Part shown: piece after piece, positions 1 to 61,532 of the stretch
How positions within the stretch are numbered: position 1 is the first letter of the stretch
Layout: each line of letters opens with the position of its first letter
IMG/VR virus record: IMGVR_UViG_3300050498_000085
Strand: one strand, 5' to 3'
Length of the DNA stretch: 61,532 nucleotides
Source of the DNA: a virus
Notes under the pieces: model-generated
What the model was told of the DNA's origin: nothing
The model's database searches: none
What the model saw: the letters and a program-made list of their open reading frames with translations, nothing else
Translations under genes and position numbers: made by a program

Positions 1-127
1 CCCCCTCCTCCGGCGCGCCGCAGTTCTCCTGGATGGACAGCCCTCTGTAGACATGGGCGATGGCGAGTGGTTGATCAGTTGCGCCTGGGAAGTCGATTCG
101 CCTGACCTCTATGACGACGGGCTGGGG
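1..127. repeat. 127-nt terminal direct repeat, left copy (identical to 61406..61532)
   Basis: String 1..127 (CCCCCTCCTCCGGCGCGCCGCAG...GACGACGGGCTGGGG) recurs exactly as the last 127 nt of the window. Confidence 0.95.
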
Positions 128-175
128 ACCGCCACTCGTTACTCGTCCTACCGACTCGTGACACGGGTCGGATAG
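1..175 (+). CDS. 3' end of the ORF that starts at 61128 (tail terminator / tail completion-like); stop TAG 173..175
   Basis: Frame of ORF 61128.. continues through the repeat (base 1 = codon position 3) to TAG at 173..175; joined product 150 aa. Confidence 0.6.
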   Translation, partial: PLLRRAAVLLDGQPSVDMGDGEWLISCAWEVDSPDLYDDGLGTATRYSSYRLVTRVG

Positions 176-239
176 CTCGCCAGCTAGATTCTCGCCACGC
201 GATACCCATGGGTCCCGATTCCCGGGAGAAGGAGTAGCT

Positions 240-776
240 GTGGCGAAGATGCTGGTTCGGTATGTCGGCGGGTCGACGTACCGGGGCCTGACCGAGAGTG
301 ACCTGGCCGGCCTCGGTCTCAAGGTGGACCTGCCTCCCACGGCCGAGTTCTATCGGCGCGTAGTGGGTGCCAACTCCTGGGTGGAGAACGAGCAGCGCCC
401 GATGGACCCGGCTCGTGATCTCGTGTGGGGTCCGCACAACCGATGGACTTTGGAGTTGGACGTCTCTCCGGAGCTGGAGACGGTTCTGCGGGAACAGGAC
501 CACTTCGTCCTCACGGCTGTCACGGACGAGGGCGCCCCAGGCGAGCGCGTGGCTGACGCTGGCCCGCAGGTCAACCATCCGGGTGACACGGTCGTGACGC
601 ACGTGGAAGGCGAGCCGAGCCAGAAGGCGGAAACCCCGCGCGAGGAGGATCTGCCATTCACTGTGGGTGGCGAGACCATCACCCCGGAGCCAGCCGCGAC
701 CGAAGGGCCGGTGGAGCCGGAGCCGACCGCCGAGACCAAGACCAGGCGCCGCGTCAAGGACGACCCGCAGGCGTGA
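240..776 (+). CDS. hypothetical protein, 178 aa, acidic Pro/Glu-rich C-terminus
   Basis: GTG start 6 nt after GGAGAAGGAG; ORF-track protein is non-repetitive; sits between tail-terminator-like gene and major tail gene. Confidence 0.65.
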   Translation: MAKMLVRYVGGSTYRGLTESDLAGLGLKVDLPPTAEFYRRVVGANSWVENEQRPMDPARDLVWGPHNRWTLELDVSPELETVLREQDHFVLTAVTDEGAPGERVADAGPQVNHPGDTVVTHVEGEPSQKAETPREEDLPFTVGGETITPEPAATEGPVEPEPTAETKTRRRVKDDPQA

Positions 777-1015
777 TGGAGCTTCGTTGCGACTCTCGCC
801 TTCATGGACGGTTGTCCGAAGTAGACGGACGGCCGGCTGTGGAGGTCATGTGTCGCAGCGCCTTCTGCGGGCGAACCGAGGGGCGGGTGGTGCTGCATTA
901 CTTCGATGTGACCACCGGTGATCTGATCACCACCAAGCGTTACAAGCAACCAATCCCGAGAGGGGAGGAAAGCCCAGATGGCTTGGGATCTCGCACTGCC
1001 GTACGGCATGCGTGA
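776..1015 (+). CDS. possible small Cys-containing protein (79 aa); alternative starts GTG 839 / ATG 848
   Basis: ATG overlaps upstream stop (TGATG); sequence ...MCRSAFCGRTEGRVVLHYFDVTTGDLITTKRY looks protein-like; it reads through a dispersed motif copy and overlaps the next gene by 38 nt. Confidence 0.35.
   Translation: MELRCDSRLHGRLSEVDGRPAVEVMCRSAFCGRTEGRVVLHYFDVTTGDLITTKRYKQPIPRGEESPDGLGSRTAVRHA
814..830 (+). repeat. dispersed motif copy GTCCGAAGTAGACGGAC (perfect 5-bp inverted arms)
   Basis: Read directly; arms GTCCG/CGGAC flank AAGTAGA. Confidence 0.9.
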
Positions 1016-1526
1016 CGTCATGCTGAAGCCGTTCACGGACTCCGGCCAGACCACGCTCGGCGCCGGCATCGACCTGCCGAACAGCCGGACTCTCAGCTTC
1101 GAGGAAGCGGAGGAGTTCGAGGAGCTGCGCGGTGACGACAAGGTCGTGGCCATCCGTGGTCGTGGCGCCGTCGTGAACTGGGAGCTGGAGAGCGGTGGTA
1201 TCTCCGTTCCCGCCTACCGGCAGATGGCCGGTGGTTCCACGAGTACGACTGGAGTCACGCCGAACCAGGTGACCTCGTACAACAAGAAGGTCACGGACTC
1301 CCGTCCCTACTTCCAGCAGGAGGGGCAGAGCATCTCCGACAACGGTGGCGACTTCCACGCGCGCATCCTGCGCTCGCGGGCGAACGACACCCTGTCGGGC
1401 GAGCTGTCGGATGGGGCCTTCTGGCTCACCGGCGCGAGCGGCCAGGGCCTGCCGGCTCTCACGACCGGCAAGACCGACTGGCTCTACGAGTTCATCCTCA
1501 ACGAGACCGCGACGGCGATCGCATGA
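978..1526 (+). CDS. major tail protein (putative), 182 aa
   Basis: Strong RBS GGGGAGGAAAG; position upstream of chaperone/tape measure; size and sequence style (..RGDDKVVAIRGRGAVVNWELESGG..) typical of actinophage major tail subunits (recall, not searched). Confidence 0.55.
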   Translation: MAWDLALPYGMRDVMLKPFTDSGQTTLGAGIDLPNSRTLSFEEAEEFEELRGDDKVVAIRGRGAVVNWELESGGISVPAYRQMAGGSTSTTGVTPNQVTSYNKKVTDSRPYFQQEGQSISDNGGDFHARILRSRANDTLSGELSDGAFWLTGASGQGLPALTTGKTDWLYEFILNETATAIA

Positions 1527-1870
1527 CCGCCATCACTCCGGTGGCGCTCGGCCAAGGCCAAGCCGTCACTCCGACCGTCATGACCGCATCCGACACCATT
1601 CCCGTTCAGTCCACCGGTCGCTACCTCATGGTGACGCGCAACACGACGGCGACTCCGCTGGTGACGACCGTGGATGACCCGAACAGCGCGGGACCTGCGG
1701 GCGCGCAGGCGTTCAACCCGGACATCCAGGTGACCACACCGATCACCACCGGAGTCCGGGCGACCGTTCTGGACGCCCAGAGGTTCCGTGATCCGGTCAC
1801 CGGCAACATCGCGTTGACCAACACCGGCTTCGCGGCCGGTACCACGGCCGAAGTGTACGGGCCGTTCTGA
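1523..1870 (+). CDS. hypothetical structural protein, 115 aa, Thr/Val/Pro-rich
   Basis: ATGA overlap with upstream stop; lies between major tail and chaperone genes. Confidence 0.6.
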   Translation: MTAITPVALGQGQAVTPTVMTASDTIPVQSTGRYLMVTRNTTATPLVTTVDDPNSAGPAGAQAFNPDIQVTTPITTGVRATVLDAQRFRDPVTGNIALTNTGFAAGTTAEVYGPF

Positions 1871-1873
1871 TCA

Positions 1874-1890
1874 GTCCGAAGTAGACGAAC
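1874..1890 (+). repeat. dispersed motif copy GTCCGAAGTAGACGAAC
   Basis: Starts 4 nt after stop 1868..1870; 25 nt upstream of GTG 1916. Confidence 0.9.
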
Positions 1891-1915
1891 CACTCGGAGT
1901 CCAAGGAGGCCAGAA

Positions 1916-2563
1916 GTGGCTACTGGAACGAAGCGCGAGAAGGCCAAGGATCTGGGGCGAGTTTCCCAGGCCAACAAGCAGCGAAGCTCGGCGGCGGCCT
2001 GGCGTGAGAAGTCAGTCGGCATCGAGATCGAGGTGCCTTCCGGGAACGTCGCCGTGGTGCGCCGTCCCGGGCCGGAGATGTTTCTGAAGACCGGTCGCAT
2101 CCCGGACGCTCTCTTGCCCATCGTGATGGAGGGCATCCGCGAGAAGCAGGGTCTGCCGCCGGAGAAGGCGGCTGGTCTGATGAAGGACCCTGCGATGTTG
2201 CCGCAGGTCATGGAGATGGTCGATGCCGCAGTGGTTGCGGCGTGTATCGAGCCGGTTGTCCGCGAGGACCCACCGTGTGTCCGTCCGTCCGAAGAGGACG
2301 CTGCGGTGTTGTGCCGTCGCGCTCTCGGAGACCCGATCCACTCCGACCCGAAGAACCCCAAGCGTCACGAGTTCATCCCGGGTGACGCCGAGCCGCCGGA
2401 GGATCGTGACCCGGACTTCCTGTACACGGCCGAGATCGACTTCACCGACAAGATGTTCATCTTCCAGTTCGCGCTCGGAGGTAGCGCCGACCTGGAGCGA
2501 TTTCGTGAGGGACTCCAGCAGTCTATGGAGGGCGTGGACGCTGTCGCAAGCGGTCCGAAGTAG
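1916..2563 (+). CDS. tail assembly chaperone (G-like), 215 aa
   Basis: RBS AAGGAGG; position immediately before tape measure; C-terminal ..LYTAEIDFTDKMFIFQFALGGSADLERFR.. resembles actinophage chaperones (recall). Confidence 0.75.
   Translation: MATGTKREKAKDLGRVSQANKQRSSAAAWREKSVGIEIEVPSGNVAVVRRPGPEMFLKTGRIPDALLPIVMEGIREKQGLPPEKAAGLMKDPAMLPQVMEMVDAAVVAACIEPVVREDPPCVRPSEEDAAVLCRRALGDPIHSDPKNPKRHEFIPGDAEPPEDRDPDFLYTAEIDFTDKMFIFQFALGGSADLERFREGLQQSMEGVDAVASGPK
2287..2303 (+). repeat. dispersed motif copy GTCCGAAGAGGACGCTG, intragenic (codes PSEED)
   Basis: Read directly inside 1916..2563. Confidence 0.85.
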
Positions 2564-2813
2564 ACCGTCGAACCTGTACGGAATCGAAGATGAATACGGA
2601 CCGTATGTCGCCTACTGTTTCGACAACGCTGTGGTGGCGTTCGGCCGAGCACTCGAAGCCGAGCTTGACGCGGTGGAGGGGAAGAACAGCAAAGAGATCA
2701 ACAGGAAGCGTGATCGAGTCTTGCGGAAGTGGCTTGACATGCCGATGAAGTTCCGGAACCCTGGGGGACCGACCACCTCCAGTCCGAAGAGGACGGACAG
2801 CACCAGACGTTGA
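2547..2813 (+). CDS. tail assembly chaperone extension (T-like), coded in the +1 (= -2) frame relative to 1916..2563; exact recoding or entry point unknown
   Basis: Frame 0 reads protein-like ..NLYGIEDEYGPYVAYCFDNAVVAFGRALEAELDAVEGKNSKEINRKRDRVLRKWLDMPMKF.. with no ATG/GTG start near it; the -1 frame reads R/S/T-rich junk and stops at 2746. Confidence 0.55.
   Translation, partial: QAVRSRPSNLYGIEDEYGPYVAYCFDNAVVAFGRALEAELDAVEGKNSKEINRKRDRVLRKWLDMPMKFRNPGGPTTSSPKRTDSTRR
2553..2569 (+). repeat. dispersed motif copy GTCCGAAGTAGACCGTC; its TAG is the chaperone stop codon
   Basis: TAG 2561..2563 = stop of 1916..2563. Confidence 0.85.
2782..2798 (+). repeat. dispersed motif copy GTCCGAAGAGGACGGAC (perfect arms)
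   Basis: 25 nt upstream of tape-measure GTG 2824. Confidence 0.9.
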
Positions 2814-2823
2814 GGAGCTGGCG

Positions 2824-5559
2824 GTGGCGGATTACAACCTGGGTCGTGCTGAGGGTGAGATAGCTCTCAAGTACAACCGTACCGGCGCGACCCAGGTCAA
2901 GCGCGATGTTGACGATCTCCAGGCGCGCGGTCGGACGGCCGGTGCGAGCATGGATCGTCTCGGCCGTACCTCCACCATCGCCGGAGCTGCCATCGCGGGT
3001 GGGCTTGCCCTCGCCATCAACGCCGCAGCTAACTTCGAGCAGCGCCTATCCGGGATCAAAGCGGTCAGCGGTGCTACCACGTCGCAGATGGAGGCCATTC
3101 GAAAGAAGGCGCTCCAACTCGGCGCGGATACCAAGTTCAGCGCGAGCCAGGCCGCTCAGGCTATGGAGGAGTTGGCCAAGGCCGGCTTGACCATCCCGGA
3201 GATCATGAATGGCGCGGCCGACGCCACGGTGGCGCTTGCGGCGGCCGGCGAGATCGACCTGCCGCGAGCGGCCGAGATCGCGGCCAACGCGATGAACACC
3301 TTCAACCTGTCGGCCGAGGATCTGCCGAAGGTTGCGGATCTAGTCGCCGGAGCGGCCAATGCCTCGGCCATATCGGTTGAAGAGTTCGCGCAGTCCCTTC
3401 AGCAGTCCGGGGCGGCAGCGAATCTGGCCGGGTTGAGCTTTGTTGATCTCTCTGCGGCTATTGCATTGATGGGTAATGCCGGTATCAAGGGCTCGGACGC
3501 CGGTACATCCCTCAAGACCATGCTGCTGAACTTGAACCCGAGCACCAAGAAGCAGATTGCTCTGTTCAAGGAACTGGGCATCATCACGAAGGATGGCGCC
3601 AATCAATTCTTCGATGCCCAGGGTAAGGCCAAGGGTCTCGCGGACATCGCAGGAGTCCTCTCGAAGTCTTTGGAGGGCATGACACAGCAGCAGAAGCTCG
3701 CTGCTCTAGAGGTCATGTTCGGCTCGGATGCCATCCGAGCGGCGGCAGTATTGGCCAATGCCGGCGCCAAGGGCTTTGAGAACATGGCAGGTGCAATGAC
3801 TAAGGTCAAGGCGGCTGATGTCGCTGCGACCCGCATGGATAACCTCAAAGGCAAGATCGAGCAGATGCGAGGCTCGCTGGAGACAGCGGCCATCGTTATC
3901 GGGTCTATTGTCATCCCAGCGTTGACGACATTCGTCAAGTACATCACCGGGCTCGTGAATGCCTTCGCTCAGCTATCGCCCGGAATGCAAAAGGCAATTG
4001 TGGTTGTTGCCGGCGTTGTCGCCGCATTCTTGCTGATACTTGGCGTTGTCATAAAGATCATCTCGATCATGACGGCCCTTCAGGTGGCAATAGCGGCTGG
4101 GTTCGCACCCTTCCTGATCGTGGCCGCCATCATAGCTGCTGTCATAGCCCTGGGCGCCGCAATCTATTTGCTGTACCAAAGGTTTGAACCGGTACGGAAT
4201 GTTGTAGATGCCGTCGGCCACGCCCTCAAGACAGCATTCATCGCCACCCTCCCTGTGATACAGAGGGTCGGCGAAATCTTCATGACGACCGTCCTGCCGG
4301 CTCTGATAGCGGTGGGGAAGTTCCTCGCAACGACGTTCGGCCCCATCTTCGTCCGGGTGGGGGCGATCATTGCCGGTTGGGTCCGAGCCATCATCGGATA
4401 CTTCCAGTCGATCAACCCACAGTTGACGGCCATCTTCAACGTTCTGCGAGCTATCTGGAACGCGGTCTGGCCGCCCTTGCTCGTCATCGTCCGGTTCATC
4501 TTCGGCCAGGTCTTGTCGTTTGTGATCTCGACGCTCAAGCTACTCGCGACCGGCATTATGCTGGTGTTGAACGGAATCGCAAACATCTTCCGTGGCGTGT
4601 TCAACATCATCGGCGGGATCATCAAGATATTCCTGTCGCTGATCACCGGGCAATGGGGCGCGGCCTGGGAAGGCGTCAAGCAAGTTGTCCGAGGAGTGCT
4701 ACAGATCATCCTCGGTCTCATCCAGACCATTCTGGGTGTGGCGATCATCGCAATTGTGGTCTCATCCGTCAAGGCCATCGGAGCGGTGTTCAAGGCCGGC
4801 TGGGCGATCGTGCGCGGAGTCGTCACGAGCGTCATGGGAGCTATCCGGGCGGTCATCAGCGGCGGTATGAGCTTCGCTGGCGGGATCGTCCGGCGCTACA
4901 TCTCCATCATCGTCGGGACCTTCCGAACGATGACCAATCTCATCGGAGTGGTCAACGGCATATTCGCCCGGATAGTCTCGGTCATCGGATCGGTCTTTGG
5001 TCGAGCCGTCTCGGTAGTGACTGGAGTCCTGGGCCGAGTTGTCGGCGCCGTGACCGGGTTCGGCGGCCGACTCTTCGCGGCCGGAGCGGCGATCATTCAG
5101 CGTCTGGTGGCCGGGATCACATCAAGGATCGGTGCCGTGATTGACACCATCAAGGGTGCTGTGTCCAAGGCGATGTCCTTCCTGCCTGGCTCCCCGGTGA
5201 AGGAAGGACCGGCGCGCGTCCTGAATCGGGGGCACGCCGGAAAGCAGATCATCAACATGCTGATCGACGGGATCAACGCCCGGCGCTCCGACCTTGCCGC
5301 AGCCATGCGGAGCGTGGCGCTAAGCGTGCCGACGACCGTGGATGCTACGGCGGGAGCCCTAGCGGCTTCCGCATCGCGTACGGGTACGGGAGCGCCCACG
5401 ACGCTGGTGGCTCCGGCGAGCGGACCGAGCGCCGAAGCTCTCGCGGAGGCCGTCATGAAGGGCCTGGAGGGCGCTCGCTTCGAGTTCGGACCGGATGGGC
5501 TCGCCCGGATTGTCACGGGTAGCCTGATCCCGGCATTCGTTATGGGAGGGCAAGCGTGA
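2824..5559 (+). CDS. tape measure protein, 911 aa
   Basis: N-terminal core ..FEQRLSGIKAVSGATTSQMEAIRKKALQLGADTKFSASQAAQAMEELAKAG.. (TP901-type tape-measure core, recall); long Gly/Ala/Ile/Val-rich hydrophobic centre; synteny. Confidence 0.95.
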   Translation: MADYNLGRAEGEIALKYNRTGATQVKRDVDDLQARGRTAGASMDRLGRTSTIAGAAIAGGLALAINAAANFEQRLSGIKAVSGATTSQMEAIRKKALQLGADTKFSASQAAQAMEELAKAGLTIPEIMNGAADATVALAAAGEIDLPRAAEIAANAMNTFNLSAEDLPKVADLVAGAANASAISVEEFAQSLQQSGAAANLAGLSFVDLSAAIALMGNAGIKGSDAGTSLKTMLLNLNPSTKKQIALFKELGIITKDGANQFFDAQGKAKGLADIAGVLSKSLEGMTQQQKLAALEVMFGSDAIRAAAVLANAGAKGFENMAGAMTKVKAADVAATRMDNLKGKIEQMRGSLETAAIVIGSIVIPALTTFVKYITGLVNAFAQLSPGMQKAIVVVAGVVAAFLLILGVVIKIISIMTALQVAIAAGFAPFLIVAAIIAAVIALGAAIYLLYQRFEPVRNVVDAVGHALKTAFIATLPVIQRVGEIFMTTVLPALIAVGKFLATTFGPIFVRVGAIIAGWVRAIIGYFQSINPQLTAIFNVLRAIWNAVWPPLLVIVRFIFGQVLSFVISTLKLLATGIMLVLNGIANIFRGVFNIIGGIIKIFLSLITGQWGAAWEGVKQVVRGVLQIILGLIQTILGVAIIAIVVSSVKAIGAVFKAGWAIVRGVVTSVMGAIRAVISGGMSFAGGIVRRYISIIVGTFRTMTNLIGVVNGIFARIVSVIGSVFGRAVSVVTGVLGRVVGAVTGFGGRLFAAGAAIIQRLVAGITSRIGAVIDTIKGAVSKAMSFLPGSPVKEGPARVLNRGHAGKQIINMLIDGINARRSDLAAAMRSVALSVPTTVDATAGALAASASRTGTGAPTTLVAPASGPSAEALAEAVMKGLEGARFEFGPDGLARIVTGSLIPAFVMGGQA

Positions 5560-7691
5560 CCGTCAACACTTTGCGACCGAATGCGCTTAGTTTCAGCACT
5601 GGCGGGATAATTGGTGTTGGCGGCGGCGTGACGATCCATGGCGCCACTTCGGACAATAACGACACTACAGGCGTGCGAGCGAGCCAGGACAATGCATATG
5701 CCATACTGGGGTTGACCGACCCGACTGCTCTTGCATCAAATCAGAGGGTGCGAGCTTGGCGCATTCGGGGTCGTGTAGCCCGTACCGTTGCTGATTCGGG
5801 ACATCTTCAGCGGGCTCAAGTCCGGCTCCGGGACACCGACAATACGCTGAGTGAGTATGACGAGTGGCGGTATGCCAGCACACCCATCAAGGAGTTCATT
5901 GGTCTTTGGCGGCCAAATGCCCCCGGCAAGAAAGCATTCAGCACTGCCCTGAACAATCGGCTTCGGCTTGATATCGCCTGGCCTACTCGGACTGGCGGGG
6001 CAGTCGAGTGGCTCGAAGTCCGTGAGCTATATGTGGACTTGGACTACAACGACCAGCCCGTGGTATCGGCCGTCGACCTAACTGGGTACACGACTACCAG
6101 CTATCCGGATGTGGTCTTCACATACGGCGACACCGAGTTGGACCCACAGGTCCGATTTCGGGCCAAGGTGTTCGTGCAAAGCGACACGACCGCTGGCGGT
6201 TTCAATCCTGAGACTTCAACTCTCGCAGCTTGGGATAGCGGTGAAGTGTCAGGGAATGCCCAGGCCATCACTCTGACAAAGAGCTTGAAGAACGGTGTCG
6301 CATACGTCCCATATGTCAAGGCGGCCCAGGCTTGGAATGGACCAGAGGGACCATACTGGTGGAGCGCCTGGGTTGCCGGAACGGCGCGCACCGTTGCGCT
6401 CACTCCGCCCGCAGTTCCGAGCGTCAGCCTGCTTCATTTGACGACTCTTCCAGACTACCGAGTTCTGCATGATGTCACGGCTGGAAGTCCGGGCGGTGGG
6501 GCGTCCAATACGATCCAGCTTCAGGTATTGGAGAAGTGCTTCCGGGACCGTGGGCCTTTCTACAATTGGGTCCATCCGCAAATTCAAAGCTGCGGTGGAA
6601 TTACAATTGGCACAGATGGCTTCTACAGTCGACAGGCCGCATTCCTGTCGAGCCTCCCTCTGGATGGAGCAGCGCCGGAGACCGGCAAGACCGGCGCCCG
6701 CATGATCTCCTGGCTACCGACTGTGGGAGCTTTCTCTGGTCTCGATATCGGCCTGGACAACAATGCGACCACGGACGAGCAACCGCCGTACCTGTGGCCG
6801 TCAATTCCAGGGCTCGCTATGCGGGCGAGCGTGTGGATGCGTACGCGCTCCGGGACTTTCTCGACTCGGCTTCACCATCTCAGCGTGGATGCGACGAACA
6901 CCCTCGTGTCGGGTGGCGATCAAGTCAGCGGTGGTGGGGTAACCCTTACTGCGGCTTGGCAACGCTTGGAGTTGGCATTCACTCCACCGGCAAACTCCAT
7001 CTACGGTCGGTTGTCCATAGAGAATGTGACTCCCACAACCGGGGTCGAGGTACTACTGCATGGGATTCAGGTTGGCCCTGATCCTGGTGTCGGCGCTCAA
7101 CTTCAAGGTGGAATCGGCAAGTATCTGGCGTTTCCGCCGGATACTTCATGGGTCAACTTGCGTTCCCGCGAGGTGATGTCGGGTATCGCAAGCGGGTCGC
7201 ACGTCTATGTCCACGACAACGAGATCATTCCCGGTCGGCCCGTCATCTACCGAGCGCGCTCTGTGACGACGGTCAGTGGGCAGGAAGTAGTTGGACCTTG
7301 GGTGTACTACAACAATTACGAGCCAATCCCGGCGACCACACTGCTCCGTGACCCATACGAGGGCGAGAACGTCCTGAAGCTCAAGAGGGATGGAAGCGCC
7401 AGCGAGAACAATGAAGAGGACATGTCTGTATGGCATGCGTCCGGCCGAAACGAGGACCCAATCACGCTGAGTGATTGGCGGGGCGGCCAGGATGGCTCTA
7501 TCAAGCTTTCTTGGGATAGCGCCTTGGAGAAGAAGATCATCCGGGATCTCGTTCGCAGTACCCGCCCCCTCCTCATTCAATGGTTCGATGGAGGCGCCAC
7601 ATACATCCGATTCACCTCCCGGAGCTACGATGTTGTGGCTTCTGACTTCGGGTACTTCTCCGGCGACTACATCGAGACGGAGCGACCCTGA
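5556..7691 (+). CDS. minor tail protein, 711 aa
   Basis: GTGA overlap with tape-measure stop; first gene after tape measure; large, visibly lower GC. Confidence 0.65.
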   Translation: MTVNTLRPNALSFSTGGIIGVGGGVTIHGATSDNNDTTGVRASQDNAYAILGLTDPTALASNQRVRAWRIRGRVARTVADSGHLQRAQVRLRDTDNTLSEYDEWRYASTPIKEFIGLWRPNAPGKKAFSTALNNRLRLDIAWPTRTGGAVEWLEVRELYVDLDYNDQPVVSAVDLTGYTTTSYPDVVFTYGDTELDPQVRFRAKVFVQSDTTAGGFNPETSTLAAWDSGEVSGNAQAITLTKSLKNGVAYVPYVKAAQAWNGPEGPYWWSAWVAGTARTVALTPPAVPSVSLLHLTTLPDYRVLHDVTAGSPGGGASNTIQLQVLEKCFRDRGPFYNWVHPQIQSCGGITIGTDGFYSRQAAFLSSLPLDGAAPETGKTGARMISWLPTVGAFSGLDIGLDNNATTDEQPPYLWPSIPGLAMRASVWMRTRSGTFSTRLHHLSVDATNTLVSGGDQVSGGGVTLTAAWQRLELAFTPPANSIYGRLSIENVTPTTGVEVLLHGIQVGPDPGVGAQLQGGIGKYLAFPPDTSWVNLRSREVMSGIASGSHVYVHDNEIIPGRPVIYRARSVTTVSGQEVVGPWVYYNNYEPIPATTLLRDPYEGENVLKLKRDGSASENNEEDMSVWHASGRNEDPITLSDWRGGQDGSIKLSWDSALEKKIIRDLVRSTRPLLIQWFDGGATYIRFTSRSYDVVASDFGYFSGDYIETERP

Positions 7692-8863
7692 TGTGGTATG
7701 GAACTGACCGTCTGTTCCAGTGTTTGACCAAGAATCATCACCAAGTTCGCAGCATGGTCGAGATCCTTGTGGACGGGAAGGTCGAGCTGGTCATCAAGGG
7801 ACGTGCCACAGTCGATCCCGTCACCGGAAAGAAAGTCGCGGCCATCGATGGCGGGGTGAAGGTCTCGCGGACCCAGGTCCGGCGCGAGGGCGACTTGCGG
7901 ATCGTGGACCTATCAGATGTCGCCGGCTCTTTTTCCGTGCGAGATGCGAGCGATCTGTTTGCTCCGCTCCGTACTGAGTTTCGGCTATGGCGCGGATATG
8001 AGTACTGGGATGCGACTCCATACGAGCGCATGACCGGGACCGGAGTGGAATACTGGCCAATCGGCACTTTCATCATCAACAAGGCACCCATGTCTTGGCC
8101 GACGATCGACCTGCATGGATACGATCGGTTGTGGAATCTGCGGGGCCGATTCCAAAGACCGTGGATCGTCGCCGATGGCACTCCGAATATGGTGGAGCTA
8201 GAGCGACTATTGCGGGCGATCATTCCGTCCGCGCAGCAGGACATTGATCTTCCGGTGTCGGATTCCACGGCTGGCGCTTTGGTATGGGAGCAGCAGGACG
8301 ATCAGCTAACGCGGGCCCACGACTTAGCTTTGGCGGACGGCAAGGTCCTGTACGCGGATCAGATGGGAACGATCCGAGCTGCTGAAGAGCCATTCATCGA
8401 CGCTTCGCAGGTGGTCTGGACTTTCAAGCCAGACCGTTACAACATCGGCGCTAACCCGAGCCGGGACATCGACGCAACGGACGCCGAGAATGTCGTCATA
8501 GCCACGGGCGAGAGCGACGGGACCATCCCGCCCGTCTCCGGCCGCGCAGCTGATGAGAATCCGGCGAGCTTCACATATATCGGCAAGACACCAGAGATTG
8601 CCCATTTCTATAGTTCGCCTTTGTTGCGTACGAAGGGGCAATGCGCGGCGGCAGCACGGACCATCCTCATGCGGGAGCTGGGGGTATCCGATCAGGTGGT
8701 CGTGCCGACAGTTCCCCTCCCGGGGTTGGAGAGCGGGGATGTCCTTCGGGTCGAGGACCCGTTGACACGAACGAACGACTTGTTGATTGCTGACGTCTTC
8801 AACATCCCGCTGCGGGCCAACGGCATAATGACGATCGAGTGCCGAACACAAAGGCTGATCTGA
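7691..8863 (+). CDS. minor tail protein, 390 aa
   Basis: TGATG overlap with upstream stop; synteny. Confidence 0.6.
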   Translation: MWYGTDRLFQCLTKNHHQVRSMVEILVDGKVELVIKGRATVDPVTGKKVAAIDGGVKVSRTQVRREGDLRIVDLSDVAGSFSVRDASDLFAPLRTEFRLWRGYEYWDATPYERMTGTGVEYWPIGTFIINKAPMSWPTIDLHGYDRLWNLRGRFQRPWIVADGTPNMVELERLLRAIIPSAQQDIDLPVSDSTAGALVWEQQDDQLTRAHDLALADGKVLYADQMGTIRAAEEPFIDASQVVWTFKPDRYNIGANPSRDIDATDAENVVIATGESDGTIPPVSGRAADENPASFTYIGKTPEIAHFYSSPLLRTKGQCAAAARTILMRELGVSDQVVVPTVPLPGLESGDVLRVEDPLTRTNDLLIADVFNIPLRANGIMTIECRTQRLI

Positions 8864-9465
8864 TGGACACCAGAGCTTTGATGTTGCGTATGATGCGCAA
8901 GGAGTTCGGCAATCTTCTCAATATGGCTCGCATCAAGGTTGTTACGGTCGCATCAGTTGATTGGAACACCTTATCGGCCGTGGTCTCCTTTGCCGAGGGT
9001 GACGCGATTGACCCGGCCACCGACCAGCAAACCGTACATTGGATTGAGAGCTATACCCCAACCGCCGGTGATTTGGCATATCTCCTTATCGCCGAGGGTG
9101 CTCCAGTCCTGATTGGCGTTGTGGATCTGAAGGTATGGAATGACTTCAGCCTGCCCACTGGATATACCACGGTTGCTGGCTACACTGTTCCTGGGTACCG
9201 CCGAGACTCCAATGGCCGGGTTTGGCTTAGAGGGGCATGCAACGTTGCTGCTAGTAACGGGACTGGTGTCAAATTCACATTCCCGGCTGGCTATCGGCCT
9301 ACGAGCGGGACGCGGATGTTGTCGGCACCCTATTCCAATGGCACAGCCATTCTGGACCATCTTCGTTACAATGTAGCAACTAACGGAAATATGTCGTCTG
9401 TGTTGGCAACCCCGGCCGCTACCGTGTTCATGGGGTTTGAGGGACTGAGCTTTGATGTCTTCTAG
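8863..9465 (+). CDS. minor tail protein / possible receptor-binding protein, 200 aa
   Basis: ATG 8863 overlaps upstream stop (TGATG); the ORF track offers 8839, but the coupled start is preferred. Confidence 0.6.
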   Translation: MDTRALMLRMMRKEFGNLLNMARIKVVTVASVDWNTLSAVVSFAEGDAIDPATDQQTVHWIESYTPTAGDLAYLLIAEGAPVLIGVVDLKVWNDFSLPTGYTTVAGYTVPGYRRDSNGRVWLRGACNVAASNGTGVKFTFPAGYRPTSGTRMLSAPYSNGTAILDHLRYNVATNGNMSSVLATPAATVFMGFEGLSFDVF

Positions 9466-9485
9466 AAGAATGAAAAGGGGGCGAA

Positions 9486-9692
9486 GTGAAGATACCACGA
9501 TGGTTGCTCATACTGTTGGTCTTAGTGATCTGCGGGGTGTGGGTGACATCGTTTATCGCGGGTCTGGTCAACCCGGGATATCAACCACCCGAGTCCATCA
9601 ACCTGGTGTTCTCGGCCATGGTGGCGGCATTATTGGCACAGCTCGGGCGTCAGAATGGAGGAAAGGGAGATGACTCCAAACGGGACGATTGA
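9486..9692 (+). CDS. small membrane protein, 68 aa (holin candidate)
   Basis: Two hydrophobic stretches (WLLILLVLVICGVWVTSFIAGLV; VFSAMVAALLAQL) and a charged tail; sits just before the endolysin genes. Confidence 0.55.
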   Translation: MKIPRWLLILLVLVICGVWVTSFIAGLVNPGYQPPESINLVFSAMVAALLAQLGRQNGGKGDDSKRDD

Positions 9693-10203
9693 GTACATCG
9701 TCAACTCGTTGGCATGGTCTGTTGTCGGGGCGGCCATGGTCCTGTTGTACCAGCGAGTTCGCGGGAACGGGAAGGCGAGGAAAGCCTCAATGGCAGGAGA
9801 GAACGAGACGCAACCACATCGCGTCAATTGGGTCTTGGTGATTGCGATGTCGATACTGGTATTTGCAGTGATTTCGACGGTGATTACCTGGGATGTCGAC
9901 CACAGGTATCGGCAATTCGTAAGCTGCCAGGCCATGGTCAACCAGGCCCGTAGTGACGCTCTGGTAGCGCTTCAGGCCATCGGCGCCCAAGATAGGCAGG
10001 CTGTGGACAGACTTGTCTTCTCAGTCGCCAATTCGACCAGTCGGGAGCAGACTCGCGCTGCCTTCGCTGACTATCGAGCGACCCGGGAGCGTCTGGAGAG
10101 AGAGCGCAAGGAGCATCCTCTACCCGAGCCAGAGAATCTTTGCGGCCCGGAACCCAGCTCGATGGGCCCGGCGTTAAGCTCTTTGCTGCGCCGGAGTCGA
10201 TGA
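9670..10203 (+). CDS. membrane protein with C-terminal coiled-coil-like region, 177 aa (lysis-associated?)
   Basis: ATG 9670 after GGAGGAAAGGGAG; two TM-like segments (LAWSVVGAAMVLLY; VNWVLVIAMSILVFAVISTVI). Confidence 0.6.
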   Translation: MTPNGTIEYIVNSLAWSVVGAAMVLLYQRVRGNGKARKASMAGENETQPHRVNWVLVIAMSILVFAVISTVITWDVDHRYRQFVSCQAMVNQARSDALVALQAIGAQDRQAVDRLVFSVANSTSREQTRAAFADYRATRERLERERKEHPLPEPENLCGPEPSSMGPALSSLLRRSR

Positions 10204-10219
10204 CAAGGAAGTGTTACCG

Positions 10220-10963
10220 ATGACCCAACCTCAGATCGTCATGGGACGGACCCTCGACTGGAGGGGCCACCATGATCCAGCCTCCCGCAACTACCCGGTT
10301 CGAATGGTCATCCGGGAGCTGGCCGGCGAAGCTCCGCCGGTCCAACCGCGCTTCTGGACTCCCCCGCCGTTCGTGCTCAATCAGTTCAGCGAGGGTTTCT
10401 GCGTCGGTTTCGGCTGGTCGGCCGAGCTGGCTGCGTCGCCGGTCCGGATCAGGCGCGTGGACAACGACTTCGCACGTGGGCTCTACTTCGGAGCGCAGCG
10501 CCACGACCGGGCCATGGGGAACATCTGGGATGAGGGCGCATCCGTGCTCGCCGGAGCGCAGGAGTGCGCCGAGCGCGGCCTGATCCCGGAGTACCGCTGG
10601 AGCTTCGGACCGGAGGACCTTCGTGACGCTCTGATGCATGTCGGTCCGGCTGTGATCGGCGTGCCCTACTTCGGCTCCATGTTCACGCCGCGCCCGTCCG
10701 GACTCGTGGAGGTGGACGAGGAGACCGACCCACCCGGACACTGCATGTGCATCATCGGCTACCACCCGAGAATGCGTCTCCCGGGCGAGTCGTGGCGCAA
10801 GCGCTTCGCCGTCTACAAGCTGCGGCAGAGTTGGGGCGGCGCCTTCGGTCGCAAGGGTGACATCTATGTCCGGGAGGAGGACATGGCGAACAAGCTGCTC
10901 GTGAAGCGGTACTGGGGCGAGGCCTGCATCCCCGTGACTCGCCGGTATGGTCCCCAGTCCTGA
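10220..10963 (+). CDS. endolysin, papain-like (C1-type) cysteine peptidase
   Basis: Catalytic-type motifs QFSEGFCVGFGWS (Cys), PGHCMCIIGY (His), RQSWGGAFG; RBS AAGGAAG; start 10211 also possible. Confidence 0.7.
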   Translation: MTQPQIVMGRTLDWRGHHDPASRNYPVRMVIRELAGEAPPVQPRFWTPPPFVLNQFSEGFCVGFGWSAELAASPVRIRRVDNDFARGLYFGAQRHDRAMGNIWDEGASVLAGAQECAERGLIPEYRWSFGPEDLRDALMHVGPAVIGVPYFGSMFTPRPSGLVEVDEETDPPGHCMCIIGYHPRMRLPGESWRKRFAVYKLRQSWGGAFGRKGDIYVREEDMANKLLVKRYWGEACIPVTRRYGPQS

Positions 10964-10973
10964 GAGGAGAGAC
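10957..10973 (+). repeat. degenerate dispersed-motif copy GTCCTGAGAGGAGAGAC (contains upstream stop TGA and the next RBS)
   Basis: 13/17 match to GTCCGAAGAGGACGGAC; ends 1 nt before ATG 10974. Confidence 0.5.
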
Positions 10974-12086
10974 ATGACCGGATCGAAAGGTCCCATGACG
11001 GCCGAAGATCGGCGGTTGTGGGAGGCAGCGTCCGAACAGGACCGAGCACGGTCCGAGAAGACGCTGGCGGATCTCATCGAGGAGGACCGTGCCGACCCCA
11101 CGACGCCGGACCACTTCGACGTCCCGCTGAAGGCGCTGGAGCAGGTCGAGGAGGAGTTGGGGGACGGTAGGCGTCTCGGGATCGGCGGGAACACCTACAA
11201 CATCCAGAAGTTCAAGGAGGCGGCGCAACTCCTCCGGGAGTGGGGCTGGACTGTCGTCTTCATGGATGGGTGGTCCACCCGGGGCGCCAGCCGCCGGCAG
11301 CTGAGCGTTCAGTACATCGGCGATCATCATACCGCAGCCGAAGTCGACGTGGACCGCATCCTGCGCGACGGGCGGTCCGATGTTCCGGGACCGCTCTGCG
11401 AGGTGGCGGTCCACGCGGACTCGACCATCGTCATCGTCGCGGCCGGGCCAGCGAACCACTTTGGCGTGGCGACCATCGACAGCTCGGACGCTTTGGGTGT
11501 CGAGAACACTGGACCGATCCCGATCAATGCGAGCGGCAAGAGCGCCTTCCCCAACTACCGCGCCACTCTGGCTGTGTACGTCGCATTCCGGCGGGTGTAC
11601 GGGTTGGGCACAGCTCGCATCGTGCTCCACAAGGAGACGGCTCGCCCGATCGGGCGCAAGATCGACCGCGCGGTGGATGGAGATACCGTGCGGAGGGAAG
11701 CCGCAGTCACCGAAGTCCTCGCGGACGGATCAGAAGGGCAGGACGAATTCGACATGCGTACCGATGCGGAGATCGTGGAGCTGGCGCGGCAGGGAGCCGC
11801 GAAGGCTCTCAACGCGCTGACCGTGTTCGGCCAGCCGAACTTCGTGGAGACGATCAAGGCCCTGTACAACGAGGTTCGGGCGCAGGCAGACGACCAGGCG
11901 CGCATCACCGATGCCATCGCGGCGGCCCAGGGAGCCGTGCTCGGGGCGCTCACCACGGTCGTCGTGGATCTCTCGGACGCGGACATCGATCGTCTCGCCG
12001 AGCAGACCGGCCTCACCCCGGACGCCATCGAGGCGGCCGTGCGCCGGGTGTTCGCCGATGCCGGTCAGGCCGAGCCGACAAGTTGA
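10974..12086 (+). CDS. endolysin, N-acetylmuramoyl-L-alanine amidase (amidase_2/PGRP-like) with C-terminal extension
   Basis: Motifs GDHHTAAE, ANHFGVA, GVENTG, LHKETARPIGRKID read as the amidase_2 pattern (recall); RBS GAGAGGAGAG. Confidence 0.7.
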   Translation: MTGSKGPMTAEDRRLWEAASEQDRARSEKTLADLIEEDRADPTTPDHFDVPLKALEQVEEELGDGRRLGIGGNTYNIQKFKEAAQLLREWGWTVVFMDGWSTRGASRRQLSVQYIGDHHTAAEVDVDRILRDGRSDVPGPLCEVAVHADSTIVIVAAGPANHFGVATIDSSDALGVENTGPIPINASGKSAFPNYRATLAVYVAFRRVYGLGTARIVLHKETARPIGRKIDRAVDGDTVRREAAVTEVLADGSEGQDEFDMRTDAEIVELARQGAAKALNALTVFGQPNFVETIKALYNEVRAQADDQARITDAIAAAQGAVLGALTTVVVDLSDADIDRLAEQTGLTPDAIEAAVRRVFADAGQAEPTS

Positions 12087-12087
12087 C

Positions 12088-12104
12088 CGTCTACTGAGGA
12101 CGGT
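12088..12104 (-). repeat. degenerate, reverse-oriented dispersed-motif copy CCGTCTACTGAGGACGG
   Basis: Differs at 2 positions from the reverse copy at 54602..54618. Confidence 0.45.
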
Positions 12105-12122
12105 CCGAAAAAGGAGGTACAG

Positions 12123-12431
12123 ATGGCCGAACCAGGAGCGCCGACCAATCCGCTCCCGCCCGATACCAAGAAGCCGGAACCGAAGGTGCTGAATGCCACC
12201 GTCTCGGTCGGCGCTGTGATCGGAGCACTCGTCTGGTTGGCGCAGCTCCTCTACAGCCGCGCCGATCTGATCGCATTCCTGCCGGACGAGGCGGAGCCGA
12301 TCGTGATGTCCATCGTGGCGATGATCGCGACGTACGGCGCCGGTTACGTCTCGCGGCACCAGTACCGGTACCGGCCGGACGAGACGGGCGTGCCTCGCGG
12401 GAGCATCGGCCGGAGGACCGGACTCCCGTAA
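12123..12431 (+). CDS. membrane protein, 102 aa (holin-like)
   Basis: RBS AAAAAGGAGG; two TM-like segments (VSVGAVIGALVWLAQLL; IVMSIVAMIATYGAGYV); last gene of the lysis block. Confidence 0.6.
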   Translation: MAEPGAPTNPLPPDTKKPEPKVLNATVSVGAVIGALVWLAQLLYSRADLIAFLPDEAEPIVMSIVAMIATYGAGYVSRHQYRYRPDETGVPRGSIGRRTGLP

Positions 12432-12545
12432 GATCCGCTCGCGCGCCGTCCGAGTCGCGCGGCACCTTCCCGGACCGTCATGCGCCGGGCGCGTAGGAGG
12501 GGTGGGACCCACCGGCGAGGGTCCTGCCCCTCCGCCATCTGCAAG

Positions 12546-12592
12546 ATTACTCCGTTCGGCGGTATTGCAACCCCAATCTGGCCAGTAGCGTC
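12546..12592 (+). promoter_or_regulatory. early conserved box 1 (promoter-like), ATTACTCCGTTCGGCGGTATTGCAACCCCAATCTGGCCAGTAGCGTC
   Basis: About 38/47 identical to 16084..16130; contains TTGCAA and TAGCGT (TAnnnT); followed by 8-bp hairpin 12599..12606/12612..12619. Confidence 0.5.
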
Positions 12593-12638
12593 AGAGGCGC
12601 TCCGCGCCCGACGCGGAGCGGACGAGGGGAGCGGGACG

Positions 12639-12905
12639 ATGGCGAAGCGCCACGGAGGCGAGAAGCGCGGGAACAGCTACGCCCGGCGCGCTCGCAAGCT
12701 GTGGATGCTCGCGACGTGGGGCGATGGCGAGAAGTGCCCGTGTGTCTTCTGCGGGATCTCGCTCAGCTTCGAGACGGTAGAGGCCGACCGGATCATCCCG
12801 GGCGGGACCTATCGGCGCGAGAACGTTCAGCCGGCTTGCCGCCCCTGTAATCTCTCCAAGTCCGACAACCCGAATTGGGCGCCGACTCTGGCGCTCGCCA
12901 TCTAA
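12639..12905 (+). CDS. HNH-like zinc-finger nuclease, 88 aa, with Arg where the first catalytic His is expected
   Basis: CPCVFC...EADRIIPGGTYRRENVQPACRPCNLSKSD: CxxC..CxxC plus the N..N core of HNH, but DR instead of DH; ATG 12639 preferred over the 12480 ORF start, which would cover the promoter-like box. Confidence 0.75.
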   Translation: MAKRHGGEKRGNSYARRARKLWMLATWGDGEKCPCVFCGISLSFETVEADRIIPGGTYRRENVQPACRPCNLSKSDNPNWAPTLALAI

Positions 12906-12918
12906 GGGAGCCACCCCG

Positions 12919-13566
12919 ATGACCACTCGAATCAACGCTCCGCACGATGCCTCCTATGACGACTACCCGATTCCCGGCGCGCCGCAGGGCCGGCAGCGCG
13001 TCCCGCTGACCGACAAGCAGCGCAACTTCATCTTCTCGCTTTCGGCCGAGCGGTCGGCCGGTTGGACCGCTTCGGCCGAGCAGGTGGCGGTCGTGGATGG
13101 TCTCTCCAAGGCCGAGGCATCCGAGATGATTACGAGGCTCCTGGCGCTCCCGAAGCTCGCGAGCGCCAAGCCGACGCGCGAGCCGGCCAAGCCGGTCGAG
13201 ATCCCGGACGGTCGGTACGCGCTCGCCGGCGATGACGGCGTGGTCCGCTTCTACTCCGTGAAGGCCGGCAAGAACCGCTGGGAGGGGTACACCTTCGTCA
13301 AGGGCCTCATCGGCTCGCCCGGCTCGTGGACGGAGATCCGTCTGGGTCGCGTGGAGCGCGAGGAGATCCAGAAGAAGATCGCGGCAGACGTCCAGGGCGC
13401 GGCGAAGCTCTACGGCGACAAGTTCCAGCGCTGTGGCTTCTGCGAATCCCCGCTCTCCGACCCGCGCAGCCGGGCGGCCGGGTACGGCGAGATCTGCGCC
13501 GGGAAGCACTCCCTCCCGTACCCGTCCCTTGCGGACGCTCTGGTCCAGCTCGGAGAGAGCGCCTAG
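12919..13566 (+). CDS. hypothetical protein, 215 aa, C-terminal CxxC..C element (DUF6011-like, recall)
   Basis: GGAGCCACC 3 nt upstream of ATG; ..QRCGFCESPLSDPRSRAAGYGEICAGKH.. Confidence 0.75.
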   Translation: MTTRINAPHDASYDDYPIPGAPQGRQRVPLTDKQRNFIFSLSAERSAGWTASAEQVAVVDGLSKAEASEMITRLLALPKLASAKPTREPAKPVEIPDGRYALAGDDGVVRFYSVKAGKNRWEGYTFVKGLIGSPGSWTEIRLGRVEREEIQKKIAADVQGAAKLYGDKFQRCGFCESPLSDPRSRAAGYGEICAGKHSLPYPSLADALVQLGESA

Positions 13567-13643
13567 CAGCTCAAGCGCCAGAGGCGCGCGTCCGCTAGCG
13601 TCGGGCGTGCGTCTCTGGCTCGCCGGCCGTCAAGGAGGAGACA

Positions 13644-13865
13644 ATGGACACGGTTGCCTTTGGGCACATCGAAGAATCCGACATCGCGGAGCGCGCGGTG
13701 GAAATGCTGGAGGAGTGGATCCACCGGTACAAGCGCGCCCGATTCAAGACCCCCAACAGTGAGCACAGCCAGGGCCGGGCAGAGGCTTACCTCCAGACCG
13801 TCGCTTGGATGTTGGACCTGCCCGTGAAAGAAGTCCGCGAGGCGCTGGACAAGGGAGAGTTGTGA
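13644..13865 (+). CDS. hypothetical protein, 73 aa
   Basis: RBS AAGGAGGAG; compact acidic helical-looking sequence. Confidence 0.7.
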   Translation: MDTVAFGHIEESDIAERAVEMLEEWIHRYKRARFKTPNSEHSQGRAEAYLQTVAWMLDLPVKEVREALDKGEL

Positions 13866-14065
13866 GTCCGCTGGAATGGCTTCTCTTCCCGTTCATCCTT
13901 ATGGTTGCTGCATGGGACATTATCCTTTCGAAGATCCTGGACTCGGTTCGAATTGCATTCGCATTCGCCGTCTTGAATCCATGGATCTCCTTCATAGCAA
14001 TAGGGGTGGGCGCGCTCGCGCTGCTTCTCGATACCGCAAGTCGTCGCCGTCGGAGGGAAATGTAA
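13862..14065 (+). CDS. small membrane protein, 67 aa
   Basis: GTGA overlap with upstream stop; two hydrophobic segments and an RRRRREM tail; locally AT-richer. Confidence 0.55.
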   Translation: MSPLEWLLFPFILMVAAWDIILSKILDSVRIAFAFAVLNPWISFIAIGVGALALLLDTASRRRRREM

Positions 14066-14508
14066 TGAAGCTCACTCAGATCACGCCGGAGATCCGGAAG
14101 CGTGACAAGCTCGGCGCGGCCATCGAGTACGAGCTGGAGCTGGACCACTTAGGAGCCGCCGTAGGCAAACGGACGGCGAGCGTGTACCTCTCTGGCGCCC
14201 TCGCCGTCGACATCCACGACGTGACAGATCAGGCCGCATCGCGAGTGCGCGGGACCATGCTGGAGCAGCTCTGGGACGATCTCATGGCGACCTACGAGCG
14301 GCTGACCGGCGAGTACGGTGACATGGACCTACCGGACGAGGACGAGAGCGGACATCCCCACTCCTACCTGCTGTGGGGCGAAGCTCGCGGCCGAGCGCAG
14401 GGTCTCGCGTTCGCCATCGCCATTCTCGTCAACCCGCTCCATCCGGACATCGAGGCCGTCCGAGAGGAAGCCAACGAGCGCTGGAAGCAGATGCTATCTG
14501 CAAGTTAG
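14065..14508 (+). CDS. hypothetical protein, 147 aa
   Basis: ATG overlaps upstream TAA (TAATG); protein-like composition. Confidence 0.7.
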   Translation: MKLTQITPEIRKRDKLGAAIEYELELDHLGAAVGKRTASVYLSGALAVDIHDVTDQAASRVRGTMLEQLWDDLMATYERLTGEYGDMDLPDEDESGHPHSYLLWGEARGRAQGLAFAIAILVNPLHPDIEAVREEANERWKQMLSAS

Positions 14509-14554
14509 GCCGATCGGCGGTACCGTTGCAGACGAACTGGACATACGCTCGGGC
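14508..14554 (+). promoter_or_regulatory. early conserved box 3 (promoter-like), GGCCGATCGGCGGTACCGTTGCAGACGAACTGGACATACGCTCGGGC
   Basis: Shares CGGCGGTA...TTGCA...CTGG...TA(G/C)CG(T/C)TC with boxes 1 and 2; followed by perfect 9-bp hairpin 14548..14556/14560..14568. Confidence 0.4.
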
Positions 14555-14584
14555 AGTACCTGCCCGAGCGAGAAGGAGCCACCG

Positions 14585-14707
14585 ATGATCCGGATCCGCC
14601 GGAACGAGACCCGGAACCTGGACGGCCGCAAGGTCGTGCGCCTGTCGTCTCCGGTCGCGTCGTCGCGGCCGACCTTGCGAAGCGCTCGGACGCCGAGGCG
14701 CTGCTGA
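14585..14707 (+). CDS. possible very small basic protein, 40 aa
   Basis: GGAGCCACC 1 nt upstream of ATG, as for four other early genes; too short to judge composition. Confidence 0.35.
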   Translation: MIRIRRNETRNLDGRKVVRLSSPVASSRPTLRSARTPRRC

Positions 14708-14717
14708 GCGTGACCCG

Positions 14718-15140
14718 ATGAATGAGTCCCCTGCCTTCCGTGCTCTGATGGACCGATACTCGCGCGCCGTCCGCGAAGGCAAACCTCAGAAGGCCGCGCT
14801 GGTCGTGGCCGAAGCCGCCATCGGTCTCGCGAGCTTCGCGGAAGTCACCGAGTTCATGCGGCGAGTCCGTATCCGCTCTCGCGTCCAGGACCCCGAGATG
14901 CTGCCCGAGGACACCTACAGCCTGTCGACTCGCGTCGGCGCGGAGTCCACGGTGGAGATCGACCGGGCGCACCTCCTCGCGGACATCGAGACGGCTCGCG
15001 CGCAAGGCGAGTCGGTCTACATCGATTGGCCGTCCGTCACTTTCCACTGGGGCGTCATGGTGATCTACGTCATCGATGGCGTTCAGTACCGCGCCGTCTC
15101 TTCCGACTACCAGCTCAGCGAGACCTACCTGTCCTCCTGA
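14718..15140 (+). CDS. hypothetical protein, 140 aa
   Basis: ORF track; protein-like composition. Confidence 0.7.
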   Translation: MNESPAFRALMDRYSRAVREGKPQKAALVVAEAAIGLASFAEVTEFMRRVRIRSRVQDPEMLPEDTYSLSTRVGAESTVEIDRAHLLADIETARAQGESVYIDWPSVTFHWGVMVIYVIDGVQYRAVSSDYQLSETYLSS

Positions 15141-15167
15141 ACGTCCAACCCCGAAGGAGCCACCGCC

Positions 15168-16031
15168 ATGACCACCACCGCTTCGAAGGGCGCCGGTCGC
15201 GCCCGTCACTCCGCGCGGACCACCAAGGCCGCTCAGCGCACTCCCCTCCCGCCCCGCGACGGCTCGCAGAACGCGACTCCGGCCGAAGTCGAGGCGAACG
15301 CCAAGGCCCGTCGTGCGGCCGTCAAGAGCGCCCCCGCGAAGCCGGCCGAGGCCACCGCTCCCGTTGCTGCTGCGAAGCGAGGCGGGAAGGCGACCCAGGC
15401 CGCGAAGGCAGCGGCAGCCGCCATCCCGGAAGGCACCCCGGGCGCTGCGAAGGCGACCCGCATCATGGAGGCCGCTGCGGCGTCCGGGTGGACTGCGAGC
15501 TTAACGGTCAACGGGACGACGCTCCGCGTTCACGTGGAGCGCGGCAGCGAGGCCATCGGAACGACGTTCGTGGACGGCAAGCTGGATCTCTCCGAGATGC
15601 CGACCTACCACGACGGCGACCGCTCCGTGAAGCTCAAGAACGTCTCGGCCGTCCTGAAGCAGATGACAGGCGAGAAGCCGACAGCCAAGCCGGTCACGGA
15701 GCGCCGGACCCGCACCCCTCGCCCAAAGGCCAGCCCGGAAACCGCCGCGCTCCCTTTCGACCCTGAGGCATCCAGTGATGAGGAAGTCCTGGATGCTATT
15801 CGGGGTCGGTCAATCGAGTGGATGAACATGATCTCCCGGAACGTCGAGCACGCGGTTGTGCTGGCGTCTCGGACGATTCGCGGAAAGATGGGGGAGCCGG
15901 TCGAGCGCCCCGTCAAGATCGGCATCGCCCCGCACCCCCAGCGGAACACCCGGGTCGTGACATTCACGGACGGCGAGGCGACCGGCACCCGCTCCGTCGC
16001 GCTGGACCGGATCACCCGGGTCGGCCGGTAG
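15168..16031 (+). CDS. hypothetical protein, 287 aa, basic Ala/Lys-rich N-terminal third (possible nucleic-acid binding)
   Basis: GGAGCCACC 3 nt upstream of ATG; AKARRAAVKSAPAKPAEATAPVAAAKRGGKATQAAKAAAAA low-complexity tract. Confidence 0.75.
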   Translation: MTTTASKGAGRARHSARTTKAAQRTPLPPRDGSQNATPAEVEANAKARRAAVKSAPAKPAEATAPVAAAKRGGKATQAAKAAAAAIPEGTPGAAKATRIMEAAAASGWTASLTVNGTTLRVHVERGSEAIGTTFVDGKLDLSEMPTYHDGDRSVKLKNVSAVLKQMTGEKPTAKPVTERRTRTPRPKASPETAALPFDPEASSDEEVLDAIRGRSIEWMNMISRNVEHAVVLASRTIRGKMGEPVERPVKIGIAPHPQRNTRVVTFTDGEATGTRSVALDRITRVGR

Positions 16032-16083
16032 CTCGTGGCCGGGCGCCCTTCCCTTCCCTTCCCCGGAGGGCGCCCGGCTGCAG

Positions 16084-16130
16084 GTTACGCCGTTCAGCGG
16101 TACTGCAACACCAGATCTGTGACTAGCGTC
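16084..16130 (+). promoter_or_regulatory. early conserved box 2 (promoter-like), GTTACGCCGTTCAGCGGTACTGCAACACCAGATCTGTGACTAGCGTC
   Basis: Paralogous to 12546..12592; followed by 8-bp hairpin 16128..16135/16141..16148, then GGAGCCACC and ATG 16173. Confidence 0.5.
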
Positions 16131-16172
16131 GGGCGCGTACCGCCCGACGAACCGACCGAGGGAGCCACCCCG

Positions 16173-17210
16173 ATGACCGAGACCACCGAGACCACCTTGA
16201 ACGGCGAGAACCTCGACAAGTGGCTGGAGCGCATCGATGCGCTCCACCGCCAGGCCAACCACCCGAACACCGGCCCGGCCGAGGCCGCATCCTTCCGGGC
16301 GAAGGCCGAGCAGCTCATGAACCGGTTCCGCGTTACGGAGTCCATGCTGGTAGGCGAAGACGGGCGCGCGGCCGTGACGCCCGGGGTCGGGACCATCGTG
16401 GTCTGCCCCTCCTCCAGTTCGCCGTACCGTGGGGTGTACCGCAAGATCGCCGGCGACATCCTTTACCACGTTGGCGCTCGCGGCGTGTGGAGGTACACGC
16501 TGGACGTCGAGGCCGGCATTCGGTACGACTCCCTGGAGATCGTGGGATTCGAGTCCGACATCGCCTATGCCAAGATCCTCTACACCTCCGCCCAGACCTA
16601 CTTCGCCAGCCGCATGGAGCCGTCAATCCGGCCGGAGCTTTCCGACCGGTTGAACGTCTACAACCTGCGGAATGCCGGGATGGAGCGCATCGAGATCGCG
16701 CGGAAGATGGGTTGGGGCGAGTCCGGGAGTGCTACCGCGAAGGTGACCCGGCTCTACAAGGAGGAGTGCGCGCTGCGAGGCGAACCGGCGAAGCTTACCG
16801 GGCGCGGCAACTCCGTCGCCACCTACCGCGAAGCGTTCCGCACGGCGTTCCCGGACACGCTCTGGGACCGGCTGTGGACCGCGCGCCATGCCTCGGATGG
16901 CGGTAGCGGCCAGCTCGTTCTGGCCAACCGCGAGGAGCAGGTGGAGGAGGCATTCTATGAGCGCTTCCCGCACCTGCGCCCCACCCCGGACGCGGAGATC
17001 AGCGACCCGAAGCCGCTCACCCCGGCCGAGCAGAGGAAGCGCGAGCGCGAGCGCGAGCGCGAGCTGAAGCGAATTGTGCGCGAGGCGACTGAGCGCGAAG
17101 CTCGGCTTCGCGGCACGCCGGCCGGGCGGCTCGGGACCGCAGCCGGTGAGCACGCCGCGCGCCAGGTCGACATTATCCCGTCCGGTAGCTCGAAGCGCTT
17201 GGAGAGCTGA
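16173..17210 (+). CDS. hypothetical protein, 345 aa, DUF2786-like N-terminus (recall)
   Basis: ATG 16173 preferred (GGAGCCACC 3 nt upstream; the 16035 ORF start would cover the box); ..LDKWLERIDALHRQANHPNTGPAEAASFRAKAEQLMNRF..; RERERERE tract. Confidence 0.8.
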   Translation: MTETTETTLNGENLDKWLERIDALHRQANHPNTGPAEAASFRAKAEQLMNRFRVTESMLVGEDGRAAVTPGVGTIVVCPSSSSPYRGVYRKIAGDILYHVGARGVWRYTLDVEAGIRYDSLEIVGFESDIAYAKILYTSAQTYFASRMEPSIRPELSDRLNVYNLRNAGMERIEIARKMGWGESGSATAKVTRLYKEECALRGEPAKLTGRGNSVATYREAFRTAFPDTLWDRLWTARHASDGGSGQLVLANREEQVEEAFYERFPHLRPTPDAEISDPKPLTPAEQRKRERERERELKRIVREATEREARLRGTPAGRLGTAAGEHAARQVDIIPSGSSKRLES

Positions 17211-17211
17211 C

Positions 17212-17553
17212 ATGAGCAAGTCGAGCGATCGCAAAGTCTGGGAGGCCATGCTGAAGAGCGGCTCCGAGAGCCAAAAGAAGATCGCTCGCGAGAAGTTGGC
17301 CAAGCTGGATCGGCAAGAGGCCGGAGCGAAGCGGTCCGGGGCAACCCGGGCCGGTCGTTACCGCATTGACTCCGGTCGCAAGAAGAAGACGTCATGGCTT
17401 CCTGGCGCTTGGGGCAGTCCTAAGCGTCCTCCAGCGGACGAAGCCCATCTGTGGGTGTCCTGTCCAAAGAACATTCTGGTGCGTGGCGCACATGGCGGGA
17501 CCGAATGGGTGCAATGTCCGAACTGTGGCGGGACTGGTTGGAAGCGGAGGTAA
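17212..17553 (+). CDS. hypothetical protein, 113 aa, with DnaJ-type CxxCxGxG zinc knuckle
   Basis: ..WVQCPNCGGTGWKRR at the C-terminus; ATG 1 nt after upstream stop. Confidence 0.65.
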   Translation: MSKSSDRKVWEAMLKSGSESQKKIAREKLAKLDRQEAGAKRSGATRAGRYRIDSGRKKKTSWLPGAWGSPKRPPADEAHLWVSCPKNILVRGAHGGTEWVQCPNCGGTGWKRR

Positions 17554-17561
17554 GGATTGAC

Positions 17562-17726
17562 ATGGACCCGATTGGCATACTCGGCGTCATAGTCTTTTTG
17601 CTGATCATCTTGAATCAGCCCGTCCGGGGCGACGCGATGCCGGCTCGAAAGGATGTGGTCAAGGGAAGCGGTAACGGCCTGTTGATAATCGCTCTTATCA
17701 TTGTGCTAATTATCATCGCGGCGTAG
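17562..17726 (+). CDS. small membrane protein, 54 aa
   Basis: Two Ile/Leu-rich segments (ILGVIVFLLIIL; LLIIALIIVLIIIAA); AT-richer than surroundings. Confidence 0.5.
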   Translation: MDPIGILGVIVFLLIILNQPVRGDAMPARKDVVKGSGNGLLIIALIIVLIIIAA

Positions 17727-17755
17727 CTGCGGCAAACAAGAGGGAGGATCTCCGA

Positions 17756-18823
17756 ATGAAGACGAGTCGAGCTATTGGAGGAATGGTCATGCGAGGAATC
17801 GGCGTCACGTTGTGCGCCCTGTTGGGGGTGCTGTCCGGGGGAGCTACCGCCGAGGCATATCCTTCAACCCCATCGGGTTGGGCCGCGCTCTTCGCCGGTC
17901 TGCCGATGTCCGGCGATGGCATGGTGAGCGTGAAGCTCGATTCCAGCCGGGTCGCCTTCTTGACCGGCGACTCCATCCCGCGTGCCGGTGGGCAGTGGGC
18001 GCATTCGACCATCACGGTGGTCTCTGGATCGACCGCGACCATGATGCAGCCGAACTACCCGAATCTCAACCCATATCAGGTGATCAACGAGACCGGCGAG
18101 GTGTACCACTGGCTCGGCCCGGCCGCTGCGCCCGGCAACAATCGGATCTACGTGCTGGCGCCGAAGGTGAAATCCACGCCCGGCGTATGGCCCGGATTCG
18201 CCAGCGTCGGGATGGACGTCGCGGTGTTCAGTTACACCGCGACAACCGGGCCGGTCTTCATGACCTTCGTGCCGGCTCCGTCCGGTGGCCCGGTGGCCAT
18301 GGAGTGGAGTGGCGGTTTCGTCGCCAAGGGCTCCACTCTGTACGCATTCGGCGTGACCAAGGATGCCACGGATGGATGGACCGGACGGGACGTGTACGTG
18401 GCGCGGATCTCCTCATTCGACGTCGCCAGCGGGGCCTGGAAGTACGGACACGCGGATGCGCTCGGCGTGATGCAGTGGAGTTCCGACGCGGGCACGGCCG
18501 CTCCCATTCTGCGCAGCAGCGTGGATGGCGGTGTGGAGAACAGTTTCTCCGCCACGTGGAACGGCACGGGATGGAAGCTCGCGAGCCGGCACGGCGGTCG
18601 GTGGGGACCGGGCCAGGTCACCGAGTGGTCGACCCCGGTACTCGGCTCGCCGTGGCTCCAGACGACCATCGCCACCGTGCCGAACGACGATCCGTCCACG
18701 CCCGAGAACGAAGGCGCGTACCTGGCCTGGAAGCACTACGCCGTTCCGGCGCTCCCGTCCGGGCAGCGGCTGATGACGTACAACGTCGAGGGGCATGACG
18801 CGGTCTGGGCCAGCGTGCCCTGA
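17756..18823 (+). CDS. secreted protein, 355 aa (Sec-type signal peptide; beta-rich, possibly glycosidase-like/DUF4185-like, unverified)
   Basis: RBS AGAGGGAGG; N-terminus MKTSRAIGGMVMRGIGVTLCALLGVLSGGATAEA/YP. Confidence 0.8.
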   Translation: MKTSRAIGGMVMRGIGVTLCALLGVLSGGATAEAYPSTPSGWAALFAGLPMSGDGMVSVKLDSSRVAFLTGDSIPRAGGQWAHSTITVVSGSTATMMQPNYPNLNPYQVINETGEVYHWLGPAAAPGNNRIYVLAPKVKSTPGVWPGFASVGMDVAVFSYTATTGPVFMTFVPAPSGGPVAMEWSGGFVAKGSTLYAFGVTKDATDGWTGRDVYVARISSFDVASGAWKYGHADALGVMQWSSDAGTAAPILRSSVDGGVENSFSATWNGTGWKLASRHGGRWGPGQVTEWSTPVLGSPWLQTTIATVPNDDPSTPENEGAYLAWKHYAVPALPSGQRLMTYNVEGHDAVWASVP

Positions 18824-19079
18824 GCCGCCATGGCCCTACGATGGACCGAGGGCAACGATGCCTGCAGAACGGTACGAGGAGACCGGCCCGGCCCTGATTG
18901 TCCAGGAGGGTCCAACTCCGGCCCAGCGCCGTGCAGTCCTGCGTAGCCGCGCCCCCGCTACCCGGGCCATCGTCCACCGCGTCCGTGTCCGGCGACTCCA
19001 GGAGGCGCTCCGCCAGGCGCGCCAGTCGCTACGTCGAGGTACGGTCAGACGCGCACGACCCTTCGCCGGAGGAGCCACC

Positions 19080-21002
19080 GTGGATGTCACCATCGAGAAG
19101 TTCGATACTCCAAATGGGCCGCGCATCTACATTCGCAGTCCGTACTCCGAGATCAATCGGGATCGATGCAAGGCCATCCCGGGTGCGAGGTGGAACAAGA
19201 CGGCGAAGGCTTGGAGCTACCCACTGGATCTTGAAGTCTGTGCGGAGGCGCGCCGGTGGTTCGGTAGCTCGCTCCAGATCGGGCCGCAGCTTTGGGCATG
19301 GGCGGCCGAGGAGAAGCGTCGCGAGGGCGAGCTGATCAAGACGGCCCGGTTGGACCCGACCGTCAAGCATCCTTTGCCCGGTGTCGAGGCGCTCGCCCCG
19401 AAGCTCGCAGCCGCCATGTACTCCCGTGGCTACCAGACCGTGGCCGCAAAGTTCGGCGCGCTCTCCGGGACGCACATCAATGGCGATGAGATGGGCTTGG
19501 GAAAGTGTGTCGAGTCGATGGGCGCCCTTCTGGAGCGCGGGACATACGGCAAGATCCTCGTTATCGCTCCGCTCCGCGCGCTCGCCGGTACGTGGATGGG
19601 CGAGATCGACAAATGGCTGGATGACGCAAAGCTCTCCGTTGTCGCTATCAATTCCACGGTCCAGCCGTACAAGACCAAGCCGGGACTACGGTCGGCGACA
19701 TCAGCCGAGCGTCATGAGGCCATAGCTCGCTATCGGCGCGAGGCTGAGACGGCCGGCATGTCCTTCCTCTTGATCAATCCGGAGATGCTCCGGATGAACA
19801 AGATCAAAAGCGAGGAGACCGGGAAGCTCATCGCCTGGGAGCTGGAGTATCCGGAGCTGTTCGAGATTGAGTGGGATGCCGTCATTGCGGATGAGACGCA
19901 TCGGTACCTCCTGAACCCTTCGAAGCGCTCGAACAACTCCAGCCAGGTTGGTCAAGGCGCAGCTTCGCTCAAGACTTCGCGTGACGGCGTCAAGATCGCG
20001 CTGACCGGCTCTATCCTGAAGGGGAAGCGTCGGAACCTCTGGGGCACCCTCCACTTCCTGTGGCCGGAAAAGTACACGAGCCGGTGGCGTTGGGTCGGCA
20101 AGTTCTTCCGTCGCAATCCCAACCCGTGGAGCGATTACGACTACACGGATGACTTCATCGATGAGGTGGCTGAGAAGGAATTTGGTCGTGAGTTGGATGC
20201 CATGATGATTCGGCGTACGGCCGATGAACTTCACGCGATCAATCCGGAGTGGGCACCTCCGCCGGTTCAGTACTATGAGCGCTGGGTGGAGTTGGGACCG
20301 AAGCAGCGGGACCAGTATGAGCAAATGCTTCACGAGCAGGCGGTGGAGCTAGGTGATCGGACCTTGCTAGCCAATGGGATTCTCTCCCATATGACCCGTC
20401 TTCGCCAGCTCGCAAGTTGCTGCGGTGAGATGATCGGTGATGACTTCCGGCCGACTCTTCCGTCCGCGAAGTTCGATGAGCTGATTGAGGTCCTGTACGA
20501 GCTGGGGATCACCGGTCGGCCCGAGACCGAATCCGGCGACGGCAAGGTGATCGTTGCGTCGCAGTTCACCAGCATGATCAAGGTCTGGTACAGGGCTCTT
20601 CTAGATCGCGGTATCCCGGCATTGATGATTACCGGCGAGACCAATGTGGGTGACACCGAACAGATTCGGAACGCTTTTCAGAACGACGAAGAGCACCGAG
20701 TCATTCTTCTGAATACGAATGCGGGTGGTGTCTCGTTGACACTGGACCGCGCCGACGATGTTGTGATCATGGATGAGACCTGGGTGCCGGACGATCAAGA
20801 CCAGGTCATCGGCCGGGCGCGTCGAGCGTCGAATGTTCGGCATCAGGTCCGAGCTACGTTCATCCGCTCTCGCGACACCTTCGAAGAGGACATTGCCCGT
20901 GAGGTCGGCGAGAAGGATTGGAACCAGTACCGAGTGTTGGACGCTCGGCGCGGAGTCGAGTGGGCAAAGCGCAATCTGCGGGTCAAGGAGGAAGCAGCAT
21001 GA
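19080..21002 (+). CDS. SNF2/RAD54-family helicase, about 640 aa (start could be ATG 18858 or 18795)
   Basis: DEMGLGKC (motif I), ADETHRY (II), NTNAGGVSLTL (V), QDQVIGRARR (VI); GTG 19080 directly follows GGAGGAGCCACC. Confidence 0.85.
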   Translation: MDVTIEKFDTPNGPRIYIRSPYSEINRDRCKAIPGARWNKTAKAWSYPLDLEVCAEARRWFGSSLQIGPQLWAWAAEEKRREGELIKTARLDPTVKHPLPGVEALAPKLAAAMYSRGYQTVAAKFGALSGTHINGDEMGLGKCVESMGALLERGTYGKILVIAPLRALAGTWMGEIDKWLDDAKLSVVAINSTVQPYKTKPGLRSATSAERHEAIARYRREAETAGMSFLLINPEMLRMNKIKSEETGKLIAWELEYPELFEIEWDAVIADETHRYLLNPSKRSNNSSQVGQGAASLKTSRDGVKIALTGSILKGKRRNLWGTLHFLWPEKYTSRWRWVGKFFRRNPNPWSDYDYTDDFIDEVAEKEFGRELDAMMIRRTADELHAINPEWAPPPVQYYERWVELGPKQRDQYEQMLHEQAVELGDRTLLANGILSHMTRLRQLASCCGEMIGDDFRPTLPSAKFDELIEVLYELGITGRPETESGDGKVIVASQFTSMIKVWYRALLDRGIPALMITGETNVGDTEQIRNAFQNDEEHRVILLNTNAGGVSLTLDRADDVVIMDETWVPDDQDQVIGRARRASNVRHQVRATFIRSRDTFEEDIAREVGEKDWNQYRVLDARRGVEWAKRNLRVKEEAA

Positions 21003-21232
21003 ACACGGTCCGAGGCGAATGGGGGAAGGTCCCTAATGTAGAAGTGGAGTACGACGTCACCGAGCACGTCAAGTTCGGCCTGCGATGGTGGACGGGTCGG
21101 AAGACCACCATGAACTGGTTCACGGTCGGACCCATGCGAGTGGACGACCGATTCAAAGGCCAGATCGTCGGTGTGATGGTGACGGTCGCCGGCCGCGTAT
21201 ACGGAGTCTCGTTCAACGAATGGTGGACATGA
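20999..21232 (+). CDS. hypothetical protein, 77 aa
   Basis: ATGA overlap with helicase stop. Confidence 0.65.
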   Translation: MNTVRGEWGKVPNVEVEYDVTEHVKFGLRWWTGRKTTMNWFTVGPMRVDDRFKGQIVGVMVTVAGRVYGVSFNEWWT

Positions 21233-21459
21233 TGCCCGGGTCGCTCCTCATACTCCTACTGGTGCTGGCGACCCTGTCTGGCGGAGCTATCGGCTTCGTC
21301 ATCGGCAGTTCGCGAGGACGCAAGCTAGGGCGCAAGAGCGCCTGGGACGAGTGGGCGAGGCATACGGGGCATGAGCCGCCTGTCAGCCTCAACCAGCAAC
21401 CCGCGCTTCCTCTGCAGCCCAAACCGGCAACTCAGGATAGTGCGGAGTTCATGCATTAG
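21229..21459 (+). CDS. small membrane protein, 76 aa
   Basis: ATGA overlap; N-terminal TM segment LLILLLVLATLSGGAIGFVIG. Confidence 0.6.
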   Translation: MMPGSLLILLLVLATLSGGAIGFVIGSSRGRKLGRKSAWDEWARHTGHEPPVSLNQQPALPLQPKPATQDSAEFMH

Positions 21460-21475
21460 ATATATGCATAGATAT
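21451..21475. repeat. AT-rich tandem duplication ATGCATTAGATAT / ATGCATAGATAT (contains palindrome TATGCATA)
   Basis: Read directly; overlaps stop of 21229..21459; upstream of 21561. Confidence 0.7.
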
Positions 21476-21560
21476 GCCGAATCAAGCTGAACGCCAGTTC
21501 GTCTGGAGTAGTAGGTTCGATCCGAACGCAATACCCGCCGGAACCAGCCAAGGAGAAGAC

Positions 21561-22055
21561 ATGCCTCCCAAGTCCAAGACCACGCGCGAGCCGCTCGTGG
21601 AGATCGACCCCAGGTACGAGCTGTTCAAGCAGTACCTAGTGGAGCAGGTGGACGAGAAGTTCGCCGAAATCCCGCCCGATCACCTCCAGATCGCCATCCG
21701 CAACTACGGCGCGTTCCAGCGCTCCGACATGAACCGGCAGGCGAACGAGGAGCGCAAGGCCGGCAACGCCGAGGAGCGCGAGGAGCGCGCACGGAAGGCC
21801 GAGGAGCGGCGCCAGGCCGCAGCCGAGAAGCGCGAGGTGGCCGAGGCGCGCCGGGCCGAGCGCGAGGCGGCCAAGGCGGCCAAGGCCGAGGCGAAGGCAG
21901 CCGAGCCTGCGAAGGCCACGAAGGCGGCCAAGGCCAGCAAGTCCACTCCTGCTCCGGTCGCCGACCCGACCGCGACTCCGGCGAGCGCTCCCGCTCCGGC
22001 GAAGGCCGCGAAGGCGACCAAGCGCGCGGGTACCGGGGCCAAGGCGCCCTTCTGA
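21561..22055 (+). CDS. hypothetical protein, 164 aa, Glu/Arg/Ala/Lys-rich charged C-terminal half ending GAKAPF
   Basis: RBS AAGGAGAAG; last 4 residues and the following hairpin are shared with the SSB-like gene. Confidence 0.75.
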   Translation: MPPKSKTTREPLVEIDPRYELFKQYLVEQVDEKFAEIPPDHLQIAIRNYGAFQRSDMNRQANEERKAGNAEEREERARKAEERRQAAAEKREVAEARRAEREAAKAAKAEAKAAEPAKATKAAKASKSTPAPVADPTATPASAPAPAKAAKATKRAGTGAKAPF

Positions 22056-22062
22056 GGGCGCC
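22043..22062 (+). terminator. 8-bp stem-loop GGCGCCCT-tctg-AGGGCGCC spanning stop codon TGA 22053..22055
   Basis: Perfect inverted repeat read directly; near-identical cassette at 25225..25243. Confidence 0.55.
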
Positions 22063-22069
22063 GACGATC

Positions 22070-22121
22070 GGTGCGGCGCTCCCCCGATCCCGGGCGCCAG
22101 GTAGAACGGGGGAGCCGCACC
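22070..22121 (+). terminator. long GC-rich hairpin GGTGCGGC(G)CTCCCCCG ... CGGGGGAGCCGCACC
   Basis: 15 bp with one bulge, about 20-nt loop. Confidence 0.5.
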
Positions 22122-22126
22122 CCTAG

Positions 22127-22163
22127 CGGACGGGTGGGAACCGGCACGGACACCGCCCGTCCG
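22127..22163 (+). terminator. GC-rich hairpin CGGACGGGTGG ... CCGCCCGTCCG
   Basis: 8 perfect bp, then a G-U pair and 2 more bp. Confidence 0.5.
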
Positions 22164-22251
22164 TCTAGGAGATCGGCCGAGGGGTTGGGGTGGCTCCTCT
22201 CTCGGCCGGTCCCCTAGGTGCAACGCTAGGGAACAGAGAGACAGAGATACA

Positions 22252-23286
22252 GTGGATACAGAGCCTGAGGGCGAACAAGTTCAAATACCGACCTTCACCA
22301 CTTCGGAGCGGCGTGCTGCGAAGCGGTGTATTGCTCGGTGGTGGTGGGAGTACCGCGAGGGATTGCGACCGCCCGATCCAAACATCAAGCTGTGGTTCGG
22401 CATCGGAATCCATGAAGCTCTCGCCGTGTACTACGGACGGACCGGGTACAAACGCGACCGGAGCTACATCGACCGCTGGCGTGAATACTGCGACGCGGAT
22501 GAATACTCCCGAGCCATCAGGGTCCGGTTGGACGACACCGGCAAGGATGAGTCCGAGTGGATGGACGCTCGCGCGCTCGGTGAGAACTTGTTGTTGGAAT
22601 ATCCGGAATGGTGGGGCGGTGACCCGAATTGGGACGTCATCGCCACCGAGCGGCCATTTGCCATCGAGATCCCGGACCCCGATGATCCGGATCAGACGGT
22701 CGGCATCTTCAAGTCGACCTTCGATGGTGTCTATCGCGACAAGAGCGATGGCCGCATCCGATTGATGGAGCACAAGACCACGACGGATACGAACACGTCA
22801 TGGCTCGCCTTGGATGACCAAGGTGGCGCCTATTGGGCTTTAGCGCCGCTCATCCTCCGCGACTCGGGTGTACTCGGACCGCGCGACTCCATCCACTCCA
22901 TACAGTACAACTTCATCCGCAAGGCCAAGCCGGATGACCGTCCCCGGAACGCGGCCGGCCTCTACCTGAACCAAAATGGCTCCGTCTCCAAGGTCCAGCC
23001 CAAGCCGCGTTTCTTCCGACCCGACCCGGTACGCCGCACCAAGCGCGAGCAGGCTACACAGATCCGTCGCATCGCCGATGAGTTGCTAGCGTTGGAGCGC
23101 TTCCGGACCGGCGAGCTACGCATCACCAAGACTCCCACTCGGGACTGCCACTGGGATTGCGCATTCTTCCAGATGTGTCAGCTTCACGAGATGGGCGGTC
23201 CAGACTGGACCGAGTACCGGGATGCCGTGTATCTGGTCGAGGACCCGTACAGCCGGTACAAGCTTCGCAAGTCCGCATCGTCCTAA
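22252..23286 (+). CDS. PD-(D/E)XK exonuclease, Cas4/RecB-like with Fe-S cysteines
   Basis: N-terminal Cys (AAKRC) plus C-terminal CHWDCAFFQMC; ..FDGVYRD..IRLMEHKT (D..ExK); QGGAYWAL. Confidence 0.8.
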   Translation: MDTEPEGEQVQIPTFTTSERRAAKRCIARWWWEYREGLRPPDPNIKLWFGIGIHEALAVYYGRTGYKRDRSYIDRWREYCDADEYSRAIRVRLDDTGKDESEWMDARALGENLLLEYPEWWGGDPNWDVIATERPFAIEIPDPDDPDQTVGIFKSTFDGVYRDKSDGRIRLMEHKTTTDTNTSWLALDDQGGAYWALAPLILRDSGVLGPRDSIHSIQYNFIRKAKPDDRPRNAAGLYLNQNGSVSKVQPKPRFFRPDPVRRTKREQATQIRRIADELLALERFRTGELRITKTPTRDCHWDCAFFQMCQLHEMGGPDWTEYRDAVYLVEDPYSRYKLRKSASS

Positions 23287-23296
23287 GAGGACGGTC
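23280..23296 (+). repeat. dispersed motif copy GTCCTAAGAGGACGGTC (TAA = exonuclease stop)
   Basis: Read directly; 16 nt upstream of ATG 23313. Confidence 0.8.
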
Positions 23297-23312
23297 AACC
23301 CGGAGGAGAGTC

Positions 23313-23621
23313 ATGGCCAATGTGAGTCCGGACTACGGACTGTCAAGGGAGACGCGCGCCTATGCCATCTGGCTCGGTGTACGGCTCGGAAAGCACGTCG
23401 CGGAGTCAGACAAGACGGCCGAGATGGACAAGTGGAAGGGGTGGTGCTTTGAGGCGTTCCGCCTCAACGGACTGAACTGGACGCCGGCCGGCTCGGACTT
23501 CGAGTCCCAGGTGCGGTTCATGGTCGACACCATCAATGACGTCCTGCTCGCTGGCTCCACGATGGAGGTTCGCCTAGCCTCCAAGAGTCCGCAGTGGGTT
23601 GCCAACCCTGAGGCCGGCTGA
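23313..23621 (+). CDS. hypothetical protein, 102 aa
   Basis: RBS GGAGGAGAG; ATG 23313 within ORF-track 23157..23621. Confidence 0.7.
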   Translation: MANVSPDYGLSRETRAYAIWLGVRLGKHVAESDKTAEMDKWKGWCFEAFRLNGLNWTPAGSDFESQVRFMVDTINDVLLAGSTMEVRLASKSPQWVANPEAG

Positions 23622-24658
23622 TGCCCCCGAAGCTCCCACGGGCGATTGTTGACCCGGCTGAGCACCGGTCCAAGCATCCGAACATCCTCATCTACGGGCC
23701 GAGCGGAGTTGGGAAGACCCCCTGGATCATGCAACTCCCAAATCTCCTGGTTCTGAGCGTCGACCCAGAGGGAACCATATCGGCCCGGACCTGGGGGAAG
23801 GGCACGAAGATCTGGCCCATCCGCCGGTACCCGGACTTCGTGGCCGCCATGGAGTACCTGGAGAAAGGCGAGCACCCCTTCAAGTACGTCCTGGTAGACA
23901 CCATCGGGACGCTTCAGACCCGTCTGCTCCGCGAGATCCTGGAGGCCGCGCACAGGATCAATCCGGCGAAGTACCATCGCGACATTCCGCAGATTCAGGA
24001 CCATCAGCACTGGCAGCTCGTGCTGAAGCGGATCGTCATGGATCTCAACGACATGCCGATCACCGTCATCTGGACCGCTCACGAGATGCTGCGGGAGGAC
24101 GCCAACGGGGATGAGATGACGCTGCCGCTGTTGCCGGGCGGCAAGAACCAGTACGAGATCAGCATGTGGGTCCTGTCGATCATGCATGTGGTCGGCCGGG
24201 TCGGTGTGAAATCCGTGGAGCTGAAAGGAGGTAGCCTGCGGTACGACCGTGGGGTGATCTTCGCGAACCGTCCACCGGTCGTGGCGCGAGATCGGACCGG
24301 GACGCTCCCGGAGTCCCTCCGCATCGCAGCCGGTCCGCGAATCGAGACCACCTTCAGTGAGATCATGGACATGATCGAGGCCGGAGGTGAGGCTGCGCTG
24401 GAGCGGGCCGAGGCCATGGTGGAAGCTCGCACCGACGATCCGGCCGAGATCGCAGGCGACATGATCGACGCACAGGATGCGATCGACATGCAGGACCGTG
24501 ACGAGTCCGAAGCGGACGGACAGACTGAGACCGACCGGATGGTGGCCGAGCAGAACGGCGACGATCCGTACGACGAAGCTCCGCCAACCAAGACGGCCGC
24601 GAAGAAAGCGGCCCCCAAGAAGTCCGGCCGGAAGTTCCAGCCGGCAGATGAGGAGTAG
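23621..24658 (+). CDS. AAA_24/RecA-like recombination ATPase (Sak4-like), acidic C-terminal third
   Basis: Walker A ILIYGPSGVGKTP, Walker B-like YVLVDTIG; synteny between exonuclease and SSB-like gene. Confidence 0.8.
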   Translation: MPPKLPRAIVDPAEHRSKHPNILIYGPSGVGKTPWIMQLPNLLVLSVDPEGTISARTWGKGTKIWPIRRYPDFVAAMEYLEKGEHPFKYVLVDTIGTLQTRLLREILEAAHRINPAKYHRDIPQIQDHQHWQLVLKRIVMDLNDMPITVIWTAHEMLREDANGDEMTLPLLPGGKNQYEISMWVLSIMHVVGRVGVKSVELKGGSLRYDRGVIFANRPPVVARDRTGTLPESLRIAAGPRIETTFSEIMDMIEAGGEAALERAEAMVEARTDDPAEIAGDMIDAQDAIDMQDRDESEADGQTETDRMVAEQNGDDPYDEAPPTKTAAKKAAPKKSGRKFQPADEE

Positions 24659-24661
24659 GCA

Positions 24662-25237
24662 ATGCCGAAGGCACGATGGGCAGTCCCGTCCGAAGAGCCG
24701 GAGGACGTCGAGAGCTATGACGTCTATGACGGTGAGAAGCCGCCAGCCGGCGTGTACGCGGTCCGGCTGACCCGGCTCACCGTGAAGGCCAACAAGAACG
24801 ACGACCCGATGCTGAATGGCCTTCTGGTGGTCGCCGAGCCGAAGGGGAGCACCAAGTCCCAGTACAACGGCTACCCCATCTGGTTCAACCAGAACGTCAC
24901 CGAACAGGGCGCGCCGTACGTCAAGCAGTTCCTCGCTGCGCTCGGCATCACCTGGGCCGAGTTCCGGACCAAGACGGTGACCGAGGGCGACATGCCCGAG
25001 CGCAAGGGCGAGCCGGCGACCCGCATCATGAAGATCGGTTCCGTCAAGTTCAACGACGGGAACGAGCCGGCCCTGCGGGTCGCCACCAAGGAGGACAGCT
25101 ACAACAGCGCGCCGAAGCTCTCGGTGGTCCAGTTCATGAAGCCACGCGACCAAGCGAACGAGGAGGACGACGCGGACGAGTCCGGCGACTCGGACGACGA
25201 CGACAGCGCTACCCCGGGCGGCAAGGCGCCCTTCTAG
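24662..25237 (+). CDS. single-stranded DNA-binding protein, T7 gp2.5/DUF669-like
   Basis: Acidic tail ..EEDDADESGDSDDDDSATPGGKAPF with terminal Phe; position after the AAA_24 ATPase (recall of this module). Confidence 0.65.
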   Translation: MPKARWAVPSEEPEDVESYDVYDGEKPPAGVYAVRLTRLTVKANKNDDPMLNGLLVVAEPKGSTKSQYNGYPIWFNQNVTEQGAPYVKQFLAALGITWAEFRTKTVTEGDMPERKGEPATRIMKIGSVKFNDGNEPALRVATKEDSYNSAPKLSVVQFMKPRDQANEEDDADESGDSDDDDSATPGGKAPF

Positions 25238-25243
25238 GGCGCC
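25225..25243 (+). terminator. 8-bp stem-loop GGCGCCCT-tct-AGGGCGCC spanning stop codon TAG 25235..25237
   Basis: Same cassette as 22043..22062. Confidence 0.55.
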
Positions 25244-25262
25244 GAGCGGTCCTGTCGTCCGT

Positions 25263-25304
25263 GGCAGGGTCTTGGGGCGTAGAGCGGCGACCCGAGACCC
25301 TGCC
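25263..25304 (+). terminator. hairpin GGCAGGGTCT ... AGACCCTGCC (10-bp perfect stem)
   Basis: Read directly, 26 nt after the SSB-like stop. Confidence 0.55.
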
Positions 25305-25434
25305 AGTCCGTCTCGCTCCAAACTAGGGGGCACGCCGGTGTGTACGAGGATCGGTCGGAGAGTCTTGCTCCGCGCGCTCGCGCGTAGGCCCCCGCCCGCG
25401 AGGCTCAGGGCTCCAGTACCGCGAGAGAGTTGTG

Positions 25435-25460
25435 ATCACTCCTACGCGCGTAGGAGTGAT
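25435..25460. promoter_or_regulatory. perfect 26-bp palindrome ATCACTCCTACGC|GCGTAGGAGTGAT (operator-like)
   Basis: Verified base by base; lies in the 415-nt non-coding gap before the primase genes; halves recur at 43853..43870, 43906..43923, 43999..44013. Confidence 0.85.
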
Positions 25461-25652
25461 TGCGTTCCGGATGAACTAGGGGTTGTTGTTTCTTCGCGGG
25501 CCGGGGCGCTCGCGCGTACGCGAGAGGCATGAGTATGGCCTGGTCATCAATGCCTCGCGCGCTCGCGCGAGAGCAATTCGCGCCAAGTCGGCCGGTCGTA
25601 GGCTTCCGGTCCCGCTAGTCAAGATCGCGGATTCCCGAGAGGGTGCATATAG

Positions 25653-25958
25653 ATGAATGCCTCACAGCAACGCTGGACCCGGATCGACCCGGACGACGGC
25701 ACCACCCGGCTCGGACCCTCGCCGTCGCAGAAGGAGTTGTGGGGGAATCTGATCACCGGCGACCCTGACCCGCACGGCTGGTACAACGGTTGGTGTCCCG
25801 TCATCGATCCGGGTGGCTCGGACCCGACCCGGCCGAGCGCTCAGTTCAACTTCCTGGCCGGAGCGTTCCGCTGCTTACACGAACCAAGGTGTCACGATCG
25901 ACGGTCGATCTCCCTGAACAACCTTCTGGTTCTGCTTTCCCGGACCAGGAGTGAGTGA
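25653..25958 (+). CDS. stand-alone degenerate primase-type zinc-finger paralog, 101 aa
   Basis: GWCPVIDPGGSDPTRPSAQFNFLAGAFRCLHEPRC aligns with GFCPRHEDPKTSGSPSASFNFNRDLWHCMGC of the next gene. Confidence 0.7.
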   Translation: MNASQQRWTRIDPDDGTTRLGPSPSQKELWGNLITGDPDPHGWYNGWCPVIDPGGSDPTRPSAQFNFLAGAFRCLHEPRCHDRRSISLNNLLVLLSRTRSE

Positions 25959-28803
25959 CGCGCTCGCCCTGCTGGACGAAGACGAACGCGAGTTCATCGG
26001 TCCGCTTCTGTCTGCGAGTCGGCCGGGCAAGGGTGGGGAATGGCGCGGATTCTGTCCGCGTCACGAGGACCCCAAGACATCGGGTAGTCCGAGCGCCTCA
26101 TTCAACTTTAACCGGGACCTTTGGCATTGCATGGGTTGTAATGAGGGTGGGAAGATTACCACTCTCATCGCCGAGCTTCGAAGTGATCGTGACCCGGACT
26201 CGGCCAATGTGGTCGACATCAAGTCCCGGCAGAGGAAGGCCCGTGCCACCCCGCTCCCAACCCGCAGCAACTTGGAGGGCTGGCACAATGTACTCATGGG
26301 CGATGACAAGCTGCGGAAGATGCTCATGGACCGGCGCGGCTTCACCCGGGAAACTCTGAAGCGTTGGCTCATCGGTTGGAGCGCGGCCGACTCGCGCTAC
26401 ACCATCCCTGTGTTCTCCCCGGACGGCGAGCTACTCGCCGTGAAGCTCTATTGGCCGAACGCCAAGGCGCCTTCCCCCAAAATGTACTTCTGGGGCGAGG
26501 ACAACGACACGACTCTGTTCAATGCGAGGGTGTTGAGCGAGGCAGACAATGTGGTTTATACCGAGGGTGAGTTAGACTGCATACTCCTTTGCCAGAAGGG
26601 CATCCCGGCCGTCACCTCTACCGGGGGCGCCAAGGGATTCCAACCAGACTGGGCGCGCTCGTTCGAGGGCAAGAACGTCTGGATCACGCCGGATGACGAC
26701 GCGACCGGCTCTGAGGGAGCGGTCCGGACCGCCGAGATGTTGGAGGGCATAGCGGCTTCGGTTCATATTGTCCAGCTTGACACCGGTATCAAGGGTGGGG
26801 ATGTCACCGACTACTTCATCAAGAATGAGGGGACAGTTGAGGAGTTCCGTCGGTTGCTGGATCGGGCCGAAGAGTTCACGGCCGTTCCTCCTCCCCGCGA
26901 ACCGCCTACAGAGGGACGACCAGTTTCCCTCGTCAAGTCGCAAGATCCGGCGCTGAACGGTGAGCCTGTAGAGGTCACGGTGATGGTATCTGGGAAGATC
27001 ACCCCGCCCATCATGGCCCCGAAGAAGTTGGAGGCGACTTGTGATCGAAAGAAAGGTGAAGTCTGTAAGTTCTGCGTGATGTACCGATTTGGTGGCGAGC
27101 GCGAGGTGGAGATACCGAGCGACGATCCAACCTTGTTGGCGTACAACGGCGCTAATGTCAATATGAGACAGGCGCTCATGGTCGAGGCGACCGGGGCGAA
27201 GTGCTCGACAAACATCAAGTTCGTTGTCAAGGAATCGACTGGATTGGAGGAGTTGATCGTCACTCAATCGGTTGGGCACCGTACCGAGGGAGCTGAGCAA
27301 CCGCTATCGCGCAAGGTGTTGAATGTTGGTACCTTCGAGACCGGAGTCAACTCCACAGTGAGGATCGTTGGGACGCAACGACCCGACCCGCGCGACTCAC
27401 GGGGCATCCTTCATGGTTGGAAGCTAACGCAAGTCGCCGTTGACATCGACACCTTCGTCCTGTCCGAAGAGGACCTGGACGAGTTGTCCATCTTCCAGAG
27501 GGAGTCACACCAGACGCCACTAGAGAAGTGTTTGGAGATCGCCGAGGACATGGCGGCCAACGTGACGGGTATCCGGGGCCGGCCATACCTCCATGTTGGG
27601 TATGATCTCGTCTGGCATTCTCTGCTTGGCTTTGAGATGTTGGGGAAGCCAGTGCCCAAAGGCTGGCTCGAAGCTCTCGTGATCGGCGACACCCGGACCG
27701 GCAAGAGTGACACAGCGCTCTACCTCTCACAGCACTACAACTCCGGGATCGTCAAGAGCTGCGAGGGCGCGACGTTCGCCGGCCTCGTGGGTGGAGCCAC
27801 TCAGACGCCGCAGGGGCGCGGGTGGATGATCACGTGGGGCACGATCCCGTTGCACGATCGACGGCTTGTGGTACTGGATGAGTTCTCTGGCATTAAGGAC
27901 AAGGACATCATCGAGCAGATGTCCTCCATTCGATCGAGCGGAGTGGCCAGTCTTCAGAAGATCATCAGCGAGGAGGCGTCAGCGCGGACTCGGTTGATCT
28001 GGATCTCCAATGACCCGGACGGGAAGCGGATGCCGGAGACGGACGGTATGGATGCTCTGCGCCGTCTCGTTCACCAGCCGGAGGACATTGCTCGCTTTGA
28101 CTTCGCAATGGCGTTGTCCAATGCCGAGGTTCCGTCCTCGCTCATCAACTCCAAGGTCGTGACCCATCCGGAGAATGCCACATATACCTCGGAGCTGTGT
28201 GCGAAGCTCGTGTTGTGGGCCTGGTCCCGCCGGAGCGACGCTGTGCGTTGGCACAAAGGGAGCGACGACGCGATCATCGCCGCAGCTGAGGCGATGGGAT
28301 CCAAATACGTCAGCACGCCACCTTTGGTGCAAGTAGAGAACATCCGTATGAAGTTGGCCCGGATCGCGGTAGCGCTCGCGGCTCGGACGTTCTCAACCGA
28401 CCGGACCGGGGAGCGCGTCGTGGTGCGACCGGAGCACGTCCGCTCGGCCGTCGACTTCCTGGACGCGCTGTATGGATCGGAAGTCTTCGGCTATCTTCGG
28501 CATTCGCGTCGTGTCCTCGCCGGCCGCGAGCAAGCGGCCCAAAACCATGATGCGGTGCTGGCGTACCTCCGCGAGAATGCCGGCGCCTTGGTCGCCCTGC
28601 GGACAGTCTCAGGCGATAAGTTCCGGCTCCGGGACTTCGAGGACTTCGGAGCTTTCGACCCGGACAGCGGAGTGGTAGATGCCCGGTCCCTCGTTCACTC
28701 CCTCCTGAAGTGGAAGATGATTCGGCGCTTGGAGCGCGGATACATCGCTATGGAACCGGAGCTGATCGCCATCCTCAAGGAGATGGAGGACGAAGGACTG
28801 TGA
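25951..28803 (+). CDS. bifunctional DNA primase (CHC2 Zn finger + TOPRIM) / MCM-like AAA+ helicase, 950 aa
   Basis: CPRH..HCMGC; TOPRIM VYTEGELDCILL..WITPDDDATG; OB/Zn region CDRKKGEVCKFC; AAA+ VIGDTRTGKS (Walker A), LVVLDEFSG (Walker B), DIARFDFAMAL (MCM SRFD-like Arg finger). Confidence 0.85.
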   Translation: MSDALALLDEDEREFIGPLLSASRPGKGGEWRGFCPRHEDPKTSGSPSASFNFNRDLWHCMGCNEGGKITTLIAELRSDRDPDSANVVDIKSRQRKARATPLPTRSNLEGWHNVLMGDDKLRKMLMDRRGFTRETLKRWLIGWSAADSRYTIPVFSPDGELLAVKLYWPNAKAPSPKMYFWGEDNDTTLFNARVLSEADNVVYTEGELDCILLCQKGIPAVTSTGGAKGFQPDWARSFEGKNVWITPDDDATGSEGAVRTAEMLEGIAASVHIVQLDTGIKGGDVTDYFIKNEGTVEEFRRLLDRAEEFTAVPPPREPPTEGRPVSLVKSQDPALNGEPVEVTVMVSGKITPPIMAPKKLEATCDRKKGEVCKFCVMYRFGGEREVEIPSDDPTLLAYNGANVNMRQALMVEATGAKCSTNIKFVVKESTGLEELIVTQSVGHRTEGAEQPLSRKVLNVGTFETGVNSTVRIVGTQRPDPRDSRGILHGWKLTQVAVDIDTFVLSEEDLDELSIFQRESHQTPLEKCLEIAEDMAANVTGIRGRPYLHVGYDLVWHSLLGFEMLGKPVPKGWLEALVIGDTRTGKSDTALYLSQHYNSGIVKSCEGATFAGLVGGATQTPQGRGWMITWGTIPLHDRRLVVLDEFSGIKDKDIIEQMSSIRSSGVASLQKIISEEASARTRLIWISNDPDGKRMPETDGMDALRRLVHQPEDIARFDFAMALSNAEVPSSLINSKVVTHPENATYTSELCAKLVLWAWSRRSDAVRWHKGSDDAIIAAAEAMGSKYVSTPPLVQVENIRMKLARIAVALAARTFSTDRTGERVVVRPEHVRSAVDFLDALYGSEVFGYLRHSRRVLAGREQAAQNHDAVLAYLRENAGALVALRTVSGDKFRLRDFEDFGAFDPDSGVVDARSLVHSLLKWKMIRRLERGYIAMEPELIAILKEMEDEGL

Positions 28804-28961
28804 CCGTAATGACCGTCGAGTACGACTGCGGGAAGTCGTACGAGATCCCTGTGGCTCTGCGCGAAGACCAGACGCTGCTGGCTAATGCACCCCTCGGCGA
28901 CACGTTGGTCGCCCTTTCTGATGCATCTCACGACCAGGAGTGCAACTGTGGCCGTGATTGA
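28800..28961 (+). CDS. hypothetical small protein, about 50-53 aa (start GTG 28800 or ATG 28809)
   Basis: GTGA overlap with helicase stop. Confidence 0.45.
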   Translation: MTVMTVEYDCGKSYEIPVALREDQTLLANAPLGDTLVALSDASHDQECNCGRD

Positions 28962-29178
28962 GGTTGTTCTGGTGCCGGCGGCCGACGACATGGATGACGA
29001 GACCATGTGTAAGCACATCAACGCTCGACACAGCGAGGATCACCTCACGACGGTGGCGTACATGCCACTCGCGCTGCCGAGCTACATGGGGTCGGTCCGG
29101 GCCTTCCACGCCCGGCTCCACGCTCTCGCGACACCGGGCCAGTACGACCACGAGCACGACGAACCCAGCGGCAGCTGA
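28948..29178 (+). CDS. hypothetical protein, 76 aa, His-rich
   Basis: GTG 28948 within ORF-track 28885..29178; overlaps upstream gene by 14 nt. Confidence 0.55.
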   Translation: MAVIEVVLVPAADDMDDETMCKHINARHSEDHLTTVAYMPLALPSYMGSVRAFHARLHALATPGQYDHEHDEPSGS

Positions 29179-29202
29179 CAGAGTCGAGGGAGACTTCACA
29201 CC

Positions 29203-30060
29203 GTGACATTCGTACCCGTCGAGGACGACATGCGGCAGCATGGCTCGCACACCAAGCCATTTCGGGTGGCTATCTTGGGTTGTGGCCCAGCCGGCTTAGT
29301 CGCAGCCCATGCGGTCAATACTTGCGGTGTACGGGAGTTCGGGATATTGTCTTATGCACGCCCCTCCCCTCTGTATGGCGCACAGTACCTTCATGCTCCG
29401 ATCCCAGGTGTCTACTTGCCCGAGCCGGTGATGATCCATTACCAGATGCGAGGAACTTCGGAGCGCTACCGGCATCGGGTCTATGGCCTGGACTGGGATG
29501 GTTCGGTCTCGGCGGACGAGCTGGAAGAGCACCACTACGGCTGGGACATCCGCTCGGCTTATCAGTCCCTTTGGGAGAGCTACTCGGACTACATCTCAGC
29601 CCGTGAGGTTCGGCCGAGGGACATTCAAGGGATATCTGATTCGGTCGATCTGGTAATCAACACCATCCCCCTCCCTCGGGTCTGCATGAAAGGTCATCAA
29701 TTCAAGGGCCAGAAGATATGGGCCGCCGGAGACGCGCCCGGTCTCGGTATCAAGATCCCCTACAGCTGCCCCGATGGCGTTATCTTCCTGAATGGTGAAC
29801 CGGAGGGCGACAGTCCGGCTTGGTACCGGCTCGCGAACATCTATGGCCACAAGACGATCGAGTGGCCGGGCCGGATACCGAAGCCACCGATCAAGAGTGT
29901 CGCTGAAGTCACAAAGCCGTTGGAGACAAATTGTGATTGCCATCCGGGAATGATGCGGGTTGGGCGCTTTGGTTCGTGGTCCAAGGGAGTACTGGTACAC
30001 CAGATCTTCGAGCAAGTGCGTACAAAGGTCCTAGCAATGCGAGAGGAATCGCCGGTATGA
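29203..30060 (+). CDS. FAD/NAD(P)-binding Rossmann-fold protein (oxidoreductase-like), 285 aa
   Basis: N-terminal dinucleotide-binding motif FRVAILGCGPAGLVAAHAV; later ..IWAAGDAPG.. Confidence 0.7.
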   Translation: MTFVPVEDDMRQHGSHTKPFRVAILGCGPAGLVAAHAVNTCGVREFGILSYARPSPLYGAQYLHAPIPGVYLPEPVMIHYQMRGTSERYRHRVYGLDWDGSVSADELEEHHYGWDIRSAYQSLWESYSDYISAREVRPRDIQGISDSVDLVINTIPLPRVCMKGHQFKGQKIWAAGDAPGLGIKIPYSCPDGVIFLNGEPEGDSPAWYRLANIYGHKTIEWPGRIPKPPIKSVAEVTKPLETNCDCHPGMMRVGRFGSWSKGVLVHQIFEQVRTKVLAMREESPV

Positions 30061-30389
30061 ACAGTCCTTGGCTAGTAGTGAGCATAGTGGTGTTCGCTTA
30101 TCCGGTAGCTCTCGTGCTACGGCGCTTGCTGGGATTCCTTTTGGCATCTGTAGACGAGAAGCGCGCTATGAGTCAGTTCCGGGAGTGCTACCGGGCGGCC
30201 AAGATTCTGGCGCTTCGGGAGTACCGGACCACCGGTGTCCTCATGACAGAGAACCAGATTGTGTCGGTGGCCATTCACAGTATGAGGTTGCGTGAAGATG
30301 TGAATGTCGGGAGACATCGCTTCGGCGAGAGCGCGACCAACATGATGGGTCGCATTCCGACCGACAACCGATTCCTCGTGGCGTCCTAG
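30057..30389 (+). CDS. membrane-anchored hypothetical protein, 110 aa
   Basis: ATGA overlap; N-terminal TM WLVVSIVVFAYPVALVL. Confidence 0.65.
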   Translation: MNSPWLVVSIVVFAYPVALVLRRLLGFLLASVDEKRAMSQFRECYRAAKILALREYRTTGVLMTENQIVSVAIHSMRLREDVNVGRHRFGESATNMMGRIPTDNRFLVAS

Positions 30390-30557
30390 ATGGCCAAGCT
30401 CGCCGAGTACCGAGGACGCTGCGGCGCATGCGGTGAAGACATCGAAGAGGGCGACCCCATAGTGCCCGATGAGGACTACGGCTGGGTTCACGAGGACTGC
30501 GCCGAAGATGACCCGACCGATTTCGAGGGGACAGTGTGGTACCGTGGCCGAGACTGA
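30390..30557 (+). CDS. small zinc-ribbon-like protein, 55 aa (below ORF-track cutoff)
   Basis: ATG directly after upstream TAG; MAKLAEYRGRCGACGEDIEEGDPIVPDEDYGWVHEDC..; translated by hand. Confidence 0.5.
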   Translation: MAKLAEYRGRCGACGEDIEEGDPIVPDEDYGWVHEDCAEDDPTDFEGTVWYRGRD

Positions 30558-30747
30558 GATTGAGGAGTACAAAGACTTCAGCGAATCCGAGTATGTCAAG
30601 TTGCTACTCGTCTTTGCCGTCGACTCAAATACGGCTCGCGAGTTCACGGTCACATCCTTCATCGAAGTCGAGATGTCCAGCTCATTCTTGCGGGCGATCA
30701 AGGCCGACCGTGTCCGCGTTCGGGAGTTCAAGGTGGTTGGCGAATGA
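30544..30747 (+). CDS. hypothetical protein, 67 aa (alternative start ATG 30508)
   Basis: GTG 30544 in frame of ORF-track 30469..30747. Confidence 0.5.
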   Translation: MAETEIEEYKDFSESEYVKLLLVFAVDSNTAREFTVTSFIEVEMSSSFLRAIKADRVRVREFKVVGE

Positions 30748-31379
30748 CCGGCCAACCCCGGCCAGTGGTTGCTCTCGACATCGATGGGACGTTGGGCGAC
30801 TATCACGGGCACTTCACGCGGTTCGCCGAGGCGTGGATTGGCCGGCCGATGCCCGACCCGAAGGAGATCAACCCGGGCCAGCCTCTGTACAAGCACTTGG
30901 GTATGAGCAAGGCTACATACCGTCGATGCAAGGTCGCCTACCGTAGCGGTGGTCTGAAGCGCTCCATGCCCGCCTACGAGGGCGCAGCCGACTTGGTGCA
31001 GTACCTCCGAGCCGAAGGGGCAGAGGTCTGGTTCACGACTACCCGTCCCTACCTCAAGTATGACGGTATCGACCCGGATACGCGACACTGGTTGCGACGG
31101 AATGGCATCTACAAGTACGACGGATTGATTTTCAGCTCAGACCGAAAGTATGTGGACCTCATTCGTGCTGTTGGGCGGGAACGTATCATCCTTGTTGTTG
31201 ACGACTTGCCGGAGCAGATCGAGGCTGCGAGGCGATTGAAGCTCGCGAAGCTCGTCATCAGGGATCAACCGTACAATCAGCACTATGAGACTCAGTGGCG
31301 GATTTGGGATGTGGATGCGATCCGCTACCACTTCAAGGATGCACAGTTCCGTTACCGGATAGGACTCCCACTGCTATGA
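30744..31379 (+). CDS. HAD-superfamily phosphatase, 5'(3')-deoxyribonucleotidase (NT5C)-like
   Basis: Motif I VVALDIDGTLGDY (DxDxT), motif IV-like IILVVDDLPE; ATGA overlap. Confidence 0.7.
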   Translation: MTGQPRPVVALDIDGTLGDYHGHFTRFAEAWIGRPMPDPKEINPGQPLYKHLGMSKATYRRCKVAYRSGGLKRSMPAYEGAADLVQYLRAEGAEVWFTTTRPYLKYDGIDPDTRHWLRRNGIYKYDGLIFSSDRKYVDLIRAVGRERIILVVDDLPEQIEAARRLKLAKLVIRDQPYNQHYETQWRIWDVDAIRYHFKDAQFRYRIGLPLL

Positions 31380-32275
31380 ACCAGATCGCCGGCTGGATCA
31401 CCGACTCGGTTGCTGACCCGGAGCCGGGTGACTTCCCACTCTCGCACTACCCAACCGATCAAGCTGAGGACATCATCGAGCGTCTCGTGCCGGAGTGGGC
31501 GCGGCTCTTCCTCGTGAAGAACAATGCATACGGGAGGGTCGACAATCATCTAGGTCCGGCCGGAGTCTTCCCGGACATCAACCGGAAGACCGGCCGGCTG
31601 GAGCGGGATCTGTGGGACAAAGAGCCGGTTGCGCCGGGTATGGAGCCGACTCGGCGCGTCATCCTCGATCTCATCGGGCATCTCTTCCTCGCGCTCCACA
31701 TGTTGGATGATGAGGAGTTGGCCGAGATGGCCACCAAGTACAGCCGAGGCGATGTCCATGATGCCGTGGCCGAAGAGATCGCCCTGGGGGAGACAACTCC
31801 AGACGATCTGGAGAGCGTCATGGAAGCTCTCCGGCGTGTCCTCGCCGGCTCCCCTATCACTCCAGAGCAGGGCGCGTCCATCAAGCGCTTCATCGCGGAG
31901 CGCCCGGACCCAGATCGTCCCGACACCGGGGTCAATTTGCCGGGCGGGATCTCTTATGCGGAGCACGGTATGCCCTCGCCGTCGACTCGGCATCTGTACG
32001 AAAAGCAGACTGTCATTCCCTTGCCGGACTTCTATCTTGGTGCCGACGGGATGGTGACACCGGTTTCGGACCGCGCTCTTGATCTTTGGCGTGGGACTAT
32101 CGCGGCTCAGTCGAAGTTGCCGGATGCTCCGACTTCAGACGGTTGGGATACTCTCCCAAAGCCGATCCAGGACATCATCCGGTTGCTCGCCGAGGGGTAC
32201 GAAGTCACAGCGGACACGGAGACGCGGAATGCGGCCTCGCAGTACCTCTCGGATGTAGGGCAGGATGGGCTCTAG
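31376..32275 (+). CDS. DUF1599-like all-alpha domain protein with C-terminal extension, 299 aa
   Basis: ..LFLVKNNAYGRVDNHLGPAGVFPDINRKTGRLERDLW..EPTRRVILDLIGHLFLALHML.. matches my recollection of the DUF1599 pattern; unverified. Confidence 0.65.
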   Translation: MNQIAGWITDSVADPEPGDFPLSHYPTDQAEDIIERLVPEWARLFLVKNNAYGRVDNHLGPAGVFPDINRKTGRLERDLWDKEPVAPGMEPTRRVILDLIGHLFLALHMLDDEELAEMATKYSRGDVHDAVAEEIALGETTPDDLESVMEALRRVLAGSPITPEQGASIKRFIAERPDPDRPDTGVNLPGGISYAEHGMPSPSTRHLYEKQTVIPLPDFYLGADGMVTPVSDRALDLWRGTIAAQSKLPDAPTSDGWDTLPKPIQDIIRLLAEGYEVTADTETRNAASQYLSDVGQDGL

Positions 32276-32873
32276 CGTGGACGCTCGCCGACTGTTAGAG
32301 GCGGTCTGGTCCGACTATGCACAGGACCCGGCATTCAACAGCTTACGGTCATGGATGGACCCGGAGGTGGGTACCGTCCGGTTTGTTCCGGGCGAGGGTT
32401 CAATGCGGCCATGGGTCACATTCATCGGCGAGGCTCCCGGCGCAGATGAGGACCGTATGGGCCGGCCGTTTGTTGGCCAGTCCGGGCAGCTCATCCGATC
32501 ACTCATAGCCGAAGAGTTGAAGCTGGACCCGGCCGACTGTTGGATCACGAATGTGGTCAAGTACCGGCCGCTCAACAACGCCACGCCGAACATTCGGGAT
32601 CAGATCAACTCCTGGCCCTACCTTCGGCGCGAGCTAGAGTGCCTGGCACCGCGCGCCAAGGTGGTCGTCCCACTCGGCGCAGTCGCCTGGTCGGTATTCG
32701 ATCCTTCCATGTCGATCTCTTCTGTGGAGGGGACTATGCGCATGGGCAAGAATGGTTGGTTGATAGTCCCGATGTTTCACCCAAGTTTTATCGGGAGGAA
32801 TCCCAAGCAGCGTCTCCCCCAATACCGCAAGCGCTTCGCGGTCATCCGCGAAGCCATCGACACACCTGAATAA
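32265..32873 (+). CDS. uracil-DNA glycosylase superfamily protein, family-4-like
   Basis: FIGEAPGADEDRMGRPFVGQSGQLI and ..VPMFHPSF.. motifs. Confidence 0.75.
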   Translation: MGSSVDARRLLEAVWSDYAQDPAFNSLRSWMDPEVGTVRFVPGEGSMRPWVTFIGEAPGADEDRMGRPFVGQSGQLIRSLIAEELKLDPADCWITNVVKYRPLNNATPNIRDQINSWPYLRRELECLAPRAKVVVPLGAVAWSVFDPSMSISSVEGTMRMGKNGWLIVPMFHPSFIGRNPKQRLPQYRKRFAVIREAIDTPE

Positions 32874-33113
32874 GTGCCTTGCGCGAAGGGGATGCGAGCT
32901 TGTAAGCCGAGCTGTCTCCATCGCGATATGGTCGCTGGCTACCGGGCGGCAAGAGCGAGCTACGTCGAGAATCGAGAAGCGGCCGGCCTCGGGTACGACA
33001 CCGAGACTCGTGAGTATGACGAATCCCATAACGGCGGAGTCACATTCAAGAATTGGTTGTGCTGGAACAAAGGGAGCGGCGATGAGGAGGGAGGTCAGTC
33101 GGTCTACTCGTAA
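32874..33113 (+). CDS. hypothetical Cys-containing protein, 79 aa
   Basis: GTG immediately after upstream TAA. Confidence 0.45.
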   Translation: MPCAKGMRACKPSCLHRDMVAGYRAARASYVENREAAGLGYDTETREYDESHNGGVTFKNWLCWNKGSGDEEGGQSVYS

Positions 33114-33453
33114 GGCGGCATTCCCAAGTCGTTGCCGCATTTGCGGAGATAGAAACTACAAAGGCGACGAGATCGGATTTTTGGAGGTACCGGATCTTGG
33201 TTGGAAGCCGATTTGTCTACGGTGTTGGTCGCGCGAGCATCCCGAACCAGAGCCAGAGAAACCGAAGACCAATAAGGATTACTTGGAGTGGAGCCGTAAA
33301 CAGCTAGCCAAGCTTGATTCCGAGACGGGTCAGAGATCTGACGACTGGAGAGAGAATGCAAGATTAGGGATACCGGCCTTGATTGATACATTCTCGGACT
33401 ACGAGGCGTATGTGAACTTCTTGCGGAAGAGATGGGAGAGCGGCAAGCGATGA
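33082..33453 (+). CDS. zinc-ribbon protein, 123 aa
   Basis: RBS AAGGGAG; CRICGD..(x20)..CLRCW. Confidence 0.6.
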   Translation: MRREVSRSTRKAAFPSRCRICGDRNYKGDEIGFLEVPDLGWKPICLRCWSREHPEPEPEKPKTNKDYLEWSRKQLAKLDSETGQRSDDWRENARLGIPALIDTFSDYEAYVNFLRKRWESGKR

Positions 33454-36400
33454 AGTACGTATCGCTACACCACCACTCGACCTTCAGCTACATGGATGGC
33501 TTCGGGACGCCGGAGCGACATGTGGAGCGAGCGGTGGAGTTGGGAATGTCGGCGCTCGCGTTGACCGAGCACGGCAACGTCTCGTCCCATGTCCAGCACG
33601 AGAAGTACGCGACCAAGGCCGGAATCCAGCCCATCTTCGGCTTGGAGGCTTACACCGCGCCCGACCTACAGACCCGGCGAAAGTGGCACCTCACGATCCT
33701 CGCGGAGACGGCCGAGGGTTACCGCAACCTGATGAAGCTCGTGACGCGCTCGTATGCCGAGGGTTTCTACCAATACCCAACCATCACCGGACCGATGTTG
33801 GCCGAGCACGCGGACGGCCTCATCGTCCTTTCGGGATGCGCCGACTCCAAGCTGGCTTGCGACCTGCTAGGCGGGAAGGGCGTGAACCCCCACCCTCCCG
33901 ACCTACCCGCAGCCGAGCGCACCGCCTCCGCGTTCAAGGCGTTGTTGGGTGACCGGTACTTCATCGAGGCCCAGCAATTCCCGGAGTTGGAGCGGACGCG
34001 CACCCTCAATCCGATCTTCGAGGACATCGCTCGCCGGTTGAAGATCCCGCTAGTGGCGACGGCCGACGTTCATTACCCGATGCCCGACGACAATGAGATG
34101 CAGGTGATTCTCCATGCGGCCGGCCGAGGGACAAACAACGTCGCCCAACAGGTTGAGTCCTGGGAATATGACATCCGCCTCACTCATCCTGCTTCTGATG
34201 CAGTCGTGTTGGAGCGGCTACGTGGCACTGGTCTTAGCCGTCGCGCTGCTGCTTTTGCGATTGCTTCGACAGAGGACATCGCCGCTCGCTGCCGCATCGA
34301 GCTACCCAAGGTCGACCGACTTCGGTATCCGCTCCCAGACGGTCAATCTTCACGAGACCTCATATGGTCTTGGCTCCGCGACGGCTGGAGCTATCGCACG
34401 CGCAGCAACCGCCGAATACAACAGCATGAAGCGGAGTATGTTGCGCGTCTGAAGTACGAGATGGACCTGATTACCGACAAGGATTTCATCGACTACTTCC
34501 TGATGTTGAGCGATGCGGTCCGCTGGGCGAAGGATCGCGGCATCCCGGTCGGGCCGGCTCGTGGCTCGGCTGCGGCCTCCCTCACCTGTTACCTCTTGCG
34601 GATCACCGAGGTTGATCCACTCCAATTCCCCATGATGTACTTCGAGCGTTTCATCGCTCACAACCGGACCGACGTCCCGGACATTGACCTGGACTTCTCG
34701 GATGAGCGCCGGGACGAGTTGCGGCAGTACTTGGTCGAGAAGTACGGTGCGGACCGCGTTGGCAACATCGGTACGTACACGAAGTACAAGGGCAAGAATG
34801 CGCTCATCGACGTCGCCCGGGTGAATGGGGTGCCGGACTACGAAATCAAGGTCATCAAGGATCTGATGATTGACCGAAGCTCCGGCGACGCGCGAGCTGA
34901 GGGCACGCTCGAAGACACCATCGCGATGTTCCCCCAAGCGCAAGCCGTCATGGAGAAGTTCCCAGAGCTATGGAAGGCTCTGCGGTTGGAGGGGAACTAT
35001 CGAGGCTCTAGCGTCCACGCCGCTGGGCTCGTAGTGGCCAACGAGCCGCTGACTGATGCGGTCGCAACATACGAGCGCACGAGCGGTACCGGCACCCACC
35101 GCGTGACACGTCAGGTGGTCTCGGCCGACAAGTACGATGCGGAGCACTTGGGCCTGATGAAGATCGACGCGCTTGGACTCTCGACAATGGGGATGATCCA
35201 GCACTCGCTCGACATCGTCGGGATGACCCTGGATGAGTTGTACACCGAGACGGCCGACCTGGACGACCAGACCATCATCCAAGCCTTCCGCGACGGCGAT
35301 GTAACGGGCATCTTCCAGTTCGGCGGAGGCGCGACCCGCATCGTCAACGCGGATGTCAAGCCAGATACATTCCTGGAGTTAGCCGACATCAACGCGCTCT
35401 CGCGCCCCGGACCGCTTCACTCTGGATCGACTCAGGACTACATCGACATCAAGCACGGCCGGAAGCGTCCGCCCACCCAGCACCCGGCCGTCGCGAAGAT
35501 CACATCCTGGACCAAGGGCCAGATCATCTATCAGGAGCAGATCCTGGCGGCAACGCTAGAGATCGGAGATATGGGATGGGTGCACGCCCAGGAGATTCGC
35601 AAGATTGTTTCGTTGAAACACGGCGTGGCCGCGTTCAATATGAAGTTCCCGATGTTCGCCGAGGGTGCTCGCCGGCTCCATGGGATGACGGAGGAGGAGG
35701 CATCCGACATCTGGCGCCGGATGGCGACGGCCGGGACCTACGCATTCAACATAGCGCACAGCGTGTCATACGCGATGCTGGCCTATTGGACGATGTGGTT
35801 CAAGGTTTATCACCCGGCAGCATTCTACGCAGCCTCACTACGTAAGTTTCCTGATGAGCAATATTGGCTATTGCGCGATGCCTTGCGGCACAGTATTGAC
35901 ATTCTCCCGCCCGATCCAAATCGCAGCCCGATCCACTGGGCGGTTGAGGGCACGTCCGTCCGAAGCGGACTGTTGACGCTCCCTGGGGTCGGTGAGGCGC
36001 TCGCAGCGGAGATCATCCGGGACCGGAAGGTGCGCGGGTCGTTCGACAATTGGGGGGAGTTGATACGAGTCAAGGGCATCGGGCCGGCGAAGCTCGCGCC
36101 GATTCTCGATCGCGCTGGCGATGACCCGTTCGGGATCTATGCAGTAGAGCGCAAGATCCAGACCGTTCGTGATTGGCTCCGCTCCAACCCGGGCATGCCC
36201 TACCCAACGCACAAGGGGACGGAGATCCCAACCGAGGGTGACCACGACATTGTGTTCCTCGGGTTACCGGTCAAGCGCGACTCTCGTGACGTCATCGAGG
36301 ATGAGCGCGGCCAGACCGGCGAGGACTATGAGACCATTCGCGGCCGGATGAAGGACCCGGACAAGATCAAGCGGATGATCGTGCACGTGGTCGACGACAC

Positions 36401-36578
36401 CGACACTACCGTGTACCTACGCTGGAACCGTTGGAACTTCGCTAAGGGCAATACTGAGCGAGCACTATGGGACATGAGGCTTGGAGAGGACCTGATACTG
36501 GTACGGGGTCGCAAGCGTTCCGGCTTCGGGACTTCCATACAGGTCAAGGACTTCTGGATCATCAATCCGGACGACTGA
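33450..36578 (+). CDS. dnaE: DNA polymerase III alpha subunit (DnaE-type) with N-terminal PHP domain, 1042 aa
   Basis: LHHHSTFSYMDG, LTEHGN, ATADVHYP (PHP); ..PVGPARGSAAASLTCYLLRITEVDP.., DIDLDF, ..HAAGLVV.. polymerase core. Confidence 0.95.
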   Translation: MKYVSLHHHSTFSYMDGFGTPERHVERAVELGMSALALTEHGNVSSHVQHEKYATKAGIQPIFGLEAYTAPDLQTRRKWHLTILAETAEGYRNLMKLVTRSYAEGFYQYPTITGPMLAEHADGLIVLSGCADSKLACDLLGGKGVNPHPPDLPAAERTASAFKALLGDRYFIEAQQFPELERTRTLNPIFEDIARRLKIPLVATADVHYPMPDDNEMQVILHAAGRGTNNVAQQVESWEYDIRLTHPASDAVVLERLRGTGLSRRAAAFAIASTEDIAARCRIELPKVDRLRYPLPDGQSSRDLIWSWLRDGWSYRTRSNRRIQQHEAEYVARLKYEMDLITDKDFIDYFLMLSDAVRWAKDRGIPVGPARGSAAASLTCYLLRITEVDPLQFPMMYFERFIAHNRTDVPDIDLDFSDERRDELRQYLVEKYGADRVGNIGTYTKYKGKNALIDVARVNGVPDYEIKVIKDLMIDRSSGDARAEGTLEDTIAMFPQAQAVMEKFPELWKALRLEGNYRGSSVHAAGLVVANEPLTDAVATYERTSGTGTHRVTRQVVSADKYDAEHLGLMKIDALGLSTMGMIQHSLDIVGMTLDELYTETADLDDQTIIQAFRDGDVTGIFQFGGGATRIVNADVKPDTFLELADINALSRPGPLHSGSTQDYIDIKHGRKRPPTQHPAVAKITSWTKGQIIYQEQILAATLEIGDMGWVHAQEIRKIVSLKHGVAAFNMKFPMFAEGARRLHGMTEEEASDIWRRMATAGTYAFNIAHSVSYAMLAYWTMWFKVYHPAAFYAASLRKFPDEQYWLLRDALRHSIDILPPDPNRSPIHWAVEGTSVRSGLLTLPGVGEALAAEIIRDRKVRGSFDNWGELIRVKGIGPAKLAPILDRAGDDPFGIYAVERKIQTVRDWLRSNPGMPYPTHKGTEIPTEGDHDIVFLGLPVKRDSRDVIEDERGQTGEDYETIRGRMKDPDKIKRMIVHVVDDTDTTVYLRWNRWNFAKGNTERALWDMRLGEDLILVRGRKRSGFGTSIQVKDFWIINPDD

Positions 36579-36586
36579 GGAGAGTT

Positions 36587-36982
36587 GTGATCATCCCCCG
36601 CTCTATAGCAGAAGAGATCCGCAAGCACTCTCTCGAAGCTGCGCCAGCCGAGGCGTGCGGGGTGCTGAGTGGGCCTACCCTGGTGTGTCACCCGGTGAAG
36701 AATCTCTCAACAGTTGAGGGGTACTTCGAGATGGACCCGGACGAGGAGTTGGAGGTGTTCATCTCTGCGGCCGAGCAAGGGCGAACCATTTGGGCCGTAT
36801 GGCACTCTCACCCGACTCAGCCCGCCATCCCGTCGCCGGCCGACATCGAAATGGCCCTGGATCGAGACATCATTTACCTCATATGCTCGCCAACTCGCGA
36901 AGGCAGCGGGCAACTACGAGCATGGAGGATCGTCGCTGGAGCTACCGCCGAAATCCCGGTGGAGATCAACGAGGAGGAATGA
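36587..36982 (+). CDS. JAB/MPN+ (JAMM) metalloprotease-domain protein, 131 aa
   Basis: EACG .. WHSHPTQPAIPSPADI (E..HxH..S..D); RBS GAGGAGAG. Confidence 0.8.
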   Translation: MIIPRSIAEEIRKHSLEAAPAEACGVLSGPTLVCHPVKNLSTVEGYFEMDPDEELEVFISAAEQGRTIWAVWHSHPTQPAIPSPADIEMALDRDIIYLICSPTREGSGQLRAWRIVAGATAEIPVEINEEE

Positions 36983-37653
36983 AAGTGATCAAGAAGATTC
37001 TCTTGAGTGTCATCGGGACGATGACGCTCCTTCTGTTCGTTCCGGTCGACGGGGCCGGAGCTTCGCCGACTGGGCCGGTCCCGATACCCCAGGTGGACCC
37101 CAACGCGACCGTCGAGGTGATGCCGGAGGTCATGACCCCGGAGATCCTCGCGTACAAGCGTGCCAACCAGGACGCCCGACCGCTTCGAGCGGCGCGAGCG
37201 ATGTCGGCCGGCCCGGCCGGATGGTCGTTCAACTGGTACAGCTACAGCGACACCTTCGTGAACGGGGGCGGCCACACGATCGCCAAGTACGTCGTCGCGG
37301 TCGAGGAGTACCGCATCGGTGAGAACTACGGCGTGACCCTGCATCGCGGGTATGCCTCCGGACGGCGCTACCCGGAGTACGGCGTGACTGGCATCCTGGT
37401 GGACCGCTCAGCGTACAGCCTGGCCGAGCCGCCCGGATCGACGCAGGTCCTTCGGGCCGAGACGCTCGCGGACGCGCTGGATGGCGGAACCTGCTGCGCG
37501 ACTTCGCGTACCACCAGCGTGGGCGTTCGGGAGTGCTCGTTCTGCGGCGAGGCGCGAGCATCCGGGATCTTCGTGATCAAGTGGAACGGGACGTACTACA
37601 AGAGCGCCAACACCCTGAGCAATCTCACGCAGGCCAACTACGCCCTCCGCTGA
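36979..37653 (+). CDS. secreted protein, 224 aa (signal peptide; Cys-rich C-terminal part)
   Basis: ATGA overlap after GAGGAGGA; MKVIKKILLSVIGTMTLLLFVPVDGAGA/SP. Confidence 0.75.
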   Translation: MKVIKKILLSVIGTMTLLLFVPVDGAGASPTGPVPIPQVDPNATVEVMPEVMTPEILAYKRANQDARPLRAARAMSAGPAGWSFNWYSYSDTFVNGGGHTIAKYVVAVEEYRIGENYGVTLHRGYASGRRYPEYGVTGILVDRSAYSLAEPPGSTQVLRAETLADALDGGTCCATSRTTSVGVRECSFCGEARASGIFVIKWNGTYYKSANTLSNLTQANYALR

Positions 37654-38027
37654 TGGCCGGCTACGCCGATGAGATCGGCATCGTCCCCGATCGGGCCAGC
37701 GCTCGCGACATCCTGAGGCGAGCAACCGAGCTGGATGCCCGGCGGTTGTGGCGGATCTCCAACCAGGTTGATGCTATCAACCGGCTCCTTGCGGCGAGCG
37801 CTACGCCGGAAGGAGCCAGCTATGGGGCGGAGATGGCCGCTCTCCACGAGCGGCTCGCTCTCGCAGAGCGTCGGTCTCAGCTGCTGATTCAACAACTACG
37901 GTCCAGCTCGCGGGCATGGGGGCGCCCGGAGGCTCTCGCGCTGGAAGCGGTCATAGCCGAAGTCGAGAGAATCACCAATTTGCCGGGCGCGCGGGGTAGC
38001 GCCAGCGCGGCCGGCGAGAAAGGCTAG
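37653..38027 (+). CDS. hypothetical helical protein, 124 aa
   Basis: TGATG overlap. Confidence 0.65.
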   Translation: MAGYADEIGIVPDRASARDILRRATELDARRLWRISNQVDAINRLLAASATPEGASYGAEMAALHERLALAERRSQLLIQQLRSSSRAWGRPEALALEAVIAEVERITNLPGARGSASAAGEKG

Positions 38028-38231
38028 GGGAGCCGAGTCGGGCGAGGTTACAAAAGCAAGCGTTGTGTCGGCGAGCGCAGATAGCGGCGTGAGCGACCGA
38101 TCCGTGACCTAGGCACGGGGAGTTTGCGAGTAGTGCTCAGTGGAGGTTCCGACTCGGCCCCACCGACCGGAGGGTGGGGGTGGCGTTCCCCGTGCGCTGC
38201 CCTCGCCCTCCTCCCAACAGAAGGATCGGAA

Positions 38232-38666
38232 ATGCCGGACATGGAGCACGGAATGAAGGCCGACCCGAGTCAGTGGAGCGCGCGCGAGGAGATCAAGAGG
38301 GCGATAGAGGGAACCGAGGACAATCCTCGCCTCCCGGACACGCCGATCTTCGATCTGTTGGCGCGAGCCAACTCGATCCGGAGGGAGGTCAATTCCACTC
38401 AGGCGCAGGCGCCGGAGGACACTCCGGACATCACGCGGACGGCCCAGATGCTGGACGGCGTGATTCAGTCCGTGGAGCGCGCGGCGGCCGAGCTGGTGGC
38501 CCGACTCGCGCCGGTCCTGACCGATATCGACGTACCGACTTCGGTGGCGTTCGATCGGGATCTGCATCCGGCCTCGACTCACGGCCAGGCGCTCTGGTCG
38601 TTCTGCCTGCGGCTGTCGGCGGTCGAAAGCGTGCTGGTGGTTACCGAGTCGCGTCTGGCGGTCTGA
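38232..38666 (+). CDS. hypothetical protein, 144 aa
   Basis: ATG 38232 after a 204-nt gap; RBS-like GAAGGA. Confidence 0.65.
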   Translation: MPDMEHGMKADPSQWSAREEIKRAIEGTEDNPRLPDTPIFDLLARANSIRREVNSTQAQAPEDTPDITRTAQMLDGVIQSVERAAAELVARLAPVLTDIDVPTSVAFDRDLHPASTHGQALWSFCLRLSAVESVLVVTESRLAV

Positions 38667-38667
38667 C

Positions 38668-40194
38668 GTGCCTCTCCTGGAGCCGACCGGCCTACCGCAG
38701 TGGTACATCGACTGCTGTAACGAGATGAGTGCCCGCGCCAGCGCTCTGGTCTCTGAGGCCGACAACGCGTCCAACGTCCTCTTCGGACGGTCGCTGTACG
38801 GCGACCGGGTGTACGTCGGCTCGCGCGACGTGGATGACGACCGCGTCACGAACCTGCTGCGGGATGTCGCGTTCAACCGGCATTCGATGAACGACGGGCA
38901 GCACGTCTCGCCACTCGACAACGGCCGACTCCAGGTCGGGACGGATGGGATCATCGTCAAGCTGGTCCAGGGCCTCGATGAGGCCGCATTCAAGCGCACG
39001 CTGGACATGGCGACCCGCGCGACGATCGGGATGGACCTCTCGCAGCCGATCCCGGGCGACTGGGAGCCATGCCCCGAGTTCACCGCCGCGCGGGCGAGGC
39101 AGCTCGACTCGCCGGCCGATCCGTCCAACCGGGGTGACGTGATCGAGCTTCGCTGCGGCCATGCCAGTCACCGATCGACCACGATCAACCCAGGCTGGCA
39201 GGGCGAGGAGACCTCGGTGGGCCTCGCCCTGCTATGGGAGGGACAGGTGGCCGGGGGCGAGTGGGAGGAGATGCTGAAGGGCGGACTCCAGACCGCGCTG
39301 GAGTCGCAGGTGATCGTGTTTGCCGTCTCCGGCATCTCGCGTACGTGCACCCACCAGCTCGTGCGCTCCCGTCGGGCCGCCTTCCACCAGCAGTCGCAGC
39401 GCGCGAGTTTCTACGGTGTCGCGCCGGAAGTCCGGATGCCCGAATCGGTCTGGCTCAACCCGCGCGCTCGGCGGGCCGCACTGGACGCCTATGCTGCCGC
39501 ACAAGAGGCATACCGGATCATCTGCGAGGAGGACATCAGCTACCAGGACGCGCGATTCGTTCTCCCGGAAGGGACGACCAACTACATCCTCTGTGAGTAC
39601 AACGTCAAGGAGTTCCGCGATGTCTTCGCCTATCGCGGTTGCTCGATGTTCTCCTGGGAGATCGTCCATGTGATGCGGGAGATGCGGCGCCTCTTGGTCG
39701 AGGCCCATCCATTCCTCGCGGACTTGATCAAGATCAGCTGCGAGAAGACCAGCCGGGCAAAGGATCGCGACCCTGGATATGCGACGCTTCCGGGCGGGGA
39801 GGGCGCGGCCCACACATGTACCTTCCAGGGGTGGGAGCGCGTCGATGGGCAATGCGACTTCCCGTGGGCGCGCGACACCAACCGCACGTTCCGCTCGGCC
39901 ACGTACGAGATCGGGCGGAAGCCGGAGACCTACAGTCCGGCGGGACTCCTTTCGGATGCCGAGGCGAAAGAGCGAGCAGCTGAGCTTCTGAAGCGTCGTC
40001 GTCCCGGATCATCTCATCCCGCAGCCCAAGCCATCGCGAGGCACCCGGAGGAGGATGGGTTGGCCCACGAGTTGAGGGAGATGGCGCGTTCGGATGGAAC
40101 CATCGGCGCCGGAGACCCCGGGGAGCCACGCGTGCCCTCCACGGACTCCGAGGCTCGCCGGCCGGACCACTACCCGGGGCGAGGTGGGTGGTAG
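38668..40194 (+). CDS. divergent ThyX-like (flavin-dependent thymidylate synthase family) protein with N- and C-terminal extensions, 508 aa
   Basis: ..VSGISRTCTHQLVRSRRAAFHQQSQRASF.. against the canonical ThyX ..RHRxxSxxxxSxR signature; ..ARFVLPEGTTNYIL.. downstream block. Confidence 0.7.
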   Translation: MPLLEPTGLPQWYIDCCNEMSARASALVSEADNASNVLFGRSLYGDRVYVGSRDVDDDRVTNLLRDVAFNRHSMNDGQHVSPLDNGRLQVGTDGIIVKLVQGLDEAAFKRTLDMATRATIGMDLSQPIPGDWEPCPEFTAARARQLDSPADPSNRGDVIELRCGHASHRSTTINPGWQGEETSVGLALLWEGQVAGGEWEEMLKGGLQTALESQVIVFAVSGISRTCTHQLVRSRRAAFHQQSQRASFYGVAPEVRMPESVWLNPRARRAALDAYAAAQEAYRIICEEDISYQDARFVLPEGTTNYILCEYNVKEFRDVFAYRGCSMFSWEIVHVMREMRRLLVEAHPFLADLIKISCEKTSRAKDRDPGYATLPGGEGAAHTCTFQGWERVDGQCDFPWARDTNRTFRSATYEIGRKPETYSPAGLLSDAEAKERAAELLKRRRPGSSHPAAQAIARHPEEDGLAHELREMARSDGTIGAGDPGEPRVPSTDSEARRPDHYPGRGGW

Positions 40195-40499
40195 TGAGAA
40201 CCGCTGACGAGATCATCGAGGAGATCAAGGTCAGCTCGCTGTCGGCCGAGGATCTCGGCCGGATCATGTCGGCTGCGACGACCAAGATGATGGCCAATGC
40301 CTTCGTGGATGGCGGTCTCGACATGATGAGCGACCCGGGGATCTGGGGTCGGTTCAATACCAGCACCGGTCTCATGCCGGAGATCTGTGGCGCTCGCGGG
40401 GTGGGCGAGCACCGAGGGAAAGTCTGCGTCCGAGATGCAGGGCATCCCGCTATCGAATCGATGTTCGGGCACCGCGACAAGGATGGGAATGAGTGGTAA
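40188..40499 (+). CDS. hypothetical protein, 101-103 aa
   Basis: GTG 40188/40194 overlapping upstream stop. Confidence 0.65.
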   Translation: MVVRTADEIIEEIKVSSLSAEDLGRIMSAATTKMMANAFVDGGLDMMSDPGIWGRFNTSTGLMPEICGARGVGEHRGKVCVRDAGHPAIESMFGHRDKDGNEW

Positions 40500-40723
40500 T
40501 GAGTCGAGTTGTTCGTCAAGGTGGGGGTTCACTCGCCAACCTTCACCTGGTCGTACTTCCCCAGCTCTCCGGCATACGGTCCATCGTCAACGAGTCCAAG
40601 GGCCGGGTCGAGCTACGGACTGTCTTCGGCTCTCTCTATTTTCAGGCCGAGGACCGGGTGGCCATCGCGGCCTACCTTTCCGATCTCGCCGACGCAATTC
40701 TCAGCTCGGAGGCCAAGTCATGA
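40499..40723 (+). CDS. hypothetical protein, 74 aa
   Basis: TAATG overlap. Confidence 0.6.
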   Translation: MSRVVRQGGGSLANLHLVVLPQLSGIRSIVNESKGRVELRTVFGSLYFQAEDRVAIAAYLSDLADAILSSEAKS

Positions 40724-40980
40724 ACCTCACCCTGGCCACCCTTGTATCGGTTGAATGGCCGACCTTCAGCGTCGCCAATGGCCAGTACGAAGTGACAGTG
40801 CATAAGGGAGTTCTGACCTGGGCGGTGACGGACGGTGTGCTGTTGGTCGAGGAGTACCCCGAAGGTGCCACACGCATGTTGGTCGACCAGTGGGATTACC
40901 TCCCAAAGCAGACTTTCATCTACCCATTGACTTCTGTGCGTCGGTTCCGAACCGAGCCGGCTTCAGAGATGGTGAAGTAG
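40720..40980 (+). CDS. hypothetical protein, 86 aa
   Basis: ATGA overlap; RBS GGAGG. Confidence 0.65.
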   Translation: MNLTLATLVSVEWPTFSVANGQYEVTVHKGVLTWAVTDGVLLVEEYPEGATRMLVDQWDYLPKQTFIYPLTSVRRFRTEPASEMVK

Positions 40981-41652
40981 ATGGATGTCCGGCGTGACTT
41001 CGAGGCGCGCCCTCCGCGCGAGCCGTTGATGTCGCTCGCGGCCTATGTCCGCGACTTCCAATGGCGTTTCCCTGTTGATCGGCGGGACATGGTAGTGGAG
41101 TTCTGCCGGACTGCCCCGGACTTCCGCATGGCTGTTCGGCGGGCTTGTGCCAGCCGGAACGCTCTAGGGAAGATGCACAACCACCAATCCCGGGTCCGGG
41201 AGTCGGACCGAGTGATTTTTGGCGATGAGATCATCTCCAATGCTCGCGCCGTGGAGGACTTCGCCCGGCTCGAAGGATTCGACTCCATGCATGACTACTT
41301 GGACCATATCAAGCCGCAAGGCATCGGCCCGGTGACGGTGTATGACGTGGCGGTCCGGTTGGGCGCCTACTTCGGGGTGGAGCCGCAGTCACTCTACCTC
41401 CACGCTGGAGTACGGCAAGGATGGATCTCGATGAAGCTCGCGCTCGAAGGAGTCGCATGGCCAACGAGGGGAGCCGGGTCAATTCTCGCACAGATTCGTG
41501 CTGAAGCTCGCCAGCCGTACATTCGGCGCGAAGACTGGCCCAAACCGCTACAGGTACTCACGGCGGATGAGGCCGAGGACTTCTGCTGTACGTACCGCGA
41601 AGAGATCCGACGGTACCGGAATACGCACGGCCGACTGGAGGAAGGGCAATGA
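40981..41652 (+). CDS. hypothetical protein, 223 aa, with helix-hairpin-helix-like segment
   Basis: ..IKPQGIGPVTVYDVAVRLGAYFG..LYLHAG.. resembles an HhH/DNA-glycosylase-fold signature; unverified. Confidence 0.7.
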   Translation: MDVRRDFEARPPREPLMSLAAYVRDFQWRFPVDRRDMVVEFCRTAPDFRMAVRRACASRNALGKMHNHQSRVRESDRVIFGDEIISNARAVEDFARLEGFDSMHDYLDHIKPQGIGPVTVYDVAVRLGAYFGVEPQSLYLHAGVRQGWISMKLALEGVAWPTRGAGSILAQIRAEARQPYIRREDWPKPLQVLTADEAEDFCCTYREEIRRYRNTHGRLEEGQ

Positions 41653-41933
41653 CGCCAGAACAGATGTTGGAACGCTCCTTGCGATTGAGCGTTCAGGGCC
41701 ACCAGATCATCCATCTGGAATGGGAGCCGGCCGAGAATCCGGGCGAGCCAGACAAGCGAATTGTCAAGAGCGCCCGACCCGCCACCTCTGTCGAATTCAA
41801 GATGTGGGATCGACTCCTCATCTTGGAGCGTCTCGTGAATGGTTACGAGCGCGACATCAACGAGTTGAGGGCCGAGATCGACCGTCTGCGGAGACCCGCT
41901 AGTTACCACGCGAGTGAGCCGAAGCGCGTCTGA
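41649..41933 (+). CDS. hypothetical protein, 94 aa
   Basis: ATGA overlap. Confidence 0.65.
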   Translation: MTPEQMLERSLRLSVQGHQIIHLEWEPAENPGEPDKRIVKSARPATSVEFKMWDRLLILERLVNGYERDINELRAEIDRLRRPASYHASEPKRV

Positions 41934-41934
41934 G

Positions 41935-42210
41935 ATGCTCGGCCGGTTCTTGACTTGGTACGGTTGGCGCCGTCTAGAGCGACATGTCTTCGTCCGGCCG
42001 AGGCATTACATCCAGTACAGCGCGCGTCATCGGGACGGCAGCCGGACCATCTATCCATCCGAGGCTGCATATCGGAATGACCCGGTCTGGGACCGGGGTG
42101 GCGCTGTGACCGAAGCTCGCGCCATAGACGCCGAAGGTCGACCATTGACGGGGTGGACCGGGGTGTATCCAAAAGATCCCAAGGCGATACGTAGGGAATG
42201 GGATGACTGA
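41935..42210 (+). CDS. hypothetical protein, 91 aa (alternative GTG 41914)
   Basis: ATG 1 nt after upstream stop. Confidence 0.55.
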   Translation: MLGRFLTWYGWRRLERHVFVRPRHYIQYSARHRDGSRTIYPSEAAYRNDPVWDRGGAVTEARAIDAEGRPLTGWTGVYPKDPKAIRREWDD

Positions 42211-42353
42211 TGCCGCGCTGGGTTGCGTATGGGGTAACTCTGTTGGCCGTGTCCGAAATCTGTAGCGGTCGGGATTGGCAATGGATCATCGCCAGCATCA
42301 TATTCGCTTGGTGCGCCGTGTTTGAGAGCGAGCGAGCCGATGTCCGGAAGTAG
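42210..42353 (+). CDS. small membrane protein, 47 aa (below ORF-track cutoff)
   Basis: TGATG overlap; MPRWVAYGVTLLAVSEICSGRDWQWIIASIIFAWCAVF..; translated by hand. Confidence 0.45.
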   Translation: MPRWVAYGVTLLAVSEICSGRDWQWIIASIIFAWCAVFESERADVRK

Positions 42354-42597
42354 AGCATCCTCACCTCGCCGGCCCAAGAAGTTCCGAGGCCTGGAGGCCG
42401 AGCTACACGAGCAGGCGCGCGAAGGCAAGTTGGACGCCGTGCGGCACGGCCATGGCGTCTGTGAAGATTGTGGGGGAGAGCAAGCAAAGGGCATCAATGT
42501 GGTCTACAAGAAGGGCCATGTGAAGTGCCATAACGGACCGGGTTGTAGGGCGCGCCAGAAGCGCGCTGCGCGGAAGGCAGAGCGCGATGACGGATGA
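42340..42597 (+). CDS. basic Cys/His-containing protein, 85 aa
   Basis: ..HGHGVCEDCGGEQAKG..HVKCHNGPGC.. Confidence 0.55.
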   Translation: MSGSRASSPRRPKKFRGLEAELHEQAREGKLDAVRHGHGVCEDCGGEQAKGINVVYKKGHVKCHNGPGCRARQKRAARKAERDDG

Positions 42598-42919
42598 GTT
42601 CATGACCGAGGCGATGGTGGATGTCCTCATCCGGGAGCGCTGCCCGGCGTGTGGCGGGGAGCTACTGCCGCCATGGCTCTCGGTGACCGGCTCGGAGCGC
42701 TCCATACTCCAATGGCGGTTCTGTGCGGCTTCGTGTGGGCTATGGTCGGCCGTCTGCGAGCGCGTTCCGCTCCGGCCGCACCTGATCGTGGCAACTCCCG
42801 GCCCGCTTGCCTACGCGGCCGCAGCTTTGTCCGGGGAGATGTTGTTCCCGGAGCTGGTCAAGTATGAGCGGTCCCGCTGCGGCCGGGAGGGGCATAGCAT
42901 ACCTGTAGACATGAACTGA
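42587..42919 (+). CDS. zinc-ribbon protein, 110 aa
   Basis: ..RCPACGGELLPP..FCAASCGLWSAVC.. Confidence 0.6.
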   Translation: MTDEFMTEAMVDVLIRERCPACGGELLPPWLSVTGSERSILQWRFCAASCGLWSAVCERVPLRPHLIVATPGPLAYAAAALSGEMLFPELVKYERSRCGREGHSIPVDMN

Positions 42920-42988
42920 TTTCGCCGGGTCGGGTCGGCACGTCCGAATGCGGGCGGCCGTCCTGATGTGTCCATAGAGGGAGTCGCC

Positions 42989-43636
42989 GTGGCAAGAGTC
43001 GCTGGGTGGGAGATCGAAGACACACCCTACATCACCGCCATCTGGTTGGACCCGGGAGGGACGACCGGGTGGTGCGTCATGTCCGTACTCCCGGAGGCTC
43101 TGTCTGATCCGGATATGCGCATTCTGGACAACATATATCACTGGACGTCGGGCCAGATCGTTGGCCCGGAACCGGATCAGGCGGACGAGATCGCTGAGTT
43201 GATCACGGCTTGGCCCGGCGCTCTAGTCGGCATCGAGAGCTTCGAGTTACGGCAGTTCCGGAAGGACCGGGATCTGCTCTCTCCGGTCCGGATCGGCGCC
43301 ATGGTGGAGTGGGCTGCGCTACGTGGCGGGGGAGCCGGTGTCCGGGCGGACGCTCCCCCGGCCGTGGTCGAATGGCAATCGCCGTCGCTCGCCAAGAAGA
43401 CCGCATCTGACGACTCCCTCAAGGAGTGGGGCCTGTACCGGCGGGAGGGTGGTGAGGAGCACGCCCGAGACGCTACCAGGCACGCCATCACTTTCTACCG
43501 GCGTTGTAAGTCCGGGGCGCAGGGCTCCAAGGCCGGCGAGACCCGAGCGCGGCACCTACGGGCGCGAGCATGGCCGTACCGCTTTGCGGAGGACGAGGGG
43601 CCGGACGGCTCGGCTACGGGTGCGGGCATTGGCTAG
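42989..43636 (+). CDS. RuvC-like Holliday-junction resolvase
   Basis: AIWLDPGGTTGW (Asp), VGIESFE (Glu), EEHARDATRHAI; GTG 42989 five nt after GAGGGAG (ORF track offers 42968). Confidence 0.8.
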   Translation: MARVAGWEIEDTPYITAIWLDPGGTTGWCVMSVLPEALSDPDMRILDNIYHWTSGQIVGPEPDQADEIAELITAWPGALVGIESFELRQFRKDRDLLSPVRIGAMVEWAALRGGGAGVRADAPPAVVEWQSPSLAKKTASDDSLKEWGLYRREGGEEHARDATRHAITFYRRCKSGAQGSKAGETRARHLRARAWPYRFAEDEGPDGSATGAGIG

Positions 43637-43748
43637 CGGTGGAACGGGAGGGCATAGCGTGGGCGTCTCGCTCGTTCGGGCGGTCCGGCGGACGGGAGAT
43701 GCCCGCCGGACCTTCCCCGGCGCGCCCCCGGTGCAAAGGGCGCCTGGA

Positions 43749-43774
43749 ACGACAAGGGGTCGCAGCCTTGTCGT
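43749..43774 (+). terminator. hairpin ACGACAAGG-ggtcgcag-CCTTGTCGT
   Basis: 9-bp perfect stem, 113 nt after the RuvC-like stop. Confidence 0.45.
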
Positions 43775-43852
43775 CCGCGCGTAAGCGTACGCGCTCGCGC
43801 GTCCGTCCCAACCGGCGCGAGGCACAGAGGGCTTGGGTCGTTCGGATTGGTG

Positions 43853-43870
43853 ATCACTCCTACGCGCGTA
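43853..43870 (+). promoter_or_regulatory. operator half-site ATCACTCCTACGCGCGTA (left arm)
   Basis: 21 nt (43851..43871) identical to 25433..25453. Confidence 0.8.
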
Positions 43871-43905
43871 GCTCGCGCGATACGACGCGAGGCGGACATG
43901 TTCCT

Positions 43906-43923
43906 TACGCGCGTAGGAGTGAT
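43906..43923 (-). promoter_or_regulatory. operator half-site TACGCGCGTAGGAGTGAT (right arm, reverse complement of 43853..43870)
   Basis: 20 nt (43906..43925) identical to 25443..25462; arms separated by 35 nt. Confidence 0.8.
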
Positions 43924-43926
43924 TGT

Positions 43927-43941
43927 GATTTTTTGAAAATC
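43927..43941. promoter_or_regulatory. AT-rich inverted repeat GATTTT-ttg-AAAATC
   Basis: Most AT-rich stretch I saw in the genome, directly after the right operator arm. Confidence 0.5.
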
Positions 43942-43998
43942 CATGTTAGTCGTGCCGCGCGGGTTGGGGCCAGCGAGCGCGTACGCTCCCGGGTCGGT

Positions 43999-44013
43999 CG
44001 CGCGTAGGAGTGA
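43999..44013 (-). promoter_or_regulatory. third operator half-site CGCGCGTAGGAGTGA, overlapping the RBS of 44027
   Basis: 15-nt match to the right arm; 13 nt upstream of ATG 44027. Confidence 0.7.
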
Positions 44014-44026
44014 GGGGCGGGTCGTC

Positions 44027-44383
44027 ATGCAGATCAGCGAGGCGCAAGCCAAGTCGGCCGAGATCGGTCTAGAGCCGGGATCATTCATCCGGGTTGATAT
44101 CTCGGCTGAAGTGGAGAAGGTTGGCCGGAGTGGAGCGATGCGACTCCGGGATACTGGGTTCAAGTCGGAGAGTATGGTCAGCTCGCGTCATGTCGCGGAT
44201 GGTGACTTGAAGATCCGAAAGGACCGAGACGAGTTCACCGGGACTCTTCACGGCTACTTTGAGGAGTGGCTGGGTGGGTCTACCGGGGTGGCACTTCGGA
44301 TCTCTGGGAATGGCGTGGTCTCCCGGATATCTGTGCATCACATCACCGACTTCCGTATGTTGAGTCCTACCCTCGGCGCATGA
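44027..44383 (+). CDS. hypothetical protein, 118 aa (first gene of the late operon)
   Basis: ATG 44027 in ORF-track 43943..44383; the upstream part is operator DNA. Confidence 0.7.
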   Translation: MQISEAQAKSAEIGLEPGSFIRVDISAEVEKVGRSGAMRLRDTGFKSESMVSSRHVADGDLKIRKDRDEFTGTLHGYFEEWLGGSTGVALRISGNGVVSRISVHHITDFRMLSPTLGA

Positions 44384-44631
44384 CGACTTTCGGACCGTTC
44401 GATGAGCCGGTGGATCTGGTCAACTCGGAGTACGGCGGGGGACGCGGCCTGGTTCAGCTCGGCCCGGAAGGGCGCGAGCTGTACGGAGGCGAAAAGCTCG
44501 GCATCATTACCCGAGCTGCGAAGCGGATCGAGCGCGACCCGGGAGCGCTAGGCGTCGAGGACGCTGTGGACCCGGTGACGGGGATCTCGGTGACCGAGGC
44601 GCAGGCCGAGGGAGTTGTGGAGCCTAGGTAG
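44380..44631 (+). CDS. hypothetical protein, 83 aa
   Basis: ATGA overlap. Confidence 0.6.
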   Translation: MTTFGPFDEPVDLVNSEYGGGRGLVQLGPEGRELYGGEKLGIITRAAKRIERDPGALGVEDAVDPVTGISVTEAQAEGVVEPR

Positions 44632-44685
44632 GCTCGCATCCCATATTGCGGGGCCTAGAATGAAGAGAGGGGCGGTGACCTCCCA

Positions 44686-45258
44686 TTGACCAGGGACAAA
44701 GATCAGGAGGGCAGGCCATCAGCCGCTGAGAAGTCGCGTGATGGGCTCCCGGACAACGTCACGACGCTCACACCGCGAGAGCGGTCGAGCGCAGTCGGCC
44801 GGGCCAATTTCGCCAAGGGCACCGAGGCCGCAAAGGAGCGCGGACGTGTGCCGCGTGATCCCGACTACGTGAGCCGTCGTCAGCAGTTCGTGGATGGCAC
44901 GTTGAAGGTCGAGGATCTGGAAGACGAGGAGTTGGAGAAACTCCAGTTCAAGGATCGTCACGGAAACTTCACAGGGCGCCCTCCTGCCCTCACGACCGCG
45001 CAGCAGCGCCAGCTCCATGTCGAGTGGCGAAAGCGCATTGCCCGACGTTTCGAGGCCGAGGCCGCTGCGGCGATGGAGGTCATGAAGTCCATCATGAACT
45101 CCAGGGGCGCCAAGGATACGGACCGCCTACGTGCGGCCGAGATGATGCTGGCGCGTGCTATTGGTCGAGAGCAGCAGACGGTCGTGAATGTGAATGCGAC
45201 CTGGGAGGACTTCGAAGAGGGCACGATTGTGGAGATCAACCGGGAGGATGTCGGATGA
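44686..45258 (+). CDS. terminase small subunit-like protein (putative), 190 aa
   Basis: TTG start from ORF track; ..DTDRLRAAEMMLARAIGRE.. resembles small-terminase C-terminal pattern (recall); position upstream of the packaging genes. Confidence 0.5.
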   Translation: MTRDKDQEGRPSAAEKSRDGLPDNVTTLTPRERSSAVGRANFAKGTEAAKERGRVPRDPDYVSRRQQFVDGTLKVEDLEDEELEKLQFKDRHGNFTGRPPALTTAQQRQLHVEWRKRIARRFEAEAAAAMEVMKSIMNSRGAKDTDRLRAAEMMLARAIGREQQTVVNVNATWEDFEEGTIVEINREDVG

Positions 45259-45446
45259 GTACCCCGGGTCGGCGCCGGGTGTTGCGGGCGCTGGCTGCTC
45301 GGAAGCGAGCGAATGCCGCGCGGGTAGCACGTGGGCAGAAGCCCATCCTTCAAGGGAAGCAAGTAGCTCTGTCGACCTTCAACTGGAAGACCGGAGCCGG
45401 ACTCACCAAGAAGAAGGCAAGGCAACGAGTCAAGAAGCGCGGATGA
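45255..45446 (+). CDS. small very basic protein, 63 aa
   Basis: ATGA overlap. Confidence 0.55.
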   Translation: MSTPGRRRVLRALAARKRANAARVARGQKPILQGKQVALSTFNWKTGAGLTKKKARQRVKKRG

Positions 45447-45640
45447 TCGCCGAGCGGGATGGAATTTGCGCTCGCAGGGATCTCCACTGGGACGCGCCAG
45501 AATCCGCGCGGTTCGAAGAGGGAGACTCAATCGCCTGGTCCTTCGTCGGCGCCGGATGGGCTCACATCCAATGTGTCCGGGATGAGGAAGAGCCAGAGGA
45601 ATTCGCCGGTACGCCGCGCTGGAAGTCGCAGGCGTCCTAA
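45443..45640 (+). CDS. hypothetical protein, 65 aa
   Basis: ATGA overlap. Confidence 0.55.
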   Translation: MIAERDGICARRDLHWDAPESARFEEGDSIAWSFVGAGWAHIQCVRDEEEPEEFAGTPRWKSQAS

Positions 45641-45650
45641 GTAGACGGAG
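45634..45650 (+). repeat. dispersed motif copy GTCCTAAGTAGACGGAG (TAA = upstream stop)
   Basis: Ends 5 nt before ATG 45656. Confidence 0.8.
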
Positions 45651-45655
45651 GGGTA

Positions 45656-45955
45656 ATGATCAAGAGCAAGAGAGTTCTGAAGCTCCATTCCCAGTACGCG
45701 GGCGTGGTGCTCTTCACGAATGGTGAGGAGGGGATGGCGGAGGAGCATATCAGCCAGGTCCGTCTACCCGAGCAGGACTGGATGGATATGCTGTGCCCTC
45801 GTGAACTCACTGTCACGATCGAGCCGGGCGACAAGCTCAATGTCCCGGGTGTGGAGGGAGCGGATGAGATCGCGCGCTCGGTCACGACTCCGGCCAAGGA
45901 GCGTGCGGGCGGCCCCTCGGACCCGTACGGAGTTCGTCCGAATAGGACGGACTGA
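45656..45955 (+). CDS. hypothetical protein, 99 aa
   Basis: ORF track; motif/RBS directly upstream. Confidence 0.7.
   Translation: MIKSKRVLKLHSQYAGVVLFTNGEEGMAEEHISQVRLPEQDWMDMLCPRELTVTIEPGDKLNVPGVEGADEIARSVTTPAKERAGGPSDPYGVRPNRTD
45936..45952 (+). repeat. dispersed motif copy GTCCGAATAGGACGGAC (perfect arms)
   Basis: Ends 2 nt before ATG 45955. Confidence 0.85.
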
Positions 45956-46512
45956 TGCCCGACAGCGATGTCATTGGGGCCGAGGACGGCGAGAGCGTCA
46001 GTGACGCCGGTCATGGCCCGGCTGTCCCTGCTCCCTCGGTCGAGCCGGAGGACAGCTGGCTGGGCGCGGATGAAGTCATCCGCATCCTGAAGTTCTGCGG
46101 GCAAGTAGGTCGGCTACTCGGTCTGCCCGACTTCCGGTATGTCTTCGCGGCTGATCCGTCCGAAGAGGACTGTCATGCGTCCGTGACGGTTGCCTCGAAA
46201 CGGTACGTTGCCGTGGTCGCCGTGAACAAGGAGTGGGGCGGCTACACGGTACGGGCGAAGGCCGAGAGCCTGGCGCATGAGGTACTCCATTGCTTCATGG
46301 CTCGGCTCGATGAGATCTGGGATCAGGCCTGCTTCAACGACTTCATCCCCTCGCCGACCGCCCAGATGCTCCAGCGGGTCTGGGTCCGCGAGATGGAGCT
46401 GGTCGTGGATCTCCTGACCATGTTCGTCTACAACACCAAGGATCTGGAGAAACTCTGGGACGACTGCGGACCGTCCGAAGAGGACGAAGTGACACCCATA
46501 GGACCGTCCTGA
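45955..46512 (+). CDS. HExxH zinc-metalloprotease-motif protein, 185 aa
   Basis: ..AESLAHEVLHCFMARL..; TGATG overlap. Confidence 0.7.
   Translation: MPDSDVIGAEDGESVSDAGHGPAVPAPSVEPEDSWLGADEVIRILKFCGQVGRLLGLPDFRYVFAADPSEEDCHASVTVASKRYVAVVAVNKEWGGYTVRAKAESLAHEVLHCFMARLDEIWDQACFNDFIPSPTAQMLQRVWVREMELVVDLLTMFVYNTKDLEKLWDDCGPSEEDEVTPIGPS
46158..46174 (+). repeat. dispersed motif copy GTCCGAAGAGGACTGTC, intragenic (PSEED)
   Basis: Read directly. Confidence 0.85.
46473..46489 (+). repeat. dispersed motif copy GTCCGAAGAGGACGAAG, intragenic (PSEED)
   Basis: Read directly. Confidence 0.85.
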
Positions 46513-46522
46513 GAGGACCGTT
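46506..46522 (+). repeat. dispersed motif copy GTCCTGAGAGGACCGTT (TGA = stop of 45955..46512)
   Basis: Ends 1 nt before ATG 46523. Confidence 0.75.
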
Positions 46523-46744
46523 ATGGCATTCCAGGAAGTCGGCAAGCTGTTCCATTCCCAGGATGGGCTCTACTTCGGACGCACGGAGGACGGTTCGGTG
46601 TACGTCCGATGGAATAGCAATGAGACCACACTACCCGAGGCAAGCTGGGCGAGCGTTGTAGCCTCGGTATCGGCGCGCGGCGACAACTCGAAGACGTGGG
46701 CCGAGGCTTGCGACTTCCACAATGGTTTCGAGGATCATTCATGA
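46523..46744 (+). CDS. hypothetical protein, 73 aa
   Basis: ORF track. Confidence 0.65.
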   Translation: MAFQEVGKLFHSQDGLYFGRTEDGSVYVRWNSNETTLPEASWASVVASVSARGDNSKTWAEACDFHNGFEDHS

Positions 46745-46851
46745 GGTTCCCGCCCGATGGCATAGGCAAGGTCGACATCCTAGTGGTCCTGATAGGACTG
46801 TTGGCCTTGATCGCGATTATGGCCGTGCTCTTCACTCGGATTCCCGGATGA
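46741..46851 (+). CDS. very small membrane protein, 36 aa (below ORF-track cutoff)
   Basis: ATGA overlaps at both ends; VDILVVLIGLLALIAIMAVLF; translated by hand. Confidence 0.4.
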   Translation: MRFPPDGIGKVDILVVLIGLLALIAIMAVLFTRIPG

Positions 46852-47153
46852 CCGGGGCGCGGCTCGAAGCTCGGCTGACGGTATCGGGCAATCACTGCAC
46901 CGTTCACGGATACCACTGGCCTGAGCCGCTTCGGACCGTCAAACACCACATTCTTCCGGAGAGCGAGGGAGGGAAGGCGACCCCGGACAACCTTGTCCTG
47001 GTGTGCGATACCGGGCACTACAGTATTCACCACATCCTCGACATAGCGTTGGCGACCGGGAAGCTCCCCGCGCTCGGCACCCGCAAGGAGCGCGAGATCG
47101 CATCCGAGGGTTACCGGCGGATCAAGGCCAAGGCCAACAAAGCTCCGAAGTAG
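46848..47153 (+). CDS. HNH endonuclease, 101 aa (terminase-associated)
   Basis: ..VKHHILPESEGGKATPDNLVLVCDTGHYSIHH..; directly upstream of the large terminase. Confidence 0.85.
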   Translation: MTGARLEARLTVSGNHCTVHGYHWPEPLRTVKHHILPESEGGKATPDNLVLVCDTGHYSIHHILDIALATGKLPALGTRKEREIASEGYRRIKAKANKAPK

Positions 47154-47159
47154 ACGGAC
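47143..47159 (+). repeat. dispersed motif copy CTCCGAAGTAGACGGAC (TAG = HNH stop)
   Basis: TAG 47151..47153. Confidence 0.85.
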
Positions 47160-47309
47160 GTGACCGAGCTGCCACTTTGGTTCTGGGCCATCCCCGGTAC
47201 CGTCTTCCTCTTGACGGCAGCGCTGCCGCTCATATCGCGAGCGCTGTACGGGAGGAGGGTGTGGGGCGATGCCGAAGATTCTGGCGGTCAGTCCGAAGAG
47301 GACGTTTGA
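47160..47309 (+). CDS. possible small membrane protein, 49 aa, overlapping the terminase start by 41 nt
   Basis: GTG directly after a motif copy; VTELPLWFWAIPGTVFLLTAALPLISRALYGRRVWGDAEDSGGQSEEDV; translated by hand; weak. Confidence 0.3.
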   Translation: MTELPLWFWAIPGTVFLLTAALPLISRALYGRRVWGDAEDSGGQSEEDV

Positions 47310-48657
47310 GGCCGTTGGATACTACCCACACCCGGGCCAGGCCACGATCCACCGCTCAAAGGCGCGTCATCGGGTCGCCTCCTGCGGTCGCCGGTACGGC
47401 AAGACGAACGTGGGCGGGGCCGAACTTCTGCTGGAGCAACGCCGCACCCGGCTTCTCCTGCCACAGCTCTACCACACCGGAAAGCGCCGGGAGTTCTGGA
47501 TCGTGGGGCCGGAGTACACGGATGCTGAGAAGGAGTTCCGTTGGCTCTATGACCGGTTGAGCGCTCTGGGCGCTCCATTCGACCGACCCGGCACGTACTA
47601 CTCGGCCCATGACGCGGACTTGGTACTCTCCATGTACGGCGGGAAGTTCCTGGTTCAAGGCAAGTCCGCAAAGCATCCGGAGCGCCTTGTGGGTGAGGGT
47701 CTGGCCGGCGTGATCATGGCCGAGGCCGCGAAGCAGCGCGAGACAACGTGGACCAAGTACATCCGGCCGACACTTGCCGATGACCTAGGTTGGAGCCTCC
47801 ATACTTCTACCCCAGAGGGCCGCAATTGGTTCTATGACTTGTGGGTTCGTGGTCAGTCCGACCGATTCGCGGAATGGGAGAGCTGGCGCCGACCGGCCTG
47901 GCTCAACTCGTATGTGTACCCGCTCGGTATCCGGGACCCAGAGGTCAAGTCACTCCGAGAGGATCTGACCGTGGAGAGCTTCAACCAAGAGATCGCGGCT
48001 ATGTTCACGGAGTTTGCCGGCCGTGTGTTCAATGAATGGGATGACGAAGTACACCTGAAGGATCTCAGCTACAACCCGGCCTGGCCGGTCTATGGTGCTT
48101 GCGACTACGGCTTCACCAATCCGTTCGTCTGGCTCGTGATCCAAGTCTCCCCGGTCGACGGTACGGTGTATGTCATCGATGAGTTCTATCAGGACGGGCT
48201 CACGATCGATGAGATAGCCGCCGCGTTGTATTCCCGGCCCGGATTGGTGCCTACGGCCATGCGGGAGTTCTTTCCGGACCCGGCGTCCCCCGGAGACTCC
48301 CGGGTGCTGGAGCAGCGCCTACGGCTGCGCTCGCGGGGCGGTACCGGTGGGGAGTTGAATGACCGGCTGCGTTTGATTCGCGCCGCGCTTAAGGTCCGCA
48401 ACCGGCGTTTGCCCAACGGCGACTCGGAGCGGCGGCCGAAGCTGTTTGTGGATCGTACCAAATGTCCCAATCTCGTCCGTGAAATGAACATGTACCGGTA
48501 CCCCAAGAAGAAGGGCGAGGTTGACAAGAATTCACCCGAGCTACCCATGAAGAAGGATGACCACGCGCCGGAGGCACTTGGCCGTGCATTCATCGGTTTG
48601 TTTGGCCGGGGCGGTGCTGGTCGCGCGTCGGTCGAGGATGCCGACCTAGCGGCCTAG
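47269..48657 (+). CDS. terminase large subunit, 462 aa
   Basis: Walker A ..ASCGRRYGKTNVG..; RBS GGGAGGAGGG; followed by portal. Confidence 0.9.
   Translation: MPKILAVSPKRTFEAVGYYPHPGQATIHRSKARHRVASCGRRYGKTNVGGAELLLEQRRTRLLLPQLYHTGKRREFWIVGPEYTDAEKEFRWLYDRLSALGAPFDRPGTYYSAHDADLVLSMYGGKFLVQGKSAKHPERLVGEGLAGVIMAEAAKQRETTWTKYIRPTLADDLGWSLHTSTPEGRNWFYDLWVRGQSDRFAEWESWRRPAWLNSYVYPLGIRDPEVKSLREDLTVESFNQEIAAMFTEFAGRVFNEWDDEVHLKDLSYNPAWPVYGACDYGFTNPFVWLVIQVSPVDGTVYVIDEFYQDGLTIDEIAAALYSRPGLVPTAMREFFPDPASPGDSRVLEQRLRLRSRGGTGGELNDRLRLIRAALKVRNRRLPNGDSERRPKLFVDRTKCPNLVREMNMYRYPKKKGEVDKNSPELPMKKDDHAPEALGRAFIGLFGRGGAGRASVEDADLAA
47291..47307 (+). repeat. dispersed motif copy GTCCGAAGAGGACGTTT, inside the terminase N-terminus (reads SPKRT there)
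   Basis: Read directly. Confidence 0.85.
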
Positions 48658-48687
48658 ACTCCGCGCACCTAGACGTCGGAGGGGACG

Positions 48688-50160
48688 ATGACATCACCGG
48701 GCGCAGCCGCGTTCACGCCATACAGCACGGTGCGCTCGTTGCTCGGTACGCTGCCCGAATGGATGGCGCTGCTTGACGCGGAGCGGACTCGGAGCTACGC
48801 GCTCTATGAGCAGATGTACTGGAACGTCCCCGACACTTTCAAGCTTGTTCTTCGCGGTACTGATGCATCACCAATATATATTCCAACTGGTCGTCAGATT
48901 GTTGACACGGTTGACCGGTATGTGGGCGCCAACTTCGGCTGGACCATTGTCGGCGCCGAGGGAACTGAGGCCGAGTCGGCTCGTGCCGCATTCCAAGCCT
49001 TGTTCAACCGTGAGCGCTTCATGTCGTGGTACTCGGCCAACAAGCTCTTCGGGATCATGCGGGGAGACTGGGCCTGGCACGTGTTCGCGAACGCCGACAA
49101 GCCGGAGGGTGCGCGGATCTCCATCCGCGCCGTGGACCCGGGGTCCATGTTCAAGATCACCCATCCGGAGGACGTCGACCGGGTCATGGGCATCGACCTG
49201 ATCGAGAACTTCACGGATGGTGACGACGAATTCGTCAAGGTCCAGCGCTACAGCAAGGGCGCTAACCCGTACGACCCGGCTACCGAGGATGGCCTGATCT
49301 GGTCCGCCTCCTTGATCTACACGCTGGATGACTACGGCGATCCGAAGGCGACGAAGACCATCCGCCCGGCCTCGCCTCTCCCGGCGCAGATCACGGCTCT
49401 GCCGGTCTACCACATTCCTCACAATGAGCAGCCGGGGAATCCCTTTGGATCGAGCGAGTTGCGGGGCCTGGAACGAGTCATGGCCGCCGTGAACCAGGCA
49501 ATCTCGGATGAGGAGTTGGCTCTGGCGCTCGAAGGTCTGGGCGTCTACTCGACTGACGCGGGAGCGCCGATCGACCGCGCGACCGGCCGGACGACGACAT
49601 GGAAGCTCGGCCCGGGGTCGGTGGTCAACCGGCCGGCCGGCACGACCTTCGAACGGGTTAGCGGGATCTCCACAGTTCAGCCCTACATCAATCACTTGGA
49701 CTGGTTGATCAAGGCGCTCCGCGAGACGTCCGGGGCGAGCGACTCGGCCATGGGCAAGGTGGACGTTTCTGTTGCAGAGTCGGGCATTTCGCTCGTCATG
49801 CAGCTATCCCCCATTCTCGCGAAGGCGGCCAAGTACGACACGACCATCGGCGACATCCACCGTCAGATGTTCTTTGACCTCAAGGGATTCCTGGAGGCTT
49901 ACGAAGGGATCGGGACCGGCCTGGCGCTGGTGGAGCCGATATTCGGGGCGAAGCTTCCCACGAACAGGCCCCAGGAGATCACGAACATCCTGGCGATTGT
50001 TGAGGCGACCGGGATGATGGAGTGGGGGATTCGCGAGCTGGCGAAGCTCGGATACGAGTTCACTCCAGAGGACATTGCCGCCGCGCTCGCGGACCGGCAA
50101 GCGCGCAATACCGATCCGTTTGCGGCTCGTGCTGCTGCGGAAACAGGAGGGGAAGAGTAG
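48688..50160 (+). CDS. portal protein, 490 aa
   Basis: Size and position after the large terminase; RBS GGAGGGG. Confidence 0.85.
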   Translation: MTSPGAAAFTPYSTVRSLLGTLPEWMALLDAERTRSYALYEQMYWNVPDTFKLVLRGTDASPIYIPTGRQIVDTVDRYVGANFGWTIVGAEGTEAESARAAFQALFNRERFMSWYSANKLFGIMRGDWAWHVFANADKPEGARISIRAVDPGSMFKITHPEDVDRVMGIDLIENFTDGDDEFVKVQRYSKGANPYDPATEDGLIWSASLIYTLDDYGDPKATKTIRPASPLPAQITALPVYHIPHNEQPGNPFGSSELRGLERVMAAVNQAISDEELALALEGLGVYSTDAGAPIDRATGRTTTWKLGPGSVVNRPAGTTFERVSGISTVQPYINHLDWLIKALRETSGASDSAMGKVDVSVAESGISLVMQLSPILAKAAKYDTTIGDIHRQMFFDLKGFLEAYEGIGTGLALVEPIFGAKLPTNRPQEITNILAIVEATGMMEWGIRELAKLGYEFTPEDIAAALADRQARNTDPFAARAAAETGGEE

Positions 50161-50394
50161 ATGGCCACCGTCACAGTCACATTCCAGCGAGAGGACGGAG
50201 TGCGCAACTTCGATCTCTCTCAGTACGGGACGATCACCAGCCGGTCGGCCCCGGCTCCGCGAGCCGCTCATCCGGACCAGGCGCGCGACCCGCTCAGCCG
50301 CCAGACCGTCATCGTGGTCAACACCGGGGCGATCACTCTGGCGGAGGTCCAGCGAGCGCTCCTGGCGGCCGGAATCAAGGCGTCGGCGGTTTGA
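50161..50394 (+). CDS. hypothetical protein, 77 aa
   Basis: ATG directly after portal stop. Confidence 0.55.
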   Translation: MATVTVTFQREDGVRNFDLSQYGTITSRSAPAPRAAHPDQARDPLSRQTVIVVNTGAITLAEVQRALLAAGIKASAV

Positions 50395-50601
50395 GTGACC
50401 AACGCACAAGCGGCCATGATTGCTGCCACATCCGGTGTCAGTTGGGACACTAAGCAGGCGATTCGACGCGCCGAGGAATTCAAAGCCTGGCTGGACGCCC
50501 AGGATGCCAAGCCGTACTCGGAGACCCTGGAGGAGATCCTGCGCGCCAAGGCCAAGTCGGTCATCTCGGAGGAGTTGCATGGGATCAGTCGATCCTCGTG
50601 A
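50395..50601 (+). CDS. hypothetical protein, 68 aa
   Basis: GTG directly after upstream TGA. Confidence 0.55.
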   Translation: MTNAQAAMIAATSGVSWDTKQAIRRAEEFKAWLDAQDAKPYSETLEEILRAKAKSVISEELHGISRSS

Positions 50602-51433
50602 GCCGCTCCGGGCGGTCCTGGGGGTCCATCGCGTCTCGGATGCAGAGATCCGGCGTCTACTTAGGACGGCTGCGGCCGACCTGACAGACGTCATTCTCGC
50701 CAACCCTCTGGATACCGGGGTCGGGACGGCGCTCCGACAGGCCCAACTACGGATCCAAGCCGATGAGATCCTCCGGACACTTTGGCTCAACACCGGGCGG
50801 ACCGTGACGCGAGGCCGGCTGGCCGCCGTAGCTCGCGCGGCGCAGCTCGGAGAGTCCCAGATGCGCCAGCTCCTGGGCGATCTCCCACCCCGGGCGGTCC
50901 AGCAGCTGCTAGATGGCACACGTATGGCAGCTAGGATGGCCGTAGCTCGCGCAACGGCCCGTTTGGCAGGCGAGGGTGCCTATGACCTGTCCGTTCGCGT
51001 CTATCGCAACTACGCGCTCATGCGGGGGCGCGTCGATCGCATGGTCAACTCGGCTATCGCCCGCAACCTGGGGGCGCGAGAGCTGGCGCGGGAGGCTCGC
51101 GCCTACATCCTCCCGACTGCGCCGGGTGGAGCGAGCTACTCGGCGCTGCGACTCGCCCGGACCGAGATCAACAACAGCTTTCACGCCATGACGACCGGCT
51201 ACTATGCGGACAATCCGCTCGTGGACCAGATGCGGTGGCAACTATCGAGGTCTCATCCGCGCGCTGACACCTGCGATGACTTGGTTGGGGATTACTCGAA
51301 GCTTGAGGTGCCGTCCAAACCGCACCCACAGTGCTTCTGTTATGTCACACCAGCTCCGCTCAACGAGCGCGAGGTCTTGCGGCGTCTCGATCGCGGCGAG
51401 TTGGACAGTTGGCTGCAGCGTATGGGAGTCTAG
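50579..51433 (+). CDS. MuF-like / SPP1 gp7-like head morphogenesis protein, 284 aa
   Basis: ..RLARTEINNSFH.. and C-terminal ..KPHPQCFCYVTP.. motifs; ATG 50579 after GGAGGAG (the ORF-track N-terminus from 50420 is Arg/Ser/Pro junk). Confidence 0.75.
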   Translation: MGSVDPREPLRAVLGVHRVSDAEIRRLLRTAAADLTDVILANPLDTGVGTALRQAQLRIQADEILRTLWLNTGRTVTRGRLAAVARAAQLGESQMRQLLGDLPPRAVQQLLDGTRMAARMAVARATARLAGEGAYDLSVRVYRNYALMRGRVDRMVNSAIARNLGARELAREARAYILPTAPGGASYSALRLARTEINNSFHAMTTGYYADNPLVDQMRWQLSRSHPRADTCDDLVGDYSKLEVPSKPHPQCFCYVTPAPLNEREVLRRLDRGELDSWLQRMGV

Positions 51434-51440
51434 TTCGGAC
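51428..51440 (-). repeat. reverse-oriented dispersed-motif core GTCTAGTTCGGAC (TAG = MuF-like stop)
   Basis: 1 mismatch to the reverse complement of GTCCGAAGTAGAC. Confidence 0.6.
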
Positions 51441-51528
51441 TGTTGGCTCGTGCCCCGGTCCCCACCGGCACCGCAGCTAGGATCGGCCGCCATCGGCCCG
51501 ACCGCCACGACCAGGGAGAGACTGAAAC

Positions 51529-52293
51529 ATGAAGCTGAAGATGCGTCCTCGTCCGCTCGCGTGGATCGACGGTCGGCCGGTGTGGCCGTTCGCCGGTGCC
51601 GAGGGTGAGGGCGAGGGCGACAACGCGACCGGTACACAGGGCGGTACTGGGGGCGCCGGCTCCACACAGAGCGGTGGTACGTCGGATGGTGGGACGTCGG
51701 ACAAGAAGGACGACGCACAGAGCGGCGGTCAGTCCTCTTCGGACGACAAGGTGGAGCGCTCCGAGTTCGAAGCGATCAAGCAGAAGATGATCGCTGCGGA
51801 CCGGCGTGCGGAGGCCGCAGAGAAGAAGGCCAAGGAGTACGAGGACAAGGACAAGGGCGAGCTGGAGAAGGCCACAGAGCGGGCCGAAGCAGCCGAGAAG
51901 CGCGTCCAGACCCTCGAAGACGAACTGGCCGACATGCGGCTCAACCAGGCGATGTTGACCGATCCCAACTACGGCGCGGACAAGTGGCACGACGTCGAGG
52001 ACGTCCTGACGCGACTTCGCAAGGCCGTGAAGGACGACGGGTCATCGGTGACCATCGCCGAGGACGGCACTGTCAAGGGCGTCTCGGCGTTCCTGAAGCA
52101 GCTGGCGACCAACAAGAAGTACCTGCTCAAGACCGCAGCGCAGAACGCGGGTGGGGGAGCTTCGGGCGACCCGGCCAACGGCGATCGGCGCGGCGGTGGT
52201 GGCGGCTCGGACGGCGCGGGCACCGGCAAGTCCGGAGTCAGCAAGGAGCGTCGCGCGAAGCTCGCTGAGACCTACCCATCCATCCGACGCTGA
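51529..52293 (+). CDS. scaffolding protein (putative), 254 aa
   Basis: Gly-rich N-terminus, then a charged coiled-coil-like region; position before the capsid genes. Confidence 0.7.
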   Translation: MKLKMRPRPLAWIDGRPVWPFAGAEGEGEGDNATGTQGGTGGAGSTQSGGTSDGGTSDKKDDAQSGGQSSSDDKVERSEFEAIKQKMIAADRRAEAAEKKAKEYEDKDKGELEKATERAEAAEKRVQTLEDELADMRLNQAMLTDPNYGADKWHDVEDVLTRLRKAVKDDGSSVTIAEDGTVKGVSAFLKQLATNKKYLLKTAAQNAGGGASGDPANGDRRGGGGGSDGAGTGKSGVSKERRAKLAETYPSIRR

Positions 52294-52312
52294 CGCAACT
52301 TCAGGAGGGCGC

Positions 52313-52681
52313 GTGAGCAGGTTCGACAAAGTCGAGCCGCTGGGCGGTAGCTTCAGGGCTGCCCTTGCCGCAGCGGTCGTCATTGGCGACGTCGGTGTGA
52401 TCAAGGGCGTGTCGCTGAACTCCAGCGGTCGGCTCGTGCAGGGCGCTGCGGCGCTCGGCGCCTACAAGGGCGTCATCTGCGCGGATTACACCATGGCCGC
52501 CACCCAGCCCATCGACGTGATGACGGACGGCGAGATCGTGGATCTCCCGGCCGGTTTCACCGCTGGGGCCGACATCTTCATCGCCGTGGCGACCGGTCTT
52601 CTGACCATGACCGCGACGTCCAACCAGTACCTGGGGCACATGGTCGAGACCGACCGCCTCATCGTGCGGATTGCGAGGTGA
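52313..52681 (+). CDS. head decoration / DUF2190-like protein, 122 aa
   Basis: GTG 52313 after AGGAGGG; small Gly/Ala/Val-rich protein directly before the major capsid gene. Confidence 0.6.
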   Translation: MSRFDKVEPLGGSFRAALAAAVVIGDVGVIKGVSLNSSGRLVQGAAALGAYKGVICADYTMAATQPIDVMTDGEIVDLPAGFTAGADIFIAVATGLLTMTATSNQYLGHMVETDRLIVRIAR

Positions 52682-53976
52682 GGGACGTGACCAAGGTCCT
52701 GGACCCCATCTTCGATCTGTCCCGGGTGTCGACCCTCGTGTACCCGGGCATGCGCCCGTTCGTCATCCCGGCCGGAGCGCTGCGCGCGCCCCGGTCCGAA
52801 GAGGACGCCGCACGGATCGTGGAGCTTCAGCGGCTCGGCGTGGTCCCCGGCTTCGCGGGTGGCGAGTACGGCTACAACTCCACGGGCGACTTGCTCACGC
52901 GGACGTCCGACGGATTCGACCTGAACGAGCTGTGGGACGAGTTCGTGGACGTCGTGAACCTGAACAACGAGCCGCGCGACAACATGGTCTCCTTCCTGAC
53001 CTTCCCGGTGACGGAGCCGGTGGAGCGCGTTCCTCAGGCCGGAAACCTCGTCAACTTCGAGGTGGCCACCGAGTACGGCGAGCCGCGCGGCGTGCGCGTC
53101 AAGCTGACGTACTTCTCGCTGGCCTACGACATCGAGTGGTACGACGTCGGCGTGCGGTACACGTACCGCTTCCTGGCGACCGCTCCGGCGTCGCAGCTCC
53201 GGGCCATCGCCAACTCGGTCAACGAGGCGGACAACCGGAACGTCTTCACGAAGGTCATGCGGACGATCTTCAACTCCGCCAACCTGACCGCGACGATCGA
53301 GGGTCAGCCGTACACCGTCTACAAGTTCTACAACAACGACGGCACGGTTCCTCCGGCGTACAAGACGAACACGTTCCTCTCGACCCACCAGCACTACGTC
53401 ACGAGCGGTGCGGCGACGGTGGACAGCGAGGACGTGGAGCGCCTCATCGGTCTGGTAACCGAGCACGGCTACGAGCCGGCTGTGGGTTACCAGCTGATCC
53501 TCCTGGTGAACAAGCAGGAGGGGACGCAGATCCGGAAGTTCCGGCTGGGGCAGACAAACAACAACGCGGCCGTGGCCAACTACGACTTCATCCCGGCCGT
53601 CAACCAGCCGGACTTCCTGCTGTCGGCAACGCAGCAGGTCGTGGGAGCGCGGCCGGCCGGAACGCTCCAGGGCCTCACGGTCATTGGGTCGTACGCGGAC
53701 GTCCTGGTCGTGCAGGACGACTACATCCCGGCCGGGTACATGGTGTGCTTCGCGACCGGTGGGCCACGGAACCTGCAGAACCCTGTGGGCTTTCGGCAGC
53801 ACGCGCAGGCCGCTCTTCAGGGCCTGCAGCTGGTTCGTGGTCCGGTGCCGGACTACCCGCTCATCGACTCCTTCTATCAGAGGATCTTCGGGACGGGCAT
53901 CCGGCAGCGCGGCGGTGGCGCGGTCATGCAGGTCACCGCTGCCGGTTCGTACACGGCCCCGGCCGCGTACACGTGA
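52678..53976 (+). CDS. major capsid protein, 432 aa
   Basis: GTGA overlap; size and synteny (after scaffold and decoration genes). Confidence 0.8.
   Translation: MRDVTKVLDPIFDLSRVSTLVYPGMRPFVIPAGALRAPRSEEDAARIVELQRLGVVPGFAGGEYGYNSTGDLLTRTSDGFDLNELWDEFVDVVNLNNEPRDNMVSFLTFPVTEPVERVPQAGNLVNFEVATEYGEPRGVRVKLTYFSLAYDIEWYDVGVRYTYRFLATAPASQLRAIANSVNEADNRNVFTKVMRTIFNSANLTATIEGQPYTVYKFYNNDGTVPPAYKTNTFLSTHQHYVTSGAATVDSEDVERLIGLVTEHGYEPAVGYQLILLVNKQEGTQIRKFRLGQTNNNAAVANYDFIPAVNQPDFLLSATQQVVGARPAGTLQGLTVIGSYADVLVVQDDYIPAGYMVCFATGGPRNLQNPVGFRQHAQAALQGLQLVRGPVPDYPLIDSFYQRIFGTGIRQRGGGAVMQVTAAGSYTAPAAYT
52794..52810 (+). repeat. dispersed motif copy GTCCGAAGAGGACGCCG, inside the capsid gene (RSEED)
   Basis: Read directly. 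Confidence 0.85.
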
Positions 53977-54035
53977 TCTCCGGGCGGGGCGCCCAAAGGC
54001 GGTCGGGTCTGCGGGCGCTCCGCACGGTTCCAACA

Positions 54036-54052
54036 GTCCGAAGAGGACGGAA
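54036..54052 (+). repeat. dispersed motif copy GTCCGAAGAGGACGGAA followed by a second GAAGAGGAC
   Basis: Intergenic; 9 nt before ATG 54062. Confidence 0.85.
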
Positions 54053-54061
54053 GAGGACAAC

Positions 54062-54577
54062 ATGAGGCAGATCGACATGAGCAAGCCTCTCTCGGACGAC
54101 GACCGGGACTGGCTGTTGGCGAACAACGGCGAGGATCAGGTGCGCCGGAACGCGGAGGAGCACGGCCTGGAGCTTCCGGAGGGGATGCCCAACCGTCCCG
54201 CCGGTACCGTCACCACCGGGGCCGAGCCGGCTCACCTCTCCGACCGGCTCTACCCCACCGGTCTCACTCCGGCCACGGCCGAGGCGGATCTGGATCGGCA
54301 GCGTCGGGAGGCGCAGTTTCAGGCCGCTCTGGATGCCGAGCGTCCCGAGGACGACCCGGACGTGGACCAGAGTGGCGAGGCTTCGCCGCTCGGTACCCGT
54401 GGGCTCACCGTGGAGACGGACGACAACCCGTACGAGAGCTGGAAGGGCGATGCCCTCAAGGCGGAGCTGGAGAAGCGCGAGCTGAGCAAGTCCGGGAACA
54501 AGGACGAGCTGGCGGCGCGTCTCCGGGCCGACGATGAGGAGCGTGCGGCAGCGGCCGAGGACGAGACGGCCGAGTGA
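54062..54577 (+). CDS. SAP/HeH-domain protein, 171 aa
   Basis: ..WKGDALKAELEKRELSKSGNKDELAARLRADD.. SAP-like helix-extended-helix; ATG 54062 (upstream part of the ORF-track frame overlaps the capsid gene). Confidence 0.65.
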   Translation: MRQIDMSKPLSDDDRDWLLANNGEDQVRRNAEEHGLELPEGMPNRPAGTVTTGAEPAHLSDRLYPTGLTPATAEADLDRQRREAQFQAALDAERPEDDPDVDQSGEASPLGTRGLTVETDDNPYESWKGDALKAELEKRELSKSGNKDELAARLRADDEERAAAAEDETAE

Positions 54578-54601
54578 GGTCTGGGGAGGGGCCGGGAGCA
54601 A

Positions 54602-54618
54602 CCGTCTACTTCGGACGG
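54602..54618 (-). repeat. reverse-oriented dispersed motif copy CCGTCTACTTCGGACGG
   Basis: Reverse complement = CCGTCCGAAGTAGACGG. Confidence 0.85.
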
Positions 54619-54660
54619 CCCGGTCCCTCCCAACTGCAATAAACCAAGGGAGCGCTCAGC

Positions 54661-55290
54661 ATGTTCACCGACTTCGCCAAGGGCCTGATGCTGGACGCCC
54701 TGGACGAGAGCCAGACCAATGGGGCCAAGTTCTGGTCCCTCCATTCGGCCTACTCCGCGACCGGCACCAGTGAGCTGTCCGGCGGTTCCTACGCTCGGCA
54801 GGCTGCGACTTGGGCTGCCGCGAGCGGTTCGCCCCGTACGAAGGTCTCCACCGGCTCGCCGGCCGCCTCATTCTCGGTGCCGGCCTCCACCGTCGCCTGG
54901 GTGGGGCGATGGGACGCGGTCACGGCCGGGAACTTCCTCGGCATGGGCCCGGCCGGTGGCGGAGCGCGTCGGCAGTTCAACGTCTCGGATGCGGCCGATG
55001 TCACCGCCAACACGATCGACTCTCCGGCGCACGGTCTCTCGGCTGGCAACCAGGTCGTGTTCTGGGCCGCTTCGGGCGCGGCTCTTCCGGCCGGTCTGAC
55101 GGAGGGCACCATCTACTTCGTCATCGCGGCCGGCCTCACCACCGATGTCTTTTCCGTCTCGACCACGAGCGGTGGCAGCGCCGTCGACATCACCGGCAAC
55201 GGGGACGGCGAGTTCCAGACGATCACACCGGAGGTGTTCGCCGGACCTGGTACGTACCAGCTGACGAGCGACACGCTCGCCCTGCCGTAG
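54661..55290 (+). CDS. fibre-like / receptor-binding-like structural protein, 209 aa
   Basis: RBS AAGGGAG; ..LHSAYSATGTSELSGGSYARQAATWAAA..VAWVGRWDAVTAGNFL.. and ..HGLSAGNQVVFWA..LPAGLTEGTIYFVI.. patterns recalled from phage fibre-type proteins; unverified. Confidence 0.6.
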   Translation: MFTDFAKGLMLDALDESQTNGAKFWSLHSAYSATGTSELSGGSYARQAATWAAASGSPRTKVSTGSPAASFSVPASTVAWVGRWDAVTAGNFLGMGPAGGGARRQFNVSDAADVTANTIDSPAHGLSAGNQVVFWAASGAALPAGLTEGTIYFVIAAGLTTDVFSVSTTSGGSAVDITGNGDGEFQTITPEVFAGPGTYQLTSDTLALP

Positions 55291-55349
55291 CTCGCGGCGT
55301 ACGGTTCGGCCGTCCTCGGCCCGCACGGGGCCGACCAACAGGAGGATCC

Positions 55350-57128
55350 ATGAACACCTTGAGGCGATGGCTCATCGTCTTGGCCGGAGCGCTCACGATC
55401 GTGGGCATCTCGCCGGCCGTCGCACACGCGGCGGTTACGAACACCCTGGGCAATGCGACGGTGGACAGTCCGAACGGGACGGACTTCACCTGGACGTGCA
55501 CCGTCAACCCGGGCGGAGCGAGCATCTGGATCACCGGGACGTCCTGGAACGACCCGAGCAACCCGGCGTATCCGCAGCAGTTCACGGGCGCGGACGGGAT
55601 GCCCTCGACCAACAACCGGACGAACGTGACCGGCAGCTCGCCGATCGTGCTGACGTTCAAGAGGGCGACGACGCTGGAGAACCAGTCGATGGGGTACCGG
55701 TGCATCTGGTACTCGTCCGCGACGACCAGCACCCAGCTCGGCAAGGACCCCACTGCGAAGTACGTCACCACGACGTTCGACAACGACCCGCCGAATGCGG
55801 TCCTCACCCAGCCCGACCCGGTGGACGAGGACGCCAACACGACTCTGACGGCGATCGACTCCACCGACCCGGACGACGGGATCGCCACGTATGACTGGGA
55901 CTTCGGCGACGGTACGTCCTCGCAGAACCACGCCTGGTGGTTCGTGGATCACGTCTATGCCGATCCCGGGACCTACACGGTCACGGTCACTGTGCAGGAC
56001 AACGGCGGTTTGACCGACACGGACTCCAAGTCGATCGTGGTCAACGACGTGAACGATCCGCCGGAGGCCGGCTTGACCGCCAGCCTCACGACCGTGGTCG
56101 AGGGCAACGCGATCATCGCGGACGCCAGCACCTCGACCGACCCGCAGCCGGGTGATGTTCTCAGCTACACGTTCGACTTCGGCGACGGGACCACAGTCGG
56201 CCCGCAGTCCGGAGCTACGGCCTCTCATACCTACACGGACGAGGGGACGTACAACGTCAGCGTGACCGTCTCGGATGGGACGCTCAGCGATACGGCCGGG
56301 CCGGTGGCCATCGTGGTGAAGACCACTACGATGTTCGGGTCCAACGTGGACGGCTCCACGGGTACCGAGACGTTCGCCCAGGCGCTCGCGCGGCAGGACG
56401 CAGCGTACGCGCCGGAGGTCATGCGGCTGTTCTTCAGCGGGCTGCCGTCGACTTCATGCACGGGGAACGAGCGGAACGCGCTCGCCCGGCAGCGTGCGTC
56501 GATCATGTCCTGGAAGGGCTCCGCTGCGACGCTTCTCACGGGCGGGTACGACTCCACGCTCAACGCGTGGTTCGCGTGCATGAACCGGCCGACTCGGGTG
56601 ACGTACTACCACGAGCCGGAGAACCCCACCAAGCCGTTCCAGACCACCGCCGAGAAGGCCGAGTACCGTGCGGCGTCCCAGTACTTCTACACGCTGGCGC
56701 ACAACCACGCGAACGCGGCCAACCTGATCGTGGTCCAGATCTTCATGGACTACACGCTCGATCCGACGTCGGGACGGAACATCCTCGACTGGTACGCGGG
56801 TGACGCCTACGTGGATGAGCTGGTGTTCGATCTCTATAGCTTCAAGGAGGAGGACACCAACGCCACGAACGACGAGACGATGGCCATGCACCAGGTTCGT
56901 CGTCCGTCGCTGGCGTTCGCCCAGGCGCACGGCAAGCCCTACTCGATCGGAGAGCTGGGATATGACGTGACGACCGGTCGGCCCGAGTTCCTCGCCGACG
57001 CAGCGGAGTGGGCTCGGGACAACGACGTGGTGGCGTTCTGCTACTTCGACAGCATCGGCAATCTCGGTGACCATCGCCTGCTCGACACAGCTTCGCAAGA
57101 GATCTGGGCGGCAGCAGTCGCCAGCTAG
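55350..57128 (+). CDS. secreted glycoside hydrolase: signal peptide + 2 PKD-like domains + GH26-like (clan GH-A) domain, 592 aa
   Basis: RBS AGGAGGA; MNTLRRWLIVLAGALTIVGISPAVAHA/A; YDWDFGDGT..HVYADPGTYTVTVTVQDNGG and YTFDFGDGT..HTYTDEGTYNVSVTVSDG; YYHEPEN, WYAGDAYVDELVFDLYS, SIGELG. Confidence 0.8.
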   Translation: MNTLRRWLIVLAGALTIVGISPAVAHAAVTNTLGNATVDSPNGTDFTWTCTVNPGGASIWITGTSWNDPSNPAYPQQFTGADGMPSTNNRTNVTGSSPIVLTFKRATTLENQSMGYRCIWYSSATTSTQLGKDPTAKYVTTTFDNDPPNAVLTQPDPVDEDANTTLTAIDSTDPDDGIATYDWDFGDGTSSQNHAWWFVDHVYADPGTYTVTVTVQDNGGLTDTDSKSIVVNDVNDPPEAGLTASLTTVVEGNAIIADASTSTDPQPGDVLSYTFDFGDGTTVGPQSGATASHTYTDEGTYNVSVTVSDGTLSDTAGPVAIVVKTTTMFGSNVDGSTGTETFAQALARQDAAYAPEVMRLFFSGLPSTSCTGNERNALARQRASIMSWKGSAATLLTGGYDSTLNAWFACMNRPTRVTYYHEPENPTKPFQTTAEKAEYRAASQYFYTLAHNHANAANLIVVQIFMDYTLDPTSGRNILDWYAGDAYVDELVFDLYSFKEEDTNATNDETMAMHQVRRPSLAFAQAHGKPYSIGELGYDVTTGRPEFLADAAEWARDNDVVAFCYFDSIGNLGDHRLLDTASQEIWAAAVAS

Positions 57129-57142
57129 TCCAAGGAGGAACG

Positions 57143-57817
57143 GTGGCGGAACGACCAGTTGGGGTCACAGATCAGGCCTCAGGTGCGGGAATTGCGCAGG
57201 TCCGGACGCGTGAGCGCGTTATCGGCTCGGACACGATAGCTGAGCAATATGTCATCCCGGTCATCGAATATCTTGAGGGATACAAACTGTCCTATCGAGG
57301 TATGGTGGCGTCGTTCCGCATCCCTGGGCTGGCGACCGGGAACCACAACCTTTTCACGGCTTTCAACAAGACCGGATCGACGAAGATTCTGGCGATTAGG
57401 AGAGTCATCCTCCAAGTAGACGACACAGGTGCCTTGCTGACTGTCGCGCCGCTCATTCAGTCGTCCCGAATTACCACGTTGCCGACTGGCGGGACTGTGC
57501 TAACAAAGGTGCCATTCGACACTGCATTGACTCCAGATACAAACTGTGAATTCATGGGAGGCGCCTCTGCGGACGGTACTGGCGCAACTATCACAAGTAC
57601 GGCCGGGACCCGAGCTTGGGCGCAGTTTAAGATGCGAGCTGCAACGCAGGTCGGGCAATTCCTCTACCCGGATGAGCCGATGATCCCGTCAATCGCAGAC
57701 GACACCCCAATCCTGCTACGAGCATTGGAGGGTATCAATATACAGGTTGTGCAGGCTGCTGTGACAACCGCGCACTATGTGGTTGCCTGCATGTTCGAAG
57801 AACTGGTGGCAGTCTAG
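57143..57817 (+). CDS. hypothetical protein, 224 aa, paralog A
   Basis: RBS AAGGAGGAA; N-terminus MAERPVGVTDQASGAGIAQVRTRERVIG matches 58103 product. Confidence 0.75.
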   Translation: MAERPVGVTDQASGAGIAQVRTRERVIGSDTIAEQYVIPVIEYLEGYKLSYRGMVASFRIPGLATGNHNLFTAFNKTGSTKILAIRRVILQVDDTGALLTVAPLIQSSRITTLPTGGTVLTKVPFDTALTPDTNCEFMGGASADGTGATITSTAGTRAWAQFKMRAATQVGQFLYPDEPMIPSIADDTPILLRALEGINIQVVQAAVTTAHYVVACMFEELVAV

Positions 57818-57829
57818 TCAGGAGGAGAA

Positions 57830-58009
57830 ATGGCAGTCGAGATCACCCAGGCTACGTACGATCAACTCTCTGGCTTGCAGCAGTACGCCCAGAATGAGGC
57901 GAATCAGTCGGCCAATGTGTCGAACCTCGAAGGAATCAATCGCGATGCAGCGCAGGCCAGAGCGGATGCGCTTGCGGCCATGCTCGCAGACGCAACCATC
58001 GTCGGCTGA
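57830..58009 (+). CDS. small helical protein, 59 aa (below ORF-track cutoff)
   Basis: RBS AGGAGGAGAA; MAVEITQATYDQLSGLQQYAQNEANQSANVSNLEG..; translated by hand and re-indexed. Confidence 0.55.
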   Translation: MAVEITQATYDQLSGLQQYAQNEANQSANVSNLEGINRDAAQARADALAAMLADATIVG

Positions 58010-58039
58010 CCTATGGCTCTGCTGACGAGTGATCAGGTC

Positions 58040-58063
58040 GCAAAGGTCTATGGACCTTTTGCG
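58040..58063 (+). terminator. weak hairpin AAAGGTC-tatg-GACCTTT followed by T-run
   Basis: 7-bp perfect stem 58042..58048 / 58053..58059. Confidence 0.3.
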
Positions 58064-58102
58064 GATAGGGTGTGGCTACTCGCGGTGGGGGTGTCGGCGT
58101 AG

Positions 58103-58762
58103 ATGGCCGAGCGGCCAGTTGGGGTCAGTGACCTCGCATCCGGGGCGGGTGTGGCACGATACCGCACTCGTGAGCGTACTGTCGGCGGAGAATCTGTTGT
58201 CGAACAGTACCTAATCCCACTGGCCGATCGAGTGCTGTCTTACCAGGGTCTGGTATCGACTTTCCGGACTCCAGGATCTGCGGCACTTCAGGGCGTCATG
58301 TCGCTCTTCAACAAAGCTGGGTCTGGTGTACTGGTAGCGGTTCGATTCGCAATCCTCCAAGCCGATCGGACTGTGAACACAAGTACAGTAAGGTGGATCG
58401 GCGCGAGCCGAATTACTACGGCTCCAACTGACGGCACTTTGTTGACTCCTATAGCTCTTGACTCTGCGGACTCGCATTCCTCGTCTGTTGAGGCTCGTGG
58501 CTTGGCATCCGCAGATGGTACCGCAGGGACCCTTACAGTGACTCCTGGCGTGTCTGGGTGGAGGACTTCAGCAGTGAGGCACACAGATAGTACAACTGCT
58601 GCACAATCGCTGTATCCTGATGGGTTCCTGTTGCCTAGAGCAGCGAATAATGACCCGGTTGTTCTCCTTGAGGGAGAAGGGTTGCTTGCGTACTTCATTG
58701 ACGTTTGGCCTAACACAAGCCACTTTGTAGTGCAATTGATGTTTGAGGAGTTCACAATATGA
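58103..58762 (+). CDS. hypothetical protein, 219 aa, paralog B
   Basis: MAERPVGVSDLASGAGVARYRTRERTVG..; both paralogs end ..MFEE(L/F).. Confidence 0.75.
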   Translation: MAERPVGVSDLASGAGVARYRTRERTVGGESVVEQYLIPLADRVLSYQGLVSTFRTPGSAALQGVMSLFNKAGSGVLVAVRFAILQADRTVNTSTVRWIGASRITTAPTDGTLLTPIALDSADSHSSSVEARGLASADGTAGTLTVTPGVSGWRTSAVRHTDSTTAAQSLYPDGFLLPRAANNDPVVLLEGEGLLAYFIDVWPNTSHFVVQLMFEEFTI

Positions 58763-59808
58763 CTCTCCTCAGCATTCTCCGCGATACATCAACTCCAACT
58801 GCTTCAGGTTCCTCCCTGTCTTCGTCCTCGCCCGCAGATAGAGCGCTGGGTGTCAAGATCGGCATTGGATCTTCAAGGTCACAAAGCACGCCAAGTGACT
58901 GGCCGATTGGCTCGGCTGTTGGGCCATCCGGAGCATCGTGGTCGAGCTCAGCGCCTTCTGACCGTCCTCTGGGGACGAAGATTGCTGCTGGAGCGTCTAC
59001 CTCCTTTGCATCGGTCTCAGATCGGCCGGCCGGGGTCAAGATTTCGGCGAAGACCACAGTTAGTTCCACAACCCCGAATGAGCGAGCAATTGGGTCCAAG
59101 GTTGCCGCAAATACAACGGTCTCTTCCTCCACACCCAGCAGTCGGACCGCTCTTGGTGTGAAGATAGTCGCTCGCGCAACGATTTCTGCGACGACCCCGA
59201 ATGAGCGGCCGACTGGGTTGAAGATTGTCGCCCGTAGCAGCTATACGAGTAGCACGCCCTGGGATCTCCCGAGCAAGGGCATCATATTCGCGCATAGCTC
59301 GCTTTCTTCAGCAACGCCGAGCGCGCTGGCGGCCGGAACAAAGGTTGCAGTAACGGTCTCGCGCTCGCAAGGTACGCTGAGCGATCGGCCGGCTGGGGCG
59401 AAGTCGGTAGCTCGTACATCCTTCTCCAGTACTCCGGCTGACGATCGAGGTATTGGTCGCAAGATCGTAACTGTATCCAGTGTATCGAGTGGAACGCCGA
59501 ACGACCGGCCGACCGGGAGACACATCGCGGCAGGGTCTAGTCGTGTGTCTACGGGTGCGGAGGACCGACCCGCAGGACGGAAGGTCGGCCAAGGCGTCAG
59601 CTACAGCTCGGGCACACCAGCCGACTGGGCTACTCGGGTGTTGTTCTATCGCAATATCACCATCAGATCAGGGCGAGTTTCAGGAAGAGGACCAATCGGA
59701 ACACTAGTCCGATCTGTGCCAGATGGATCAGTACGCCCGGCTACCCTCTCGGGGTCGGTATTCCATAGGATCCGTGGAGGGAGGCTCCAGCGCTATGGCC
59801 GTTCCTGA
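58759..59808 (+). CDS. repeat protein, 349 aa: about fourteen tandem 20-aa units (S-x-S-S-x-T-P-x-D-R-P-x-G-x-K-I-x-A...)
   Basis: Units read from ORF-track protein, e.g. TVSSTTPNERAIGSKVAANT / TISATTPNERPTGLKIVARS / SVSSGTPNDRPTGRHIAAGS. Confidence 0.75.
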   Translation: MTLLSILRDTSTPTASGSSLSSSSPADRALGVKIGIGSSRSQSTPSDWPIGSAVGPSGASWSSSAPSDRPLGTKIAAGASTSFASVSDRPAGVKISAKTTVSSTTPNERAIGSKVAANTTVSSSTPSSRTALGVKIVARATISATTPNERPTGLKIVARSSYTSSTPWDLPSKGIIFAHSSLSSATPSALAAGTKVAVTVSRSQGTLSDRPAGAKSVARTSFSSTPADDRGIGRKIVTVSSVSSGTPNDRPTGRHIAAGSSRVSTGAEDRPAGRKVGQGVSYSSGTPADWATRVLFYRNITIRSGRVSGRGPIGTLVRSVPDGSVRPATLSGSVFHRIRGGRLQRYGRS

Positions 59809-60091
59809 CGAGATCCCCCACGGCAGCAAGGAGTTCTTGACTGTTGTTCTTGACTCGACGGATGATCTCACTACATCGTCTGTGGAAATCGGTGTGACGG
59901 TTGACCCAGTGGGACAGCCTAGCAGCTACATGGCAGCGGCCTGGGTGCCGTTGCCTGCGAAGAACACTGCTCGCACGGCATCGATCTGGGACACGACCAA
60001 CGTCGCCCTGGGATTCTATGCGATCTGGGCCAAGGTGACTGACTCGCCAGAGATCATTCCTCGGCGCTATGGGACGGTGAGGGTGGTATGA
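59795..60091 (+). CDS. hypothetical structural protein, 98 aa
   Basis: ATG 59795 after GGAGGGAGG; ORF-track N-terminus from 59723 overlaps the repeat gene. Confidence 0.6.
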   Translation: MAVPDEIPHGSKEFLTVVLDSTDDLTTSSVEIGVTVDPVGQPSSYMAAAWVPLPAKNTARTASIWDTTNVALGFYAIWAKVTDSPEIIPRRYGTVRVV

Positions 60092-60414
60092 CACTCGAAG
60101 ATATTGCCCTAGTCCGTCACTACATCGATGAGCAGGATGAGGCTCAATGGGGAAACTCGCTCATCGAGGATCTCATCGAGCGTCTGCCGAACCTGTATGC
60201 GGTCGCGGCCGAGCTTTGGCGGATGAAGGCTGCTCGATGGGCTCGACTCGTCACGACGGCTGAGGCCGGAGCGAGCAAGAACCTCAGCGATCTCGTGTCG
60301 CACGCGAAGACGATGGCGGCGGAGTATCAGGCGCGGTCGGATGCCGAGGAAGCTGCGCTGCCCCCGGAGGAGATCGTCACCGGTGCGTTCGTCGTCCCGA
60401 TCGAGCGACGCTGA
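60088..60414 (+). CDS. head-tail connector / adaptor protein (putative), 108 aa
   Basis: ATGA overlap; size and synteny. Confidence 0.6.
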   Translation: MTLEDIALVRHYIDEQDEAQWGNSLIEDLIERLPNLYAVAAELWRMKAARWARLVTTAEAGASKNLSDLVSHAKTMAAEYQARSDAEEAALPPEEIVTGAFVVPIERR

Positions 60415-60788
60415 TGACCGCGCCCTTGTCCGATGTTGAGACGGCCGTCCGACGGAGGCTGACGGATGAGTTCATCGCGGCCAATCCTCGCACGATCGTC
60501 CTACAGCGACCGTCCCGAGTAGACGATGGTGCGGGTGGATTCACGGACGGCGCGCCGACCGCCGTCAAGTCCCAAGTGATGCGCTTGGTGGCGCTCAACC
60601 GAGAGGTGCCCTCCCGGACGACTGTGGATGGGCGCGAGGTCTCACCAAGCTACCGGCTCGTGGCGGCCAACGACGCAGACCTACTACCCGGGGACTATTG
60701 GATGGACGGCCCGGTCAAGTACGAGGTTGTATGGGTCGAGCCGGACCGGTTGGACGCCACACGAGCTGAGGTCGTGTACGGGCGATGA
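60414..60788 (+). CDS. head closure / head-tail joining protein (putative), 124 aa
   Basis: TGATG overlap; synteny. Confidence 0.6.
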   Translation: MTAPLSDVETAVRRRLTDEFIAANPRTIVLQRPSRVDDGAGGFTDGAPTAVKSQVMRLVALNREVPSRTTVDGREVSPSYRLVAANDADLLPGDYWMDGPVKYEVVWVEPDRLDATRAEVVYGR

Positions 60789-61126
60789 TGGTCTGGCGCG
60801 GAGAGCTTCCGGCGAACATCCGGAACCTGGACCGGCACATACTGCGCCGCTCAGCTGTTGCCGCAGCTGGATTTGCGCCTCGCGTCGAGTCACATATGAG
60901 AAACACGGCTCCGTGGACGGATCAAACTGGGAATGCCCGGGCCGGTCTGTTTGCCCGTCCGGAAGTCGAGGCGAGTGGCGCCAAGATCGTGTTCGGGCAC
61001 AGTGTGTACTATGGGATCTTCCTGGAGACGCGCTGGAGCGGTCGGTACGCGGTTGTACTTCCGACGCTCGAAGAGTTGGGGCCACAGTTCATGAGCTACG
61101 CGGCGCGAATCATCTTCAGGGGTTGA
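60785..61126 (+). CDS. HK97 gp10-like tail-completion/neck protein, 113 aa
   Basis: ..APWTDQTGNARAGLF.. pattern (recall); ATGA overlap. Confidence 0.65.
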   Translation: MMVWRGELPANIRNLDRHILRRSAVAAAGFAPRVESHMRNTAPWTDQTGNARAGLFARPEVEASGAKIVFGHSVYYGIFLETRWSGRYAVVLPTLEELGPQFMSYAARIIFRG

Positions 61127-61127
61127 C

Positions 61128-61532
61128 ATGGGAGCTAGGTCCTGGATCGTGAATCGTCTTCGCGGGGATGCGACATTCACGGGCATCCTCGGGACGGTGG
61201 AGGGAGTAGCTCCAGCCGGGCGCATTGTCTCGTCTGGGTCCATAGGGATACCGGGGACCACAAACGCCGAGATCAAGCGTCCCTTTGTCGTCGTGCGAGC
61301 GAATCTGGCCGGCCGCGCCTTGAGCGGGGCCGACAAGCGCTATCCGGCCCAGCCCTGGATGTTGTGGATGCACGATTCGCCCGGCTCATATGAGGCCAAC
61401 ATCGCCCCCCTCCTCCGGCGCGCCGCAGTTCTCCTGGATGGACAGCCCTCTGTAGACATGGGCGATGGCGAGTGGTTGATCAGTTGCGCCTGGGAAGTCG
61501 ATTCGCCTGACCTCTATGACGACGGGCTGGGG
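61128..61532 (+). CDS. tail terminator / tail completion-like protein, 5' part; no stop in window, continues at 1..175
   Basis: ATG 61128 one nt after upstream TGA; frame stays open to the window end and through the terminal repeat. Confidence 0.6.
   Translation, partial: MGARSWIVNRLRGDATFTGILGTVEGVAPAGRIVSSGSIGIPGTTNAEIKRPFVVVRANLAGRALSGADKRYPAQPWMLWMHDSPGSYEANIAPLLRRAAVLLDGQPSVDMGDGEWLISCAWEVDSPDLYDDGLG
61406..61532. repeat. 127-nt terminal direct repeat, right copy (identical to 1..127)
   Basis: See 1..127. Confidence 0.95.

Follow-up and report, generated by a model that had tools for sequence, protein, structure and literature searches.

Two intergenic regions of the window, as we call the whole 61,532-nucleotide stretch of DNA from an uncultured phage analysed here (IMG/VR record IMGVR_UViG_3300050498_000085), share a dyad-symmetric element that is, judged by its copy number and conservation, a real, conserved cis-element. 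The 15-mer TCACTCCTACGCGCG occurs in exactly five copies within these 61.5 kb, and all of them lie in the gaps IG1 (25238-25652) and IG2 (43637-44026), which head a primase-helicase/PolIII operon and a terS-HNH-terL packaging operon, respectively. The reading we prefer, to which we give about an even chance, is that of an operator-type candidate binding site at two regulatory gaps, read by one phage-encoded protein that would couple both transcription units.

To our knowledge, almost nothing is known about gene regulation in lytic actinobacteriophages. Several of their clusters contain conserved intergenic repeats for which neither a function nor a binding protein has been identified (PMC7302621). 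In this context the element provides a clean test case, with two loci per genome that are placed exactly at the heads of the replication and the packaging operon, and with a natural allelic series in at least six related genomes that defines the recognised bases. Finding the binding protein, which is invisible to domain searches, would offer a handle on the switch from replication to virion production in widespread soil and rhizosphere phages. The practical value is modest and would consist in an orthogonal operator-regulator pair for high-GC hosts.

The confinement of the element to the two gaps is statistically clear. No further exact copy of the 15-mer exists anywhere in the window, where about 1e-4 would be expected by chance according to our own estimate, and all ten genome copies of CGCGCGTA fall inside IG1 and IG2. 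When up to three mismatches are allowed, the 16-bp dyad TCCTACGCGCGTAGGA has four matches, every one in these gaps; shuffled sequences gave a mean of 0.38, and none of 100 shuffles reached four. The core can be written as TCCTACG-CG-CGTAGGA, and an extended half-site, CAATCnYTCCTACG, is common to related phages. IG1 holds one perfect dyad and IG2 three near-complete ones (mismatches 2, 2 and 3). An earlier note on this DNA had counted five half-sites at two operon heads. Five copies are found there and nowhere else, but the arms at 44 kb each retain the whole centre TACGCGCGTA and are thus near-complete dyads (14/16 each) instead of bare half-sites; the set is better described as one perfect and three imperfect dyads. 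The IG2 sequence is base-for-base identical in the JGI and the ENA assembly and is therefore not an assembly artefact, and its split layout, described below, is the same in three independent assemblies.

The genes that border or follow the two gaps are:

25653-25958, + strand: stand-alone paralogue of the primase zinc ribbon (101 aa), first gene after IG1
25951-28803, + strand: primase-helicase (950 aa), second gene after IG1
42968..43636, + strand: RuvC-like Holliday-junction resolvase, last gene before IG2 (PHROG 1981, there of 'unknown function')
44027..44383, + strand: first gene after IG2 (118 aa), with no homologue outside the window phage
44686-45258: terS-like gene, downstream of IG2
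46722-47153: HNH gene, downstream of IG2
47269-48657: terL gene, downstream of IG2

Each site thus stands at the head of a gene module, as the earlier note had proposed, with primase-helicase, PolIII and ThyX following at 25.4 kb and the terS-like gene, HNH, terL and portal at 44 kb. Each also comes after strong GC-rich hairpins 3' of the last upstream gene. The zinc-ribbon paralogue and the primase-helicase are both conserved in the relatives L053, L215, L216, L217, L218, L219 and L221. As the protein encoded from 44027 is without homologues, it provides no anchor for finding relatives. The gene at 42968..43636 was considered as a candidate late activator and rejected because of its predicted fold, which is that of RuvC: the predicted structure has a pLDDT of 86.8, and its six best PDB fold matches are all RuvC (E ~2e-5). 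PDB sequence searches with four conserved unknown proteins of the window returned no matches.

IG1 contains the perfect dyad together with weaker copies and neighbouring elements:

25262..25305, + strand: strong GC-rich hairpin directly after the stop codon of gene 24662-25237
25376..25389, + strand: GCTCGCGCGTAGGC, an auxiliary right half-site that precedes the dyad centre by 66 bp
25432..25462, no strand assigned: IG1 dyad, containing the 26-bp perfect palindrome ATCACTCCTACGCGCGTAGGAGTGAT at 25435-25460
25484..25521, + strand: GC-rich block (CGCGGG..GGGGC..GCGCGTACGC) downstream of the dyad, common with IG2
25508..25528, + strand: GCTCGCGCGTACGCGAGAGGC, an auxiliary half-site with a small hairpin element that follows the dyad centre by 66 bp

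The core of this dyad lies at 25440-25455 with its centre at 25447.5, and the weaker right half-sites CGCGCGTA at 25379 and 25511 flank that centre at exactly 66 bp on each side. Alignment of the GC-rich block with its IG2 counterpart scores 34 (shuffle mean 19.4, maximum 32). Similarly, the element at 25508..25528 and the splitting DNA of IG2 are related, with a score of 30 (shuffle mean 15.2, maximum 26). The upstream hairpin resembles a terminator that lacks a U tail, and it marks the operon boundary; substitutions relative to the 97%-identical L001 at 25273 and 25297 preserve its pairing via G-U. In the same comparison the IG1 dyad has no substitution and the rest of the 415-nt gap has 11, and IG1 is conserved at least as well as the flanking genes.

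The layout of IG2 is more elaborate:

43682..43775, + strand: set of three GC-rich hairpins that follows the stop codon of gene 42968-43636 and marks the boundary of the operon
43850..43873, no strand assigned: left dyad, in which TCCTACGCGCGTAGCT (43858-43873) matches 14/16 of the core; centre 43865.5
43871..43905, + strand: the 35 nt that split the dyad, with a hairpin of their own, CTCGCG-CGATACGA-CGCGAG
43903..43925, no strand assigned: right dyad, in which CCTTACGCGCGTAGGA (43903-43918) matches 14/16 of the core; centre 43910.5
43927..43941, no strand assigned: AT-rich inverted repeat GATTTT-TTG-AAAATC, 3' of the right dyad
43944..43986, + strand: GC-rich downstream block, the counterpart of 25484-25521
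43994..44013, + strand: third site, in which TCGGTCGCGCGTAGGA (43994-44009) matches 13/16 of the core; its right arm extends to GTGA

The two sides of the 25.4-kb palindrome do recur here, as had been noticed before: 43850-43871 (GTGATCACTCCTACGCGCGTAG, 22 nt) is identical to 25432-25453 and 43906-43925 (TACGCGCGTAGGAGTGATTG, 20 nt) to 25443-25462. Perfect 18-nt arms at 43853-43870 and 43906-43923 are spaced by 35 nt, and the AT-rich inverted repeat directly follows the right arm; in the relatives L101 and L104 the corresponding side of the IG2 dyad carries a GATTTT..CATG element. The centres of the left and right dyads are 45 bp apart. The third site, centred at 44001.5, lies 91 bp from the right dyad and has a weaker IG1 counterpart, GTCGTAGGCT, near 25595. 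Its copy of the repeat, CGCGCGTAGGAGTGA, is located at 43999-44013 ahead of the ATG at 44027; it had been described as overlapping the Shine-Dalgarno region but in fact abuts it, the ATG being preceded by GGAG at 17 nt and by GAGGGG at 9 nt.

Relative to the IG1 dyad, the split with its duplicated TACGCGCGTA corresponds to a 45-bp insertion. The IG2 dyad is unsplit in L053, L096, L101, L104, L215 and L221, the split form is absent from IG2 of every relative examined, and the intervening DNA resembles the element 60 nt downstream of the IG1 dyad. The split form is specific to the window phage, and its most probable origin is an insertion or duplication that placed the neighbouring GC-rich hairpin element inside the dyad centre. 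Since it is not conserved and its intervening DNA resembles this IG1 neighbour, the suggestion that different arm spacing gives different affinity or timing stays speculation. The 80%-identical relative L227 was considered for dating the split and proved uninformative, as its contig terminates with the first CG motif, 171 nt past the stop codon.

A comparison with relatives shows that the two sites vary together within a genome. Six related metagenomic phages (PolIII 60-66% identical) have a lineage-specific dyad or CG-rich motif that is common to their own IG1 and IG2. L053 carries TTCCTACGCGCGTAGGA(G/A) in both gaps, with TCGCGGGAGCGCGCGA at +31 in both, and L215 carries GTACGCGCGT(A/C)C within a 150-nt module common to both. 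In L221 the arms of TTTCCTACG-GGA-CGTAGGAAA are kept in both gaps around a 3-nt centre that is asymmetric and inverted between them. CG-rich motifs common to both gaps are present in L224 and L225. L216 has a different dyad, GTTCCTGCAGGAAC, with the centre CTGCAG and related sequences in both gaps; a sigma-70-like TTGTAG-17-TATATA just upstream leaves its dyads in an operator-like position. When IG1 and IG2 of the window and of L053 (about 60% protein identity) are aligned four ways, the sole long invariant run is TCCTACGCGCGTA, extended by GGA in three of the four. The dyads of the window, L053, L219, L221 and L104 all retain the half-site TCCTACG. It is the centre that varies, being CG, GGA or, in L096, L101 and L104, extended by an extra A, while the TCCTACG arms remain unchanged. 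A variable centre between constant arms is a pattern typical of half-site recognition.

Such co-variation of two sites within a genome favours one genome-encoded, sequence-specific DNA-binding factor. It is what one would expect of a binding protein that co-evolves with its sites, and not of an RNA hairpin as such or of a host factor that stays fixed. The proposal of a single factor made in the earlier note thus gains real support from the paired dyads of L053, L215 and L221 and from the paired CG-rich motifs of L224 and L225.

No DNA similarity of the window to cultured phages was found, and an exact 24-mer search of viral contigs matched only a near-identical strain. The 14-mer TACGCGCGTAGGAG has 38 loci in viral contigs, mostly due to chance or within coding DNA, with L043 (the same contig as L053) and L047 as the only true relatives. 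TCACGCGCGTGA in L058 was set aside because it lies inside a likely coding region, and a search for relatives with only the RuvC-like protein confirmed none. Most of the more distant primase relatives (30-44% identity) have no dyad upstream of the primase gene, so the element is not general to that primase family. In Wollypog, the nearest cultured relative, both gaps are AT-rich and contain no CG-rich palindrome.

According to the reading we prefer, one phage-encoded protein, a dimer or a higher oligomer, would recognise the dyad in both gaps, and its binding would couple expression of the replication unit to that of the packaging and structural unit. The protein would act either as an activator, at promoters out of reach for host RNA polymerase on its own, or as a repressor of these promoters early in infection. 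With one perfect site and weak half-sites at exactly -66 and +66 bp in IG1, and three imperfect sites 45 and 91 bp apart in IG2, the arrangement would permit cooperative binding or looping. We infer from the sites that a protein binds, that it is encoded by the phage and that it acts on transcription. Neither gap contains a recognisable sigma-70-like promoter, which fits factor-dependent promoters; one picked by eye around TTGTGA/TAGGAG in the window was rejected, as its spacing of 15 nt is wrong and its -10 poor. Helix-turn-helix, ribbon-helix-helix, sigma, WhiB and other regulator domains were searched for in about 70 window proteins with Pfam or PHROGs, and none was detected. Phylogenetic profiling of the proteins encoded at 21-48 kb of the window likewise revealed none restricted to dyad-bearing relatives. 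The regulator is possibly too divergent for profiles, or a host protein. Against a regulator speaks that a 14-nt half-site (about 30 bp in total) is long for a simple repressor dimer and fits initiators or recombinases equally well, and that the position of IG1, immediately ahead of the primase-helicase gene, is a classic one for an origin.

Dyad sites common to several promoters are known from other phages, such as those of Mu C and Mor, P2 Ogr/P4 Delta (TGT-N12-ACA) and phi29 p4 (A2b/A2c, A3). There, a single phage protein sets the timing of middle and late expression by binding one and the same inverted repeat at two or more promoters. The mechanism proposed here would be the same. However, their proteins are identified and their promoters mapped, and we claim no membership for the present element.

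Other explanations have to be weighed against this one. The bipartite origin of satellite phage P4 consists of ori and crr, bound by the alpha primase-helicase, and its 8-bp iteron occurs in many direct and inverted copies. By analogy, the dyads could be replication-initiator sites in a bipartite origin that brackets the replication module, where the primase-helicase or the zinc-ribbon paralogue would assemble and melt adjacent AT-rich DNA; we consider this unlikely but a serious rival. The window resembles P4 in having the same short repeats at two loci kilobases apart, one of them close to the primase-helicase gene, and differs in having one long dyad per locus in place of a many-copy iteron. 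IG1 is immediately upstream of the genes for the zinc-ribbon paralogue and the primase/MCM-like helicase, auxiliary copies accompany the long, dyad-symmetric site at regular spacing, and a co-evolving initiator explains the co-variation of the sites as well as a regulator does. Both genes are also present, with diverged sequences, in the relatives that cover the region. An AT-rich element is available in the form of the region's most AT-rich 15 nt directly after the IG2 right dyad, and the dyad of L096, L101 and L104 is embedded in an imperfect palindrome of 60 bp that is flanked by A/T tracts on either side; yet the stretch in the window is only 15 nt long and is missing beside the IG1 dyad. 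Moreover, the two sites are 18 kb apart, each at an operon head after terminator-like hairpins, for which control of transcription is the simpler explanation. The dyad is mostly absent upstream of the gene in the primase relatives at 30-44% identity and its distribution agrees with the terL/structural lineage no less well than with the primase lineage. GC skew is uninformative on an origin, since all genes are on one strand. If an origin were involved after all, the element would locate it, and a bipartite one would be an architecture not yet described for actinobacteriophage-like siphoviruses. We also hold it unlikely that the paired dyads are, instead of operators, either halves of a bipartite origin or a DNA-processing site bracketing the replication module, each loaded by the MCM-like primase-helicase or the zinc-ribbon paralogue, with a CG-alternating centre that would be easily distorted or extruded. 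Cutting and joining of DNA more generally, whether at a telomere-resolvase target, a cos/pac signal or a cruciform cleaved by the RuvC-like resolvase, seems very improbable to us. The sequence TACGCGCGTA equals the central 10 bp of the phage N15 telRL, and with the telRL sites of N15, PY54 and phiKO2, the target of TelN, the element shares this centre as well as a long palindrome with flanking inverted repeats. A paper on N15 TelN and telRL does contain TACGCGCGTA (PMC12624138), and this literature match prompted the telomere-resolvase candidate, which was rejected. Unlike telRL, the element is present at two loci per genome, which would split the chromosome in two, and its centre is not conserved in L221 (GGA) or L216 (CTGCAG); no Telomere_res, integrase, tyrosine-recombinase or other recombinase domain was detected in any scanned protein. 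The match is a coincidence of a short CG-rich palindrome and not a sign of membership. IG2 does occupy the usual cos/pac place upstream of terS, HNH and terL, but a second copy upstream of the primase gene would be senseless for packaging. The RuvC-like resolvase is encoded immediately upstream of IG2, but such resolvases are common in phages and the family is also present in relatives where no CG-rich dyad was found. The contig of L227 breaks exactly at the motif, as assemblers do at any repeat.

Two further explanations stay closer to the mRNA and its promoter. The conserved sequence could itself be a promoter element for host RNA polymerase with a phage-specified sigma-like or appropriator protein, the dyad symmetry being secondary. 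Conservation of the right flank is asymmetric, with GATTGTG next to the right arm at the two sites of the window and the two of L221. CCGCGAGAGA is found 9-11 nt upstream of TCCTACG in IG1 of the window and IG2 of L053, a GC-rich block recurs at a similar downstream distance in all copies, and the lack of sigma-70-like promoters in the gaps would be accounted for. We nevertheless find this quite improbable: perfect symmetry over 16-26 bp is kept through lineage-specific changes in both arms, which is needless for a promoter, the asymmetric centre of L221 is inverted between the gaps while the arms stay constant, and no sigma-like gene was detected among the scanned proteins. The palindromes may also act in RNA, where hairpins at the operon borders would serve in termination, RNase III processing or mRNA stabilisation; to this we attach little probability. 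In IG2 an alternative pairing of the left arm, with the third copy, could hide the ribosome-binding region. Compared with shuffled controls, the folding of both gaps is far more stable (z = -5.8 and -4.7). When G-U pairs are counted, the two IG2 arms give a stem of some 21 bp (-48 kcal/mol) with UUUUUU after it, and G-U pairs can lengthen the stem on the sense strand only. The left-arm:third-copy duplex reaches -31 kcal/mol versus -37 for left:right. The RNA stem or cruciform suggested in the earlier note is thus energetically possible, but it leaves the two-site co-variation and the invariant core unexplained: a hairpin needs neither identical sites within a genome nor an invariant core, and no compensatory core drift is seen. 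The stems of relatives measure only 8-9 bp and lack a U tract, stronger hairpins already exist 3' of the upstream stop codons, and the run of seven T that adjoins the split arms of L047 is on the antisense side of the genes. A T6 tract follows only the split IG2 copy, across a loop of 35 nt, and neither IG1 nor the relatives have one; a pattern scan for intrinsic terminators found none on the + strand, and Rfam 15 gave no match at gathering score in the whole window. We disfavour both the RNA-hairpin and the telomere-resolvase reading.

By its sequence features and placement, the candidate operator is of the same general kind as the conserved intergenic inverted repeats of actinobacteriophage-like phages, and constitutes a new example with a different architecture. 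Microbacterium Cluster EG phages contain an 18-bp intergenic inverted repeat, GATCAACCNNGGTTGATC, and Cluster O mycobacteriophages contain 17-bp intergenic repeats; both types have 8-10 copies per genome, which sit in short gaps and precede start codons by 14-22 bp (PMC7302621). The present element shares with them that it is a phage-specific, near-perfect intergenic palindrome, kept within a group despite diverged flanks and presumed to be regulatory. In contrast to them, it is limited to two loci per genome. The gaps concerned measure about 400 nt and separate modules, the next start codon is 25-205 nt away, and a longer half-site (about 14 nt) is combined with weaker auxiliary copies. Cluster K mycobacteriophages and Cluster EF Microbacterium phages possess SAS, a 13-bp asymmetric motif at ten or more start codons, and ESAS, imperfect inverted repeats upstream of SAS (PMC7302621). 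Judged by the primase (42% identity), the nearest cultured relatives belong to Cluster EF. The third copy at 43999-44013 resembles SAS in adjoining a ribosome-binding site, although only this one copy does so and the sequences are unrelated. A separate SAS-like repeat is also present in the window.

The window's first and last 127 nt (1-127 and 61406-61532) overlap exactly, and the genome, of ~61.4 kb, was thus assembled as a closed circle. A k-mer length of 127 is common in assemblers, and the overlap gives no reason to assume a terminal repeat in the phage itself. GC content is ~62%, and the + strand holds nearly all convincing ORFs. Among cultured phages, Arthrobacter phage Wollypog (primase 44%, terL 52% identical) comes closest, together with Microbacterium phages of Cluster EF (primase 42%), and therefore the host is probably an actinobacterium. 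The tape measure gene is followed by a block mostly of unknown genes that includes those for an SNF2 helicase, a nuclease and a Sak4-like ATPase. Two intergenic gaps head the primase-helicase/PolIII operon (IG1) and the packaging operon (IG2):

2824-5559, tape measure
18795-21002, SNF2 helicase
22252-23286, PD-(D/E)XK nuclease
23621-24658, Sak4-like ATPase
25238-25652, IG1 gap
25951-28803, primase-helicase
between primase-helicase and PolIII alpha, UDG
33432-36578, PolIII alpha
38668-40194, ThyX
42968-43636, predicted RuvC-like gene
43637-44026, IG2 gap
44686-45258, terS-like gene
46722-47153, HNH, in its usual position beside terL
47269-48657, terL
48688-50160, portal-sized ORF
51529-52293, scaffold

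The ThyX domain occupies residues 200-348 of an unusually long 508-aa protein (38668-40194), whose N- and C-terminal portions have no assignment; this long form is also present in relatives. The genome's lowest-GC stretch (8800-10200, 0.55) contains, in the gap after the minor-tail genes, the best sigma-70-like match of the window (TGGACA-19-TATGAT, 8864-8894). A 193-aa protein (21474-22055) has an A/K/E/P-rich C-terminal tail (AAKAAKAEAKAAEPAKATKAAKASK...) like those of histone H1 or actinobacterial HU, and is possibly a non-specific DNA-binding protein.

Both gaps carry copies of a palindromic site, or dyad. Exact copies of TCACTCCTACGCGCG lie at 25436+, 25445-, 43854+, 43908- and 43999-, with no further exact copy in the window, in agreement with the earlier note, which had confined five copies to the two operon heads and whose coordinates are all correct. 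The 16-bp core TCCTACGCGCGTAGGA has four matches with up to three mismatches, every one in IG1 or IG2 (shuffle mean 0.38), and all 10 genome copies of CGCGCGTA fall inside these gaps. In IG1 the dyad (25432..25462) contains a perfect 26-bp palindrome, and weaker right half-sites lie on both sides at exactly 66 bp from its centre. The arms at 44 kb had been read as half-sites; their positions stand, but each keeps the full centre TACGCGCGTA, and IG2 therefore consists of two near-complete dyads (43850..43873 and 43903..43925, each matching the core at 14/16, centres 45 bp apart) plus a third (43994..44013, 13/16) 91 bp further on. This third copy lies beside the ribosome-binding region in front of the ATG at 44027 and does not overlap it as had been proposed. 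The IG2 sequence is the same in two other independent assemblies. Strong GC-rich hairpins open both gaps directly after the upstream stop codon, and a GC-rich block lies ~35 nt downstream of the dyad in each.

Related metagenomic phages (L numbers) show the same layout with their own alleles. In L001, a strain 97-98% identical to the window, IG1 is the same apart from 11 differences in 415 nt, none of which falls in the dyad. A phage with ~60% protein identity, represented by one contig (L002, L053 and L086), carries TTCCTACGCGCGTAGGAG upstream of the primase operon, TTCCTACGCGCGTAGGAA in the 516-nt gap ahead of the packaging operon, and TCGCGGGAGCGCGCGA at +31 after the dyad in both; when its two gaps and those of the window are aligned, the sole long invariant run is TCCTACGCGCGTA, followed by GGA in three of the four sequences. 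Further loci of ~23 kb, centred on PolIII homologues, were fetched to cover both gaps where contigs allowed. Here too both gaps share GTACGCGCGT(A/C)C within a common 150-nt module flanked by inverted repeats GAAAGTTG / CAACTTTC in L215, TTTCCTACG-GGA-CGTAGGAAA with a 3-nt centre in L221, GACGCGCGTAGG and CTTCCC-TAC-GGGAAG-type dyads in L224, and CGCGTACGCG and CTATACGCGAGGGA in L225. L216 (PolIII 66%) departs in sequence: its dyad is GTTCCTGCAGGAAC / ATGCTGCAG, related forms of which stand in both gaps (3043-3658 and 17004-17206). The outer arms are TTCC/GGAA as in L053- and L104-type dyads, and a clear sigma-70-like TTGTAG-17-TATATA lies just upstream of the dyad in IG2. L219, whose contig covers IG1 but not IG2, shows CTCCTACGCGCGTAGGAG and a weaker site 79 bp downstream. 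Relatives found through terL (L096, L101, L102/L104) carry TTC(T/C)TC- or TTCC-TACGCGCGTA-A-GGAA ~1.7 kb upstream of terL, within a 60-bp imperfect palindrome with A/T tracts. Aligning all copies reveals a long half-site, CAATC(A/T)(C/T)TCCTACG, common to the window and L221.

In L227 (1857-2027), an 80% identical relative, the contig stops exactly at CCTACGCGCGTACGCGCGT, 160 nt past the resolvase stop codon. Assemblers probably break at the repeated motif, and such breaks may hide dyad sites in fragmentary metagenomes. The more distant L061 has an 18-nt GAAAGGTCTAGACCTATG (palindrome AGGTCTAGACCT) at 9414-9431 and 20987-21004, two positions separated by 11.5 kb. A 500-nt gap (21000-21500) downstream of the L061 primase gene is packed with GGTTAC(C) repeats in either orientation and resembles an iteron array.

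Compared with the IG1 dyad and all relatives' IG2 dyads, the window's IG2 has 45 extra bp, comprising 35 nt and a second TACGCGCGTA. In alignment, the 35 nt resemble a small hairpin element at 25508-25528, whose normal place is ~60 nt downstream of the dyad. Because the extra DNA is related to this element and the IG2 dyad is unsplit in every relative, the split is, judging from these comparisons, derived and peculiar to this strain: by rearrangement, a single perfect site became two 14/16 sites, which may have altered affinity or timing, as the earlier note proposed. Split arms occur elsewhere in the more distant L047, between the SNF2 and nuclease genes.

These patterns point to a protein, sequence-specific and probably oligomeric, that recognises the dyads in double-stranded DNA and evolves along with them, since the arms are kept while the centre may change, dyad symmetry persists through lineage-specific changes and, most importantly, both sites within a genome vary in concert. 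Such lineage-specific alleles would not arise with a fixed host factor. Action in RNA is suggested by the window's IG2 copy, with a stem of ~21 bp (-48 kcal/mol) followed by U6, but stems are short and lack a U tract in IG1 and the relatives, Rfam gave no match, and hairpins need no match between two loci. A promoter element is made less probable by the strict symmetry and by L221, whose two gaps carry the centre in opposite orientations between unchanged arms. The strongest rival is a bipartite replication origin like that of P4, suggested by the place of IG1 next to the primase-helicase gene and by a long, symmetric site with auxiliary copies; against it, both sites lie at operon heads and most related primase genes are without such a dyad upstream. 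The literature match of TACGCGCGTA to telRL, the target of N15 TelN, is a coincidence, as no telomere-resolvase domain was found in the scanned proteins, each genome has two sites and the centre varies in relatives.

Control of transcription is favoured because both sites follow terminator-like hairpins and head the replication and packaging modules, and no sigma-70-like promoter was found in IG1 or IG2. One factor co-regulating both operons, as first suggested from the sequence, is thus the best-supported explanation, given within-genome co-variation and position. We put it at about an even chance because promoters could not be located, the ~70 window proteins scanned yielded no regulator domain, and no protein encoded at 21-48 kb is confined to dyad-bearing relatives. 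The first gene after IG1 (25653-25958) encodes a candidate DNA binder, a stand-alone protein of 101 aa that is paralogous to the zinc ribbon at the N terminus of the neighbouring primase-helicase (pairwise E = 2e-4) and is kept at this position in seven relatives. The 42968-43636 protein was ruled out as a late activator, its predicted structure (pLDDT 86.8) matching RuvC Holliday-junction resolvases. Its family, PHROG 1981, is listed as of 'unknown function', and Pfam gave no match; as it carries the DPGGTTGW motif together with conserved E, H and D residues, and RuvC proteins are the best six PDB fold matches of its AlphaFold model, it is predicted to be a RuvC-like resolvase, which would provide a function for this widespread phage family.

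Conserved intergenic repeats are a recognised yet unexplained feature of actinobacteriophages, among them SAS/ESAS in Clusters K and EF, inverted repeats of 17-18 bp in Clusters O and EG, and motifs of 18-30 bp in Clusters EC and EI (PMC7302621). The window element is of this general kind with an architecture of its own: it differs from the named types in copy number and distance to start codons, their defining features, and combines long half-sites and auxiliary copies with two loci in each genome, both heading modules. Its value lies in a clear two-site design and a natural allelic series, usable to find the binding protein. At the 5' end of a second, free-standing HNH gene in the early region (12480-12905), the right arm recurs in degenerate form as GCGCGTAGGAGGGG (12489-12502). 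A separate 20-nt repeat, AGGGAGCCACCCCGATGACC (12905-12924 and 16159-16178, with an 85% copy at 15154-15173), resembles the start-associated sequences of Cluster K and EF phages. At two genes, with starts at 12919 and 16173, it spans the ribosome-binding site, start codon and first codon; at the gene starting at 15168 it nearly does.
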